A stretch of DNA of 64,000 bases, taken from the NCBI GenBank assembly GCA_965228475.1, contig OZ245817.1, positions 1,760,001 to 1,824,000 on the forward strand. Reading direction: 5' to 3'. The stretch comes from Myxococcota bacterium. GTDB lineage: Bacteria > Myxococcota_A > UBA9160 > JAFDDA01. The notes beneath the pieces are model-generated. The model worked only from the letters and a program-made list of their open reading frames with translations. It had not been told where the DNA came from and did no database searches. Below are positions 1 to 64,000 of the stretch, in pieces; the stretch's first letter is position 1; each line of letters opens with the position of its first letter. A program made the translations under genes and the position numbers.

Positions 1-2
1 TG

Positions 3-347
3 CGAGGCCAGGCCGTCCAGGTGACCGTGGTCGCCCATGAGGCGGCGGCGAAGGCGGTCGTCGAGGGCGGGCGCGAGCAGCTCGCCGACGCGCTCTCGAC
101 GCGCGAGCTCCGCATGGAGAGCTTCGAGGTCCACGGCGCCTCGCGTGACGACACGCGCGACGCCCGGTCCGAGACTGGCCGAGGCCTGCGCGACCCCGCC
201 CAGGACGAAGGACGTCCGGCCGGCCAGCACGCGCGTGAGGAACGCGACGCGCCGGACGCCGGGCGCATGACGACGCCCGCGACGTTCGCGGGCCTCGCCG
301 CCCCCTCCGCGCCGCTCGCCGACGGGCGCGGGCACTGGGTGACCTGA
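3..347 (+). CDS. fliK: Flagellar hook-length control protein, C-terminal fragment (5' truncated by window)
   Basis: Frame is open from the window edge; VQVTVVAHEAAAKAVVEGGREQLADALSTRELRMESFEV resembles the FliK C-terminal domain; lies directly upstream of flgD-flgE. Confidence 0.75.
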   Translation, partial: RGQAVQVTVVAHEAAAKAVVEGGREQLADALSTRELRMESFEVHGASRDDTRDARSETGRGLRDPAQDEGRPAGQHAREERDAPDAGRMTTPATFAGLAAPSAPLADGRGHWVT

Positions 348-408
348 GCGCGCCGGAGACGAACCGACGGATCGGCCGAAGCGGCCGGTCCGACCGCGAG
401 GAGACGAC

Positions 409-1134
409 ATGCTGTCGAGTGAAATCGAAGCCCTGACCGGAGGCGCTGCCCCGGAACCCGAGCCGGAGAGCGCTTCGAGCATCGGCCGGGACGACTTCCT
501 GCGCATGCTGATCGCGCAGCTCGAGAATCAGGATCCGCTGAACCCGCAGGACCCGAGCGAGTTCACGGCCCAGCTCGCCACCTTCTCGAACCTCGAGCAG
601 CAGATCGCGATCCGCGACGGCATCGACGAGCTGGTCGAGCTGCAGACGCCCGAACAGGGCCCGAACGCCACCGACTCGCTGCTCCAGTCCCTGACCGCCA
701 CCAGCATGGTGGGCCGCGAGGTGCTGGCCGCCTCCTCGACCTTCGAGCTGAAGGAAGAGGGCGACCGCCACGATCTGACCTTCGACCTCGCGGCGATCGC
801 GCCGGACGTGCGGATCGAGATCCGGAACACGAATGGCGTGTTGGTCGACGTGATCGAGGACGGGGAGATCGTCCCCGACAACCAGGCCCTGGCCCAGGGA
901 CAGCAGACCTACGAGTGGGACGGCCGGACGCTTGCCGGGAACGAAGCTGGGCCCGGGGTCTACCAGTACGAAGTGATCGCGACCAACGGCGAGGAGCGCA
1001 TCCCGGTTCAGCCCCTCCTGAACGGCCGCGTCACCGGCGCGGGCATGGGCAGCGAGCCCCTGCTCTTCGTCGGTGAGGTCGCGATTCCGCTCTCCAGCGT
1101 GATCGAAGTCCGCGAGGCGGGGGCAGACTCCTGA
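409..1134 (+). CDS. flgD: Flagellar hook capping protein
   Basis: DDFLRMLIAQLENQDPLNPQDPSEFTAQLATFSNLEQ signature plus a C-terminal WDG-containing Ig-like domain; GAGGAG RBS. Confidence 0.95.
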   Translation: MLSSEIEALTGGAAPEPEPESASSIGRDDFLRMLIAQLENQDPLNPQDPSEFTAQLATFSNLEQQIAIRDGIDELVELQTPEQGPNATDSLLQSLTATSMVGREVLAASSTFELKEEGDRHDLTFDLAAIAPDVRIEIRNTNGVLVDVIEDGEIVPDNQALAQGQQTYEWDGRTLAGNEAGPGVYQYEVIATNGEERIPVQPLLNGRVTGAGMGSEPLLFVGEVAIPLSSVIEVREAGADS

Positions 1135-1334
1135 TGCTGCGTCTTCTTCGCGCTGCGCTCCAACGTCTCCGCCGGGCCGAACCGAAGCTCGACTTCGCCC
1201 AGACCCTCCGCCTCGCGCAAGAGCGCATCGAACCCGTTCCCGTGCGTGCCCTCACCCTCGAGCGCGCACTCGTTTCCAACCTCTCCACGACCGATTCCAA
1301 CCATTCCAGAGTCCCCCACGCAGGAGCCAAGTAG
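1134..1334 (+). CDS. Small hypothetical protein between flgD and flgE (66 aa)
   Basis: ATG overlaps the flgD stop (TGATG); its TAG ends 1 nt before the flgE ATG. Confidence 0.4.
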   Translation: MLRLLRAALQRLRRAEPKLDFAQTLRLAQERIEPVPVRALTLERALVSNLSTTDSNHSRVPHAGAK

Positions 1335-1335
1335 C

Positions 1336-2640
1336 ATGGGTATCAGCAGTGCACTGTTTGCCGGCATTTCCGGCCTGAACAGCCAGTCCAACGCCATCAG
1401 CGTCGTCGGTGACAACATCGCCAATACGTCGACGCCGGGCTTCAAGGCACGGCGGGCCGACTTCGCCGACGTCCTCGGCCAGTCGATCTCGACCGGTGGC
1501 AACAGCAGCCAGATCGGCGCCGGCAGCCGGACGATCCGGGTGGCTCCGATCTTCACCCAGGGCACGCTCGAATCGAGCGCGCGGACGTCGGACCTCGCGG
1601 TCGAGGGCCGGGGCTTCTTCGTGGTGGACGGCCCGAGCGGCCGGTTCTACACGCGTGCGGGCCTCTTCCAGTTCAACGACGTCGGCCAGCTCGTGGACCC
1701 GAACGGCAACCGCGTGCAGGGCTTCGGGATCGACCCGCTGACCCAGGGCAGCAACGGCCAGCTCGGGGACGTGGTGCTCGACAACAGCGTGTCGGCTCCG
1801 AGTGCGACCAGCCAGATCGAACTCTCCGTGAACCTCGACTCGGGCGCGGCGACCACCGGCGCGTTCGACCCGGCGGACCCGAACGGGACGAGCGATCACC
1901 GGACGGTCGTGACGGTCTACGACTCGCTCGGCAACCCGCACCAGGCGACCGTCTTCTTCTCGAAGACCGGCGCCAACACGTGGCAGTACTCCGTCGCCCT
2001 GCCGACGGCCTCGACCCTGACGCCGCCGGCGAACGTGAACGATCAGTTCGTCGTGATGGCCGGCGGGGGCCAGGGCACGCTGAACTTCGATTCGGCGGGA
2101 GCGTTGACGTCGACGGTTCCGAGCCCGCTCGGCGCGGTGACGTTCGACTTCACGGGCGGGGCCGCCGCGGCCGCCGTTTCGCTGAACCTGGGCCCGGTGG
2201 GTGCCGCGGGGACCGGCGATGCGACCACCCAGTTCGCCAACGCGTCCAGCACCAACTCGTTCTCCCAGGACGGTTTCGGCGCGGGCCTTCCCCAGGCGGT
2301 GACGTTCGATCCCTCGGGCTTCCTGAACGTGCAGTACTCGAACGGTCAGTCGCTGAACGTGGCCCAGGTGGCGCTCGCGAACTTCGCGAACGTCGAGGGC
2401 CTCCAGGCGGTGGGCAACAGCAACTTCGCCGAGTCGACTTCTTCGGGGCAGGTACTGATCGGCGAGCCGCAGACGGGCGTCTTCGGAAGCGTCCGGGGCT
2501 CCTCGATCGAGTCCTCGAACGTGGACCTGGCGGAGCAGTTCGTGCGGATGATCGTCGCCCAACGCGCCTTCCAGGCGAACACGCGGACGATCTCGACCAC
2601 GAACGACCTCATGGGAGCCCTGGTCTCCCTCGGCCAGTAA
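1336..2640 (+). CDS. flgE: Flagellar hook protein
   Basis: N-terminal SGLNSQSNAISVVGDNIANTSTPGFK, YTRAGLF, C-terminal IESSNVDLAEQFVRMIVAQRAFQAN; start placed at ATG 1336 after AGGAG. Confidence 0.96.
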   Translation: MGISSALFAGISGLNSQSNAISVVGDNIANTSTPGFKARRADFADVLGQSISTGGNSSQIGAGSRTIRVAPIFTQGTLESSARTSDLAVEGRGFFVVDGPSGRFYTRAGLFQFNDVGQLVDPNGNRVQGFGIDPLTQGSNGQLGDVVLDNSVSAPSATSQIELSVNLDSGAATTGAFDPADPNGTSDHRTVVTVYDSLGNPHQATVFFSKTGANTWQYSVALPTASTLTPPANVNDQFVVMAGGGQGTLNFDSAGALTSTVPSPLGAVTFDFTGGAAAAAVSLNLGPVGAAGTGDATTQFANASSTNSFSQDGFGAGLPQAVTFDPSGFLNVQYSNGQSLNVAQVALANFANVEGLQAVGNSNFAESTSSGQVLIGEPQTGVFGSVRGSSIESSNVDLAEQFVRMIVAQRAFQANTRTISTTNDLMGALVSLGQ

Positions 2641-2649
2641 CGATTCAGA

Positions 2650-2705
2650 TGCGGGGCTTCGCCCGCGGGCTTCCGTCGCGTCCGGAAGCCGGGGCGGGCC
2701 CCGCA
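2650..2705 (+). terminator. GC-rich stem-loop after flgE (possible terminator or mRNA-stabilising hairpin)
   Basis: TGCGGGGC...GCCCCGCA outer arms and GGCTTCCG...CGGAAGCC inner arms; no U-tract. Confidence 0.35.
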
Positions 2706-2797
2706 CCTGAACGGCCGCTCCGCCGCACCGTGGCCTCGCAGGCCGCGGTCCGGCGGGGTTCGTGACGAAGAATCGCCAGGTCGTGAAGGAGCAAGCC

Positions 2798-3904
2798 ATG
2801 ACCGACGAGCGTCGCCCGGCGGCAGTCTGCATCGCCGCCGGCGCGCAGCAGCTTCCGGTGATCCGCGCGGCGGGGTCTCTCGGGCTGGCCGTCGTGGGCG
2901 TCGATCGGGATCCCGAGGCCGTGGGCTTCGAGGCCTGCGAGGAGCGCGTGCTCGCGTCCACCCACGACCCCTCCGCGGTGTTGCGCCGGCTCGAACCGCT
3001 CGCCGAACGCTACGACTTCCGGAGCGTTCTCGTGCGGTCGGCCGGGCCGCCCGTCGTGACCGCCGCCGTGGTTTCCGAGACGCTCGGCATCCCCGGCGTC
3101 TCGCCCGAGGCCGCGCACCAGATCGTCGACAAGGAACGGCTGCTCGCGGCCTGTGCGGAGGCGGGCATTCCGGCGCCGTCCGTTCGTTCGGCGGCGAAGC
3201 TCGAGGATCTCGAATCTCCCGGCGCGCCGATCCCGCCGCTGCCCTGCATCGTGAAGCCGGCCCTCGGCATGGTGGGCAAGCAGGCGATCCGGATGGTGCG
3301 TGCGGAGAGCGAGCTCGCCGAGGCCTTCGCCGCGTCCCGCGCGGTATCGGCCACGGGCCGGGTCAACGTCGAGGAGTGGGTGCCCGGCTTCGACTGCGGA
3401 CTGGTCTCGGTGGTGCGCGGCGGGGTCCTCCATCCGATCACGCTGATCGACGAGTGGAACGAGATCGACGGGGACGGCGCCGTGCTGCCCCGGGGCGTCT
3501 CGTCCCCCTCGCGGTTCAGCGGCCAGCCCGAAGAGGGCCGGGTGCTCGCGCTGGCGCGCCGGCTCGTCTCCCACTTCGCCCTCGATACGACCGCTTTCAT
3601 GATGGCGTGCCGGGTGCTTCCGGGCGGCGAGCCCGTGCTCACGGAGATCCATCTCGACCTCGGCGGGGATCGCATCCTCGACGATCTGCTCCCGGCCTCC
3701 TCTTCCTGCGACGTGCTGGGGCACGTGGTGGGATTGCTCTGCGAGGCGCCGGGTGAACCGCCGAGCGAGAAGCCGCTCGGCGCCTTCCGCCCTGCGGCGA
3801 TCCGCTTCGGCGCGGACGCCCCCGAGACCCCCGGAGGCCGCACGGCGCGCGTGCTGATCGCCGACGACGCGCCCTCGCTCGAACTGGCGATGGGGCGGCT
3901 GTGA
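2798..3904 (+). CDS. ATP-grasp domain protein
   Basis: IAAGAQQLPVIRAA N-domain, DKERL, PCIVKP, VEEWVPG, TEIHLDLGGD; AAGGAG RBS. Confidence 0.85.
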   Translation: MTDERRPAAVCIAAGAQQLPVIRAAGSLGLAVVGVDRDPEAVGFEACEERVLASTHDPSAVLRRLEPLAERYDFRSVLVRSAGPPVVTAAVVSETLGIPGVSPEAAHQIVDKERLLAACAEAGIPAPSVRSAAKLEDLESPGAPIPPLPCIVKPALGMVGKQAIRMVRAESELAEAFAASRAVSATGRVNVEEWVPGFDCGLVSVVRGGVLHPITLIDEWNEIDGDGAVLPRGVSSPSRFSGQPEEGRVLALARRLVSHFALDTTAFMMACRVLPGGEPVLTEIHLDLGGDRILDDLLPASSSCDVLGHVVGLLCEAPGEPPSEKPLGAFRPAAIRFGADAPETPGGRTARVLIADDAPSLELAMGRL

Positions 3905-4851
3905 GCGGCAGGGAGCGTCAGGTCCTCGTCCTCGGCTGCAACGCCAACCAGGTGCCCTACATCGAGGCGGCCCGTGCGCTCGGCTTCCGGGTGATCGGGA
4001 CGGACCGCAACGCCGATGCGCCCGGAACGGCCCTCGTGGATGCGTTCCACCCGGTGGCCTACGACGACGTCCCGGGCCTGCTCGACGCGGCCCGCAAGGA
4101 AGCGCTCGGCCCGGACGACCGCGTCTTCACGGCGGCGGCCCATCTGGCCTACGAAGGTGCGGTGGAGGTCGCCCGCGCGGCGGGGATTGCCTTCCCGAGC
4201 CGGGACGCCATCCACACCGCCCTCGACAAGACCCGCTTCTACCCGGCCCTCGAGCGCGTGGGGCTGCGAATCCCGAAGACCGTACGGCTGCGGCCGGAGG
4301 ACGAGCCCGAACTCGATGCCGGGCGCGCCTACTGGCTGAAGTCCGACTACGGGAAGTCGCCTCGCTACTGCTGGCGCGTCACGGAAGGGCGGCTGCCGCC
4401 GCGTCCGGAAGCCTTCGACGCGTTCTACCGGGCGGGTTTCTTGCTCCAGGAGGAGATCGTCGGCACTCACCTGCGCGTGAACCTCTGGCCCGGAGACCTC
4501 GCGGTCTTCGAGCGGGACGGCGAGGAATGGCACGCACGGGAGGGGCTTCCGCAGCGCGTCGCCGCCGGACTGCGCGCCTTCGTCGGCAGTCTCGGCTTCG
4601 GGGGCTGGCTCACCAAGTTCGATCTGATCGAGCGGGAAGGGGTGCACTACGTGCTCGACCTCGGTCTCGACCCCCCGCTCCGGCTGCGCCGCGCCTGTGA
4701 AGCGCGAGGCAAGGACTTCGCGCGTGCCTACACCGCGCTCTATCTCTGCGGGGATCCCGCAGGGCTGCCGTGCTGGGAGGCGCTCCGCCGCGGAGCGTCC
4801 GTGCACGTCTCCACGGCCGCCGAAGTGGCAGGGAGTCGCGCGTGCGGGTGA
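3901..4851 (+). CDS. Divergent ATP-grasp domain protein
   Basis: VLVLGCNANQVPYIEAA, DKTRF, WLKSDYGKSP, LQEEIVG; GTGA overlap with the previous gene. Confidence 0.75.
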   Translation: MSGRERQVLVLGCNANQVPYIEAARALGFRVIGTDRNADAPGTALVDAFHPVAYDDVPGLLDAARKEALGPDDRVFTAAAHLAYEGAVEVARAAGIAFPSRDAIHTALDKTRFYPALERVGLRIPKTVRLRPEDEPELDAGRAYWLKSDYGKSPRYCWRVTEGRLPPRPEAFDAFYRAGFLLQEEIVGTHLRVNLWPGDLAVFERDGEEWHAREGLPQRVAAGLRAFVGSLGFGGWLTKFDLIEREGVHYVLDLGLDPPLRLRRACEARGKDFARAYTALYLCGDPAGLPCWEALRRGASVHVSTAAEVAGSRACG

Positions 4852-5972
4852 TCGTGGCCAGTGCCCTCGGCGAAGCGCGGCTCGCGGCGTGTCTCGATGC
4901 CCTGCACACGTCCGCCCCCGACTGGCAGCCCGAGGTGCACGTCGTCGAGGAGAGGGGAACGCGGGAGGCGACCTGGAACGCGGGGCTCGACGCGGTGGGC
5001 CGGGACCAGGACGTGCTCTTCCTCGGCGACGACATCACGCTCACGCCCGGCTTTCGGGACGCGCTCGAGCGCGGCGCCGCTCGGGCCGAGATCGTCGGGC
5101 TCTGCACCGTCGACCCGCCGGCCGACGACGGACCGGCCGCGTCGCGAAGGGTCGGAGATCGGGGCTATCGGCTGGCCCGCACCGACGGGCGCGTCACCGT
5201 CGAAGCGCTCGACCGGGGCGAGACGGTCGAAGGGCTCGAACCCTTCGGCGTTCGCGCGTGCGATGCGGTGTGCGGCTGCCTCTTCCTCGTGAAGGCGCCG
5301 ATCCTGCGCGCCGTCGAACGGTTCCGGCCCGAAGGGATGAACCGCTGGGGGGAGCTGATCTTCGCGCTCGAGGCGCGGGCGGCCGGCGCCCGCGTCGCCG
5401 TCGTCGAACACTACGTGGAGCACGCGGCCACGAGCAGCAAGGCGAAGACGGATCCGCTCCTCGCGAGCACGAGCTGGTCCACGGAGCGGCAGCTCTGGTC
5501 CCGCGTGGTCGACCGCTTCGTGCGGGACGAGTGGGTGTCCGACGCCGGAGCGACCCGCATCGACCCGGGCCTCCGCCGCTGGCTCGATCGGCCGGGACGG
5601 CTCGTCTTCTACGGAGCCGGGACCGTGGCGGCGCATCTCCTCGAACACGCCGGCCTCGGGCCCGAACGCGTGCTCCTGTGCAGCGGCCTTCCCGAGGAGG
5701 CCGGCGTTCCGTTCCAGGGCCACGAGATCGTGCCCGTCGGCGCCGTGCGCTTCACGCCGACGGACCGGGTTCTCGTGACCCCGCTCCATCGCGGGGAGAA
5801 GATCGCCCGCGAGGAGATCCTGCCGCGCCTTCCCAGGAACTTCCGCGGCCAGGTGGGCGCCGTCGGGTCCCGGACCGAGCCCGGCGGTGGACGGTCGCTC
5901 TGCCTCGAAGAGCTCGACACCGAGCCCCACTGGGGCGCTCCGCAGGATCCGGAGCCGCTCGAGGTCCGCTGA
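4842..5972 (+). CDS. GT-A (family 2-like) glycosyltransferase with C-terminal Rossmann-like domain
   Basis: TWNAGL...DVLFLGDDI, DAVCGCLFLVK; C-terminal RLVFYGAGTVA. Start at 4842 or 4848. Confidence 0.7.
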   Translation: MRVIVASALGEARLAACLDALHTSAPDWQPEVHVVEERGTREATWNAGLDAVGRDQDVLFLGDDITLTPGFRDALERGAARAEIVGLCTVDPPADDGPAASRRVGDRGYRLARTDGRVTVEALDRGETVEGLEPFGVRACDAVCGCLFLVKAPILRAVERFRPEGMNRWGELIFALEARAAGARVAVVEHYVEHAATSSKAKTDPLLASTSWSTERQLWSRVVDRFVRDEWVSDAGATRIDPGLRRWLDRPGRLVFYGAGTVAAHLLEHAGLGPERVLLCSGLPEEAGVPFQGHEIVPVGAVRFTPTDRVLVTPLHRGEKIAREEILPRLPRNFRGQVGAVGSRTEPGGGRSLCLEELDTEPHWGAPQDPEPLEVR

Positions 5973-6032
5973 AACCTCCGCCGGGGTCGTGGCGTCCCAC
6001 TTCGTGTGGGTCATTCTCTCGAGATGCTCGTG

Positions 6033-6488
6033 ATGCCGCGCCGATGGCTCGTTTCCGCCGCCCTATTCCTCGGCCTCGTTCTCGGCTTGGGTCTGGCTGC
6101 GCCCGGCGCCGGGGCCGTCGAGTCGTTCAAGAACGCGTGCCGCCTCGACACCCAGCTCTTCTGCAGCGAGGTCGATCCCGAGAGCCCGCGCGTCGAGTTC
6201 GAGCGCTGCCTGCGCGCCAACATGGAGACGCTGACCGAGTCCTGCCGCGCCGTCCTCGACCCGAGCACCGTCCCCAAGCCGGTCCGCCGCTACCCGCCGA
6301 ATCCCTTCGACGTCTGCCGGGACGACTTCCGGCGCCTCTGCCCGCGCGTGCAGGACCGGATGGAGGCCGCGCGCTGCGTGAGCCGGCAGATGAATTCGCT
6401 CTCGGCCGACTGCCGGGAAGCGATCGAGTCCGCCACCCGCCGGCCGGGCTCGGGGTCGAAGGCCCCCGGAACCGCCCCCGCCCCCTGA
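6033..6488 (+). CDS. Secreted cysteine-rich repeat protein (GLG1-like repeats)
   Basis: Signal peptide, then two C-x2-D-x4-C...C-(L/V)-x6-L-x3-C units. Confidence 0.7.
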   Translation: MPRRWLVSAALFLGLVLGLGLAAPGAGAVESFKNACRLDTQLFCSEVDPESPRVEFERCLRANMETLTESCRAVLDPSTVPKPVRRYPPNPFDVCRDDFRRLCPRVQDRMEAARCVSRQMNSLSADCREAIESATRRPGSGSKAPGTAPAP

Positions 6489-6561
6489 GCCGCCCTCGGC
6501 AGCCAGATCGAGGTTGCTTTTCCGCCCCGCCCGGGCTCAGACTGCGCGCGGGAGGATCATC

Positions 6562-6783
6562 ATGCGACGAACGTTCGGAGCTCTCGTGTTGGGACTTTCG
6601 CTGGTGGGCGCTGCGCCCGTGGCGCTGGCGGACGATGCGGCGAGCGACGCGGTCGCGGCCCTCGAGGACGCCGTCGAGGATGCGCAGGACGATGGCTCGA
6701 ACCGCAACCTGATCCTTGCGGCGATCCTCGCCGTGGTGGTGATCGGCGGCGGCATCGCCATGAGCCGGCGCGGCCAGGGCTAG
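6562..6783 (+). CDS. Small exported/membrane-anchored protein
   Basis: GGAGG RBS; signal peptide ending ALA; acidic helix; C-terminal TM followed by RRG. Confidence 0.65.
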   Translation: MRRTFGALVLGLSLVGAAPVALADDAASDAVAALEDAVEDAQDDGSNRNLILAAILAVVVIGGGIAMSRRGQG

Positions 6784-6816
6784 CGCCCGCCCCCTCGCTT
6801 CCGGTCGTCCGACGCC

Positions 6817-8124
6817 CTAGGCCAGGGCGGCGTTCGGCCGTTCCGCTGGGCCCGTCGGCCCGGCGGTCAGGGGCTCGACTTCGACACGGACCTGCTCGAT
6901 GGCGGCGATCGCCTGGGCGATGGCCTGCTCGCGGCTCTCCCCGCACGCGATGACCGAGCCGCCCCGGGAGGGGTGGCTGTCGATCGGGCCGACCACGTCG
7001 CCGGGTGCGAGCCGGATCTGGCTCCAGGCCACGCCGGGGCTCTGGCCGGCTGCGGCCGCCCCCTGCACCGAGACGACGCGCCCCGGCTTCGGGAACAGGT
7101 AGCGCTGGGCCACGCCGCGCTCGAAGCGCGGCCGCAGGGATTCCGGGCTCGGCCGCTCGCCGAGCGCCACGCGGATCGCCTGGCCGACGAAGTCCACGCC
7201 GGTCGAGAGCGGAATCTCGTGCGAACAGAAGCGCCCGCCCGAGAGCCGCGCCGCGACCTCGATCACGTGGGGGACGCCGTCGCAAACGACGATGTCACCC
7301 TTCACGACCCCGTTCTCGATCCCGAGGGCGTCGGCGGCCTGCTGGACGAGTTCGCGGATCGCTTCGCGGACGGGTTCGCCATGGCGCGTCGGAAGGGCGC
7401 CGCCGTTTTCGATCATGTGGGGCGCGTAGCATTCGAGCAGTTCGTAGTTGCGGTCCGACATGCCGACGGTGTGAGCGACTCCGTCGACCACGATGCTTTC
7501 GGTGGAGACCTGCGGGCCCTCGAGGAAGCGCTCGACCATCACGCGCCGGGTCGGCGAGTGGCTGCGCGCGAAGGCGTAGGCCCAGTCGAGGTCGACCTCG
7601 GGGGTGAGGCGCAGGACGCCGCGGGCGCCGCGGCTGTCCACCGGCTTCACGACGAGCGGGAGGCCACGTTCGGCCGCGAGACCGGCGAGGGTCGCCGCGC
7701 TCTCGACCGGCGCGAAGGCCGGGATCGCGACGCCCCGTTCGGCGAAGCGCTCCTTCATCGCGAGTTTGTCGCTGGCGAGCTCCGCGGCTTCGAGCGAGAT
7801 CCCCGGCGCCCCGATGGCCCGGGCGACGTGGGCAACGGTCCGCGGGACGTCGGAGGCGATGCACATCACGCCGTCGACGCGCCGCACGCGGCGGTGGTAG
7901 TCGAGGACCGCGGCGGTCGTGACCTCGACGTCGTAGGTGCTCGCGAGCAGCCGGTCGTCGGCGGCGGCGAAGCCCGGCGCCTGCGGGTCGGCGTCGGTGG
8001 CCACGACGTGCAGGCCCAGGTCCTTCGCACGGGCGATGCCGTCGGCTGCCTCGGCCCCCGCGCCGACGACGCAGAGCGTCTGCGGCGGTGTGACGGGATT
8101 CATCGCCATCGGCACATCAGGCAT
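6817..8124 (-). CDS. ATP-grasp ligase (amino-acid ligase/carboxylate-amine ligase type)
   Basis: DKLAMKERF, PLVVKPVDSRGARGV, VERFLEGPQVSTE, KGDIV, IEVAARLSGG. Confidence 0.9.
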   Translation of the reverse strand: MPDVPMAMNPVTPPQTLCVVGAGAEAADGIARAKDLGLHVVATDADPQAPGFAAADDRLLASTYDVEVTTAAVLDYHRRVRRVDGVMCIASDVPRTVAHVARAIGAPGISLEAAELASDKLAMKERFAERGVAIPAFAPVESAATLAGLAAERGLPLVVKPVDSRGARGVLRLTPEVDLDWAYAFARSHSPTRRVMVERFLEGPQVSTESIVVDGVAHTVGMSDRNYELLECYAPHMIENGGALPTRHGEPVREAIRELVQQAADALGIENGVVKGDIVVCDGVPHVIEVAARLSGGRFCSHEIPLSTGVDFVGQAIRVALGERPSPESLRPRFERGVAQRYLFPKPGRVVSVQGAAAAGQSPGVAWSQIRLAPGDVVGPIDSHPSRGGSVIACGESREQAIAQAIAAIEQVRVEVEPLTAGPTGPAERPNAALA

Positions 8125-9061
8125 GGGGTTCGACGAGCACCTTCACGCTGCGGTGTTCGGCCTTGCGTCCGGCGACCTCGTAGGCCCGGGAGATTTCCTC
8201 GAGCGGGAAGCGGTGCGTGAGCAGGGAGTCGAGGTCGAGCGCTCGGCTCTCGACGAGCCGGATCGCTTCGGCGAACTCGGCCCGGGTGTAGCGCTGGCTC
8301 CCGAGGACGGAGAGCTCGCGCTCGACGATCCACTTGAGCGTCAGCGGCCGGCTGTCCTTGATGTTCCCGACGAGGACGACCCGTCCGCAGGTCTCCGTGT
8401 GGTCCGCGGCCCACTGGAGACCGGAACCGTCGCCGGCCGCGGCGACGAGCGTCACCTCGGGCCGGAAGGCTTCGGCGTCCTCCGCGCCGAGGCTCGCCCC
8501 GAGTTCGCGCTGGAAGTCGTGCCGCGCCAGCAGCCCGACCCGCTCGGCGCCGGCCTGGCGCGCGAGCTGGATGAGGAGCAGGCCGATCGTGCTGGCCCCG
8601 AGCACGGCCACGCGTTTCCCGGCCAGCGGCCCGGCCACGGAAAGCACGTGCAGGCTCGAGGCGATCGGCTCGACGCAGGCGGCGTGGGCCGGATCGGCGG
8701 CGATCGGGTGGACGTTCCTCTCCGGCGCGTGGACGCGTTCCGCGAAGCCGCCGGGCGCGTGGTGGCTGATCATCCGAGGGCTCGCGCAGAGGTTCTCGCG
8801 CCCGTCTCGACAGAACGAACACGTCCCGCACTCGACGAGCGGATTCACGACGACGAGCCGCCCGTCGGAGCGCCCGGCGATCTCGTGGCCGGGCCAGTAC
8901 TCGGGAATCGGCGGGTTGCGGTCGTAGATCCCGAGATCCGAGCCGCAGACGCCGCAGGCCGCGACGTCGATGGCCTGCCAGCCCGGTTCGTTCACGAACT
9001 CCGGCGGCTCGACCTGGCGAAGCTCGAAGGTCGAGGGTGCGACGAGGACGGCGGCGCGCAT
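8117..9061 (-). CDS. Zinc-dependent (MDR) alcohol/sugar dehydrogenase
   Basis: CGVCGSD, GHE, C-x2-C-x2-C-x7-C; start MRAAVL at 9061 (or GTG 9067). Confidence 0.9.
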   Translation of the reverse strand: MRAAVLVAPSTFELRQVEPPEFVNEPGWQAIDVAACGVCGSDLGIYDRNPPIPEYWPGHEIAGRSDGRLVVVNPLVECGTCSFCRDGRENLCASPRMISHHAPGGFAERVHAPERNVHPIAADPAHAACVEPIASSLHVLSVAGPLAGKRVAVLGASTIGLLLIQLARQAGAERVGLLARHDFQRELGASLGAEDAEAFRPEVTLVAAAGDGSGLQWAADHTETCGRVVLVGNIKDSRPLTLKWIVERELSVLGSQRYTRAEFAEAIRLVESRALDLDSLLTHRFPLEEISRAYEVAGRKAEHRSVKVLVEPHA

Positions 9062-9063
9062 GC

Positions 9064-9801
9064 TCACGCCCCCGCCGCGGCCGAGGGCGCCGTCCGCGGG
9101 GCCTCGGAGGGGGACCGGCCGAGGCGCTCGTAGCTCGCGCGGGAAGTGGCATCGAGCGTCTTCCAGGCGGCATGGAAGTCGCGCTCGCCCTGGAGCGTGA
9201 GCGGGTTCGCGTGCACGTTCGTCCAGGTGGCCGGCGGCACGGTCACGACGTCGGCGCCCCCGCCGATCGCGGCCTCCAGGTGATGCGGGTTGCGAAGGCT
9301 CGCCACGAGCAGGCGCGTCGGGCTCCCGAGCGCATCGAGCATGCGCCGGCACTGGCCGACGGCCGTGGCGTGCTGCTCCCCGAAGTCCTCGACCCGGCCG
9401 AGGATCAGGCTCAGGTAGGCCACGCCGAGGCGCGCGAAGGGGATGCCCTGGGCCGGGTCGAAGGCCAGGGTGATGTTGCACGGGATGCCGTCCCCGGTGA
9501 GGGCCTCGGCGGCGCGGTAGCCCTCGAGGGTGGCCGGCACCTTCACCACGATGTTCGGGGCGAGGCGCGCGAGCGCGCGGCCCTGCGGGATCATCTCCGC
9601 CGCCTCGGTGCTCGTGACCTGCGCCGAGACGGGGCCCGCCACGGCGTCCGCGACGCGCACGAGCTGGTCGAGCGGGTCGCCGCCCTCCTTGGCCAGGAGC
9701 GCCGGGTTCGTCGTCACGCCCTCCACCAGGCCGAAGGCCTGCCAGCGGCGGATCTCGTCGAGGCTCGCGGTGTCCAGGAAGAATTCGAGGTCGTGGCTCA
9801 T
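9064..9801 (-). CDS. Transaldolase / fructose-6-phosphate aldolase family
   Basis: FFLDTA, GVTTNPALL, VVKVP, NITL, LVASLRNP. Confidence 0.92.
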   Translation of the reverse strand: MSHDLEFFLDTASLDEIRRWQAFGLVEGVTTNPALLAKEGGDPLDQLVRVADAVAGPVSAQVTSTEAAEMIPQGRALARLAPNIVVKVPATLEGYRAAEALTGDGIPCNITLAFDPAQGIPFARLGVAYLSLILGRVEDFGEQHATAVGQCRRMLDALGSPTRLLVASLRNPHHLEAAIGGGADVVTVPPATWTNVHANPLTLQGERDFHAAWKTLDATSRASYERLGRSPSEAPRTAPSAAAGA

Positions 9802-9836
9802 GGTGTGTGGCTCCTGGTCCGCTGCGCCCGGGCCCG

Positions 9837-10937
9837 TCAGTCGGGCGGCCGTGCGTAGCAGACGGTGTCGTAGAGGTTCTGGGAGTGGTGGCCCAGATGG
9901 AGGCGGTAGCCGGGAACGGTTTCCTTCAGGAGGATCGGAAGCTCCCAGAGGTCGCTCGGCCGGTGGTAGATGCAGATCGCGAGCTTCGGCGTCCGCTCGG
10001 TCAGCAGCGCCTTCGCGCCGGCGAGGGCTTCGCGCTCGGCGCCTTCGACGTCGAGTTTGATCCAGTCGACGCGGCCGGCGGTCTGCTCCCAGGCGAACTC
10101 ATCGAGGGCGACGACCCGGATCGCTTCGGTGCCGGGGGCCGATTCGCCGTCGGCGTTCGCTTCGGCCGTCGTGACGCGAAACTGTGACGGAGCCCCGTCG
10201 GTGGCGAGCCGGATCTCTCCGGTGCGGTTCCAGCAGCCGACGGGCTCGACCGAGACGCGCGCGCCGTGCGGGTGCTGGGCGACCGCTTCGCGCAGGCGTT
10301 CGAGGTTTTCCGAGGCGGGCTCGAAGGCGTGGACCCGGCCTTCGCTCCCGACGGCTTCCGCGTAGTCGAGCGAGGTCTCGCCGTCGAAGGCGCCGCCGTC
10401 GAAGATCCGCTCGCCCGGAAGCACGGGAACCTCCGGATGGCGGTAGGGCGGGGTCGGCGGCGGCAGGTCGCCCGGGTCGAGGGAGCGCCGGTGCGCGAGC
10501 ACCGCGTCGAAGATCGCTCGGGACTCCGGCTGGATCAGGCTTCGCGCGAAATGGATCTCGTCGCGGGCGTCGTCGTACACGGTTTCGTCGAAATGCCCCG
10601 ACCAGCGCGGGTCGCAAACGACGCTGCCGTCGAGAACGGGGCCCTCGTAGCCGTCCCCGCGGAGCTGCGCGGTCATCTCCCTCGCGTACATGCTCGCGGT
10701 CACGATGGTCTCGAAGCCCACGGCCGCGGCCTCTTCCGGGCCGAGGATGCGCGCTCCGCGGAAGCGGCCTTCGCGGTAGCTGTCGACGAAGGCCTCGGGC
10801 TTCAGGCCCAGGGCCGCCAGGGCCTCCGCGACGGCTTCACCGCCGGCGCCCGTTCCGAAGACCGCGAAGCGCCCGGGCGCCTCGAGGAAGCGCGTGAGCG
10901 CCGCGTTTCGAACGTCTCGCAAACTCTGCCTCACCAT
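9837..10937 (-). CDS. FkbM family methyltransferase with N-terminal Rossmann-like domain
   Basis: FDGGAFDGET, VHAFEP, IKLDVEGAE, LAICIYHRPSDLWELP. Confidence 0.9.
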   Translation of the reverse strand: MVRQSLRDVRNAALTRFLEAPGRFAVFGTGAGGEAVAEALAALGLKPEAFVDSYREGRFRGARILGPEEAAAVGFETIVTASMYAREMTAQLRGDGYEGPVLDGSVVCDPRWSGHFDETVYDDARDEIHFARSLIQPESRAIFDAVLAHRRSLDPGDLPPPTPPYRHPEVPVLPGERIFDGGAFDGETSLDYAEAVGSEGRVHAFEPASENLERLREAVAQHPHGARVSVEPVGCWNRTGEIRLATDGAPSQFRVTTAEANADGESAPGTEAIRVVALDEFAWEQTAGRVDWIKLDVEGAEREALAGAKALLTERTPKLAICIYHRPSDLWELPILLKETVPGYRLHLGHHSQNLYDTVCYARPPD

Positions 10938-11836
10938 GTGCCGTAGTCCGCCAGGCCGAGGCTCGCGACGAGCGCCCCGGTCCGTTCCCGATAGATCCGC
11001 TCGTGCTCGGCACCGAAGAAGTGCTGCCAGTCGCCGACGCGGGCGCGCCGCACGTGGTTCGGTGCGTCGGCGCGGGTGCGTTCCGGCTCGGTGTGGCGCA
11101 GGACGTCCGCCGCGAGGACGCGGTCCTCGACGCCCGCGAACTGCAGGAGCCGCGCAATCTGGCCGGCCCGATCCCCGACGAGCTCCTCGAAGCGCACGAG
11201 CTCGTAGCGGGAGGCCAGCGCGCGATAGGCCTCGACGTGACGGGCCCAGCGGTCGACGGAATTCGCGAAGTAGTCGAGCCGTCCGTAGAGCGCCTCGGGC
11301 GTGTCGATCCGGTACTCCGGGTGGCGCGCGAGCATCCGAGGGGAGGTGGCGTAGTGGATCCAGGAGTTGACGACGTCGCGCCCGTCGCGGATCAGGTAGA
11401 TCCAGCGCCGGCCCGGTCCGAGCAGGCGGGCGTGATCCTCCCGGGGCTCCTGGTGGGTCCAGAGCAGGGCGGCGTCGCGTTCGAAGCGCGCGAGATCCCG
11501 CAGCGCGAAGCGCGCCTTCAGGTGGCTGTTGCGGACGTAGACCTGCGCGTCGTGGACTTCCGCTTCGTCGAGGTCGCGCTGTTCCGGGAAGGAGAGCGGG
11601 ACGCCGTCGAGGGCGAAGAGGGAGTTCCAGCAGCCGGTCCGCGCCGCATGGGACTGGAAGGTTCCGGCGCGCTCCATGGCGGTGCGGAGCGTGCGGTAGA
11701 GGAGGTAGTTGCCCGACTTCTCGACGCCGCACTGGCCGACGAGCGGCTGAGCGCCCTTGCCGGAGGCGGGCCGCTTCGGCCGTTGCGTCGTTTTCGGCGG
11801 CAGCGGGCCGCGCGGATGGATCGCCTGGCTGGCCAT
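10931..11836 (-). CDS. PAPS-dependent sulfotransferase domain protein
   Basis: EKSGNYLL (5'-PSB-like), IYLIRDGRDVVNSW (3'-PB), VRFEEL, VRRARVGDWQHFF. Confidence 0.85.
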   Translation of the reverse strand: MASQAIHPRGPLPPKTTQRPKRPASGKGAQPLVGQCGVEKSGNYLLYRTLRTAMERAGTFQSHAARTGCWNSLFALDGVPLSFPEQRDLDEAEVHDAQVYVRNSHLKARFALRDLARFERDAALLWTHQEPREDHARLLGPGRRWIYLIRDGRDVVNSWIHYATSPRMLARHPEYRIDTPEALYGRLDYFANSVDRWARHVEAYRALASRYELVRFEELVGDRAGQIARLLQFAGVEDRVLAADVLRHTEPERTRADAPNHVRRARVGDWQHFFGAEHERIYRERTGALVASLGLADYGTW

Positions 11837-11884
11837 GCAGTCCCCACGAGCGCGCTCGCGCCGCTCGTCGAACGGAGTCGATCG

Positions 11885-11921
11885 GCCACCGGATTCCCGG
11901 CGCCTTGCCACCGGATTCCCG
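11885..11921. repeat. Perfect 15-bp direct repeat with 22-bp period upstream of the sulfotransferase
   Basis: GCCACCGGATTCCCG at 11885-11899 and 11907-11921. Confidence 0.75.
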
Positions 11922-11993
11922 TGTGGCTTCGGGCTGGATCGGCGCGCCTTGCGCCCGGCTTGACCTTTGTTGCGGGGGAGTTGCCGCTTCGGG

Positions 11994-13298
11994 CTAGGCC
12001 GGCGGGAAGGGCCGGTCGCGTCCGAGCGGGGCCTTTTGGCCCCGAAGTGTGGCGAGCACGTAGGGCCCCTGCGGAAGCACGGCCACCCGCGCGCTGGGCT
12101 GCTCGGTGAGCACCCGGGCAATGCCCTCCGCCGGGCTCGCGACCGGCTCGACGAACAGCCCGCGCTGGGCTTCGGCCGGGAGGCCGTCGCTGTAGAGCAG
12201 CACCCGGGCCCGCCGCCGCGCCTGGCACAGGTGCTGGACCATCCACTGGTCGATGGCGAAGAACTCGGGATTCTCGAGCTCGAGTTCGAAGGCGTCGGGG
12301 CCCGCCGATTCCCGCAGACACTTCTCGAAGGAGGCGCTGCCGACGCCACCGTCGAGGGCGGCGCACAGGAGGATGGTGCCGCCCGGGCGGACGATCCCCT
12401 GGGCGGTCGCGATCCCCTTGATCGCCTGATAGAAGGTCGCGTCGAGGGGGGCGCCGCCGCCGGAGGTCACGACGAGGTCCGCGGGCTCCGGAAGCGACAC
12501 GAGGGACTCGTCTTCGACGAAGCGCATCGCGTCTTCGTGGGAGGCTTCGACGTCGCCGCAGAAGATGCCGGCCACCCGGCGCTCGCGGTCGAGGGCCACG
12601 TTCACGGCGAAGTGGACGCCGACGGCGCGCACGACCTCGAGCAGGGCTTCGTGGAGCGGGTTGCCCTCGACGATGCCCGGCCCGATGTGCCCCTCGAGGA
12701 GCTTCGGGCCGTGGGCGAAGCGGATCGTCTCCGTCGCCGCGAGGCCCGGGCAGACGGCCTTGCGCCCGCCCGAGTAGCCGGCCATCAGGTGTGGTTCGAC
12801 GAGCCCCGTCACGATCCGCAGGTCGCTCTCGCAGAAGACGCGGTCGATGCGGATGGGCAGGCCGGCGCGCGTGGTGCCGAGATCCACGTGCGCGTCGGCA
12901 TCCCGCGCGTCGTGCTGGACGATGCGGAGGGTGCGCGCGAGCTCCGTTCCGAGCATCCCGTCGAGCTCCTCGGGCGTGCTCGGCCGGTGGAGTCCCGTCG
13001 CGACGACGATGCGAACCGCCTCGGGCGGAAGGCCGCCCCGCCGCAGGGCGTCGAGCAGGGGCGGCAGGAGCAGCGCGTTCGGGACCGGGCGCGTCGCGTC
13101 GCTGACGACGATGGCCGCGTCGCGGCGGCCGCGGGCGAGCGCTTCGAGCGGCGCGCACGCCGTGGGCCGGGCGAGGGCCTCGCGCAGCGCGGCTTCCGGG
13201 TCGGGGAGGGGCGGCACCGCGACCTTCTCGAGCACCCGGCTCCCGTCCGGCACCTCGACGGGCAGCGTGCCGCGTCCATGGGCGAGTTCGACCTGCAC
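11994..13298 (-). CDS. LarA-superfamily nickel-pincer racemase/epimerase
   Basis: SDATRPVPN, ATGLHR, HDA, EPHLMAGYSGGRKAVCPG, YQAIKG, DQW, PQGPY. Confidence 0.9.
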   Translation of the reverse strand: MQVELAHGRGTLPVEVPDGSRVLEKVAVPPLPDPEAALREALARPTACAPLEALARGRRDAAIVVSDATRPVPNALLLPPLLDALRRGGLPPEAVRIVVATGLHRPSTPEELDGMLGTELARTLRIVQHDARDADAHVDLGTTRAGLPIRIDRVFCESDLRIVTGLVEPHLMAGYSGGRKAVCPGLAATETIRFAHGPKLLEGHIGPGIVEGNPLHEALLEVVRAVGVHFAVNVALDRERRVAGIFCGDVEASHEDAMRFVEDESLVSLPEPADLVVTSGGGAPLDATFYQAIKGIATAQGIVRPGGTILLCAALDGGVGSASFEKCLRESAGPDAFELELENPEFFAIDQWMVQHLCQARRRARVLLYSDGLPAEAQRGLFVEPVASPAEGIARVLTEQPSARVAVLPQGPYVLATLRGQKAPLGRDRPFPPA

Positions 13299-13350
13299 GG
13301 CTCAAGCCTACGCCAGTTCGGCCGTTTGGTAAGGTTCGCGAGGGGGGAAC

Positions 13351-14208
13351 GTGGAACGCTTGGGGACTCGCAGGCTCGGGGCGCGCGGCCTGGCCGCCGG
13401 CGCAGGGGCGGCTCTCGTCCTTGGCCTCGCCGCTCTCGCGGCGTTCGGCCCGGGCGAAGTCCGCGCCGACGACCCGGAGCCGGACCGTTTCGACACCGTC
13501 GTTCTCGACGCCGGCCACGGCGGCAAGGACGAGGGCGCGAAGGGGCAGGGCGGCCTGCTCGAGAAGGAGGTCGTCTTCGACGTCGCCCTGCGCGTGCGCG
13601 ACCGGCTCACCGCCCTCGGCTACCGCGTCGTTCTCACCCGGGAGACGGACGAGCGCGTCTCCCTGGCGGACCGCGTCGAGCGCGCGAACCAGGCGCGCGG
13701 CGACCTGTTCGTCTCGATCCACGCGAACGCCGCGCCCCAGGACTACGTGCGCGGCGTCGAGACTTTCTTCCTCTCCCTCGAGGCGAGCGACGACGCCGCC
13801 CGCGCCCTGGCCGAGGCCGAGAACGAGGCGTTCGAGAGCGTCCCGCAGCTCGACCCCTCGGGCGGCGACGCCCTGCTCGGGATCCTCGGCGATCTCATGG
13901 CCAACGAGCACATGGTCGAGTCGAACGAGTTCGCCCGCATGGCCCAACAGGCGCTCTCGATGCGGGATTCCGTCCGCTCGCGCGGCGTGAAGCAGGCCCC
14001 GTTCTACGTCCTGATGGGCGTGCGCATGCCCGCCTGCCTCGTCGAGATCGGCTTCCTCTCGAACGAACGCGACGAGCGGGAGCTCTCCGAGGCCCAGCGG
14101 CGGGAGGAGATCGCGGATGCGCTGGCGATCTCGATCGTCCGCTTCGGAGAGCGGTATGATGCGCGGCGCGGCCTCGTTCGGCCGCCGGTCGCCGCCCGCG
14201 GCGACTGA
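13351..14208 (+). CDS. N-acetylmuramoyl-L-alanine amidase (Amidase_3), catalytic domain only
   Basis: [44 protein letters not shown]. Confidence 0.93.
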
Positions 14209-14244
14209 AGAACCCGACCGGTCGGCGACCGAAGAACCCGACCG
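14199..14244. repeat. 22-bp near-perfect tandem duplication spanning the amidase stop
   Basis: CGGCGACTGAAGAACCCGACCG (14199-14220) and CGGCGACCGAAGAACCCGACCG (14223-14244). Confidence 0.7.
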
Positions 14245-14270
14245 CCCGAACCGACACAGGAGAACGCGCG

Positions 14271-14999
14271 TTGCGCCACGACGGCCGCCAGCCGGACGAA
14301 CTCCGGCAGCTCACCTTGACCCCCGACTTCACCGAAAACCCGCTCGGCTCCGTCCTGTGTGCGATGGGCAAGACGAAGGTGCTCTGCACCGTCAGCCACG
14401 AGAGCAGCGTGCCGCGCTTCCTGCAGGGGACCGGGCAGGGCTGGGTCACCGCCGAGTACTCGCTCCTGCCGGGCTCGACCGATACGCGCAGCCAGCGCGA
14501 GGCGGCGCGGGGCAAGCAGTCCGGGCGCACGCTCGAGATCCAGCGCCTGATCGGCCGCAGCCTGCGCGCCGTCGTCGACCTGCGGCGCCTCGGCGACCGC
14601 ACGCTCTACGTGGACTGCGACGTGCTCCAGGCCGACGGCGGCACGCGGACGGCCTCCATCACCGGTGCCTACGTGGCCCTCGCCCTGGCCGTGCACCGGC
14701 TGCAGCTCGAGAAGTCCCCGCTGCTCGACTCGGTCGGCGCGATCTCCGTCGGTGTCGTGAAGGGCCAGCTGGTCCTCGACCTCGACTATCCCGAGGACTC
14801 CCGCGCCGACGTCGACATGAACGTCGTGATGACGGGCGCCGGCCGCTTCGTCGAGGTCCAGGGGACCGCCGAGCGGGGAACCTTCGACCAGAGCGAACTC
14901 TCCGCCCTGACCGCGCTCGCCGCCGACGGCATCGCGAAGATCACCGCGGCGCAGAACGAAGTGCTGGCCGGCCTGGGCGCGACGCCCCCGGGCGCGTGA
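14271..14999 (+). CDS. rph: Ribonuclease PH
   Basis: [44 protein letters not shown]. Confidence 0.97.
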
Positions 15000-15640
15000 C
15001 GGCCGCCGCCCCCGCCGTGTCTCGCATCGTGCTGGCGACGCAGAACGCCGGGAAGCTCCGCGAGGTGGCGGCCCTCTTCGAGGACCAGCCGTTCGAACTC
15101 GTCGCGCTCTCGACGTTCCCGGGCGTGGCCCTGCCCGAGGAGGGGGAGGACTACGCCGAGAACGCAGCCGTGAAGGCGCGCACGGCCGCCGAAGCCACGG
15201 GCCTGCCGGCCCTCGGCGACGACTCGGGCATCGAGGTGGCGGCCCTCGACGGGCGCCCGGGCCCGCTCTCGGCGCGCTACGGCGGCGAAGGCCTCGACGC
15301 CGCCGGTCGGAACGCACGCCTGCTCGCGGAGCTCGCCGGCGTGCCCGCGGGCGAGCGCGCCGCCCGGTTCTATTGCGTGGTCGCCCTCGCGCGGCCGGAC
15401 GGGCGGGTCGAGATCGTCACCGGCGAGTGCCGGGGCGAGATCCTCGAGGCGCCCTCGGGATCGGCCGGCTTCGGCTACGACCCGATCTTCCGCCCGGAGG
15501 GGTACGACGTCTCGATGGCCGAGGTGGGCGAGGCCGAGAAGAACCGGATCTCCCATCGCGGCCGGGCCTTCGCGGCGTTGCGCCCCCGGCTCGCGGAACT
15601 CTCGCGCGAGCTCCGAGGCTCCGCGCGGGCCGACGGCTAG
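14996..15640 (+). CDS. rdgB: Non-canonical purine NTP pyrophosphatase (RdgB/HAM1)
   Basis: [44 protein letters not shown] overlap with rph. Confidence 0.95.
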
Positions 15641-15714
15641 AGCCGGTCTTGAAGAATGAGCGGGCACGGCCCTGCTCGGCGGGCCTGACACGCAGGACAT
15701 TACCGAGACGGGCT

Positions 15715-16356
15715 CTAGCTCGAGAGCAGCACCGCGAGGCGGCGTCGCGCCCGGAACGCCCGGCTCTTCGCCGCCGCCGGGTGGATGCCTCGCTCCGCGC
15801 CGTACTCGCCATAGCTTCGCTCCGGGAGCACGCACCGCTCGATCACGTCGCGGTCCTCGGGCCCGAGGGCGGCGATGCGGTCGTGCAGGAGGCGGGCCGC
15901 TTCCTCGCGGGAAAAGTCTTCCACGGGCCCGGGCCGGGGGTCGACGACCTCCTCGATCTCCCGTTCACCCGGGCTCGTGATGCGGTTCGCCCGCCGGCGT
16001 TCCGCGCGCAGCCACATGAGGGCCTCGTTCGCGACGATGCGGTGGAGCCAGGTCGAGACGCGCGCCTGACCGCGGAACTGATCGCGGTGGCGAAGCGCCT
16101 TTTCGAAGGCATTCTGCACGACGTCCTCCGCGGCCTCGGCATTCCGGGTGAAGCGGAGGGCCACCGCGGTGAGGCGGGACCGCAGACGCTCGAAGAGACG
16201 GCCCAGCGCATCTTCCGAAATCGGAAGCGTGCGCGTGGCGTCCAAGCTGCGGGCGGCGGCCGGGTCCGCGGGCCCGTGCTTCGCTGCGGCCGTCCGCAGG
16301 GTGTCGAGGGGCCGGGTGAACCGGGGAGCCTGATGTTCGGATCGGTCGTCGTACAC
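15715..16356 (-). CDS. ECF RNA polymerase sigma factor
   Basis: AEDVVQNAF, STWLHRIVANEA, region-4 KSRAFRARRRL; GTG start after AAGGAG. Confidence 0.88.
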   Translation of the reverse strand: MYDDRSEHQAPRFTRPLDTLRTAAAKHGPADPAAARSLDATRTLPISEDALGRLFERLRSRLTAVALRFTRNAEAAEDVVQNAFEKALRHRDQFRGQARVSTWLHRIVANEALMWLRAERRRANRITSPGEREIEEVVDPRPGPVEDFSREEAARLLHDRIAALGPEDRDVIERCVLPERSYGEYGAERGIHPAAAKSRAFRARRRLAVLLSS

Positions 16357-16392
16357 TTCCGCATCTCCTTCGTCCCGTTTGCGCGCATGGGA

Positions 16393-16418
16393 TACGATTG
16401 GCGGGAGACGCCGGTTAC
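16393..16418 (-). promoter_or_regulatory. ECF-type promoter GTAACC-N16-CGTA for the leftward sigma gene
   Basis: Minus strand reads GTAACC ggcgtctcccgccaat CGTA. Confidence 0.7.
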
Positions 16419-16489
16419 CGGCGCGCAGGAGGGCATTCGGCCGCGCCCGGTCGGGCGGGGGGCGCGCCGATGCAGGGGGCCATTGCCGA

Positions 16490-16515
16490 GTAACCGATGA
16501 GTCCGATCCATCGTA
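16490..16515 (+). promoter_or_regulatory. ECF-type promoter GTAACC-N16-CGTA for the rightward sigma/anti-sigma pair
   Basis: GTAACC gatgagtccgatccat CGTA; close to the SigF/ECF16 consensus GTAACC-N16-CGAA. Confidence 0.75.
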
Positions 16516-16525
16516 GAAGTCATGG

Positions 16526-17155
16526 GTGCCCTTCGTCCGGCACCTGCCTGCGGGTCCGTCCTTGAGCCCTCCGCCCTCCAAGTCACCGGAGCGCGAGGCC
16601 CGGGAGAACCGCTGGCGCGAATGGATGGCGGCGGCCCAGGACGGCGACGCGAAGGCCTACGAGCAGCTCCTGCAGGAGCTCCTCCCGGAGGTCCGCAGCC
16701 TGGTGCGACGCCGGATGTCGGGAAGCTCGGAGGAAGCCGCCGTGGAAGACGTGGTCCAGAACACGCTGCTCGCGATCCATCGCTCGCGCCACACGTACCG
16801 GCCCGAGCGGCCCTTCGGCCCGTGGCTGCGGGCCGTCGCGCGCAATGCCTTCCTCGATCACGCGCGGGTTCGCAGCCGCCGCGCGGAACGGGAGATCCCC
16901 CTCGACACGACGCCCGAACCGGCGGACGAGACGCCGCCGTCTCTCGAGAACGAGCGCCTTTCGCCGGAGCTCGAGCGCGCCCTGGCGAGCCTGCCGCCGA
17001 GTCAACGCGAGGCCGTCGAGTTGATCCAGTTACAGGGCCTGTCGGTCGCGGAAGCCGCGGTCCGCGCCGGGGTCTCGACCTCGGCGGTGAAGGTGAGAGC
17101 GCATCGCGGGTACCGCGCGTTGCGCGCCTGGCTCGAAGGGAGCAGCCATGGGTGA
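16526..17155 (+). CDS. ECF sigma factor, SigF/ECF16-like (start uncertain)
   Basis: MAAAQDGDAKAYEQLL, EDVVQNTLLAIHRSRHTYRPERPFGPWL, AVKVRAHRGYRAL. Confidence 0.92.
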   Translation: MPFVRHLPAGPSLSPPPSKSPEREARENRWREWMAAAQDGDAKAYEQLLQELLPEVRSLVRRRMSGSSEEAAVEDVVQNTLLAIHRSRHTYRPERPFGPWLRAVARNAFLDHARVRSRRAEREIPLDTTPEPADETPPSLENERLSPELERALASLPPSQREAVELIQLQGLSVAEAAVRAGVSTSAVKVRAHRGYRALRAWLEGSSHG

Positions 17156-17810
17156 GGAAACCCGGGACTTCGCCCGCGAACTCGCGCGCGATCTGACGCC
17201 CGTCGAGCGCATCGGACGCCTCCGCATGGGGTTGTTGCGCGTGTTCGCCGGCTGGGCGCTCGCCGCCTGCGCCGTGCTCTTGATGAAGGGCATCAGCGCG
17301 AATCTCTCCGACCCGACCCTGATGTTCGGAGGCCTCGGTGCGCTCTTGTTGGGCCTGGCGCTGGTCGGGCTCGGTGGCCTCGTCGCCGCCTTGGCCTCCT
17401 CGGTGCCGGGCCGGGAAGGGACGGCGCGCATGGGCGCCGTGACCGCCGCCTGCGGCGCGCTCGTGGCCCTGGGCCTCGGAGCCACCCTGCTGGTCGGCAG
17501 CCCCGCGACGAGCGCAGCGCCGACGCTCTACTCGGACGTGGCCTGCTTCCTGATGGCCGTCACCGTGGCGCTGCTGCCCGCGATGGGCGCCTTGCTCTAC
17601 GTCGCCCGCGCCGTGCCGCGCCGCCCGGGCGCGGTGCTGTTCGCCGTCGGGCTCGGGGCGGTCGGCCTCGGCGCCTTCACGGCCGAGGTGGTCTGCATGG
17701 ACATGGCGCTGCGCCATCTGATCGTAAGCCATGCCCTCGCGCCGGCTCTCGGCGCGCTGCTCCTGCTCGGGCCGCTCTGGCTGGGGCTTCGACGGATCCG
17801 CGTCGGCTGA
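17148..17810 (+). CDS. NrsF-like (DUF1109) membrane anti-sigma factor
   Basis: LARDLTPV N-terminus, about six TM segments, Cys in VACF and VVCMD...HLIVSH; overlaps the sigma gene stop. Confidence 0.75.
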   Translation: MGEETRDFARELARDLTPVERIGRLRMGLLRVFAGWALAACAVLLMKGISANLSDPTLMFGGLGALLLGLALVGLGGLVAALASSVPGREGTARMGAVTAACGALVALGLGATLLVGSPATSAAPTLYSDVACFLMAVTVALLPAMGALLYVARAVPRRPGAVLFAVGLGAVGLGAFTAEVVCMDMALRHLIVSHALAPALGALLLLGPLWLGLRRIRVG

Positions 17811-17874
17811 GGGACCCCTTCCGTTCGCGCGGGCCGAGCGGCTCGCGCGGCGTGCTCCGCTAGCCTGCAACCCC

Positions 17875-18405
17875 ATGACGACCCGACTCGTTCTCGTCCG
17901 CCACGGCCAGTCCGTCTGGAACGCCTCGCGCCGCTGGCAGGGCCATGCCGATGCGCCGCTCTCGGAGCTGGGCCGCGACCAGGCCAAGGAGACCGCGCGC
18001 CGCCTCGCCGGCGAGACCTTCGAGGCGCTCTATGCGAGCGACCTGCGGCGCGCCACCGAGACCGCCCGCATCGTCGGTGCGCCCCACGGACGCGTGCCCG
18101 TGGTCGACCGCCGCCTGCGCGAGCTCGACATCGGCGAATGGGAGGGGCTCTCGCGCGAGCAGATCGCCGCGCGCTGGCCCGAGGAGCTCGAGCGCTTCGA
18201 CGCCGACGAGCCCGGGGCTCGAGCGCCGGGCGGCGAGACGCGGAGCGAACTCCAGGCGCGGGTCTTCGCCGCCCTCGACGACTTGACCGGACGCCACGGC
18301 GGGGGTCCGCTCCTGGTGGTCGCCCACGGCGGCGTGCTGGCGGCGATCCTCGGGTGGTTCGGGCACGAGAACGGCGAAGCCGTGCCCTGTGACTGGCCGC
18401 TCTAG
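17875..18405 (+). CDS. Histidine phosphatase (phosphoglycerate mutase family)
   Basis: LVRHGQS, SDLRRA, LRELDIGEWEG, VVAHGG. Confidence 0.92.
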   Translation: MTTRLVLVRHGQSVWNASRRWQGHADAPLSELGRDQAKETARRLAGETFEALYASDLRRATETARIVGAPHGRVPVVDRRLRELDIGEWEGLSREQIAARWPEELERFDADEPGARAPGGETRSELQARVFAALDDLTGRHGGGPLLVVAHGGVLAAILGWFGHENGEAVPCDWPL

Positions 18406-20072
18406 GAGGTCGAGCCTTCGGGCTCCGGGTCGCCCCAGAGCAGGCGCAGGCCTTCGAGCAGGATCCACACGTCGGCCGCCAGGATCACACTGCCGATTCC
18501 GAAGAGCAGCCAGCGGCCGTCGCTGAAGTAGCCGAACACCTCGCCCGTCATGGCGGCGAGGGTCGCGAAGGCCACCGCGATCATCGGCAGCACGGTGTAG
18601 ATCACGGGCTTGCCCTGCCGCTTCAGCCAGATCGAGACCACCAGCAGCGTGACGCCCGCCACGAGCTGGTTGGTCGTGCCGAACAGGGGCCACAGGATGA
18701 GTCCGCCCTTGCCGCCGGCCTGGGTGACGGCCAGCAGGAGCGCGGCGCCGATGCCGAGCGCCCCGGCCGCGAAGCGGTTCGTCAGGGTGCGGACGCCGTA
18801 GGAGGCGGCGAGCTCCGAGATCACCAGGCGCTGGATGCGCGCGCCGGTGTCGAGGGAGGTCGCGGCGAAGGCGATCACCATGACGGCGATGAAGGTCTTC
18901 GCCATCTCGAGGGGCAGGCCGAGGGAGGCGACGAAGCGCCCGCCGCCCGTGACGAAGGCATCGAGCTTCGGGCCGAGCCCGGAGGCGGCCGACCAGCTCG
19001 CGTAGTGCGTGGTCCATTCCGCCGAGCTCGCGAACCCGGCGGTCGAGGCGAGCACCGCGAGCAGCCCGAGGGTCCCTTCGCCGAGCATGCCGCCGTAGCC
19101 GATGGGGCGAGCGTCGGTCATGCAGGCCACCTGCTTCGAGGTCGTGCCCGAGGAGACGAGGCCGTGGAAGCCCGAGATCGCGCCGCAGGCGATCGTGATG
19201 AAGAGGAAGGGGATCATCGGCGGCGCCCCTTCCGGGTGCATCCGGATCATCGGGGCCTGGATCTCCGGCTGGAGGACGAGGAGCCCCACGAAGAGCAGGA
19301 CGAGCGCGGTGATCAGCTGGTGCGCGTTCAGGTAGTCGCGCGGCTGGAGGAGCAGCCAGACGGGGAGGACCGACGCGACGAAGGAGTAGAGCAGAAGCGT
19401 CCAGACCCAGGCTTCGACCGAGAGCCCGGCGATGGCCGGGAAGGCCTCGGCGAAGGCGTTGCCGTAGAAGACGGCGGCCATGAGCGCGGCGTAGGCCACC
19501 AGGGAAGGGAGGAAGATCGGCAGCCCGCGGCGCTTGACCAGCCAGCCGAGCAGGAGGGCGACGACGATCTGCACGTTGATCGGAAAGATCGCGCCCGGGT
19601 TGGCCTGGAAGAGGGTGCCGATGATGAAGGCGAACACGGCGAGCACGATCCAGATCAGGATCGAGATGATGAGCAGGAAGAGCGAGCGCACCCGGGGCGA
19701 GATCACGCCGCCGGCGATCTCGCCGATCGACCGGCCCTTGTTGCGCAGGCTGATCACGAGGGCCGAGAAGTCGTGCACCGCGCCCATGGCGACCGTGCCG
19801 ACCGTCACCCACACGAGGGCCGGCAGCCAGCCCCAGATGACCGCGAGCGCCGGCCCGACGATCGGCGCCGCCCCGGCGATCGAGGTGTAGTGGTGGCCCC
19901 AGAGGACGGACTTTCGTGTCGGCACGAAGTCGATGCCGTCCTCGAACTCGCGCGAGGGGACCCGCTCGGCCTCGGAGAGCGAGAAGACGTGGCGCGCGAG
20001 GAAGCGCGAGTAGAAGCGGTAGCCGACGGCGAAGACCGTCAGCACGAGTACGGCAAGGACGGCGGCGTTCAC
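18402..20072 (-). CDS. cstA: Carbon starvation protein A family transporter
   Basis: GHHYTSIAGAAPIVGP, LLQPRDYLN, ITIACGAISGFHGLVSSGTTSKQ, WPLFGTTNQL. Confidence 0.93.
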   Translation of the reverse strand: MNAAVLAVLVLTVFAVGYRFYSRFLARHVFSLSEAERVPSREFEDGIDFVPTRKSVLWGHHYTSIAGAAPIVGPALAVIWGWLPALVWVTVGTVAMGAVHDFSALVISLRNKGRSIGEIAGGVISPRVRSLFLLIISILIWIVLAVFAFIIGTLFQANPGAIFPINVQIVVALLLGWLVKRRGLPIFLPSLVAYAALMAAVFYGNAFAEAFPAIAGLSVEAWVWTLLLYSFVASVLPVWLLLQPRDYLNAHQLITALVLLFVGLLVLQPEIQAPMIRMHPEGAPPMIPFLFITIACGAISGFHGLVSSGTTSKQVACMTDARPIGYGGMLGEGTLGLLAVLASTAGFASSAEWTTHYASWSAASGLGPKLDAFVTGGGRFVASLGLPLEMAKTFIAVMVIAFAATSLDTGARIQRLVISELAASYGVRTLTNRFAAGALGIGAALLLAVTQAGGKGGLILWPLFGTTNQLVAGVTLLVVSIWLKRQGKPVIYTVLPMIAVAFATLAAMTGEVFGYFSDGRWLLFGIGSVILAADVWILLEGLRLLWGDPEPEGSTS

Positions 20073-20106
20073 GCGAGCGGTCCCGAGGCGAAGGGGAGGG
20101 CCGTGC

Positions 20107-21810
20107 TCATGCCAGCGAGCTCGGATCGAAGGAGACGTCGCCGGTGCCGCGCAGGAGGTTCTTCAGGATCTTGCCGGCCGGGTTGCGGGGCAGCGGATCG
20201 TCGATGAAGTCGACGATCTCCGGCACCTTGAAAGAGGCGAGGTGTCGCGCGACCTGCTTCTGGACCTCGCCCGGCGCGAGCGTGGAGCCCGGCACGCGCC
20301 GCACGATCGCCCTGACCCGCTCGCCGAACTCGGGATCCGGAACGCCCACGATGGCCGCTTCGTCGATCTCCGGGTGGTCGGCCAGGCAGTTCTCGATCTC
20401 GGTGCAGTACACGTTCTCGCCGCCGCGGATGATCATGTCCTTGGCCCGGTCGACCACGAAGAAGAAGCCGTCGGCGTCGCGGTAGGCGAGGTCGCCGGTG
20501 TGGAGCCAGCCTTCGCGCACGGCCTCGGCGCTCGCCTCGGGCCGGTTCCAGTAGCCGGGCGTCACGAGCGGGCCGAAGATGCAGAGCTCGCCGAGCTGGC
20601 CGTCGGCCACGGGCTCGCCGTCCTCGCCGATCACCTTCATGTCGAGGAGCGGCATCGGGCGGCCGATCGAGGTCTTCTTCTCGAGCAGGTCCTTGCCGCC
20701 GTTCAGGGTCGCGACGCCGTGGGTCTCGGTCAGGCCGTAGGCGTTCGCGAAGCTCGGCTCGACCGGGAGCACCTCGCGGGCCTTGTCGATCGTCTCCGGG
20801 GGAGTCGGCGCGCCGCCGAAGGAGATCCGGGTCAGGCTCGAGAGGTCGTAGTCGCCGACCTTCGGGTGGTGCACGACCCGGTGGAGCATGGTCGGGATCG
20901 CGCCCCAGGCGGAGATCCGTTCCCGCTCGATCAGGGACATCACCTGCTCCGCGTCGAACTTCCCCTCGGTGAAGACCATCTTGGCGCCGGCGGTGATCGC
21001 CGTGCAAAGGCCGGAGTGGAGGCCGCCCACGTGGAAGAGGGGGGAGGTCAGGAGGCTCGCCGTCTGGCTGCCGTCGGCAGGGATCGGCGAGGCACCGCCG
21101 AGCGAGGCCGCCACGATCCCGGAGAACACGAGGCCCGTGACCTGGGCGATCGTCCCGCGGTGGGTCGTGATGCAGCCCTTCGGCCGGCCCGTCGTGCCCG
21201 AGGTGTAGAGAAGGATGAAGGGGTCGTCTTCCTCGATCGGGCCGTCCGGCGGGGTCTCCGTCGGTTCGAGCAGCTCGGCGATCGGGATCGTGCCGGGCGG
21301 CGGGGAGTCGCCGATGAAGAAGATCTTCTCGAGGGTCGGGAGCTTTCCGACCAGCGGCTCGACGCGCGGGTAGAGCCGTTCGTCGACGACCAGGAAGCGG
21401 CTCCCGGAATCGCTGATTCCGTACTCGATCTCCTCGGAGGTCCACCAGCCGTTCAGCCCGACGCCGATCGCGCCCATCGCCGTGGCGCCGAAAAGCGAGA
21501 GGATCCAATCGGGCGAGTTGTAGGCGAGCACCGCCAGGCGGTCGCCGCGCTCGAGCCCGTGGCCGGCCAGGGCCTTGGCGGCGCCGAAGCAGCGCCGCGT
21601 CGTCTCGGCGTAGGAGATGCGCCGGGCTCCCTGGACGAAGCAATCGACGTCGCCGCGCAGGCCCGCGTTGGCGATCTTCTCGCGCATGGAACGCTCGCGG
21701 TTCTTGAAGACCCGCATCGCGTGCCCGCGCACGGTCTCGGTGACGATCTCGAAGGGCGCGCCCGCCCCGGTGAGGCCCGCTACTACCTGGTCGTAAGTCG
21801 GCTCGGCCAT
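20107..21810 (-). CDS. Class I adenylate-forming enzyme (acyl-CoA ligase)
   Basis: YTSGTTGRPKG, YGLTET, WLHTGD, DRAKDMIIRGGENVY, PRNPAGKILK. Confidence 0.93.
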   Translation of the reverse strand: MAEPTYDQVVAGLTGAGAPFEIVTETVRGHAMRVFKNRERSMREKIANAGLRGDVDCFVQGARRISYAETTRRCFGAAKALAGHGLERGDRLAVLAYNSPDWILSLFGATAMGAIGVGLNGWWTSEEIEYGISDSGSRFLVVDERLYPRVEPLVGKLPTLEKIFFIGDSPPPGTIPIAELLEPTETPPDGPIEEDDPFILLYTSGTTGRPKGCITTHRGTIAQVTGLVFSGIVAASLGGASPIPADGSQTASLLTSPLFHVGGLHSGLCTAITAGAKMVFTEGKFDAEQVMSLIERERISAWGAIPTMLHRVVHHPKVGDYDLSSLTRISFGGAPTPPETIDKAREVLPVEPSFANAYGLTETHGVATLNGGKDLLEKKTSIGRPMPLLDMKVIGEDGEPVADGQLGELCIFGPLVTPGYWNRPEASAEAVREGWLHTGDLAYRDADGFFFVVDRAKDMIIRGGENVYCTEIENCLADHPEIDEAAIVGVPDPEFGERVRAIVRRVPGSTLAPGEVQKQVARHLASFKVPEIVDFIDDPLPRNPAGKILKNLLRGTGDVSFDPSSLA

Positions 21811-21860
21811 GCGGGCCGCAGCATAACGGAAATCGGGAGCGGCCAGAGAGGCTCGGGGCG

Positions 21861-23189
21861 CTAGAGCGGCCGGGCTTCCGCTCCTTCTTCGCGGTTCAGG
21901 CCGTCGGCCATCCACAGGGCATCGAAGAGCGGGAGCCGCCCTTCGGGCTCGAGCTCCTCGAAGCGGCCGTTGATCTGGAGCGCGAGCCCGCCCCAGAGGA
22001 AGCGGAACGCGTAGGCGAGCGAATCGGTCGAGAGGGCGATCTGGCAGGCGTCGCGCCGGGCGTCGAGCGGGAGGAGCCCGCGCTGGAGGTCGAAGCGCAC
22101 GGCCCGGTCGAGGTCGTTCAGCCAGATCCGGGCCGGCTCCGTGTGGAGGAGGCCGAGCTGGATCAGGCTGACGAGCTTTCCGGCGGGGCCCGGCCGGACG
22201 GCCTGCTGGTAGCGCGCGTTCATCCGCGCCATGCGCAGGCGCAGGCGGAAGTCGCTGATCTCTCCGTTCACGCGGTGGCGGAAGCGGTCGGCCGCCTCCT
22301 GGAGCTCCTGGATCGGGACCGTCTCGCTCCGGAAGCGCTCGCGGTGGGCAAGGGAGTCGTAGTCGGCCTGGTACTGCGCGAGCGAGGCCGCGTTGTCCCA
22401 GGGCTCCTCGACGTTCCAGGCGTCGCCGGGGTAGAGCACGACGGGGGTTCCGCCGCCCGCTTCCACCGCGGCCGCCACGTCTCCGACGCGGTTGCTCACG
22501 TCGTTCATGTAGTCGTTCTCTTCGTGGCAGAACCAGACGAAGCTCGCGAAGGGGACGAGCGCGCGCGGCTCGAACACTCGGGATTGCAGGACGGTGCGTT
22601 CGAGCATGTTCCGGGCGCCGGCCTTCCGCCGCTCGAACTCGCCCGGGTTGCCGTTCCAGCCCGCGATCGAGAACTGGGTGAGGAGGACGTCGACCGGGCC
22701 GAGCCGCCCGCGGAGGCCCTCCATCTCCTCCCGCGAGTTGACGAGGCAGTCGTTCAGGTTGAGGGCGCGCTGTCCGCCGGCTTCGACCCAGAGCCACGAG
22801 TCGTCCGAGTGATCCCAGCGGGCGCAGCGGATCACGAAGCCCGGGGCCAGCTCGACCGGGGTGTCCGCCGGGAGCTCGCGCGTGCGGAAGCCCTGCTTCT
22901 CGCAGTAGCGGACGACCTTCTTGTCCTCGCTCTCGTGGAAGAGGATCTCGATCTCCCCGCGCCGCTCCTTCGGGACCATGCCCAGGCAGCGCGGGCTGAA
23001 GTGGTCGGGGTGCTCGTGGGAGTACCAGATGTGGGTCACGCGCTCGAAATCCGCTGCGCCGAAGCGGGTTTCCGACAACAAGGCCCAGGAGTCGTTGAAG
23101 GAGGTGCCGTGCAGCCAGGGGTCGCAGAGGAGCCGCACGCCGCCGTGGGAGAAGATCAGCGAGGCATGGTTCACGAACTCGATCTGCAT
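21861..23189 (-). CDS. Metallo-beta-lactamase-fold protein (UlaG / CMP-Neu5Ac hydroxylase C-domain-like)
   Basis: FVNHAS, DPWLHGTSFNDSW, SHEHPDHF, LNLNDC, PFASFVWFCHEENDYMN. Confidence 0.8.
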   Translation of the reverse strand: MQIEFVNHASLIFSHGGVRLLCDPWLHGTSFNDSWALLSETRFGAADFERVTHIWYSHEHPDHFSPRCLGMVPKERRGEIEILFHESEDKKVVRYCEKQGFRTRELPADTPVELAPGFVIRCARWDHSDDSWLWVEAGGQRALNLNDCLVNSREEMEGLRGRLGPVDVLLTQFSIAGWNGNPGEFERRKAGARNMLERTVLQSRVFEPRALVPFASFVWFCHEENDYMNDVSNRVGDVAAAVEAGGGTPVVLYPGDAWNVEEPWDNAASLAQYQADYDSLAHRERFRSETVPIQELQEAADRFRHRVNGEISDFRLRLRMARMNARYQQAVRPGPAGKLVSLIQLGLLHTEPARIWLNDLDRAVRFDLQRGLLPLDARRDACQIALSTDSLAYAFRFLWGGLALQINGRFEELEPEGRLPLFDALWMADGLNREEGAEARPL

Positions 23190-23289
23190 GGGGCCCCTGG
23201 CGCGGTTGCGCCCGTAGGTTCGTGGACCGGCGCCGGTTCTGCCAGGGAAGTGCCGCACCGATCGCACCCGGAAAGTGCGCCGCGGCGGG

Positions 23290-24885
23290 CTAGGGCAACG
23301 CCGGCGGGACCGAGAGCGGCCCGCCCGGGCCGAGCGCGAAGCCGGCCCCGATCCACACCACCAGCATCACCAGCCAGGCGGCGGTGAAGGCGATGGCGTA
23401 GGGCAGCATCAGGGCGACGAGCGTGCCGATCCCCGAGGCCGGCGCGTGACGCCGCATGAAGACGAGCAGGATCACCATGTACGGATTCAGCGGGGTGATC
23501 ACGTTCGAGACGGAGTCGCCGACCCGGTACGCCACCTGGGTGAGCTCCGGGCTCACGCCGACGGCCATGAACATGGGTACGAAGACCGGCGCGAAGAACG
23601 CGTACTTCGCCGACATGGAGCCGATGAAGAGGTTCCCGAGCGCCACGAGTCCGACGAAGGCGACCATCAGGGCCGAACTCGGGAGCGCGGCCTGCACCAG
23701 GATCTCCCCGCCCCGGATGGCGAGCATCTCGCCGAGCCCCGTATAGGCGAACCACGCGATGAACTGCGCGGCGAAGAAGGCGAGCACGATGTAGGAGCCC
23801 ATGCCCGACATGGTCTCGGCCATCATGCGGGAGACGTCGCGGTCGCTCCGGATCTCCCCGGTGCTCGCGCCGTAGACGATGCCGGGCACGAGGAACCCGA
23901 GGAAGAGCAGGGGCACGATCACCGGGATCCAGCGGGGCGGGCTGCCTTCGGCGGCATGGAGCGGGGCGCCGGGGATCCAGGTGGCCGCGGCGAAGACGGC
24001 GAGGGTCGCGGCCAGGCCCGCGACCGCCCGGCGCAGGGCGCGGCGCTGCTCGTCCGTCAGGCGCTGGGCTTCGAGCGCTGCGTCGTCGACCGGTGCGGGG
24101 CCGCCCGCCTCCGCGGAGCGGCCCTGCCAGCGGGGCTCCACCCAGAGGGCCGTCACCGCCCAGCCGACCCCCGTCAGCAGGAAGGTCGAGGCGATCATGA
24201 ACCACCAGTTCGCGCTGGCCGCGACCTGGTAGGTGGGGTCGCGCAGGCGCGCGGCGGCGGTGGAGAACTCGGCGAGCATCGGGTCGAGGCCGGTGATGAA
24301 GAGGTTCGCGCTGAAGCCCGCCGAGACCCCGGCGAAGACGATCCCGAGACCGACCAGCGGCGAACGCCCGACCGCGCCGTAGAGGGCCGCCGCCAGCGGC
24401 GGGAGCACGACGTACCCCGCATCGATCCCCATGGACGACATGACGCCGAGGAACATCAGCGTGGGAGCGAGCAGCCATTCCGGCACCGAGAGCATGGCCG
24501 AGCGGAGGAGGGCGCCGATGAAGCCGCTGCGCTCCGCGACGCCGATCCCGAGCAGGCCCACCAGCACCACGCCGAGGGGCGGGAACTGGACGAAGTTCTT
24601 CACGAGGTTCTGGAGCGCCCAGTAGACCCCGTCGGCCGAGAGCAGGCTCCTGGCGCCCACCGCCACGCGCACGAGTTCGCCGTCCTGGGTGACGGTCTTC
24701 TCGACCTGCCAGCCGGCGCTGGCGGCGATGGCGGAGAGGGCGGCGACGCCGAGGGCGCCCAGCAGGAACAGGGTCGCCGGGTCGGGGAGGGCGTTGCCGA
24801 GGCGTTCGATCGCGCCCAGGAAGCCGCGGGGCCGGGCGTCGTCCCCGGCCGGTCCGGGCGGGTCGCTGGCCGGGTCAACCGCCAC
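23290..24885 (-). CDS. AbgT family transporter
   Basis: IERLGNALPDP, FAGVSAGFSAN, LAFFAAQF, YRVGDSVSNVITPLNPY. Confidence 0.93.
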   Translation of the reverse strand: MAVDPASDPPGPAGDDARPRGFLGAIERLGNALPDPATLFLLGALGVAALSAIAASAGWQVEKTVTQDGELVRVAVGARSLLSADGVYWALQNLVKNFVQFPPLGVVLVGLLGIGVAERSGFIGALLRSAMLSVPEWLLAPTLMFLGVMSSMGIDAGYVVLPPLAAALYGAVGRSPLVGLGIVFAGVSAGFSANLFITGLDPMLAEFSTAAARLRDPTYQVAASANWWFMIASTFLLTGVGWAVTALWVEPRWQGRSAEAGGPAPVDDAALEAQRLTDEQRRALRRAVAGLAATLAVFAAATWIPGAPLHAAEGSPPRWIPVIVPLLFLGFLVPGIVYGASTGEIRSDRDVSRMMAETMSGMGSYIVLAFFAAQFIAWFAYTGLGEMLAIRGGEILVQAALPSSALMVAFVGLVALGNLFIGSMSAKYAFFAPVFVPMFMAVGVSPELTQVAYRVGDSVSNVITPLNPYMVILLVFMRRHAPASGIGTLVALMLPYAIAFTAAWLVMLVVWIGAGFALGPGGPLSVPPALP

Positions 24886-25360
24886 GCTTCTTCCCCCATC
24901 GCTCCCGCAGGCGGTCTTCCCGGGCGAGGAGCCACGGGGAGATCGCGACGCCGAGCAGGCCTCCGAAGGTATCGAGCACCACGTCGAGCCACTCGCCGCT
25001 TCGCACGGTGAGGAAGGATTGCCGGAGTTCGTCGGCCGCCGCCACCACGATGACGAGTCCGAGGGCGGGGAGGGCGGCGTCCCAGAAGGAGATCCCCGGG
25101 CGCATCCGGTCCATGGCCCGGAAGGTGAGGATGGCCGTCACGCCGTACTCGAACACGTGCGCGCACTTGCGGATGTAGAACATGAGCCCGCGGATCTCCC
25201 AGGGCTTCCACTCCGGGAGGAGCCACTCGAGGAACGGGCCGAGGAAGCGGGAGGTCTGCTCGGAGCTGAATCCGGCGCCGCCGAGGGCGAAGATGAGCAG
25301 GAGCCAGAGCCCGACCGGAACCCACGGGAGCAAACGATGTCGGTCGAGGCGCTTCGGCAC
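24875..25360 (-). CDS. VanZ family membrane protein
   Basis: FSSEQTSRF, IRKCAHVFEYG, DELRQSFLTVRSG, DVVLDTFG. Confidence 0.88.
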   Translation of the reverse strand: MPKRLDRHRLLPWVPVGLWLLLIFALGGAGFSSEQTSRFLGPFLEWLLPEWKPWEIRGLMFYIRKCAHVFEYGVTAILTFRAMDRMRPGISFWDAALPALGLVIVVAAADELRQSFLTVRSGEWLDVVLDTFGGLLGVAISPWLLAREDRLRERWGKKRGG

Positions 25361-25420
25361 GGCGGGCGAACGTAGCAAGCCGCCGCCCCTGGACGGGTCG
25401 AGCGGGATAGGATCTCGAGC

Positions 25421-26419
25421 ATGGGAACCCGCCGGATCGGTCTCGTCTACGACGTCTTCGGGAGCTATCCCGCGCGCCCGGGCGCTCCGGCCGACGCGGA
25501 GGCCGAGTACGAGCCCGAGGCCACGGTCGCCGCTCTGGCGGGCGCCATCGAGCGGCTCGGCCACGTGCCCGTGCGCCTGGGCAACGCCCACGCCCTGCTC
25601 GCCGCAGGGGGCCGCACGGAGCTCCCGGCGCTCGATGCGGCCCTCGCCATCAGCGAAGGCTTCGGGACGCGCAACCGGGAAGCCTGGGCCCCGGTGCTCC
25701 TCGACATGCTCGAAGTTCCGGCGCTCGGCTCCGACGCGCTCTCGCTGTCGCTCTCGCTCGACAAGGCGTGGACCAAGGACGTCGTGGGCGCCGCCGGGGT
25801 CCCGGTCACGGCGCAGTGCTCGCTCGCGAGTTCCCGCGAGATCGAAAAGGCGAGCCTTCCCGGACCCTTTCCGCTCTTCGTGAAACCTCGCTGGGAAGGC
25901 ACGGCCAAGGGCATCGACGCCGGGGCCCGGGTCGAGGACGAGGCGGCGCTGGCCCGGCGCGTCGACGAGGTCGCCGCCCGCTACGGGCAGCCGGCGCTGG
26001 TCGAACCGTTCCTGCCCGGGGCCGAGTACACCGTCACCGTCGTCGGGCACGACCCGCCGCGCGCCCTCCCGGTGCTCCAGCGCGCCCTCGAGCGCGCGAG
26101 CGGGATCGGCCTGCACGCCGTCGAGGGCGAAGGCGACGCCCTCGACCACCACGCCCCCGGCGACCTCGACGCCGCGCTCGAAGAGGAACTCGCGGCCCTG
26201 GCGCTCCGCGCCTTCGAGGCGCTCGCCTGCCGCGACTTCGCCCGCGCGGACTTCAAGCTCGATGCCGCGGGCCGGCCCTTCTTCCTCGAGATCAATCCGC
26301 TCCCGACCTTCGCGCCGGACGGCTCCTTCGGGATCCTGGCGGAGCTCGAGGGCCGCCCGCTCGAAGCGCTCCTGGCCGACGTGCTCGGCGAGGGGCTGCG
26401 ACGCCTCGGCCTCGCATAG
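25421..26419 (+). CDS. D-Ala-D-Ala ligase-like ATP-grasp protein (atypical)
   Basis: EGFGTRNREA, LGSD...LDKAWTK, FVKPRWEGTAKGI, RADFK, LEINPLPTF. Confidence 0.88.
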   Translation: MGTRRIGLVYDVFGSYPARPGAPADAEAEYEPEATVAALAGAIERLGHVPVRLGNAHALLAAGGRTELPALDAALAISEGFGTRNREAWAPVLLDMLEVPALGSDALSLSLSLDKAWTKDVVGAAGVPVTAQCSLASSREIEKASLPGPFPLFVKPRWEGTAKGIDAGARVEDEAALARRVDEVAARYGQPALVEPFLPGAEYTVTVVGHDPPRALPVLQRALERASGIGLHAVEGEGDALDHHAPGDLDAALEEELAALALRAFEALACRDFARADFKLDAAGRPFFLEINPLPTFAPDGSFGILAELEGRPLEALLADVLGEGLRRLGLA

Positions 26420-26486
26420 CCCGCCGGGCTCCGGGCCCGGGGGTGCCGCGGGAGCCGGACCCGCCCAGCCGTTATCTTCGGGCCCC

Positions 26487-27590
26487 ATGCCCGCCGAGCG
26501 AGCCGACGCGAACCGCCCCGAGTGGCGCGACTGGACCTGGCAGATGCGCCACCGCGTGCGCAGCGCGGAGGATCTCGCGCGCTTCGTCGCACCCGATCCG
26601 GACGAGGTCCGGGCGGTCGCGGCCCTGGCGGATCGCTTCCGCTTCGTGATCACGCCCTACTACGCGAGCCTCATGGACCCCGAGGACCCCGCGTGTCCGA
26701 TCCGCCGCCAGGTCGTCCCGCGTACGGCCGAGCTCGACGACCCGGCCGGCCTGGCGGACCCTCTCGACGAAGTCGCGCACTCGCCGGTGAAGAACGTGAT
26801 CCGCGTCTACCCGGACCGCATCGCCTTCTGCGTGAACAACGAGTGCGCGCTCTACTGCCGCTACTGCCTGCGCAAACGCATGGTCGGCGACGAAGACTGG
26901 ACGATGCGCCGGGCCGAGCTCTCCGAGGCCCTTGCGTGGATCCGCGAAACCCCGGCCATCCGCGACGTCCTGCTGACCGGCGGCGACCCCCTGGTCTTCT
27001 CCGACGATCGCCTCGGCTGGCTGCTCGGCGAGCTGCGGGCGATCCCGCACGTCGAGATCATCCGGCTCGGGACGCGGCTCCCCGTGACCCTCCCGTTCCG
27101 CGTGACCGACGATCTCTGCCGGCTGCTCGCGGAGCACCACCCGGTCTGGCTGAACACCCACTTCAATCATCCCCGCGAGCTCACGCCGGAGGCCGCGGAG
27201 GCCTGCGACAAGCTCACCCGCGCCGGCGTCCCGGTCGGCAACCAGAGCGTCCTCCTGCGCGGCATCAACGACGACACGGCGACCATGAAGGCGCTCTGCG
27301 AAGGCCTCGTCCGCATGCGCGTGCGGCCCTACTACTGCTATCAGGCGCAGCTCCTCGAGGGGACGGGCCACTTCCGCGTGCCGATCGAGGAGGGCATGGC
27401 GCTCTTCCGCGAGATGCGGGGCCGGACGAGCGGCTTCGCGATTCCGCTCTACGTGCTCGACACGCCCTACGGAAAGGTCCCGCTGACCCACCCCCACGTG
27501 CGCGGCCGCGAGGGCGACGACGTCGTGGTCGAGACCTACGAGGGCAAGCTCTGGCGGGAACCGAACCCGTTGGACGAGACGGCCGGTTGA
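26487..27590 (+). CDS. KamA-family radical SAM/PLP 2,3-aminomutase
   Basis: WRDWTWQ, ITPYY, CALYCRYCLRKR, LLTGGDPL, IRLGTRLP, HFNHPRE, NQSVLLRGIND, DTPYGK. Confidence 0.93.
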   Translation: MPAERADANRPEWRDWTWQMRHRVRSAEDLARFVAPDPDEVRAVAALADRFRFVITPYYASLMDPEDPACPIRRQVVPRTAELDDPAGLADPLDEVAHSPVKNVIRVYPDRIAFCVNNECALYCRYCLRKRMVGDEDWTMRRAELSEALAWIRETPAIRDVLLTGGDPLVFSDDRLGWLLGELRAIPHVEIIRLGTRLPVTLPFRVTDDLCRLLAEHHPVWLNTHFNHPRELTPEAAEACDKLTRAGVPVGNQSVLLRGINDDTATMKALCEGLVRMRVRPYYCYQAQLLEGTGHFRVPIEEGMALFREMRGRTSGFAIPLYVLDTPYGKVPLTHPHVRGREGDDVVVETYEGKLWREPNPLDETAG

Positions 27591-29131
27591 CCGAAGGGGC
27601 CAAGCGGGTCGGCGCCGCGGCACTTCTGCTCTCCGCGAGCGTCCTGCTCTCGCGGGTGCTCGGCTACGTGCGCGAGGCGGTCCTCGCGGCGGCGGTGGGG
27701 ATCGGTCCCGCCACCGATGCCTACAAGGCGGCCTTCCAGATCCCGGACGTCCTGAACTACTTCCTGGCCGGCGGCGCGCTCTCGATCCCCTTCATCCCCC
27801 TCTACTCGCGCTACCTGGAACGCGCCGACGAAGAGGGCGCCGCCCGGGCGCTCGGGACCGTCTTCGGGACCACGATGGCCCTGGTGAGCGTCGCGACGGC
27901 CTTCCTCTTCTGGCAGGCGGACGCCTTCGTCGCGCTCTTCTTCCACGACTTCTCGCCCGAGCTCCAGGCCCAGACGGTCCGCCTCACGCGCATCATCCTG
28001 CCGGGGCAGATCTTCTTCTTCGCCGGTGGGATCCTCCGCGCGGCGCTGATGGCGCGCGGGAACTTCGCCGCCCACGCGCTCGCGCCCGTCCTCTACAACG
28101 TGTGCATCATCCTCGGCGGGCTGCTGCTCGCGCCGCGCATGGGCGTCGAGGGCTTCTCCTGGGGCTGCCTCGCCGGGGCGATCGTCGGGCCGTTCCTCGT
28201 TCCGGTGGTGGACGCCCGGCGCCGGCGCCTGCGTCTCGCCCCGCGCGTGCAGCCGCTCTCGGCGGACTTCAAACAGTACGCGCGGCTCCTCGCTCCGCTC
28301 TGTCTCGGCGCGACGCTGCTCACGGTCGACGAATGGTTCGACCGCTACTTCGGCCATCAGATCGGCGTCGGCGCGATCGCCGTGATCACCTTCGCCCGGA
28401 CGCTCATGCTCGTGCCGATCGCGGCGGTGGGGCAGGCCGTGGCGACGGCCGCGCTCCCGGCCTTCTCGCGTCTCCACGCCGCGGGAAAGCCTCGCGAGCT
28501 GAACAGCCTCCTGCAGCGCACGCTCGAGATCTCCCTCGGCCTGGCGATCTGGCTGGCAGCGGGACTCTGGGCGCTCGCAGACCCGGCCGTCCGCTTGCTC
28601 TACGAGCGCGGGGCCTTCACCAGCGCGGACAGCGCTGCCGTCGCCCCCGTGCTCGCGCTGCTCTGCTTCGGCGTTGCCGGCTGGGTCGTGCAGCAGATCA
28701 GCGTGCGCGCCTTCTACGCCCGCGAGCAGATGTGGGCGCCGATGCTGCTCGGCACGGCCATCGCCGCGCTGGCCGTGCCGCTCTACTGGTGGCTCGGGGC
28801 CGAGCGCGGGGTCGAAGGGCTCGCCATGGCCGGCGCGATCGCCGTCAGCGTGAACGCGGTGGCGACCCTGGTGCTCGGCCGCGTGCGCCACGGGGCGCCC
28901 GACCTCGGCGAACTCCTGCAGACGGCGCTTCGCGTGGGCGCGGTCGCGGGCATCGGAGCCGTGGTGGCGGTGCGCTTCGTCGAAGGCCGCCCGGGCTTCC
29001 TCGGGGCCCTGCTCGACGCCGCGGCGGGCGGCGCCGTCTTCCTCGCCCTGACCCTGCCCGGCATCGCCTGGGTCGCACCGAAGCTCCGGCACGCCCTGGT
29101 CGCGCGCCTGCGCCGCTCGCCCGCGCCGTGA
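27587..29131 (+). CDS. murJ: Lipid II flippase MurJ (MviN)
   Basis: [38 protein letters not shown] start overlaps the aminomutase stop. Confidence 0.9.
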
Positions 29132-32100
29132 GCTGGTCCTTCTGGATCGACCGCGGGGGCACCTTCACGGACTGCATCGGCCTCGCCCCGGACGGCGGGC
29201 TCCACGTCGCGAAGGTGCTCTCCTCGGACACGGCGCCGGTGGAGGGGATCCGTCAGATCCTCGGGCTCGGGTCCGAGGAACCGATCCCGCCCTGCACGGC
29301 GAAGATCGGGACGACCCTCGCCACCAACGCGCTCCTCGAGCGCCGCGGCGCGCGCACCCTGCTCGTGACCTCGCGCGGTCTCGGGGACGTGCTTCGCATC
29401 GGGACCCAGGAGCGGCCGGAGCTCTTCGAGCTGGCGATCGAGAAGCCGGCGCCGCTCGAGGAGGCGGTCCTCGAGGTCGAGGCCCGCATCGGCGCCGAAG
29501 GCGAGCGGGTCGCGGCGCTCGATCGGGAGGAACTCGAACGGGGCCTCGCCGCCGCGCGGGAGCAAGGGGTCGCCTCCGTCGCCGTGGCGCTTCCGCACAG
29601 CTACCGCGACCCGGAGGACGAGCGCCGCGTCGTCGAGGCCGCGCGGGCCGCGGGTTTCTCCCATGCGGTCGCCTCGGCCGATCTCGTGCGCGAGCTCGGC
29701 TTCCTCGCGCGCGGGGAGACGGCGGTGGCCGACGCCTACCTGACGCCGCTCCTTGCGGATCACGTGCGCGAGCTCTCGGAATCGCTGCCCGGCTCGCGGC
29801 TCTCCTTCATGCAGTCGAGCGGAGGCCTCTCCGAGCCCGCGCGCTTCCGGGGCCCGACGGCCCTTCTCTCGGGGCCGGCCGGCGGCGTGGTCGGCGCGGC
29901 GCGGGTCGCGCGGGAGGCCGGCTTCGCCGGCGCCGTGGGCTTCGACATGGGAGGCACCTCGACGGACGTCTCCCTGGTGACCGAAGGCGAGATCGAGCGC
30001 GCCTTCGAATCGGAGGTCGCCGGGGTGCGCGTGCGCGCACCGATGATGCGCATCCACACGGTGGCCGCCGGCGGCGGGTCGCTCTGTCGCTTCGACGGGT
30101 TCCGCCTGACCGTGGGCCCCGAGAGCGCCGGCGCGAGCCCCGGGCCGCTCTGCTACGGGCGCGCGGATGCCTCGGGCGCGCCGCTGGCAGAGGAGCTCGC
30201 GCTCACCGACGTGAATCTCGCCCTCGGCCGCCTCCAGCCGGACCGCTTCCCGTTCCCGATCGCGCGCGAGCCCGTGGACGCGGCGCTCGCCGAACTCGAG
30301 GGCTCGCTCGCCGCCTCCGGGCAGCGGCTCGTCGCCGAGGAGATCGCCGCGGGCTTCGTCGAGGTGGCGAACGCCGCGATGGTCCAGGCCATCGCGGAGG
30401 TCTCGGTCGCACGCGGCGTCGACCCGCGCGGGCTGGCGCTGGTCGGTTTCGGCGGCGCCGCGGGGCAGCACGCCTGCGCCATCGCCCGCGCGCTCGGCAT
30501 GGAGACGGTGCTGCTCCACCCCTTCGCCGGGCTGCTCTCGGCCTACGGGATCGGGAGCGCCGAGCACGTCTGGGACGGGCAGGGCGACGCCGGGCGCGTG
30601 CCCCTGGAAGCCGACGGACTCCCGGCCGCCGTCGTGGATCTCCACCGCGAGCTCGAAGCCGAGGGCCGGGCGGCCCTGCTCGCCGAGGGCGCAGCGGAGG
30701 AAGGCCTCGTCGCCGAGCCCCTGCTCGACCTCCGCTACGCCGGAACCGAGACCGCGCTGACCGTGCGCGCGCCCGCCGCGGGCGGTTGGCCCGCGGCCTT
30801 CGCGGCGACCCACCGGACGCGCTTCGGCTACGTCCGCGAAGGACGCCCGGTCGAGATCGTGACGGCCCGGGTGCGCGTGAGCGCGCCGGGGGAGGGCGGG
30901 GAGGTGGCGCCGAGGGCGCCCGACGCCGGAGCTGCGCCCGCGGCGCCCGTCCGCCACGCCTCGGTCTGGTTCCCGGGGGAGGGGCGACTCGAGACGCCGG
31001 TCTTCGAGCGCGACTCGCTCCCGGCCGGAAGCACGGTCTCGGGACCGGCGCTCCTGCTCGAAGGGACCGGGACCGTCGTCGTCGATCCGGGCTTCGAGGG
31101 CGAGATCGACGCACGCGGCACCCTCGTGCTGTGCGACCGGGACCGGGGCCAGACCCGGGCCGCGAAGCCCCGCCACGACCTCGAACGCGCGGACCCGGTC
31201 CGGCTCGAGGTCTTCGGCAACCGCTTCATGTCGATCGCCGAGCAGATGGGCGCCGTCCTCCGCAACACGGCCTTCTCGACCAACATCAAGGAGCGCCTCG
31301 ACTTTTCCTGCGCGGTGTTCGACGGGGAGGGCGGGCTCGTCGCCAACGCGCCCCACATCCCCGTCCACCTCGGTGCCATGGGCGAGACCGTACGGGCCGT
31401 GCGCGCCCGCTTCCCGGACCTGGCCGCGGGGGACGTCGTGGTGAGCAACGACCCCTACGAGGGCGGCTCGCACCTGCCCGACGTGACGGTCGTCTCCCCG
31501 GTCTTCGTCGGCGGAGCGGCCACGCCGGACTTCTTCGTCGCCGCCCGCGGCCACCACGCCGACATCGGCGGGAAGACCCCGGGATCGATGCCGCCGGACT
31601 CGACGACGCTCGAAGAAGAAGGCGTCGTGCTGCACGCCTTCCGCCTGGTCGCGGGCGGGGTCTACGACGAGGCGGGCGCCCGCGAGCGCCTCGCCGCAGG
31701 GCCGTTCCCGGCGAGGAATCCCGAGGACAACCTCGCGGACTTCGAGGCCATGGCCGCGGCGAACCGCGCCGGAGCGGGGCTCCTCGAAGCGATGGTCGAG
31801 CGCGAGGGTCTCGAAGCCGTGCGCACGACGATGCGTCAGCTCCAGGAGGCCGCCGCCGGCAAGGTGGCCCGGGAGATCGGCGGCCTCCCGGACGGCGAGC
31901 ACACCTTCCGCGACGCCCTCGACGACGGCACCGAGATCGCGGTGCGCCTCACCGTGGCAGGCGAGCGCATGACGATCGACTTCGACGGGACGGCCCCGGC
32001 CCAGCCCGGCAACCTGAACGCGCCCCGGGCGGTCGTCCACGCGGCGATCCTCTACGTCCTCCGCTGCCTCGTCCACGAACGGATCCCGCTGAACGGGGGC

Positions 32101-32715
32101 TGCCTCGATCCCGTCGAGATCCGCATCCCGGCCGGCAGCCTGCTCGACCCGCCGCCCGGCCACGCCGTGGTGGGCGGCAACGTCGAAACCTCCCAGCGCG
32201 TGGTCGACGTCCTGCTCGGCGCCCTCGGCAGGGCCGGCGCGAGCCAGGGCACCATGAACAACGTGACCTTCGGCGACGCCCGCTTCGGCTACTACGAGAC
32301 GATCGGCGGCGGGGCCGGCGCGGGCCCGGACTTCGCCGGAGCCTCGGGCGTCCACACCCACATGACGAACACCCGCATCACCGACCTCGAAGTGATCGAG
32401 ACCCGCTACCCGGTCCGCATCGAGCGCTTCGCCCTGCGGCGCGGGACGGGCGGGGCAGGGCGCCAGCCCGGGGGCGACGGCCTGGTCCGCGCCTACCGCT
32501 TCCTCTCGCCGGTCGAGGTCTCGCTTCTGACCGAACGCCGGTTGACGGCGCCCTACGGGGCGGCCGGGGGCGCCCCGGGCGCGCCCGGCGCGAACCGCGT
32601 CGAGCGCGCGAACGGCCGGGTCGAGCTGCTGGGTCCGAAGGCACGGGCCGAACTCGCCGCGGGCGATCGGCTCGTGGTGGAGACCCCGGGCGGCGGAGGC
32701 TTCGGCGCCGCGTGA
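29128..32715 (+). CDS. Single-chain 5-oxoprolinase / hydantoinase A+B fusion
   Basis: [64 protein letters not shown]. Confidence 0.93.
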
Positions 32716-32797
32716 GGCGCTCGTACCGCCTCGAGGCCCTGCACCCGAATCGACACTTGGCCTTGCCGCCCGGCCCCCCGCGTTCTAGCTTCGGCCC

Positions 32798-32873
32798 GGG
32801 CGCGTAGCTCAATTGGCAGAGCAAGTGGCTCTTAACCACTAGGTTCGGGGTTCGATTCCCCGCGCGCTCACCA
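32798..32873 (+). tRNA. tRNA-Lys(CTT)
   Basis: Cloverleaf GGGCGCG...CGCGCTCACCA; anticodon arm AGTGG-CTCTTAA-CCACT; GGTTCGA T-loop. Confidence 0.96.
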
Positions 32874-32984
32874 GCCCACCCTGCGAGATTGCCGCGCGGT
32901 TGCGCATCGCACCCGCGTCGGCTCGACACCCCGGGCTCCCGCTCGCTACTCACAAGCGGGCGACGCTGCCGCCCGGAGCATGCC

Positions 32985-33773
32985 ATGGGGTCCATCCTTC
33001 GAATCGCGCTCGTCGCGCTCGGCCTGACTTCGACCGGGCTGCTCCCGGCCTCGAGCGTTGCCGCGACCCTCGACCCGAGCCGGGACGCCCGGCAGCTCGT
33101 GCGCGTCGACGTCTGGACCGACGCCGACGGCCCCGAAGGGCTGATCCAGGAGCAGGAAGAGATCGAGGTCTTCGACCTCTTCCCCTTCGACGAGCGGCTG
33201 GAGCTCCAGCGGGTGGCCGGCGCGCTCGGCGCCTCGGCGCTGGCCGAACTCGAGACCGTGATCACACCGACGCGGGTCGAAGCGCGCGCCTTCACCGACA
33301 GCATCGCCTCCGCGCTCGGGTCGCAGTACGCGCGCGGCGTCGGTCAGGCGCTCTTCCGGCTGGAGTTCACGGTGGCGGAACCGACGCCCTTCGACCTCAC
33401 TCTCGTGGTGCTCGGGGTCGGGGAGGCGGACGTCGACGTCTCGCTGGAGAGCCTCGGCGAGTTCGACGAGCTCGAGCTCAACGGCGAGCCCGGGGAAGAG
33501 CGGCTCGAGATCTCCGGCGTCTTCCAACCCGGGCAGTACTACAACCTCTACGGGTTCGCGTTCATGCGATCGGACGCCGGGCAGGGGGAACTCCCGGAGC
33601 TCGGCTCCGCGGGCTTCGAGATCGTTCTCACGGTGCCGGAGCCGGGACCGATCCCGCTGCTCGGGATGGGGGTCCTGGCCGGCGCCTCATTGAAGCGCCG
33701 CTCGCATCCATGCACAGGTCGGCGCGCGTCGGCTACGGCGCGAAGGCTGACGGCCCGGGCACTCCCTGGATGA
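32985..33773 (+). CDS. PEP-CTERM surface protein
   Basis: Signal peptide; C-terminal VPEPG + hydrophobic segment + KRR. Confidence 0.8.
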   Translation: MGSILRIALVALGLTSTGLLPASSVAATLDPSRDARQLVRVDVWTDADGPEGLIQEQEEIEVFDLFPFDERLELQRVAGALGASALAELETVITPTRVEARAFTDSIASALGSQYARGVGQALFRLEFTVAEPTPFDLTLVVLGVGEADVDVSLESLGEFDELELNGEPGEERLEISGVFQPGQYYNLYGFAFMRSDAGQGELPELGSAGFEIVLTVPEPGPIPLLGMGVLAGASLKRRSHPCTGRRASATARRLTARALPG

Positions 33774-36700
33774 ACCCCGGCACGAAGAGCAGGAAGTCGT
33801 CGATGTTGACGAAGCCGTCGCCGCTCATGTCGGTTTCGTTCGCGCCCGGACTGCCGGAGATGAAGTCCGGCAGGAAGAGCAGGAAGTCGTCGATGTTGCA
33901 GAAGCCGTCGTCGTTGAAGTCGCAGTCGCAGGCGTTGCCGTAGCCGTCGGCGTCGCCGTCGAGCTGGTCGTTCGGGCCTCCGTCGGGGCCGTTCGGGACC
34001 TCGGTGCAGTTGTCCTCTTCGTCGAAGAGGCCGTCGTCGTCCGCATCGCGGGAGCCGATCCGCACGGTCCGGTGCGCGACGGACTGGGACCCGTCGACGA
34101 TCCCGAGGAAGCGGAGCAGCGTCCCGTCCGGCGTGCCGGCGGTGACGACCGGCGGCATGGAGACCGTGATCTCCTGGCCCGGCAGCAGGTTGCCGAGCTG
34201 CCACTGGACCCGCTCGCCGGGGCTGCAGCTCGAGTTCAGGTTGCCCGAGACCGTGCAGATTCCACCGCCCGTCGTCGTGCCCTGGCTGAAGGCGTTCAGG
34301 TTGTCCGGGACCCGGGCTTCGAGGACCACGTCGAAGCGCGTCACGGTGTCCTGGTTCTGGACGGTCAGGTCGATCTGGAGTGCTTCGAGGGGCTGGGCCG
34401 GGTCCGGTTCCGCGTCGATCGTGAGGGAGAGCGGCGCGTCGTCCATGCTGGCGGTGACGAAGCGGGCGCGTGCCTCCGCCGGCGTGCCGGCGTCGTCGCG
34501 CAGGAGAGCGGACCCGAGGAGCAGGACCTGGGCCGCCGGATCGAGGACGCGCAGCGTCGCCTCCCGGGTGCCTCCCTGCCCCGGAGCCACCGGGCCGAGG
34601 TTCCATTCGACGTGGTCACCCACGAGGGAACCGCCTTCGTTGGCGGACAGGAAGCTCGTGCCTTCCGGGAGTGCCAGCCGCAGGGTCGTTCCCGTGCGGG
34701 TGCCGGGCCCGCGGTTCGCGAAGGTGAGGTTCACCGTGAGGTCGCCATCGCGCGCGACCGGGTCGGGGCTTTCGTCCGCCGCCAGCTCGAGCTGCGGCGC
34801 AGTCTCCACCGCCGTCGCCACGCCCGCGAGCGCCTGGTCGCCGCCGCCTTCCTCGGCGCGCACCCTCCAGTCGATCAGAGTTCCGCCCGGCGTTCCGCTG
34901 GCCACGCCGGCCGGGACGGTCACGGTCCGGTGATCGCCCGCCGGCAGCTCTCCGATCGTCCAACGCAGGCGCTCTCCCGCGCTGCACACCGAGTTGAAGT
35001 TGCCCGAGATGTTGCAGGCGCCGCCGCCCGTGCTCAGGTTCTGGCTGATGCCGTTCACGCCGTCGGGCGTTCGCGTCTCGACCGCGACGTCGAAGAGGGA
35101 GAACGGGCCCGAGTTGGCGACGGTGATCTCGACGCTCTGCGGCTCGCCGGGCCGCACGGGGTCGGGGTGGACCTCGAGGGCCACCTCGAGCGGCGAATCG
35201 TCCAAGATGGCGGTGACCGCGGCGGCGCGCGCGGCGTTGCGCGGGAAATCGTCGTCGCCGATCGCGGCCCGGGCGCGGATCTGCTCGCCGTCCGCGAGAG
35301 CCGCTTCGGTCGCGAACTCCGCCCGGCGCTCGCCACTGCGCCCGGCCGGGAGCACTCCGAGGTTCCAGACGACGTCGTCGCCCACGAGGGCTCCGCCGTC
35401 GCTGGCGGAGACGAAGCTCGTGCCGGGGGGAACCGGGAGACGCAGACTCGTCCCGGTGACCGTGCTGGCGGATCGGTTGGCGTAGACCAGGTCGTAGTGC
35501 AGCGCGCCATCGGAGGCCGCCGGGTCCGGTGCGTCGGTCAGGAGGAGTTCGAGGGCCGGGCTCTCCTGGACGAGGACGGCCTGGCTTGCCGTGACCTGCT
35601 CACCGCCGCCCTCGCTCAGCGTGGCGCGCCAATGGGGCAGGCGGCCATCCGCGGTGCCGGCCGTGACCGTGGCCGGCAGGCTGACCGTGACGCGTTCGCC
35701 CGCGCCGAGCGTGCCGAGGGCCCATTGGAGCCGCTCGCCTCGACTGCACGTCGAGTTGAAGTTCCCACCGATCTGGCAGGTGCCGCCGCTCGAGGTGAGG
35801 CTCTGCGCGAAGCCGTTGGTCCGCTCGGGGACTCGGGTCTCCATCGTCACGTCGACGAGCGGGAAGGGGCCGGCGTTGCTGGCGGTGAGCTCGACGATCT
35901 GGGCCTCGCCGGGCCGGACGGGATCCGGCGTGACCGCCAGGCCGAGACGGAGCGCCGGGCCGCTCTGGACGGCGGCGACGTCGGCCGCGCGGGCGGTCCC
36001 GGCCGGGAAGGAATCGTCGGTGATGCGTGCGAGGGTGCGGAGGAGCTCGCCGTCTCCGAGGCCCGGGTCCGTGGCCAGGGTTGCGTAGCGCGTGTCGCCG
36101 GCGCCCGGGGTCACCGGGCCGAGGTTCCACTGCACGGCGCCGTCCACGACGGCACCCCCGTCGCTGGCCGCGACGAAGCTCGTGCCGGGCGGGAGCGGGA
36201 GCCGCAGGACGACGCCGGTGGCCGTGGAGACGCTCGCGTTCGAGAAGATCACGCTGTAGAGGAGGTCTTCATCGGGGTTGGCCGGATCGCGCTCCGCGTC
36301 GACCGCCAGCTCGAGGGCCGGTTCCGAGGCGACGATCACGGTCTGGCGCGCGAGGGCCTGTTCGCCGCCGCTCTCCGTCAGCCAGCCGCGCCAGGGCAGG
36401 AGCCGGCCGTCCGCCGTCGAGCCCGTGACGATCGGTGGCAGGGAGACCGTGACGCGCTCTCCGGCCGAGAGGGTGCCGAGCTCCCAGCGGAGCCGCTCTC
36501 CGGTGCTGCAGGTCGAGTTGAAGTTGCCGGAGACGCTGCACAGCCCGCCCTCGCTCGAGAAGCTCTGGCCGAAGCCGTCGATCTGCGCCGGGATGCGTGT
36601 CTCGAGCACGACGTCGCTCGCCGGCACCGGCCCGCGGTTGGTGGCGGTGAGCTCGACGTGGAGGGCGCCTCCGGCCCGCACCGGGTCCGGGTTCACCGCG

Positions 36701-37566
36701 ATTCCCAGCTCGAGGCCGACGGGCGCGACGCTCCCGTCGACGGCGGTGACGCTCGTCGCCGTGGCGGACCCGCCGGCGTTGGTGACGGTGGCCTCGGCCG
36801 GGATCAACGTTCCGTTGCCGAGACCGCCGTCCACCGCGAAGACGGCCTGGCGGGTTCCGCCGGCACCGGACGGCAGAGTCCCCAGCGCCCACGAGATGGT
36901 TCCCGCGGCGAAGATCCCGCCGTCGCTCGCGGAGACGAAGGTGGTTCCCGCCGGCACCGGCAGGGTGAGGTTGGCGCCGAGCGCGGTGACCGCGCCGACG
37001 TTCGCGAACGCCAGCTCGTAGGTCAGGTTCTCCCCGGGCGCGACCGGGTCGGCGTCTTCATCGAGGGCGAGTTCGAAGATCGGCGCCGCGTCCACGCCGA
37101 CGGTTTCGCTCGCCGTGACCGGCCCGCCGTCGTCCGCTTCGACCTCGAAAGTGAGGGCGGCGCCGGTGGCGGCGCTCACGAACGGCGCGAAGCTGACGGT
37201 GGCGCTGCCTCCCGGGGGAAGCACAGGGATGATCCAGGCGATCGTCTCTCCGGCGTCGCAGTTGGTGTTGAAGTTCCCGCTGCCCGAACACTCGCCGTCG
37301 CCCGTCGTGAGGCTCTGGCTGAAGGACGAGATGCCCGACGGGAGCACGGACTGCAGTTCGACGTCGATCAGCCCGAGGACGTCGGTGTTGGTGACCGTGA
37401 ACTCGACGTGGACCGGTTGGCCGGTCCGAACGGGGTTGGGGTTCACCTCGACCCCGAGCTCGAGCCCCCGGGCCGGGCTGGCGACGGCCAGCGCTCCGAG
37501 CAGAAAGAGACCCAATCCACCAGATCCCCACCGACCGATCCACATGAGCTTCAACACCAGCGCCAT
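33733..37566 (-). CDS. Large secreted protein with nine DUF11-like Ig repeats and a TSP3/dockerin-like Ca-binding tail
   Basis: Signal peptide; repeated L-E-L-x5-PDPV...N...W-x-LG-x-L units; tail DADDDG...DNC...DGDADGYGNACDCDFNDDG...NIDDFLLF (twice). Confidence 0.85.
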   Translation of the reverse strand: MALVLKLMWIGRWGSGGLGLFLLGALAVASPARGLELGVEVNPNPVRTGQPVHVEFTVTNTDVLGLIDVELQSVLPSGISSFSQSLTTGDGECSGSGNFNTNCDAGETIAWIIPVLPPGGSATVSFAPFVSAATGAALTFEVEADDGGPVTASETVGVDAAPIFELALDEDADPVAPGENLTYELAFANVGAVTALGANLTLPVPAGTTFVSASDGGIFAAGTISWALGTLPSGAGGTRQAVFAVDGGLGNGTLIPAEATVTNAGGSATATSVTAVDGSVAPVGLELGIAVNPDPVRAGGALHVELTATNRGPVPASDVVLETRIPAQIDGFGQSFSSEGGLCSVSGNFNSTCSTGERLRWELGTLSAGERVTVSLPPIVTGSTADGRLLPWRGWLTESGGEQALARQTVIVASEPALELAVDAERDPANPDEDLLYSVIFSNASVSTATGVVLRLPLPPGTSFVAASDGGAVVDGAVQWNLGPVTPGAGDTRYATLATDPGLGDGELLRTLARITDDSFPAGTARAADVAAVQSGPALRLGLAVTPDPVRPGEAQIVELTASNAGPFPLVDVTMETRVPERTNGFAQSLTSSGGTCQIGGNFNSTCSRGERLQWALGTLGAGERVTVSLPATVTAGTADGRLPHWRATLSEGGGEQVTASQAVLVQESPALELLLTDAPDPAASDGALHYDLVYANRSASTVTGTSLRLPVPPGTSFVSASDGGALVGDDVVWNLGVLPAGRSGERRAEFATEAALADGEQIRARAAIGDDDFPRNAARAAAVTAILDDSPLEVALEVHPDPVRPGEPQSVEITVANSGPFSLFDVAVETRTPDGVNGISQNLSTGGGACNISGNFNSVCSAGERLRWTIGELPAGDHRTVTVPAGVASGTPGGTLIDWRVRAEEGGGDQALAGVATAVETAPQLELAADESPDPVARDGDLTVNLTFANRGPGTRTGTTLRLALPEGTSFLSANEGGSLVGDHVEWNLGPVAPGQGGTREATLRVLDPAAQVLLLGSALLRDDAGTPAEARARFVTASMDDAPLSLTIDAEPDPAQPLEALQIDLTVQNQDTVTRFDVVLEARVPDNLNAFSQGTTTGGGICTVSGNLNSSCSPGERVQWQLGNLLPGQEITVSMPPVVTAGTPDGTLLRFLGIVDGSQSVAHRTVRIGSRDADDDGLFDEEDNCTEVPNGPDGGPNDQLDGDADGYGNACDCDFNDDGFCNIDDFLLFLPDFISGSPGANETDMSGDGFVNIDDFLLFVPGFIQGVPGPSAFAP

Positions 37567-37659
37567 CCTCCGAGCAGCTTTTCGCTAGCGAGTAGTGGCT
37601 CGGCGGGCGGCCCCGTGTCAAGCGGGGAGGCCGGACGGAGCGGTGAGCGGGGCGCCCCG

Positions 37660-38175
37660 TCACATCGGGCGCGTCCTCTTCTGGCGCACCCAGAGCGACC
37701 CCGCGACGAGCGTCGCTCCCCCGGACAGCGCCAGGACTCCGAACGCGTCGAGGAACGGTGCCGCGCCGACGCCGATGGCGCCGAGCACCCAGGGGATCTC
37801 GCAGGCGACGAGCGCGGACGCACCGGCGAGGACTCCACCGATTCCGGCCCGGCGGGCGCCCGTCGCCCGCCCCGCGCCCGCATCGCCCGCCAGCGGTGCA
37901 AAGAAGTCCGCGTCCGGGTCGATGCCTTCGATGCGGAGTCGCAGCTCGCCTCCCGCCTCGTCGAGGTTCCAATCGAGCCCCCCGCAGCAGCCGCGCTCGA
38001 AGGCGACGAGGGCTTCGAGGCGCGCCTTCAGCGCGGGATCGTCCGGGAAGCGCCAGGCGCGTCCGTGGGGGAGGCGCTCGGCCGCTCGCGCGCGCGGCAG
38101 GATCTCTCGGCGGAACATCGCGACCCGCTCCTGCTGGTCCTGCGGCGGCAGGCTGCAGACTTCACCCTGATCCAT
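37660..38175 (-). CDS. Cysteine-motif membrane protein (possible metal/redox handling)
   Basis: VCSL, FERGCCG, then two TM segments containing ACEIP; AAGGAGG RBS. Confidence 0.7.
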   Translation of the reverse strand: MDQGEVCSLPPQDQQERVAMFRREILPRARAAERLPHGRAWRFPDDPALKARLEALVAFERGCCGGLDWNLDEAGGELRLRIEGIDPDADFFAPLAGDAGAGRATGARRAGIGGVLAGASALVACEIPWVLGAIGVGAAPFLDAFGVLALSGGATLVAGSLWVRQKRTRPM

Positions 38176-38216
38176 GGTGCCCTCCTTCGAGCGCGCAGCT
38201 CCGCGCGCAAGCAGGA

Positions 38217-38247
38217 AGGCTACGGGTTCAAGCGCACTTGAAGTCAA
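38217..38247 (-). promoter_or_regulatory. MerR/SoxR-type promoter with 19-bp spacer and dyad operator
   Basis: Minus strand TTGACT-N19-TAGCCT enclosing TTCAAG-N4-CTTGAA (38227-38242). Confidence 0.85.
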
Positions 38248-38264
38248 GCCCCGGAGAGCGAGGC

Positions 38265-38648
38265 TCAGCCCTCGAGGGCCCGAGCGCAGTCGTCGAGGGT
38301 CGGGCACTCGCAGCGGGCGACGACCCGCAGGACGCGCTTCATGCGCTCGGCCTCCGCGATGCGGCGGTCGAGCTCGCCGAGCTTCTCGGCGGTGAGCGCG
38401 CGCCAGCGCGCCCCCGGCGGTTTGCGTCCGCCGAAACCGCGCACGAGCCGCTTGATCTCGGCGATCGTGAAGCCGGCGCTCTGGGCCAGCGCGATCAGGG
38501 AGAGACGCCCGACGATGCTTTCGTCGTAGACGCGCCTTCCGCTGCGCCGCGCGGCGCGAGGGATCAGGCCTTCCGCCTCGTAGTAACGGATCGCCGACGC
38601 CGCGATGCCCGCGCGCCGGGCGACCTCTCCGATGCCGAGTTCGGCCAT
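38265..38648 (-). CDS. MerR family regulator, SoxR-like
   Basis: IGEVARRAGIAASAIRYYEAEGLI, AQSAGFTIAEI, C-terminal CECPTLDDC. Confidence 0.92.
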   Translation of the reverse strand: MAELGIGEVARRAGIAASAIRYYEAEGLIPRAARRSGRRVYDESIVGRLSLIALAQSAGFTIAEIKRLVRGFGGRKPPGARWRALTAEKLGELDRRIAEAERMKRVLRVVARCECPTLDDCARALEG

Positions 38649-38704
38649 CCGCTCCCTCCTGCCTCGCCGCCCTTGGCGTTACCCTTCGCTCCGGAGGTTC
38701 CACC

Positions 38705-39808
38705 ATGTTGCTTCGCAATGCTCTCGCGCTCGCCCTTGCGATCCCGTCGCTCGCGCTCGCCGCCCCGCCCGAGCCCGGCGATGCCTACCGCGCGGGCTAC
38801 GCCGCGGCGGTGATCGAGCGCGAGCTCGGGCTGCGGGCCGAATCCCTCCAGGTCGAGGACGGCGTCCTCACCGTCCGCATCTCGGACCTCGGGCCCCACG
38901 AGCGCAGCCATCTCGCTTCGGCCCTCGGGACCATCGAGGGCATCGAGCGCGTCCGCATCCTCGGCCCCGACGACCCGATCCCGGCCGACGAAGCGCCGAC
39001 GCCGGCGGCGGTGACCGTCCAGGCCGACGACGACGAACCGAAGTGGGACATCCTCCCTTCGGGCCAGCTCTTCGAACCCCTGCTCGCGGACCCGCGCTGG
39101 CCGCACTTCTCCGCCAGCTACCAGAACTACGTGAGCAGCAAGGACGGGCTCGGCAACGTCGCCGCCGTGAGCTTCGGCGACGTGATCCCCTTCGCACGCC
39201 GGGCCCGCGCGGGCGACGGACGCTTCGAGATCGCGCTCCACGCCGCCGTCTTCTCGATCTTCGACATCGACGCCGACTCCTTCGATCTGATCAACTCGGA
39301 CTTCCTGGTCGGTCCCGCCTTCACCTATCGCCAGGGCAGCGTCTCGGCGATGCTGCGCGTCTTCCACCAGAGCTCCCACCTCGGCGACGAGTTCCTCCTG
39401 CGCATGGACACGGACCGCATCAACCTGAGCTACGAGGCGGTCGACATGCTCGTCTCCTGGGATCCGAACTCGTGGCTGCGCATCTACGGCGGCTGGGGCG
39501 TCCTCCTGCGGCGTGAGCCGGAGGACCTCGGGCGCGGCTCGCTCCAGATCGGCCTCGAGGCGCAGAGCCCGCGCACCTGGGCGGGCGGCACGCTCCGCCC
39601 GGTGTTCGCGCTCGACGTGCAGAGCCGCCAGGAGAGCGATTGGGACCTCGACATCTCCGCCCGCACCGGGCTCCAGATCGAGAGCCCGCGCCTGGCCGGC
39701 CGGAAGCTCCAGGTCCTGCTCGACTACTTCCAGGGCCAGTCGCCGAACGGCCAGTTCTTCGACCGCAAGATCGAGTACTGGGCGCTGGGAGCCCATCTCC
39801 ACTTCTAG
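38705..39808 (+). CDS. DUF1207-like outer-membrane protein
   Basis: Signal peptide; LFEPLLADPRWP, DLINSDF, FHQSSHLGDEFLL, terminal Phe. Confidence 0.8.
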   Translation: MLLRNALALALAIPSLALAAPPEPGDAYRAGYAAAVIERELGLRAESLQVEDGVLTVRISDLGPHERSHLASALGTIEGIERVRILGPDDPIPADEAPTPAAVTVQADDDEPKWDILPSGQLFEPLLADPRWPHFSASYQNYVSSKDGLGNVAAVSFGDVIPFARRARAGDGRFEIALHAAVFSIFDIDADSFDLINSDFLVGPAFTYRQGSVSAMLRVFHQSSHLGDEFLLRMDTDRINLSYEAVDMLVSWDPNSWLRIYGGWGVLLRREPEDLGRGSLQIGLEAQSPRTWAGGTLRPVFALDVQSRQESDWDLDISARTGLQIESPRLAGRKLQVLLDYFQGQSPNGQFFDRKIEYWALGAHLHF

Positions 39809-39867
39809 GAGCCCGCGCTGGCCCGGCCGCGCCCCATCTGGTTTCCTCCCGGTCTGCTTCCGGCGCT

Positions 39868-39952
39868 GCCCCGATGCTGGAACTGGTAGACAGGACGGGC
39901 TTAGAACCCGTTGCCTTCGGGCGTGCAGGTTCGAACCCTGCTCGGGGCACCA
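39868..39952 (+). tRNA. tRNA-Leu(TAG)
   Basis: GCCCCGA...TCGGGGCACCA; anticodon arm ACGGG-CTTAGAA-CCCGT; long variable arm; upstream of tig. Confidence 0.95.
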
Positions 39953-40042
39953 TGCCTGCCCGGGGCACCGCGGCCCCCGCCCGGGCCCGCCGGGTCTGCT
40001 AGCGTCCCCGCTCGTTCCCCCTCCCATCTCTGGAGACCATTC

Positions 40043-41353
40043 GTGGCCAAGGATTCGCCGTCCATCGAGGTATCGACCGCCGAGGAAGGGGCCGTGCGCC
40101 GCACGGTCTCGGTGACGGTCCCGGTCGAAGAGGTCGCCAAGGCCTTCGAGAAGGTCTTCACCCAGCTCGGCAAGCACGCCCGCGTGAAGGGGTTCCGCCC
40201 GGGCAAGGTCCCGCGCAACGTGATCAAGAAGCTCCACGGCGCGACGGTCGGCGAGGAGGTCGAGCGGCTGCTCGTGGGCCAGACCCTCGAGGACGCCATC
40301 GAGCAGAGCGAGGCCCAGCCGGTGGTCGAGCCCACCATCGACGCCGACGTTCCGAAGGAAGGGGAGGCCTTCTCCTACCGCGTCGGGATCGAGGTGAAGC
40401 CGACCTTCCAGCTCGGCGAACTCCAGGGCCTGCCGGCGAAGAAGCCCAAGGTGCTGGTCGGGAGCGACGCGGTCGACCGCGAGCTCGAGACCCTGCGCGA
40501 GCGCAACGCGCCCTGGGTCGAGGTCGACGAAGGCACCGCGGCCGAGAGCGGGAACACCCTGACGATCGACTTCGAGGGCAGCATCGACGGCGTGCCCTTC
40601 GAAGGCGGCGCCGCCAAGGATCACTCCCTCGAGCTCGGCTCGGGCCGCTTCATCCCGGGCTTCGAGGAGCAGCTCGAAGGCGCCGTGGCCGGAGAGGACC
40701 GCGAGGTGAACGTGACCTTCCCCGCGGACTACGGCAGTGAAGCGCTGGCGGGCAAGGACGCGCTGTTCAAGGTGAAGGTGCACAGCATCCAGCGGCGCGA
40801 CATCCCGGAGCTCGACGACGAGTTCGCGAAGGATCTGGGCGAGTTCGAGACCCTGGCCGAGCTGCGAGACCGGATCGAGGCGGACCTCACGAAGGGCGCC
40901 GAGGAGCGTTCGAAGAGCGCCCTCGAGCGCAGCGTCGTCGAGGCGCTGATCGAGCGCACGCCCTTCGAGGTCGGCCCGGGCCTGGTGGATCGCCAGCTCC
41001 AGAACCGGCTCGCGGGTGCGCACCAGCAGCTGCAGCACTCGGTTCCGCACGAGGCGCTCCACGAGCAGCTCACGCGCTGGCGCGAGGAGTGGCGGCCCCA
41101 GGCCGAGCAGGAAGTACGCGAGATGCTGCTGCTCGGCGCGGTCGCCGAGGAGCGCGAGATCGACGTCACGGAAGAGGACGTCGACGCCAAGATCGCGGAG
41201 CTGGCCGAAGGGCAGGGCGCCGACCCGGCGAAGGTGCGCGCGGCCTACGAGGAGCGCGACCTGATCGACAGCCTGAAGAGCCAGCTGCGCGACGAGAAGG
41301 CCTTGGCCTGGCTCTGCGACGAGGCTAAAGTCGAAGAAGTTACGGACGGTTAG
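40043..41353 (+). CDS. tig: Trigger factor
   Basis: GFRPGKVP, IDFEGSIDG, FIPGFEEQL, LDDEFAK; GTG start after GGAG. Confidence 0.96.
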   Translation: MAKDSPSIEVSTAEEGAVRRTVSVTVPVEEVAKAFEKVFTQLGKHARVKGFRPGKVPRNVIKKLHGATVGEEVERLLVGQTLEDAIEQSEAQPVVEPTIDADVPKEGEAFSYRVGIEVKPTFQLGELQGLPAKKPKVLVGSDAVDRELETLRERNAPWVEVDEGTAAESGNTLTIDFEGSIDGVPFEGGAAKDHSLELGSGRFIPGFEEQLEGAVAGEDREVNVTFPADYGSEALAGKDALFKVKVHSIQRRDIPELDDEFAKDLGEFETLAELRDRIEADLTKGAEERSKSALERSVVEALIERTPFEVGPGLVDRQLQNRLAGAHQQLQHSVPHEALHEQLTRWREEWRPQAEQEVREMLLLGAVAEEREIDVTEEDVDAKIAELAEGQGADPAKVRAAYEERDLIDSLKSQLRDEKALAWLCDEAKVEEVTDG

Positions 41354-41561
41354 CGGCTGGCCGGCGGCGCGTTTGCGCTCCGGTTTCCCCGCTGCCGCCG
41401 GCCGCTGACGGGCCCCCGGGCCCCGCTCTGCAGGCCCCGGACTCCCTCCAGGTCCGCCCCGGATTCCCCGCCGCACTGCGTCGGGCGCGCCCGGTGTCCA
41501 ATGGTTAGCATCCGAACGGGATCGCCCTGCGGGGCCGTCCGTATCTGGGAGACCCGCTGAA

Positions 41562-42226
41562 ATGGCTCTGGTTCCGATCGTCGTCGAGCAGGATCACCGC
41601 GGAGAGCGCGCGTACGACATCTATTCCCGGCTGCTGCGGGATCGCATCATCTTCCTCGGCCAGCCCGTCGACGACGACATCGCCAACCTCATCATCGCCC
41701 AGCTCCTCTTCCTCGAAGCCGAGGATCCGGAGAAGGACGTCGCCCTCTACATCAACTCGCCGGGCGGCTCGGTCACGGCCGGCCTCGCCATCTATGACAC
41801 GATGCAATACGTCCGCCCCGAGGTGTCGACCATCTGCATGGGGCAGGCCGCCTCGATGGGCGCCTTCCTGCTCGCAGGCGGTGCGCAAGGCAAGCGCTAC
41901 GGGCTGCCGAACTCGCGCATCCTGATTCATCAACCGATGGGCGGGTTCCAGGGGCAGGCGACAGAGATCGACATCCAGGCCCGCGAGATCCTGAAGCTTC
42001 GCGAGAACCTGAACGGGCTTCTTGCCCATCACACGGGCCAGACGATCGAAAAGATCGCTGCAGATACCGACCGCGATTATTATATGTCGGGTGAAGAGGC
42101 GAAGGAGTACGGCCTGATCGACCACGTCGTCGACCGACGCGAGGTCATGGCCAAGCCCAACGGCTCGAGTGCTTCTGGCAGCAGCGGCACGGGGAAGAAC
42201 GGAAAGAACGGAGGCGGGAGCGACGC

Positions 42227-42230
<4 letters not shown>
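41562..42230 (+). CDS. clpP: Clp protease proteolytic subunit
   Basis: [33 protein letters not shown]. Confidence 0.98.
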
Positions 42231-43474
<1,244 letters not shown>

Positions 43475-43558
43475 AGCGGCCACGCTTGCACCTCTTGCGG
43501 CCACCCTCCGCCGGCGAGCTATCCTTGGACCAAGCGGACGAATTCCGCCGGGGAGCTG

Positions 43559-46057
<2,499 letters not shown>

Positions 46058-46151
46058 TCGGCCGCGGGCCCCTCAGGGCCTTCCCGCCAGCCCCCGGTAG
46101 ATTCTCTCTGCCGAATAGGCTGAAATGGCCTCGCGCCCAGGGAGAGCTGCC

Positions 46152-46787
46152 ATGCGGAAGATCTTGATCGCCCTCTCGATGGCCGCGAGCATCGCGGCCG
46201 GGTTCGAGGCCCGGGCCGTGACGCTCCTGGCCGACGACCGCTACGTCTTCTCTTCATCGGTCTACCGCCCGCCGACCGGTGGCGAGACGGTCTACTGGGA
46301 CGAGCGTCAGGATCCGGCGGCTCCCTATGCCGCCTTCGACGCCAACGTCCAGAGCGTCACCCAGACCTCTACCGTGACACCGACGAGCATGGTGGCCGTG
46401 GGGGAGGGTTGGCACTACGAAGACCCGCAAGACGACTTCACCAACCGCGACGTCTCCCAGTTCTCGATCACTTTCTCCGTCGCCGCCGGCACCGGCTACC
46501 ACGTCGTCTTCGAGTACGGCCAGAACGCCGGCATCGAACTCGAGAACCTCGACACCGGTCAGTTCGTCAGTTTCAGCGAGCAGGACGACGGCTACGGCAC
46601 CTACCTCGCGGATGCATCGGGCACCCTGGATGCTGCGACCTACCGCATCCGAGCCTGGGCCGAAGAGGGCGGCGTGCACCAGGACCCGGGCCACTATGAC
46701 CTCGCCCTGACGCTGATCCCCGAACCGGGCGCCGCGATCCTCCTCGTCGTAGCCGCCTTCGCCACACTCCCCCGCCGACGCCCCTAG
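46152..46787 (+). CDS. PEP-CTERM surface protein
   Basis: Signal peptide; C-terminal IPEPG + TM + RRR. Confidence 0.82.
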
Positions 46788-46797
46788 TCCACCTCGG

Positions 46798-46903
46798 GCC
46801 CGCGGGCGCAGGCGAAAGACTGGCAAGGCGCGCAAGCGAAGGCGTACTCTGAGTACGTCGAGCGCAGCGCAACGCCGCCAGGCTTTCGCCTGCGCCCGCG
46901 GGC
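46798..46903. repeat. 106-bp palindromic element (MITE/REP-like) abutting tRNA-Val
   Basis: 27-bp inverted arms with one mismatch; internal CGTACTC-T-GAGTACG dyad at 46843-46857. Confidence 0.75.
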
Positions 46904-46975
46904 GTGTAGCTCAGATGGGAGAGCGCCTGGTTTACACCCAGGAGGTCGGCGGTTCGATCCCGTCCGCGCCTACCA
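46900..46975 (+). tRNA. tRNA-Val(TAC)
   Basis: Anticodon arm CCTGG-TTTACAC-CCAGG; GGTTCGA; ACCA end. Confidence 0.95.
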
Positions 46976-47044
46976 GCGCAACGCATACGCAACTCCGCGT
47001 CGCCCCTCGTCAAGGCACTCCCGCGAAACGCCGATGTTCCCAGG

Positions 47045-47578
47045 ATGCGACTCGCACTCCTGGCCGCCTGCCTCCTCCTCGCCGCGCCCGCCGCGGCGGA
47101 GATCTACCGCTGGACCGACGAGAAGGGCCAGGAGCACTTCACCATGGAGCTCCATCGCGTGCCCGCGCAGTACCGCGGCCAGGCGAAGAAGAACCAGGTG
47201 CTCGAGAGGGCCAAGGCCGACCCGGACCCGGCCCCGATCAACACGATGACGACGAACGATGCGGCCAAGACCCGCCGCGCGCTCAGCCCCCGTTACTCGA
47301 GGGGGCGGTACTCCGCTCCGGCGGCCGCGAGTTCGAGCCGGTGCGCCTCCTGGCAGCGCAGCAAGGCCCAGAAGCTCGAGGACAAGATCCGGCGCTACGA
47401 GCAGAAGGTCGAGCTCTACGAGAACCAGGAGCGCAAGCTCGTGCGCCTCGAAGACCGGCTCCGGGCCGAGAACAACGTCGAGCGCTACGAGCTGCTGCTC
47501 GAGCAGGCCGAGGACGAGTACGAGCGCTTCCGCTCGGACATGCGCCAGCGCGGCGTCGAGCCCGGCTGCCTGCGCTGA
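47045..47578 (+). CDS. DUF4124-like secreted protein with coiled-coil tail
   Basis: Signal peptide then EIYRWTDEKGQEHFT...VP..YR. Confidence 0.8.
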   Translation: MRLALLAACLLLAAPAAAEIYRWTDEKGQEHFTMELHRVPAQYRGQAKKNQVLERAKADPDPAPINTMTTNDAAKTRRALSPRYSRGRYSAPAAASSSRCASWQRSKAQKLEDKIRRYEQKVELYENQERKLVRLEDRLRAENNVERYELLLEQAEDEYERFRSDMRQRGVEPGCLR

Positions 47579-47692
47579 CGCCAGCGCGCCGCCCGGCCGC
47601 CCGGGCCCCCAGACGCCACCGCTTTGCTTTCCCACCCTCGGGAGCCCGTGGGGTAGACTCCCGCGCGGACCGAAGCGCCCGAGGAGGAGCCC

Positions 47693-48352
47693 ATGGCCGA
47701 GTTTCCCGCGTCCCCGATCCCGCCCAAGGAATTCATGGAGGACTGGCTGCCCGGTGCCTTCGCCGACGCCGATCTCCCGCCCGGCAGCGAAAACGTCGAC
47801 GTGAAGCTCGGCGTGCAGCTCGACGGCTCCGACGGCGGCGAGTGGGTCGTCCACCTCGACAAGGGGAGCATGTCCGTCGCGTCCGGCTCGCGCGAGGAGG
47901 CGGCCTTCACCGTCGTGCAGACCGTCGAAGATTGGCGCGGCGCGCTCTGGGAAGGGCGGGGCGGCGCCTTCGGCCAGGGGGCGGTCGCGATGTTCAAGCC
48001 CGGCGCGGCCCAGGCGGCGGCGAGCGCCGGCGGCATGGGGGCGGCGACGCCGAGCCCCGCGGCTCTCGAGCAGATGAAGGCCCTCGACGGCGTGATCCGC
48101 ATGGTCGTGGCCGGCGGCGAGGGCGGCGACTGGAGCGTCGCCTTCAAGCTCGGCCCCGGCGCGATCCCGGAAGAGGCCACCACCACCGTGACCATCACCG
48201 CGGAGGACGCGGACGCGATGTCGACCGGCGAGCTCGACCCGATGCAGGCCTTCATGGCCGGGCGCATCCAGGTGGCGGGCGACATGGCGCTGATGATGCA
48301 GATGCAGGCCATCCAGATGCAGGCGGCGGCCGCCGCCGGAACGGGGAGCTAG
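47693..48352 (+). CDS. SCP2 sterol/lipid-binding domain protein
   Basis: GELDPMQAFMAGRIQVAGDM; an earlier GSDGGEWVV segment suggests a second, partial SCP2 unit. Confidence 0.82.
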   Translation: MAEFPASPIPPKEFMEDWLPGAFADADLPPGSENVDVKLGVQLDGSDGGEWVVHLDKGSMSVASGSREEAAFTVVQTVEDWRGALWEGRGGAFGQGAVAMFKPGAAQAAASAGGMGAATPSPAALEQMKALDGVIRMVVAGGEGGDWSVAFKLGPGAIPEEATTTVTITAEDADAMSTGELDPMQAFMAGRIQVAGDMALMMQMQAIQMQAAAAAGTGS

Positions 48353-48354
48353 CC

Positions 48355-48789
48355 ATGGGCGAAGTGATCGTGCGCCGCCGCGTCGGCGCCTCGGCGGACA
48401 CCGTCTGGGATCTCATGTCGAACTTCGGCGGCCTCGTCGAGTGGAACGAGGGCATCGAGAGCTGCACGCTCGAGGGCGAAGGCGTTGGCGCCGTTCGCAC
48501 CCTCGGCATGCCGGGCGGGCTCACCATCCAGGAGCGGCTCGAGACCCACGAGGCCGGAGACAAGCACTACGCCTACGCCATCGTCGGCGGAACGCCGCTG
48601 CCCTTCACGGACTACCTCGCCCACGTCCGCATCGAGGAGGCGGGCGACGACGCCTGCCTCGTCGACTGGCGCAGCAGCTTCGAGGCCGAGGACGCGGCCG
48701 TCGCCACCAAGATCATCACCGGCATCTACGCCAGTGGTCTGGCGGCGGTGGGCAAGCACCTCGGCGTGGGCGTCGAGCACGTCGACTAG
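48355..48789 (+). CDS. SRPBCC (START-like) family protein
   Basis: ASADTVWDLMSNFGGL..W, GVGAVRTL, IQERL. Confidence 0.85.
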   Translation: MGEVIVRRRVGASADTVWDLMSNFGGLVEWNEGIESCTLEGEGVGAVRTLGMPGGLTIQERLETHEAGDKHYAYAIVGGTPLPFTDYLAHVRIEEAGDDACLVDWRSSFEAEDAAVATKIITGIYASGLAAVGKHLGVGVEHVD

Positions 48790-48810
48790 GGCACGGCGGC
48801 CAACGGCGGA

Positions 48811-49251
48811 CTAGCGGCGGCGCCCCTCGCGCAGCGGGATCGGCAGGCTCGGGGTGAGTTCGACCGCCACCCAGGGCCCGCGGAAGAGCAGGGTGCGCCG
48901 CAGGGCGAGCATCCGGTCGCGGAAGCCGTACTTCTCGCGGAACTGGCGGTTCCAGGCCGCGATGAGCTTCGGGTCCTCGTGGATCGTGCCCCGGAAGTGC
49001 TCCCGGGCGCCGGGGACGATGAAGTCGCAGCGGGGCTCGCGCCGCAGCCGCTCGACCCAGGCCGCCCCCGCCTCGCCGCGGACGACCACCCGGCCGGCCT
49101 CGCCCTCGACGTACCAGAGCTGGGTGGGCTGGCGGACGTCGTTTTCGTCGAGGGTGCGGAGCTGGCCGACCCCGCCGAGGCTCGGCGCCACGCCCAGCAC
49201 GACGACGAGCCCCAAGAGGAGCCAGCCGGCGATCCTGCCCACCCGCGCCAT
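48811..49251 (-). CDS. Hypothetical protein, possible split-barrel (DUF2255-like) fold with N-terminal TM
   Basis: TQLWYVE, WVERLRREP, FREKYG. Confidence 0.55.
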   Translation of the reverse strand: MARVGRIAGWLLLGLVVVLGVAPSLGGVGQLRTLDENDVRQPTQLWYVEGEAGRVVVRGEAGAAWVERLRREPRCDFIVPGAREHFRGTIHEDPKLIAAWNRQFREKYGFRDRMLALRRTLLFRGPWVAVELTPSLPIPLREGRRR

Positions 49252-49332
49252 CCCCGGAATCTAACGAGGCGCCAGGAAGCCCGCCCCAACCGCTAGCCAG
49301 CCGCGCCCCGCTGGGCTAAAAAGCACGGCTCC

Positions 49333-49409
49333 GGGACGGTAGTTCAATCGGTTAGAGCACTGGCCTGTCACGCCAGAAGTTGCGGGTTCGAGTCCCGTCC
49401 GTCCCGCCA
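49333..49409 (+). tRNA. tRNA-Asp(GTC)
   Basis: GGGACGG...CCGTCCCGCCA; anticodon arm CTGGC-CTGTCAC-GCCAG. Confidence 0.96.
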
Positions 49410-49625
49410 TTTCCCTTCAAAACCAATTGCTTGTGGAGTCAACCCGTCATTGGGGGTGGCTCTGGGAGTGAATTGACACGTTAGTGTGTAGTTTGGAGCT
49501 TGCGGTCGAGCCGTGGCGCTAGCGTTCGCGGCTGACGACTAGCCGCCTGGGAAAGCCCCGGCGATGGATGCGGTGTGGTTCGGCGGACGGCACCGGCTGG
49601 CTTTTAGCAGGCGGCCCTGGCCCAG

Positions 49626-50141
49626 TCAGTCGATCGGTTGGCTACGCCTCATCTCGAACATGAGGTTGCCAACTTTTTCCGCCGTTCCATTGATTCGCGC
49701 TGCCAGATCCCGCAGGTCCTCGGCCGCTACCGGCTCTGAGGATTCGGAGGGCTCGCGCCTCATGATCTCTGGATCGCTCAGCGACTGCCACCAAGCGATG
49801 TGGACTGCTCGGCCCCGCTCTCCGGCTAGGTTCGATACCTCACCCTTGAGACGCCGGAGGTCACCGAGAAGCTCCCCCGGGACCTCGCCAGACTTGATGA
49901 CGATGTCGAAGAGAGCCTCGAGGCTGCGGATCGTCTTCAGTAGCTGGATTCCGATTCCGTGACTCGGTTGGGCCACCTGTAGGAAAAGTGAGTGCACTCT
50001 GTTCTCGAGATGCGACCACTCAAAGGCTACCGATCCGATCGCCTCTCGTTGCTCTCCGGAGAGCTCCGACACATGCCAACCGCCTGAGGCACGAAGCTTC
50101 TCTTTCCACCGGTCGCGACTTCCTATCGGGAACTGGGCCAT
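49626..50141 (-). CDS. Hypothetical helical protein, possible HEPN-like
   Basis: AIGSVAFEWSHLE helix and a later R-x4-H (RGRAVH) followed by W. Confidence 0.55.
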   Translation of the reverse strand: MAQFPIGSRDRWKEKLRASGGWHVSELSGEQREAIGSVAFEWSHLENRVHSLFLQVAQPSHGIGIQLLKTIRSLEALFDIVIKSGEVPGELLGDLRRLKGEVSNLAGERGRAVHIAWWQSLSDPEIMRREPSESSEPVAAEDLRDLAARINGTAEKVGNLMFEMRRSQPID

Positions 50142-50370
50142 GCGGAGAGGGTAGGGTCAATCGCAGGTCGTCGCAGGCGTCGCCCATCTGCCTTGGGTCC
50201 GACGCCCAAGCTGGGTCTGCGTGTGCTCCCGCTCCGCCTCTTCGGGATTAAGCGTCCGGCGTGGCTATTGTAGTAAGATGCCCAGCCTGCAAGCTCGAAG
50301 CGGCGACTCGGTCCTCTTCCAGCGGTGTCGCTCCCAACTGCTCCTCGGGTTGTCGTAAAAGGAATGCTCA

Positions 50371-51249
50371 GTGCGACTTCTCGCCCTGCTCTTGTTCTTA
50401 GTAGCTCCATGTCAGGCGCACGCAGGCGAACAGCTTTTCGTTCCCGTCGGCCATGTTCTCGACGATGAAGAGCCGGGAATCGAGCTGGACATATACAAGT
50501 ATCGAGGGATGCGAACGAAGTTCCCATTCTTGGTGACGATCAGCCGGCACGGCCATCCCGTTGCTCTGGGCGGTGTGGTAGGAAGCCGAAGCGTTGTCGT
50601 TACGAACGCTCACGTCTTCTACGGCAAGGACGGAAAGCTTCTCGCCCCGATCGAGGAATACAATATCGTCTGGGGGCCGCCCTTAGGGGCTGAAGCGGAA
50701 GTTCACAGCATCCCCAGCATTCGTTCGATTACCTTCGGATCCACCACGACGAAGCAGAGCGCTGAGAGACTCGATTTTGCTGTTGTCAAGCTGGAGAAGC
50801 CGATCGCGCGAGCCGTACCGTTGGAGCTCCCGCTCGATATCGACGACATGCTCTCAAGAGACCGTCGATTCGAGATGGTCACAATGCGAAGGGGGGTCAG
50901 TGAGGGGGGGTACATTTCGACGAGCCAGCTTGCGATAGCGGGGCGGCTACTTGATGAGGAGGACCTGCCCGATCTGCGCAGTTTGCCGAACCTAGCTGCG
51001 TACGAAAAAACCACCTACCCAACTTCCTCGGGGAGCCCTGGGGTTCTCCTGCGCAACGGCGTCGTATTCCTGGGCTTCATTCACAAGGGCAGTGGCCAAT
51101 CGATAGGGAGACTCGAGGGCATTCGGAAGAGCCACGGTCACGATGTCAATGCAGAGGGTTGGGTTCAGGACCCTAAAGCCGTGACATACAACATTGGTGT
51201 GTTGGCAAGAGGAGCGTTCCTAGAGGCGATCAAGGCCGCGACGAGATAG
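50371..51249 (+). CDS. Secreted trypsin-like serine protease (divergent)
   Basis: Signal peptide; VVTNAHV (His), LDFAVVKL (Asp), PTSSGSP (Ser), GFIH; AAAGGA RBS. Confidence 0.72.
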   Translation: MRLLALLLFLVAPCQAHAGEQLFVPVGHVLDDEEPGIELDIYKYRGMRTKFPFLVTISRHGHPVALGGVVGSRSVVVTNAHVFYGKDGKLLAPIEEYNIVWGPPLGAEAEVHSIPSIRSITFGSTTTKQSAERLDFAVVKLEKPIARAVPLELPLDIDDMLSRDRRFEMVTMRRGVSEGGYISTSQLAIAGRLLDEEDLPDLRSLPNLAAYEKTTYPTSSGSPGVLLRNGVVFLGFIHKGSGQSIGRLEGIRKSHGHDVNAEGWVQDPKAVTYNIGVLARGAFLEAIKAATR

Positions 51250-51408
51250 TCCCAGCGAGGGCACCTGTGGGGGTGGCCTTGGGGGCTGCTCTCAGGCTTG
51301 GGGGTGGTTCGCTAAGTCCTTGAAGTCATTACGGAACGTCTTTGGGTCGATCAGGTTCGAGTCCCGTCCGTCCCGCCACCCCGCCTCTTCGTCCAACCCG
51401 ACCTCGGC

Positions 51409-52218
51409 TCAAGACCCCGTGAAGCTCGGCTCGCGGCGCTCGAAGAGCGACGCCACGCCCTCGCGCAGGTCCTTCGAGGGCGCGACCACCTCTCGCATGT
51501 ACGGCATCAGGTGCTCGGCGGCTGCCATCGGGCCGTCGTGGAGGGCGAGCTGGGCGTTGATCAGGGTGCCTTGCACGCCGAGGGGTGCGGCCTTGGCGAT
51601 CGCCCGGGCGAGCTCCATCGCGCGTTCGAGGGCCCGGCCCTTGGGGACGATCTCCTGGACGAAGCCGATGCGGCGGGCTTCTTCGGCGCCGAAGCGTTCG
51701 CCGGTGAGGAGCCAGCGCATGGTGTTGCCCCAGCCGGCGCGGTCGAGGAAGCGGGCCATGGCGCCGCCGAGGGGCAGCAGGCCGCGCAGGATCTCGGACT
51801 GGGCGAAGGTGCAGTCTTCCTCGGCGACGATGATGTCGGTGGCGAGGGCGAGTTCGATGCCGCCGGTGAAGCACGCGCCGTGGATGGCGGTGACGATGGG
51901 CTTCGTGCGCGGGCGCCCGACCTTGCCAGCGACCGAGAGCCACTGGAACGGGTCGACCTGATCCTCCGCGGTCAGCGTCGGCGGCTCGTCTTGGTTCATG
52001 AGCGCCGGGCCCATGTCCGCGAGGTCGAGCCCCGAAGAGAACAGGTCCGCGCGGGAGTAGAGGACGCCGCAGCGGAGCGCCGGGTCGTCACAGAGTTCGG
52101 TGTAGGTCGCCGAGAGCTCCCGGAACATCGCCTGGGAGAGCGCGTTCTTCTTCTCGGCGCGGTCGAGGCCCATGCGAAGGACCGGGCCCTCGCGATCGAT
52201 GGTCAGCAGATCCGTCAT
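51409..52218 (-). CDS. Enoyl-CoA hydratase/crotonase family
   Basis: KKNAL, FSSGLDL, KPIVTAIHGACFTGGIELAL, LLTGERF. Confidence 0.92.
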   Translation of the reverse strand: MTDLLTIDREGPVLRMGLDRAEKKNALSQAMFRELSATYTELCDDPALRCGVLYSRADLFSSGLDLADMGPALMNQDEPPTLTAEDQVDPFQWLSVAGKVGRPRTKPIVTAIHGACFTGGIELALATDIIVAEEDCTFAQSEILRGLLPLGGAMARFLDRAGWGNTMRWLLTGERFGAEEARRIGFVQEIVPKGRALERAMELARAIAKAAPLGVQGTLINAQLALHDGPMAAAEHLMPYMREVVAPSKDLREGVASLFERREPSFTGS

Positions 52219-52315
52219 GTCGTTTCCTCCGACCCGAGGGTGGCCGAAGCGGTGCGAGGGGCCGAGGGTGCGGAGCGCCAGAATCCGGGCCGGATCCGCC
52301 ATCGGCCGCGGCGGC

Positions 52316-53329
52316 CTAGCGCTCCCCGTAGCCGAAGCGGCGGCGGTACTCGCCGGGGGAGACCCCGGTGTAGCGCTGGAAGAGTCGGCGGAAGGAGCGG
52401 GGGTCTTCGTAGCCGCACTGGGCGGTGATGGCTTCGATCGAGAGGTTCGTGCCTTCGAGGTCCTTCATGGCGGCTTCGATGCGCAGACGCTGGCGGTACT
52501 CGCGGGGGGATTCCCCGGTGGCGGCGCGGAAGCGGCGCAGGAAGGTGCGCTCGCCGAGGCCGGAGATCTTTGCGAGGGAAGCGGTCTCCGAGGGCTCCGC
52601 CAGGTGGCGCGCGATCCACTCCTCGGCTTTGCGAACTTCCTGGTCGGCGTGGGGCGTCGCGGGGCGCGGCAGCAGGAAGGGCTGTTGCGAACGCGGGTTC
52701 GGGTCCGTCGAGAGGAAGCGTGCGGTCTCGAGGACGACGCGCGGACCGAGGGCGCGGCCGATCACCGCGAGCGCGAGGTCCAGGTAGGAGGTCGTCGCGC
52801 CGGCGGTGATCACGGCCCCCTCGTCGACGACGCGGAGCGAGGTGCGCAGGAGCACCTCCGGGTAGCGCTGATGGAAGACCTCGCGGAAGGCCGGGGTCGT
52901 GGTGGCGCGCCGGCCGTCGAGGCTACCGGTCTCCGCGAGCAGGAACGTCCCCGTGCAGGTCGCCGCGAGGATGCCGGGGGAGGCCGCCGCGCCCCGTAGC
53001 CGATCCACTAGCTCCGCGTTGTCTTCCGGCAGGCCCTCCGGGTTGCCGACGACGGGAGGCAGGATGACGACGTCCGCTTCGGATATCGCGTCGAGCCCCG
53101 GCTCGGAGGGGATCGCCGCGCCGCCGAAACCGGCCACCGGCTCCGGCGTCGCGCGGAAGACGCGTACGTCGAGGCGCGGCCCGGCGCCGGCGCGGAAGGC
53201 GTTCGCGAGCGTGAAGGCCTCGAGGGTGCCGGCGATCGCCGAAGCGAGGCAGCCGGGGATCGCGACGAGCGCGATCTCCCACGCCGGCTTCCGGTCCGCT
53301 TCGCGCTGCGCTTGGTCGGTTCGGTTCAT
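52316..53329 (-). CDS. GlxA-type AraC regulator (DJ-1 domain + HTH)
   Basis: CTGTFLLAETGSLDGRRATT, ERTFLRRF, CGYEDPRSFRRLF. Confidence 0.92.
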   Translation of the reverse strand: MNRTDQAQREADRKPAWEIALVAIPGCLASAIAGTLEAFTLANAFRAGAGPRLDVRVFRATPEPVAGFGGAAIPSEPGLDAISEADVVILPPVVGNPEGLPEDNAELVDRLRGAAASPGILAATCTGTFLLAETGSLDGRRATTTPAFREVFHQRYPEVLLRTSLRVVDEGAVITAGATTSYLDLALAVIGRALGPRVVLETARFLSTDPNPRSQQPFLLPRPATPHADQEVRKAEEWIARHLAEPSETASLAKISGLGERTFLRRFRAATGESPREYRQRLRIEAAMKDLEGTNLSIEAITAQCGYEDPRSFRRLFQRYTGVSPGEYRRRFGYGER

Positions 53330-53362
53330 GGAGAGCGGGGCGCCTCCGCCGGCGCCGTACGG

Positions 53363-54034
53363 CTACTTCGCGCCTGCGGCCTTCGGCGGCGGCTTCGGCT
53401 TGGGCGGGTCGAGCCGGTCGGCGGCGTCGCGGAGCTTCTTGGCCGACTCCTCCATCGTGTCGACCCCGAAGACCTTGTCTTCGCTTCGCCCGTTCTTCTT
53501 GATGTCCTCGACGCGCTCCTCGTAGTCCTCGGCCCAGCCCCGCATCCGGCGCGCGCGCTCCTTGTCGTCGTCGCCGGCGCCCTTCAGGCTCTCGGACACG
53601 CGCTTGCGGTGGCCCCACATGTCGAGGCGCTTGTCCGCGCGGACGAGCTTGCCCGTCTTCTTGTCGAACTTCCGCGGCGTCGGCATGCGGTTGATGATGT
53701 CGCGCCATTCGTAGAGCGGGTCGAGCTCGATCAGGGTCGTCTTGAGCTCGATTCCCTTCGGCGCCTTCGTACCCGGGAGCGTCTTCAGCTCCTTCGTCTT
53801 GGTCGTCTTCTTGCCCGACTTGCCGCTGGTGCCGGACTTGCTGCCCTTGTGGGCCTCGGGAAGCTGCAGCGCAGGGATTGGCGGGGGAGCGACGCGCGTC
53901 TTGTCGGGCGGAAGCGAGGGGACCTTCGTGGGCGGTTCCGTCGGCGGAGGGCCGGAGCCCTTGGGCGTCGCCAGGGCCGCCGAAGGCACGGAGAGGCCGG
54001 CGAGGAGGCCGAGGGCGAACGCGGTGCGACGCAT
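53363..54034 (-). CDS. Secreted Pro/Lys-rich hypothetical protein
   Basis: Signal peptide MRRTAFALGLL...ALA; host-like codon usage; alternative start 54046. Confidence 0.7.
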   Translation of the reverse strand: MRRTAFALGLLAGLSVPSAALATPKGSGPPPTEPPTKVPSLPPDKTRVAPPPIPALQLPEAHKGSKSGTSGKSGKKTTKTKELKTLPGTKAPKGIELKTTLIELDPLYEWRDIINRMPTPRKFDKKTGKLVRADKRLDMWGHRKRVSESLKGAGDDDKERARRMRGWAEDYEERVEDIKKNGRSEDKVFGVDTMEESAKKLRDAADRLDPPKPKPPPKAAGAK

Positions 54035-54090
54035 GTCTGCGAGCATACACCCCGAGAGCCGGGGCGTCGCAGCGTTCGGGAAGAGGTGGG

Positions 54091-55962
54091 CTAGAGCTTC
54101 CGCAGCCACGCCTCGGCGAACTCGAGCCGCTTCTCGAGCTGCGCGGCCGTCGCCTCGGTGATGCGGCGGATGCCGACCTTGCGGTTCAGCTCGGCGTTGA
54201 CGTTGGCGTGGCCTTGCCGCGTGCGATGGACGAGCGCGCGCACGCAGGCGCTGTTCTTCTCGCGGAGCTGGCGCTTCCTCGTGCGCGGGGAGGGCGCCTT
54301 CTCGGGTGGGAGGTCCGGCTCCGGGGTCGGGACGGGGCCCGTGAGCTCCGGGGGCGTGAGCTCGAAGGGCTCGGGTTCGGGCGGCGGCGCTTCTCCGTCG
54401 TCGCCGACGAGCCCGGGGATGGCCTCGCCGTTCTCGGCGGTGGCACCGGGTGCCTCGACCACCGGCGCGGCTTCGAGCGGGTTGCCTTCCTCGTCGAGGG
54501 GGATCGCGCGGATCGCGGCGAAGAGCGAGGGCTGCTCGGCCTCGCGCTCGCCTTCGCGGGCCTCCTCGGGGATGGCGTCGAGACCCTCGTCGTCCTTCGC
54601 GTCCGGCTTGCGCAGGCTGTGGCGGCGCTGCTCGGCGATGCCCGAGGCGAACTTCCGCAGGCGCGGGTCGTCGGGGATGAACATGTAGGCGCGCTGTTCG
54701 CGCCCGGCGTCGGTCATCCGCACGAGGCGCCCGACGGCCTGGCGGAAGAAAAGGTCCGTCACCGTGTTCGTGGCGTAGACGCCGACCTTCAAGCGCGGGA
54801 TGTCGACGCCTTCCGAGACCATGCGCACGGCGACGATCCACGGCTCCGAACCGGCGGTGAAGTCGGCGATGCGCTTCGAGGCGCTCGGGTCGTCCGAGGT
54901 CGCGAGGGTCGCCTTCACGCCGAGTCGCGCGCGCAGCAGGTTCGCGATGCCGCGGGCGTGTTCCTGGTCGATGGCGATCACCATGCCGGCGGCCCGCGGG
55001 TCGCTCCTGCGCAGGTGGAGGACCTGGCGGTGGGCTTTCGTCAGCACGGCCCGCAGCCACTCGCCCTCGAGATCGAGGGCGGTGCGCAGGCGCTGGCTCG
55101 AGAGCGTGCGGGAGAGGGGGTCGTCGAATCCGGCGGCGTGGGTCGTGCCGTCCGGCGAGGTCCACTCCATGTGGCCGTTGATGCGCGGGAAGTAGACGGG
55201 GCGCACGACACGCCCGCCGCGCAGGGCCTCCCCGTAGCCGTACTCGTAGTCCGCGTGGGCTTCGTCGCCGACGTAGCGCACGAAGGGGATCGCGCTCTGG
55301 TCCGAGCGGAACGGGGTGCCCGAGAGGCACAGCCGGACCGGGGCCGTCTCGAAGGCGTGGCGCACTCCGTCGCCCCAGGAGCGTGCGTCGGCGGCGTGGT
55401 GGATCTCGTCGAGTACGACGAAGGCCTGACCGACGAGCTGGCGCAGGGCCCGCGGGTTCGCGGCCACCTGCTGGTAGGTCACCGCCACGCCGTGGACGTC
55501 CGAGGGGAGCGCGCCGTCGCCGGCGGACCACTCCGGGTCGAGGTGGATGTCGAAGCCCTCGGCCGCGAGGGCCCACTGGAGCTTCAGGTGCTGGGTCGGG
55601 ACGCAGACGACCAGCCGCCGCGCCTGCCGCGCCACGAGCGCCCGCCGCGCCGCCGCGAGGGCGAAGGAGGTCTTCCCGGCGCCGGGCGTCGCGACGGCCA
55701 GGAAGCTCGGGTGAACGCGGGCTTCGAACTTTTCGAGTGCTTCCCGCTGCCACGCGCGGAAACGGATGGGCGCCGCCAAACTTCCTGCAAGCCCTGTCGA
55801 AGGCGTCGCCGCAGCGGTCGGCGCGCTCGCTCTGTGCCGGGCGCGGAGGGGCGCTCGACGGGTCCGGAGGGGGGAGGGCGAGACTAGCCCGTCCGGCCGC
55901 GGATCTTCAGGGAAAACGGGCCGCGAGGTGGCCGAGCTGCGACTTCGAACGGTGTTTGGCAC
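54091..55962 (-). CDS. Superfamily II (DExH) helicase, start uncertain
   Basis: ATPGAGKT, LDEIHH, LSGTPFRSD, MVSEGVDIPRL, FRQAVGR. Confidence 0.9.
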   Translation of the reverse strand: MPNTVRSRSSATSRPVFPEDPRPDGLVSPSPLRTRRAPLRARHRASAPTAAATPSTGLAGSLAAPIRFRAWQREALEKFEARVHPSFLAVATPGAGKTSFALAAARRALVARQARRLVVCVPTQHLKLQWALAAEGFDIHLDPEWSAGDGALPSDVHGVAVTYQQVAANPRALRQLVGQAFVVLDEIHHAADARSWGDGVRHAFETAPVRLCLSGTPFRSDQSAIPFVRYVGDEAHADYEYGYGEALRGGRVVRPVYFPRINGHMEWTSPDGTTHAAGFDDPLSRTLSSQRLRTALDLEGEWLRAVLTKAHRQVLHLRRSDPRAAGMVIAIDQEHARGIANLLRARLGVKATLATSDDPSASKRIADFTAGSEPWIVAVRMVSEGVDIPRLKVGVYATNTVTDLFFRQAVGRLVRMTDAGREQRAYMFIPDDPRLRKFASGIAEQRRHSLRKPDAKDDEGLDAIPEEAREGEREAEQPSLFAAIRAIPLDEEGNPLEAAPVVEAPGATAENGEAIPGLVGDDGEAPPPEPEPFELTPPELTGPVPTPEPDLPPEKAPSPRTRKRQLREKNSACVRALVHRTRQGHANVNAELNRKVGIRRITEATAAQLEKRLEFAEAWLRKL

Positions 55963-55971
55963 CCGCCGCCT

Positions 55972-56889
55972 TCAGACCTTCCGTGCGACCTCCGCCAGGA
56001 CCGTCCGCAGCCAGCGGTGCCCCGGGTCTTCCGAGACGCGCGGGTGCCAGGCCGCGACCATCTCGACGGGCGCGCGCGGGACCGGCCCCGCTACGACGCG
56101 CAGGTCTTTCCGGCCGCGAACGAGCCGCTCGGGTCCCGTGCAGAGCAGGTCGCTTCCGACGAGCAGGTCGGGAACCAGGGAGAAGCTGGGCACGGAGACC
56201 CGCACCTCGCGCGCCTTGCCTCGCGCCGCGAGGGTCTCGTCGACGGGGCCGGTGAAACCGCCGCCCGAAGGCGAGACCACGAGGTGGTCGTAGCGGCAGA
56301 AGTCGGCGAGCGTGATCCGTCGCTTCTTCGCGAGCGGGTGCTTCGCGCACATCGCCAGCACGTAGCGTTCCTTCATCAGCTTCTGCGAGGCGAGTTCCCG
56401 CGGGAGGTAGCCTTCGACGGAGATGGCGAGGTCGAAGGCGCCGCGCGCAAGCTGGTCCGCCACGGTCTCGAACGCGAGGGGATGCACGGCGACGCGCAGC
56501 CGCGGTGCCTCGCGGCGCAGCCTTCGCAACAGGGCGCCGAGCAGCACGTGCTGGGTGTAGTCCGTCGCGGCGAGCGTGGCGGTGGCATCCCAGCGCGAGG
56601 GGTCGAAGGGTCCGGGGGTGACGAGACCCCGCGCCTCGGCGATCCACGCCTTCAGGGGTGCGGCCATGGCCTCGGCGCGCGGCGTGGGCAGGATGCCCTG
56701 CTGGGTGCGCACGAAGAGCGGGTCGTCGAGGGCCGTCCGCAGCCGGGAGAGGATCCCGCTGACCGTCGATTGCGTGAGGCTCAGGCGCTTCGCCGCCCGG
56801 GTGACGCTGCGCTCTTCGAGCAGGACGTCGAGCACGGGGAGGAGGTTCAGGTCGAGGGCACGGATATCGGAATCCACGATGTTCTCCAT
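55972..56889 (-). CDS. LysR family regulator
   Basis: LDLNLL...ERSVTRAAKRLSLTQSTVS..LSRLR..LDDPLFVRT. Confidence 0.93.
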   Translation of the reverse strand: MENIVDSDIRALDLNLLPVLDVLLEERSVTRAAKRLSLTQSTVSGILSRLRTALDDPLFVRTQQGILPTPRAEAMAAPLKAWIAEARGLVTPGPFDPSRWDATATLAATDYTQHVLLGALLRRLRREAPRLRVAVHPLAFETVADQLARGAFDLAISVEGYLPRELASQKLMKERYVLAMCAKHPLAKKRRITLADFCRYDHLVVSPSGGGFTGPVDETLAARGKAREVRVSVPSFSLVPDLLVGSDLLCTGPERLVRGRKDLRVVAGPVPRAPVEMVAAWHPRVSEDPGHRWLRTVLAEVARKV

Positions 56890-56896
56890 CCAAAAG

Positions 56897-56911
56897 ATCC
56901 GTTGGACGGAT
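56897..56911. promoter_or_regulatory. LysR-type T-N11-A dyad operator
   Basis: ATCCGT-TGG-ACGGAT between the divergent lysR and dehydrogenase genes. Confidence 0.65.
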
Positions 56912-56961
56912 AGCCGAAGGCGGCCGACACTGCCGCGAGGAAGGCGCCCCCGAGGAACCCC

Positions 56962-57987
56962 ATGCGACAGCTCACCTGTACGGCGCCGGGCCAGATCGAA
57001 TGGCGCGAGGTCGCGACTCCCCGGCTCGCATCCGACGTCGAAGCCCTCGTGCGCCCGATCGCCGTGGCCCGCTGCGACATCGATCTCTTCCTGACCCGGG
57101 GTGCCTTCGGTGTGGCCGAGCCCTTCGCGCTCGGCCACGAATGCGTCGGGGAGATCGAGGCGCTCGGGGACGCCGTGCGCGGCCTCGAGGTCGGACAGCG
57201 GGTCGTCGTCTCCTTCCAGGTGAGCTGCGGCGCCTGCGGTTCGTGCCGGTCCGGCCACACCGCGAACTGCGATCGCATGCCGACGCTTTCGGACTACGGC
57301 ATGCAGCCGCTGTCCGGCGTCGAGTACGGGGGCATGCTCTCGGACCGGATCCGCGTCCCCTTCGCCGAGGCGATGCTCTGCCCGGTTCCCGACGCGGTGC
57401 CGACGTCCGCCCTCGCGAGCGTCTCGGACAACGTTCTCGACGGCTACCGGACGGTCGCGCCGCACCTGGCCGAACGGCCGGGGAGCCCGGTGCTCGTCGT
57501 GAGCCACGGCGTGCCGAGCATTCCGCTCTACGCGGCGCAGACGGCTCTCGCCCTCGGCGCGTCGCGCGTCGATTTCGCCTGCAGCGACCCGGCCGCCCTC
57601 GATCTCGCCCGGCGGCTCGGCTGCAACCTGATCGAGACCGACTTCGGGAGGCCCGACGGGCGCTATCCGATCGTGGTGGACGCCGGGCTCTCGAAGGAGG
57701 GCCTCGCCTACGCGATCCGCGCCACCGAACCCGAGGGCACCCTGCAGAGCGCGAGCTTTTATCCCGGCGGCGACGTCCCGATTCCGATGGGTCGTCTCTA
57801 CACGCTCGGGATCCGCCTGTTCGTCGGGCGCTGCCACGCCTGTGCGCTGATGCCCGAAGTGATCGGTCTGATCGAGGCCGGACGCCTGCGCCCCGCGGAC
57901 GTCGTCACCGAGACCGTCTCCTGGGAGGACGCGCCCGCGGCCTTCCCCGAGCCGGCGATCAAGCTCGTCCTCACGCCGGACGCCTAG
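56962..57987 (+). CDS. Zinc-dependent alcohol dehydrogenase family
   Basis: ARCDID, GHECVGE, CGACGSC..GHTANC. Confidence 0.92.
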   Translation: MRQLTCTAPGQIEWREVATPRLASDVEALVRPIAVARCDIDLFLTRGAFGVAEPFALGHECVGEIEALGDAVRGLEVGQRVVVSFQVSCGACGSCRSGHTANCDRMPTLSDYGMQPLSGVEYGGMLSDRIRVPFAEAMLCPVPDAVPTSALASVSDNVLDGYRTVAPHLAERPGSPVLVVSHGVPSIPLYAAQTALALGASRVDFACSDPAALDLARRLGCNLIETDFGRPDGRYPIVVDAGLSKEGLAYAIRATEPEGTLQSASFYPGGDVPIPMGRLYTLGIRLFVGRCHACALMPEVIGLIEAGRLRPADVVTETVSWEDAPAAFPEPAIKLVLTPDA

Positions 57988-58094
57988 AACCCCTTCGATT
58001 CCAGCGGCTTCGGCCGGGCAACCGGACCGCCCTTCGGGGCGACCCAAAGAGACCGGCCTCGCGTAGAGTGAGCCGCCGGGGGACAGGAGGTTCC

Positions 58095-58877
58095 ATGCCG
58101 AGCACGCTTTCGAGACGACGCTGGCTTCCGGGCTTCATCCTGTGCGCGGGGTTCGCTTTGCCGGGCGCGGCCGCCGCGAACGAACCGCACGTCACGATCC
58201 AGACGAAGATCGTCGAGGTCGACCGCTCGGCCCTCGATGCGTTCGGCGTCGACTTCGGCCGGAAGGGCTATCGCCTGACGGGGCGCAAGTTTTCCGGTCT
58301 TCCGATGCTCGGGCCCCTGCTCGACGGGCCCGGCGTGCTCGCCGATCCGAGCGCCGTCACGCGCAGCGGCCAGGCCGCGACCCTCGAGGTCGACGGCGCG
58401 GAGCTCGGCCTCGCGAACGAGGGCCTCACCCTCGACGTCGTCCCGACCGTGAGCGGTGACGGCGGCTTCATCCAGCTGAACGTGGTGCTCCGCCTGAGCG
58501 GCGTCCCCGGTTCGCAGTCCCCGCCGGTGGCGACGCGGGTGCGCGCGGACGTCGTGAACGGGGGCTCGGTCGTGATCGGCGGCGCCTTTGCGGCGACCGC
58601 GGAGGCGGGCGGCCCCGTGCCGGCGCTCGCGAAGGTGCCGATCCTCGGGCGGCTCTTCCGCAGCGCGCCCGCGGAGCGCCAGGAGGATTCGCTGATCGTC
58701 ATCATCACGCCCTGGCTCGTCGATCTCGACGGCCGACGCGCCGCGTCCCCCGGCCATCGACCCCAGATCGACCCGAACGTCTCGGCGCCGCGCGTCCCGG
58801 TGAACACCCCCGGGCACCCGCAGCAGGGCGGCTACCGCTACGGGCCGCCGCCCCCGGGCTGGAAGGGTGCGCGCTAG
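58095..58877 (+). CDS. Minimal secretin-domain protein
   Basis: VTIQTKIVEV, PSAVTRSGQAA, GLTLDVVPTV, GGSVVIGG, VPALAKVPILGRLFRS, LIVIITP; AGGAGG RBS. Confidence 0.8.
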   Translation: MPSTLSRRRWLPGFILCAGFALPGAAAANEPHVTIQTKIVEVDRSALDAFGVDFGRKGYRLTGRKFSGLPMLGPLLDGPGVLADPSAVTRSGQAATLEVDGAELGLANEGLTLDVVPTVSGDGGFIQLNVVLRLSGVPGSQSPPVATRVRADVVNGGSVVIGGAFAATAEAGGPVPALAKVPILGRLFRSAPAERQEDSLIVIITPWLVDLDGRRAASPGHRPQIDPNVSAPRVPVNTPGHPQQGGYRYGPPPPGWKGAR

Positions 58878-58908
58878 GCGCGAGAGCTTGGGCGCCGTGG
58901 CGCGGCGC

Positions 58909-59742
58909 TCAGCCGTCGAGGTTCGTGATGCGGCGGATGATCGCGTCGGCCGCCCGGGTCGGCAGGAACCTGGCGATCGCCACGAACGCGACGCCCGGAA
59001 AGGCCGGCACGGTGTAGCGGGCCCGCGGCCGCTCGGTGTGAACGGCTTTCTGGATCGTCGCCAGGACCGGCTCGGGTCCGATGCCGTCCTCGACCAGCTT
59101 CTTGTGCCAGGCGATGATGCGCTCGATGGCCGGGCGGTAGAGCGGGGACGCCTCGGCGTAGCCCTCGAGCATGGCGTCCTCGTGGTTCGCGAAGCCCGTC
59201 TTCACCGCGCCCGGCGCGATCACCACGACGTCGATGCCCTGTTCGCGCAGCTCGAGGCGGAGCGTGCGGGAGATGTTCTCGAGGGCGTGCTTCGACGAGT
59301 AGTAGGGAGCGAAGAACGGCGCGTAGACGCTCCCGGCGATCGAGGACACGTTGACGATGCGCCCGCGCGACGCCTTGCGCAGCAGGGGAAGCGCCGCCTG
59401 GGTGACGCCGATCGTCCCGAACACGTTGGTGTCGAACTGGGCCTTCCAGTCTTCGAGCGCCACGAGTTCGACGGGGCCCGCCGCGCCGTAACCCGCGTTG
59501 TTCACGAGAACGTCGACGGCGCCGCCCTCGGCGGCCGCTTCGAGGCGCGGGCCGAGGGCCTCGAGGCTCTCGGTGCTCGAGATGTCGCAGGCGAGGCCGG
59601 TGAAACCCGGGAGCTCCTTTTCGAGGCTCCGGAGGTTCTCCTCGTTGCGGGCGATCCCGATGACCCGGTGCCCCTCCGCGCAGAACGCGCGGACGCAGGA
59701 CAGGCCGATGCCGGCCGTGGCTCCCGTGAGGACGATTCGCAT
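58909..59742 (-). CDS. Short-chain dehydrogenase/reductase
   Basis: TGATAGIG, LVNNAG, NVSS, YYSSK. Confidence 0.93.
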   Translation of the reverse strand: MRIVLTGATAGIGLSCVRAFCAEGHRVIGIARNEENLRSLEKELPGFTGLACDISSTESLEALGPRLEAAAEGGAVDVLVNNAGYGAAGPVELVALEDWKAQFDTNVFGTIGVTQAALPLLRKASRGRIVNVSSIAGSVYAPFFAPYYSSKHALENISRTLRLELREQGIDVVVIAPGAVKTGFANHEDAMLEGYAEASPLYRPAIERIIAWHKKLVEDGIGPEPVLATIQKAVHTERPRARYTVPAFPGVAFVAIARFLPTRAADAIIRRITNLDG

Positions 59743-59743
59743 G

Positions 59744-60460
59744 TCAGTTCTCCTTCGCTGCGGCGGAGGCGAGGGCCTTCGCCTGGCGTCGCTTCTGGGC
59801 TGCGGCGAGCTCCTCGATCCGCGGCAGCGTCTCGCCCCAGGCCGTACGCAGGGAGCCCTGGTAGGCGGCGTCGCTCAGCGACGCGAGCTCTTTCGCCTGC
59901 TCGACGGCGAGGCGTTCGAGATCCTCGGGGGCGACGATCGCGTCGAGGAAGCCGGCCGCCGCGCCCTCCTCGGGCCCGAAGATCCGGCCGAGCGCGGTCG
60001 CGGCGTGGAAGCGCCGGCGGTCGAGCCGCATCCGGGCGAGCAGGGCCGGAAGCTCCGGGAGGGGCATGCCGAGCCCCGGCTCGGTGAAGCCGATCTTGTA
60101 GTGGCCGGGCGTGCCGAGCCGCACGTCCGAGATGAGCAGCAGCATCGCCCCGGCGGCGACCGCGTGGCCTTCGCACGCCGCGACGATGCGCGTCGGCCCG
60201 GCGAGCGCCGAGGAGAGGACCTCGCCCATGGCGGCGAGCAGGCTCTCGCGCTCGACTGCGCTCGCCGCGAGGGTCGCGTTGTCGAGTCCGACGCAGAACC
60301 CGTCGGGCTTGCCGAGCAGGACCACGGCGGGCGCCTCGGGGTCCGGCGCCAGCGCTTCCCCGAGCGCCTCGACGACGTCGAGCGTGAGGGCGTTGCGCTT
60401 GCCGGTGTCGAGCCGGACGAGCCGCACGGGGGCGCGGCGTTCGACCTGGGCGGAACTCAT
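59744..60460 (-). CDS. Enoyl-CoA hydratase/isomerase family
   Basis: KRNAL, FCVGLD, CEGHAVAAGAMLLL.SD, IGFTE. Confidence 0.9.
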   Translation of the reverse strand: MSSAQVERRAPVRLVRLDTGKRNALTLDVVEALGEALAPDPEAPAVVLLGKPDGFCVGLDNATLAASAVERESLLAAMGEVLSSALAGPTRIVAACEGHAVAAGAMLLLISDVRLGTPGHYKIGFTEPGLGMPLPELPALLARMRLDRRRFHAATALGRIFGPEEGAAAGFLDAIVAPEDLERLAVEQAKELASLSDAAYQGSLRTAWGETLPRIEELAAAQKRRQAKALASAAAKEN

Positions 60461-60525
60461 CGGTTCTCCTCCTGGGGCGGGGTTCCGTGAGGATCCCCGC
60501 GGTCCAGGCCCCGGTCAAACCGGGC

Positions 60526-61545
60526 TCAGACGGCGCCGTACTCGATCAGCGTCTCGGCGCTCGCGCGGATGGACTCGTCGGCGCCGATCAGGTCGCGGCC
60601 GAGGAGCTTCCGCACCTTCTCCGAGGAGAGGATCCGCTGCTTGTGGAGCTCCGAGGCGATGGTCGCGACTTCGCTGTTCACGAGGGCGAGCGCGCGCACG
60701 AGGAAGTCGGGCATGCCCCGGCTCGGGATCTTCTTGCGATCGGGGTAGGCCGAGCGCAGGACGGCCGCCATCTGCTTCATGGTGCGGAAGGCGTCGGCCA
60801 CGATGTAGCGCTCGCCGATGGCCGCGGGGTCGTTCATCGCGGCGATGTGCGCGGCGGAGACGTCGCGCACGTCCACGATCTGGATGCCCGCGTTCGGGAG
60901 CAGCGGCAGCCGTCCGTCGAGCATGCGCGCCACGATGTCGACGGAGGTCTTGACCTGGGAGCTCCGGATCGGGCCGAACACGCCGACGGGGTTGATCGCG
61001 GTGAGTTCGAGGCCCCGGCCGTCGCCCGCCACGTAGTCCCAGGCCGCGCGCTCGGCGAGGGTCTTCGAGGCGATGTACGGCCGACAGTCCGGCGTGTAGG
61101 TCGCATCCGTCCAGTCGGCTTCGGTGAACTGTTCCGGCAGCGGGCCCCGACAGCCGTAGGCCACCGCCGCGCCCGAGGACGTGAGCACCACGCGGTTCAC
61201 GCCCGCCGTCTTCGCCGCGCGCAGCACGCGCAGGGCGCCGTCGCGCGCCGGCCGGATCAGCTCCTGCGGATCCTTGGGCACCGCCATCGGGAAGGGCGAT
61301 GCGAGGTGGTGGATCACGTCGACGCCCGCGACCGCTTCGGCCCAGCCGGCGTCGCTCTCGAGGTCCGCTTCGACCAGCTCGATCTTCGCGGCGCGCGCGG
61401 CGTGGGGGGCGAGGGCGGCCTTCAGGGCGTCGCCCTTGGCGAGGGAGCGGACGGTCCCGCGGACGTCGTGGCCCTGCTCGAGCAGGTCGAGGATCAGCTG
61501 CTGGGCGATGAAGCCCGAGGCTCCGGTGACGAGGGTCTTGGCCAT
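60526..61545 (-). CDS. NAD(P)-dependent aldehyde reductase / extended SDR
   Basis: LVTGASGFIA, HLASP, VVLTSS, YIASKTLAERAAW, VDVRDV. Confidence 0.92.
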   Translation of the reverse strand: MAKTLVTGASGFIAQQLILDLLEQGHDVRGTVRSLAKGDALKAALAPHAARAAKIELVEADLESDAGWAEAVAGVDVIHHLASPFPMAVPKDPQELIRPARDGALRVLRAAKTAGVNRVVLTSSGAAVAYGCRGPLPEQFTEADWTDATYTPDCRPYIASKTLAERAAWDYVAGDGRGLELTAINPVGVFGPIRSSQVKTSVDIVARMLDGRLPLLPNAGIQIVDVRDVSAAHIAAMNDPAAIGERYIVADAFRTMKQMAAVLRSAYPDRKKIPSRGMPDFLVRALALVNSEVATIASELHKQRILSSEKVRKLLGRDLIGADESIRASAETLIEYGAV

Positions 61546-61575
61546 GGGGAATCCTCCTGGGGCGGCAGGGCGCTG

Positions 61576-61612
61576 CCGACCGATGGTCAGTAATTAAATG
61601 ACCATTGGTCGG
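61576..61612. promoter_or_regulatory. Double TetR-type operator
   Basis: CCGACCGATGGTCA and TGACCATTGGTCGG (inverted pair, each GACC-N3-GGTC) around an AT-rich core, between divergent genes. Confidence 0.75.
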
Positions 61613-61652
61613 TTGTCAATCCCCGCCCGGACGGGAATACTCTGCCCGAGCC

Positions 61653-62318
61653 ATGGCCGAAGACACCGCGAGACCCCGGTTCCAGCGCGCCCGCCGCGAG
61701 GCGGAGAAGGCCGAGCGCCGCGCGGCCATCCTCGGCGCCGCCGGGGCGCTCCTCGCCGCGACGGGCTTCGAGGGGTTCTCGATGTCGGTGCTGGCCAGGA
61801 AGAGCGGGATCGCCAAGGGCACGCTCTACCTCTACTTCGAGACGCGCGAGGAGGTGCTGCTCGCGCTCTTCGTCGAGAAGCTCGCCGCCTTCAACCGGGC
61901 GCTCCTCGCCCGGCTCGAGCCCGGCATGGCCGACGAGGCCTTCGCCCGGGCCTTCCAGGAGGCCTCGGCGGGGGACCCGGCGTTCCTCGCCCTGCGTGCG
62001 CGGCTCGAGAGCGTGATCGAGCACAACGTCTCCCTCGAGCGCCTGGTCGAGGCGAAGCGCGCCATGCGTTCCGTGGTGGAGGCGCTCGCTCCCCGCGTCG
62101 AGGAGGTGCTCGGCCTCGCGCCGGGCACCGGCGCGCCCCTCGTCGTCTGCCTGGGGGCGCTTCACGTCGGTGCCGCGCAGTCCGAGACCGGCCCTGCAGC
62201 GGCCGGACTCGATCTCCCCGAAGACGTGGCCGAGTTCATGAATCTCCACCGCGAGCTCGACGTCTTTCGAGAGGCTGCGCCGATGATCATCGCCGGCATG
62301 CGCCGCGGGGCCGGTTAA
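61653..62318 (+). CDS. TetR family regulator
   Basis: RRAAIL.AA, GIAKGTLYLYFETREEVLL. Confidence 0.93.
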   Translation: MAEDTARPRFQRARREAEKAERRAAILGAAGALLAATGFEGFSMSVLARKSGIAKGTLYLYFETREEVLLALFVEKLAAFNRALLARLEPGMADEAFARAFQEASAGDPAFLALRARLESVIEHNVSLERLVEAKRAMRSVVEALAPRVEEVLGLAPGTGAPLVVCLGALHVGAAQSETGPAAAGLDLPEDVAEFMNLHRELDVFREAAPMIIAGMRRGAG

Positions 62319-62371
62319 GGCACTCGCGGCAGGCGGCCGGTACCCTGACCGGCCTGCCAAGGAGGGCTCCC

Positions 62372-63175
62372 ATGAACGTTCTTTCCCGACCCCCGATCCT
62401 GCTCGCTCTCGGCCTGGCCGCGAGCCTCTTCTTCGTCGCACCGGCTGCCGACGCCGAGGACACCCGGATCCGCATGCCCGGAGGTCTCCAGACGGCGCCC
62501 CTCGAGACGCCGGAGAAGGTCAAGGAGATCTCGCCCAGCGAGGAGATCCAGCGGCGGACGACTCCCGTGCTGCCCGAGCGGCCCTCGGGACTCACGCCGA
62601 AGCTCCCGACCGCCCCCGAGCTTCCGACCGGCCGGAGCCCCCTCGGCCTGAAGTCCCGCACCGACATGCCCGGCGGCGACCGCTTCAAGGCGCCGAACCT
62701 GCCGAACCGGGGGCCGGGCCACGCCAGGCCCGGCGAGCTTCTGGGCCGCGGCTTCATGGGCAACCTCCAGAACTGCGTGCCCGCCTCGAACTGTTACGGC
62801 GGCAGCAAGCCCTGCTACCGCGAGGTGTCCCAGGGCGACCCGATCGTTTCGCTCGTGGGCATCGCCGGCGGCGGCAGCCCGGTTCAGCAGAAGGCCGCCT
62901 TCCGCATCCGCCTGTGCACGAGCGACAGCGACCCGGTCTGCGAGGACGCGAGCGACGACCAGCGGCTGAACTACAGCGTCTTCAACCACGCGAACGCCGA
63001 CCCGTACGTGCTGGCGCTCCAGCTCTCGACGAGCGGCGCGACCGACACCGGCCCCTACACCGAGATCGGCCCGCACAACTTCCTCGGCGTGGTCTGCTTG
63101 AACGGCGACCAGCCCTGCCGCTTCGCCTGGCAATACTGCGAACTCCCGCCGAACGACCCGGGGCAGACGCAGTAG
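62372..63175 (+). CDS. Secreted hypothetical protein, Pro-rich linker plus Cys-rich domain
   Basis: AAGGAGG RBS; signal peptide; eight Cys in the C-terminal half. Confidence 0.72.
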   Translation: MNVLSRPPILLALGLAASLFFVAPAADAEDTRIRMPGGLQTAPLETPEKVKEISPSEEIQRRTTPVLPERPSGLTPKLPTAPELPTGRSPLGLKSRTDMPGGDRFKAPNLPNRGPGHARPGELLGRGFMGNLQNCVPASNCYGGSKPCYREVSQGDPIVSLVGIAGGGSPVQQKAAFRIRLCTSDSDPVCEDASDDQRLNYSVFNHANADPYVLALQLSTSGATDTGPYTEIGPHNFLGVVCLNGDQPCRFAWQYCELPPNDPGQTQ

Positions 63176-63184
63176 AATCTCGCC

Positions 63185-64000
63185 ATGGATTTCGACATCC
63201 CCGCCGAGCTGCAGGCCTACCTCGCGGAGCTCGACGCCTTCATCGAAGCGGAGATCCGGCCGCTCGAGGAGCAGGACGACAACGTCCGCTTCTTCGATCA
63301 CCGCCGGGAAGACGCGCGCACCGACTGGGAGCGCGGCGGGCTTCCGAACGAAGACTGGGAGGCGCTGCTCGCCGAGGCGCGGCGGCGCGCCGACGCGGCC
63401 GGGCACTACCGCTACCCGTTCCCCGCCGCGTACGGCGGGCGCGACGGCACGAACCTCGGCATGGCCGTCATCCGGGAGCACCTGGCCCGCAAGGGGCTCG
63501 GCCTCCACAACGACCTCCAGAACGAACACTCCATCGTCGGCAACAACGTCGGCCTGCTCCTGATGCTCGAGTACGGCAGCGAGGCGCAGAAGGCGGAGTG
63601 GGTCGACGACCTCGCCGCCGGCCGGCGCGGGTTCGCCTTCGGCATCACCGAGCCGGCCCACGGTTCGGACGCCACGTGGATGGAGACCCAGGCCGTTCGC
63701 GACGGTGAGGGCTGGATCCTCAACGGCGAGAAGACCTGGAACACGGGCATCCACAAGGCGCCCTACGACATGGTGATGGCGCGGACGTCCGGGGAGCCCG
63801 GCGACGGCCTCGGCATCACGGCCTTCCTCGTACCGATGGATGCGCCGGGCGTGAAGGTCGAGGAGATGCTCTGGACCTTCAACATGCCGACGGACCACGG
63901 CCGCGTCTCCTTCACGGACGTGCGCGTGCCGGACACGGCGATCTTCGGCGGGGAAGGGCGCGGGCTCGGCGTGGTCCAGCACTTCTTCAACGAGAACCGC
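63185..64000 (+). CDS. Acyl-CoA dehydrogenase (3' truncated; not in the ORF track)
   Basis: MDFDIPAEL..., FAFGITEPAHGSDA, WILNGEKTWNTG, ITAFLVP; frame open to the window end. Confidence 0.92.
   Translation, partial: MDFDIPAELQAYLAELDAFIEAEIRPLEEQDDNVRFFDHRREDARTDWERGGLPNEDWEALLAEARRRADAAGHYRYPFPAAYGGRDGTNLGMAVIREHLARKGLGLHNDLQNEHSIVGNNVGLLLMLEYGSEAQKAEWVDDLAAGRRGFAFGITEPAHGSDATWMETQAVRDGEGWILNGEKTWNTGIHKAPYDMVMARTSGEPGDGLGITAFLVPMDAPGVKVEEMLWTFNMPTDHGRVSFTDVRVPDTAIFGGEGRGLGVVQHFFNENR

Follow-up and report, generated by a model that had tools for sequence, protein, structure and literature searches.

The window, a 64,000-nucleotide stretch of contig OZ245817.1 from a Myxococcota bacterium, carries at positions 25421–32715 four co-oriented genes, ligase, kamA, murJ and hyuAB, which were delimited by codon-usage gene calls and family scans. 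These genes and their neighbours are:

23290–24885, minus strand: AbgT-family transporter gene, abgT (PF03806, 533 bits)
about 24875–25330, minus strand: VanZ-family membrane protein gene, vanZ, start codon uncertain (PF04892, 51.4 bits; NF037970, 56.1 bits)
25421–26419, plus strand: Ddl-fold ATP-grasp ligase, 332 aa (PF07478, 78 bits, its sole Pfam match)
26487–27590, plus strand: KamA-family radical SAM/PLP 2,3-aminomutase of a 'Q-type' subclade, 367 aa (TIGR00238, 340.9 against a cut-off of 199.2)
27587–29131, plus strand: MurJ lipid II flippase, 514 aa (TIGR01695, 258.3 against an equivalog cut-off of 235.55)
29128–32715, plus strand: fused HyuA/HyuB ATP-dependent lactamase of the oxoprolinase/hydantoinase family, 1195 aa (PF05378, PF01968 and PF02538 (655.7 bits))
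32798–32873, plus strand: tRNA-Lys(CTT) (ARAGORN and Rfam)

Direct reading of the bases places the ligase stop codon (TAG, 26417–26419) 67 nt ahead of the kamA ATG at 26487, and reveals 4-nt overlaps between kamA and murJ (TTGA, 27587–27590) and between murJ and hyuAB (GTGA, 29128–29131). The tRNA gene starts 82 nt past the hyuAB stop codon in the same orientation and forms the downstream edge of the gene string. On the other side, vanZ is divergent from the ligase and its end overlaps abgT by 11 nt; abgT is also found upstream in part of the related loci. We treat vanZ and abgT as neighbours rather than as established members of the ligase–kamA system. The gene order, co-orientation, 67-bp gap, both overlaps and divergent vanZ are all as described in the initial annotation. 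A consensus promoter and terminator scan of positions 24800–33300 returned no site of either kind, and the 72% G+C content makes such a scan uninformative.

The Pfam scan of the window covered 54 of the 55 predicted genes and the vanZ ORF, leaving out two partial ORFs at the ends. Among these genes, no match to the EF-P, EpmA, GNAT or lysine-fermentation families was detected, in agreement with the earlier claim that EF-P/EpmA, an AblB-type acetyltransferase and lysine-fermentation genes are absent. Twelve of the scanned genes have no Pfam match at all.

Active-site signatures of the ligase and the aminomutase

The ligase scores 95.6 and 106.7 bits against the NCBIfam Ddl models TIGR01205 and NF002378, for which the cut-offs are 245.65 and 243 bits, i.e. 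less than half of these curated thresholds. A separate canonical ddl, which the initial annotation had suggested looking for, lies elsewhere in the genome and reaches 346.5 bits in a genome-wide Ddl search, as compared with 94.8 bits for the ligase. Using an AF2 model of the ligase (pLDDT 88.1), a structure search retrieved Ddl proteins as all of the best PDB neighbours (TM ~0.7, 17–27% identity). The structural neighbours comprise Ddl and Van ligases only and give no pointer to the substrate.

Like Ddl, VanA and VanG, the ligase shares the whole fold and the catalytic Arg/Asp/Glu/Asn set. Alignment to E. coli DdlB indicates that K97, K144, E180, R255, D257, E270 and N272, which we take to be the ATP, Mg and catalytic residues, are all retained. 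Unlike Ddl and Van enzymes, it has other residues in place of the omega-loop Lys-Tyr pair and in the Ser281 region: H63 is substituted with Glu, K215 with Val, Y216 with Glu, G276 with Thr and S281 with Gly, along with the conservative swaps S150 to Thr and E15 to Asp. We assume that H63, S150, the omega-loop K215–Y216, G276 and S281–L282 line the DdlB substrate site. The ligase also features a 9-residue insert near the N-terminus and two added residues in the Gly-rich loop. Ddl fold and ATP/Mg/catalytic residues are thus present, whereas the family cut-off is not reached and the substrate-site residues are not kept. Since a canonical ddl exists elsewhere, the scores fall below the cut-offs and the substrate-loop residues differ, the ligase is, judged from its sequence, neither the housekeeping Ddl nor a D-Ala-D-Ala ligase, although its retained residues suggest that it looks active. 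The label "D-alanine--D-alanine ligase" is wrong for this family, a practical point for annotation. At least 558 species genomes encode ligase relatives. Homologs with 34–43% identity elsewhere in the phylum, in open frames of ~700 aa, were considered as ligase–KamA fusions and rejected, as they are double Ddl-like proteins. A Peptidase_S58 gene comes after them in 10 of 20 regions and they form a separate system.

The aminomutase belongs to the KamA family according to its TIGR00238 score, cluster motif, PLP lysine and carboxylate arginine. Aligned to 2A5H, it retains the CxxxCxxC motif (which reads CALYCRYCLR), R134, D330 and PLP Lys337, and has a Gln at the position of Asp293. In the lysine aminomutase 2A5H, we take Lys337 to bind PLP, Arg134 the substrate carboxylate and Asp293/Asp330 the side chain, and the glutamate 2,3-aminomutase type to be marked by a basic residue in place of Asp293. 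The more specific models all score below their cut-offs: glutamate (TIGR04368, 447 vs 650), AblA (TIGR03820, 433.8 vs 525.4), arginine (409.2 vs 600) and EpmB (TIGR03821, 243.8 vs 369.3). The glutamate 2,3-aminomutase model is the best-scoring of these, and in both groups the cluster cysteines are followed by a CLR motif; P0175 and P0176, two homologs that JGI names glutamate aminomutases, nevertheless harbor Lys where KamA has Gln and Thr where KamA retains Asp. The low scores and the Gln at position 293 thus depart from the lysine type, in spite of the conserved Asp330, and the Gln is not the basic residue of the glutamate type. By this signature, KamA would be neither a lysine nor a glutamate aminomutase, and it looks active, considering that the cluster cysteines, R134 and the PLP lysine are retained.

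Pairing of the ligase and KamA across genomes

We surveyed synteny in species-level relatives, taking into each denominator only those loci whose flanks were long enough for a verdict. The gene arrangement recurs in these relatives and goes beyond chance: in 56 of 59 related loci, the kamA start lies no more than 600 nt past the ligase, and both orthologs are present in 37 of 47 sampled genomes of the same Myxococcota order, being adjacent in 35 of these. Beyond simple adjacency, a domain that can be aligned to the ligase is present in 44 of 71 long KamA homologs, 33 of them in the ligase–KamA order, 9 in the KamA–ligase order and 2 as fragments, and their source names include Myxococcota, Chloroflexota, Desulfoferrobacter and Clostridia. 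The KamA subclade signature (CLR..., YQ[AC]Q and LDTP-YGK, counted by alignment position) occurs in 58 of 59 KamAs from genome loci. Of 80 metagenome loci, 14 have it, and no aligned long homolog shows it apart from fusions with the ligase–KamA order. In all three Rokubacteria-type genomes, a ligase ortholog (~66% identity) and a KamA ortholog (78–80%) are encoded at separate places.

The adjacency of the two genes, their fusion in either domain order and their joint presence even when unlinked argue that the ligase and KamA work together, and we interpret them, on this comparative evidence, as a real and widespread functional pair, in line with the proposal of the initial annotation that the aminomutase and the Ddl-like ligase act together. 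The opposite view, that four unrelated genes were packed together by genome streamlining, could invoke the general synteny of the region in the order, opposite-strand genes included, but the fusions contradict it for the ligase and KamA, as they occur in both orders and in several phyla, and so does the unlinked co-occurrence of both orthologs; we deem it highly improbable. A complex prediction, in which the ligase and KamA were supplied as alignments, yielded scores of 0.00 and 0.00, was run without controls and carries no weight for or against the pairing. A literature search returned nothing relevant on a pair of KamA with an ATP-grasp or Ddl enzyme.

Two characterized systems provide a framework for comparison. 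AblA and AblB, a lysine 2,3-aminomutase and a beta-lysine N-acetyltransferase, form the N-epsilon-acetyl-beta-lysine osmolyte pathway. The present pair resembles them in that a KamA-family aminomutase is coupled, or fused in relatives, to one tailoring enzyme that would cap the beta-amino acid, and KamA–GNAT fusions are indeed found among the KamA homologs. It differs from them by its ATP-grasp ligase partner in place of a GNAT (the scanned window genes contain none), by the Gln at the Asp293 position and by the sub-threshold AblA score.

EpmB and EpmA carry out the beta-lysylation of EF-P, EpmA being a LysRS paralog, and here too a KamA-family enzyme acts ahead of one that consumes ATP to couple the beta-amino acid to an amine; the differences are the ATP-grasp partner, the EpmB score below its cut-off and the absence of efp near any module. 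This parallel raises the idea that the pair places a beta-amino acid on a protein lysine, for instance that of EF-P, as a non-orthologous replacement of EpmA/EpmB. The EF-P encoded in this genome has a Lys-type PGKG tip, the best EpmA-like match is a full-length LysRS, and the sole KamA-family gene of the genome is the one described here (33% identity to E. coli EpmB). ATP-grasp enzymes such as RimK and LysX modify proteins. However, efp was detected in none of the fetched loci, no other link to translation genes emerged and the fused ligase/KamA forms have no recognisable protein-binding domain, so that protein modification appears very unlikely.

The place of murJ and hyuAB

The initial annotation had assigned all four genes to one envelope pathway, and the synteny survey sustained only part of that proposal: the ligase–kamA pairing holds widely, whereas the adjacency of murJ and hyuAB holds within one order and fails beyond it. 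In the order, murJ follows in 49 of 51 related loci, and this arrangement is retained as MurJ identity drops to 42–59%, and to 27–30% in seven loci. Outside the lineage, neither murJ nor hyuAB was found at any of 71 metagenome KamA loci (37 of which span at least 10 kb), nor downstream of the ligase ortholog at any of the eight Rokubacteria-type loci, and L162 has neither gene. Because the genes are missing from all of these unrelated loci and from the downstream side of the Rokubacteria-type ones, the ligase–KamA module appears not to need them, and we consider murJ and hyuAB, on this gene-neighbourhood evidence, to be dispensable to it and their link to the pair to be weak. The genes cstA, AMP-binding and abgT, upstream on the opposite strand, are conserved in the order as well, and the region is therefore generally syntenic there.

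MurJ is the only one above the cut-off in this 5.0-Mb one-contig genome; the search for a second murJ prompted by the initial annotation gave a next match of just 46.7 bits. A single MurJ is likewise encoded by all four other tested genomes of the order. As the only MurJ of the genome, it is probably the housekeeping lipid II flippase.

The rival proposal is that a ligase dipeptide, e.g. of D-Ala and the beta-amino acid, is incorporated into the peptidoglycan stem peptide or into some other lipid-linked precursor that MurJ flips, with VanZ as a related envelope factor. It draws on the 4-nt overlaps, as in a translationally coupled operon, on the persistence of murJ next to the ligase even among the most divergent MurJ proteins and where kamA is missing (L031, L045 and L084), on vanZ, which 40 of 66 related loci have in divergent orientation at most 800 nt from the ligase, and on the exclusively Ddl and Van structural relatives of the ligase. 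In addition, the ligase ortholog directly follows a murB passing equivalog cut-offs in 8 of 8 Rokubacteria-type loci, which represent one lineage. Conversely, the sole MurJ must serve ordinary lipid II, murJ is absent from the unrelated KamA loci and from the vicinity of the orthologs in the Rokubacteria-type lineage and in L162, synteny in the order extends over the whole region and the ligase differs from Ddl at the H63, K215/Y216 and S281 positions. Neighbour proteins at distant KamA loci include only 3 cell-wall enzymes out of 109 (one Mur ligase, one YkuD and one PBP), which a rough estimate puts at chance level. Together, these observations make an envelope pathway unlikely, though still worth entertaining. 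Its more specific form for this Myxococcota order is doubtful: a dipeptide with a terminal or internal beta-amino acid would take the place of D-Ala-D-Ala in a fraction of the lipid II, which the co-translated sole MurJ would flip, in a constitutive, chromosomal Van-like remodelling of the stem peptide based on a beta-amino acid of radical SAM origin. The divergent orientation of vanZ and, in the Rokubacteria-type lineage, the ligase position behind murB would then be traces of the same envelope link.

The hyuAB product contains the HyuA N-terminal, HyuA and HyuB domains in one chain, as in a fused 5-oxoprolinase. It matches the eukaryote-type fused 5-oxoprolinase/hydantoinase in domain order and length and aligns over its full length (452.5 bits) with the 1288-aa PDB chain 7hk5, called N-methylhydantoinase by its depositors. 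Caprolactamase models score far under their cut-offs. The genome has one further Hydantoinase_B gene and encodes no PxpA, and this lack of PxpA makes a general 5-oxoprolinase role plausible.

Lactam recycling, a role that the initial annotation had given to this enzyme, would have HyuA/HyuB reopen a lactam formed by cyclisation of the ligase acyl-phosphate intermediate or of the product, murJ being incidental. In the order, hyuAB lies downstream in 29 of 41 related loci, and in L073 directly after kamA with no murJ between them. Of the 8 Rokubacteria-type loci, 6 have a HyuA/HyuB homolog no farther than ~8 kb from the ligase ortholog, a placement whose chance we roughly estimate at a few percent, these genomes having 7–10 Hydantoinase_B matches each. 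That copy is, however, only ~31% identical, ~5 kb upstream and on the other strand, hyuAB is missing within 10 kb in the remaining 12 of the 41 loci and from all 71 unrelated ones, and a general 5-oxoprolinase role suffices in a genome devoid of PxpA. We regard lactam recycling as improbable. Inclusion of the oxoprolinase-type enzyme in the pathway found no support, its adjacency stopping at the order border and the lack of PxpA leaving an ordinary role open. Nor did the four-gene envelope pathway as a whole, with its sole MurJ, adjacencies limited to one order and an ordinary job open to HyuAB; the murJ link is better read as incidental, a possibility that the initial annotation had itself raised.

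A proposed two-enzyme module and its significance

We favor, with a probability of roughly 55%, a self-contained ligase–KamA module that makes a dipeptide-like metabolite, murJ and hyuAB being outside its chemistry. KamA, using radical SAM, PLP and a [4Fe-4S] cluster, would take a free L-amino acid and move its alpha-amino group to C3, yielding a beta-amino acid, which the ligase would join through an amide bond to a second small molecule at the expense of ATP, via an acyl-phosphate. How the two reactions follow each other, what they act on and make, and what role the module has are inferred. The product would be a dipeptide-like metabolite, and its role, perhaps that of a cytoplasmic solute or another small metabolite, is a guess and the weakest step of this model. 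MurJ, as the only lipid II flippase, and HyuAB, as the likely 5-oxoprolinase, would share a transcription string with the pair in one Myxococcota order without sharing its chemistry.

Three observations count against the two-enzyme module. The ligase can persist without this KamA, being directly followed by murJ at L031, L045 and L084; the genomes behind these loci, G006 and G007, possess only a KamA homolog of 30–31% identity. A further genome, G022 (96% complete), encodes the ligase and gave no KamA match at E≤1e-80. Co-translation with murJ is implied by the 4-nt overlaps, an arrangement kept across the order despite MurJ divergence. Finally, genes of the Mur and HyuAB families both occur close to the ligase in two lineages.

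In known KamA-family pathways, the aminomutase partners with an acetyltransferase, to form an osmolyte, or with a LysRS paralog, to modify EF-P. The pairing of KamA with a Ddl-fold ligase points to a further beta-amino-acid metabolite and to a further aminomutase specificity, and with the natural fusions, assays could be run on one expressed protein. If the envelope reading were true, it would represent a new kind of peptidoglycan precursor chemistry.

The gene string and its surroundings

The window has a G+C content of 72%, and its genes were called from codon usage and then annotated by Pfam and NCBIfam scans. Reading the bases reproduced exactly the junctions reported in the initial annotation, with a 67-nt gap between the ligase and kamA followed by TTGA and GTGA overlaps.

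The ligase string and its neighbours (window positions; string genes assigned by Pfam/NCBIfam)
upstream of the ligase, opposite strand: AbgT transporter, metallo-beta-lactamase-fold protein, AMP-binding enzyme and CstA
~24875–25330, − strand: VanZ-family gene, upstream of the ligase on the opposite strand
25421–26419, + strand: Ddl-like ATP-grasp ligase
26487–27590, + strand: KamA-family radical SAM aminomutase
27587–29131, + strand: MurJ
29128–32715, + strand: fused HyuA/HyuB enzyme, 1195 aa
32798–32873, + strand: tRNA-Lys(CTT), co-oriented, 82 nt past the hyuAB stop codon

Elsewhere in the window, FlgD and FlgE flagellar hook genes lie at 409–2640 (+ strand); relatives of the genome carry the Myxococcota label. 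Six co-oriented genes form one string at 6817–13298 (− strand), possibly a cluster for small-molecule biosynthesis, and give the window a second unusual ligase.

Genes of the 6817–13298 string (− strand)
ATP-grasp protein of the L-amino-acid-ligase type (LAL_C2 + ATP-grasp_3)
Zn-dependent dehydrogenase; transaldolase/FSA-family protein; FkbM methyltransferase; sulfotransferase; LarA-like protein

A 262-aa protein without a match in the Pfam scan has a C-terminus that, judged by eye, we take to resemble a PEP-CTERM sorting signal, and its gene and the convergent opposite-strand gene for a 1260-aa DUF11-repeat protein overlap by 41 nt at their 3' ends (32985–37515). About 2 kb following tRNA-Asp (49333–49409) contain no called gene (49333–51409); G+C is 0.63 in the 50–52 kb bin versus ~0.72 in the rest of the window, and this stretch may be the remnant of an inserted element.

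Substrate sites of the ligase and the aminomutase

The AF2 model of the ligase (pLDDT 88.1) matches exclusively Ddl and Van ligases, with a TM-score of ~0.7 and 17–27% identity. In an alignment with E. coli DdlB, the ATP, Mg and catalytic residues are invariant, and Glu15 shows a conservative change to Asp. His63, the omega-loop Lys215-Tyr216, Gly276 and Ser281 of DdlB are replaced, and the replacement residues are conserved among ligase family members; model confidence is low in the same loops (residues 11–30, 81–86 and ~231–240). Judged from these residues, the protein looks like an active ATP-grasp ligase whose predicted substrate pair differs from that of Ddl, and we do not read it as a D-Ala–D-Ala ligase.

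A search of the genome (5.0 Mb, one contig, 96% complete) for a separate canonical ddl recovered one 2.3 Mb from the string (346.5 bits), the string ligase scoring 94.8 bits and a second Ddl-like paralog 99.3 bits. This 341-aa paralog (PF07478, 92 bits) lies in locus L005 (C1:548956–552675), where the preceding ORF matches a putative zinc metallopeptidase family at 27 bits, exactly the family cut-off.

KamA aligns with the solved lysine 2,3-aminomutase 2A5H at 377 bits and keeps the CxxxCxxC motif, the arginine following it, Asp330 and the PLP lysine (2A5H numbering). Gln replaces Asp293, and the loop preceding the PLP lysine lacks two residues (LDTP-YGK versus DAPGGGGK in 2A5H); we take the roles of the compared residues to be those described for the LAM structure and in glutamate aminomutase work. 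Of the 59 KamA proteins from genome loci, 58 carry this Gln-bearing (Q-type) signature. Metagenome contigs were also searched, starting from aligned distant Q-type fusions, and the best 80 loci were kept (G+C 27–76%), among which 14 are Q-type (nine of the window lineage plus L162, L123, L124, L125 and L178) and the remaining 66 keep Asp/Asp. Two JGI-named glutamate 2,3-aminomutase homologs differ in having Lys at the position of the Gln. Together with the scores of every specific NCBIfam model, all below their cut-offs, the signature suggests that the substrate is probably neither lysine nor glutamate.

Modification of EF-P by the pair would fit the Lys-type PGKG tip of the genome's EF-P, the absence of EpmA from the genome (its best match is a full-length LysRS) and the fact that the string kamA is the only KamA-family gene there, but efp is absent from every fetched locus and we give this explanation low odds.

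Pairing of the ligase with KamA

Species-representative genomes encode at least 558 relatives of the ligase. Neighbours were scored by tblastn in the best 80 loci (59–75% identity), 72 of which are of Myxococcota type. Among these 72, with loci of too short a flank left out of each count, kamA comes after the ligase in 56/59, murJ lies within 5 kb in 49/51, hyuAB within 10 kb in 29/41, and vanZ is divergent in 40/66. Departures from this arrangement occur in all combinations: three loci (L031, L045 and L084) have the ligase followed by murJ and lack kamA, one (L073) runs from ligase through kamA to hyuAB without murJ, and inserts of 1–5 kb separate murJ from hyuAB in some. MurJ identity is 42–59% at most loci and 27–30% at seven, one of which was verified as MurJ (Pfam, 299 bits).

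In a phylum sample of 301 genomes, 47 from the window genome's own order and 10 from a neighbouring family of the same class, ortholog-level ligases (57–70% identity) are confined to the order, with 38/47 genomes there and 0/10 in the neighbouring family. Both orthologs occur in 37 of the 47 genomes, being adjacent in 35, on different contigs in one and split at contig ends in one; G022 carries the ligase without kamA, and two genomes of the order carry kamA without the ligase, both at contig ends. Since the opposite-strand cstA, AMP-binding and abgT genes are often kept as well in related loci, the whole region is syntenic in the order, which weakens any inference from adjacency alone.

Gene fusions provide a separate line of evidence. 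Mapping domains by BLASTP in 71 long KamA homologs identified a domain alignable to the string ligase in 44, arranged as ligase–KamA in 33 (15 with 73–80% KamA identity, the remainder with 44–56%), as KamA–ligase in nine and fragmentary in two; natural fusions of 694–758 aa are among them. Judged by source name, they come from Myxococcota, Chloroflexota, Desulfoferrobacter and Clostridia, among others. Further long homologs bear GNAT domains, following the same logic as AblA/AblB, or other ATP-grasp domains. Three Rokubacteria-type genomes encode both a ligase ortholog (~66%) and a KamA ortholog (78–80%), unlinked to each other. Fusions in both orders and unlinked co-occurrence constitute strong comparative evidence that the ligase and KamA act in one pathway. 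Counting against strict dependence of the ligase on KamA, the two genomes G006 and G007, with no kamA at the ligase locus, encode ligases that look intact in the alignment, and their only KamA homolog is 30–31% identical. Two predicted proteins combine a KamA segment with a MurJ segment (P0139, 856 aa; P0190, 1094 aa); they are probably artefacts of gene calling across the 4-nt overlap and not genuine fusions. A literature search on the ligase–KamA pair, with subscription journals largely outside its coverage, found nothing.

murJ and hyuAB within and beyond the lineage

The initial annotation had proposed a candidate envelope pathway of all four genes, in which the dipeptide may enter peptidoglycan or another lipid-linked polymer and the oxoprolinase-type enzyme recycles a lactam, while allowing that the murJ link could be incidental. 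A genome search for a second murJ returned none over the family cut-off (257.8 bits for the string copy, 46.7 for the next match), so that the string copy has to serve as the housekeeping flippase; in 4/4 other genomes of the order the murJ after kamA is likewise the top MurJ match (216–273 bits versus ≤83). PxpA is absent from the genome, which consequently has no PxpABC-type 5-oxoprolinase and leaves an ordinary role open to the fused HyuA/HyuB enzyme; one other Hydantoinase_B gene is present.

Among the metagenome loci, the nine of the window lineage have murJ after the pair in seven and hyuAB in five, the rest ending too early. Adjacency of murJ is limited to this lineage: neither murJ nor hyuAB was matched at any of the 71 outside loci, 37 of which span at least 10 kb.

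Gene arrangements at the 71 outside loci
KamA then two Ddl-like ligases: 28
KamA alone: 21
KamA then one ligase: 13
ligase then KamA: 8
KamA then three ligases: 1

In cassettes whose KamA keeps the Asp (Asp-type), the next gene encodes a small GNAT in 12 loci and a histone-deacetylase-family protein in eight, four of these with a C-terminal GNAT domain. The combination of Asp-type KamA, two Ddl-like ligases and a GNAT or deacetylase-family gene is a widespread cassette (metagenome loci L130–L201), for which we know of no characterised product. Cell-wall enzymes account for three of 109 immediate neighbours scanned (a Mur ligase, a YkuD transpeptidase and a PBP), which we roughly estimate to be chance level. 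In the intermediate relative L162 (ligase 53%, KamA 65%, Q-type), a histidine kinase separates the two genes, and cell-wall and HyuAB genes are absent from the 15 kb scanned; a CMD-family gene lies near the pair.

In loci from other Myxococcota families (L102–L121), proteins of ~630–780 aa consist of two Ddl-like halves, and a Peptidase_S58 gene (377–381 bits; the family of the D- and beta-aminopeptidases DmpA and BapA) is next in 10 of the 20 regions. No murJ or hyuAB was found near these genes, and kamA occurs in L114 alone.

Eight Rokubacteria-type loci, all closely related and hence counted as one lineage, share a block comprising 5-formyl-THF cyclo-ligase, SDR, MurB, ligase and CMD-family protein (8/8).

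Rokubacteria-type ligase block
L023, 7032–13151; the seven related loci carry the same block

The block MurB passes the equivalog cut-off (400.4 versus 231); each genome has two MurB genes, this one included. This second lineage with a ligase beside a Mur gene speaks for the pair feeding a cell-wall precursor, but the evidence is post hoc and comes from one lineage, and we consider that role unlikely. The same loci bear on whether HyuA/HyuB belongs with the module as a recycler of lactams, as a homolog (~31% identical, fused or split) lies ~5 kb upstream, on the opposite strand, in 6/8. With 7–10 Hydantoinase_B matches per genome, however, chance placement by the ligase is not negligible, and such membership, similarly post hoc and from one lineage, appears quite improbable. 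One of these Rokubacteria-type genomes also holds a second module (L100, G001:C16:16000–35999), in which two Ddl-like ligases precede an Asp-type KamA paralog (43% identity).

The most plausible reading makes murJ and hyuAB housekeeping genes which, in one order, sit in the same transcription unit as the pair. As a whole, the four-gene envelope pathway finds little support. Its core is real, a conserved, sometimes fused and uncharacterised aminomutase–ligase pair of unassigned specificity.
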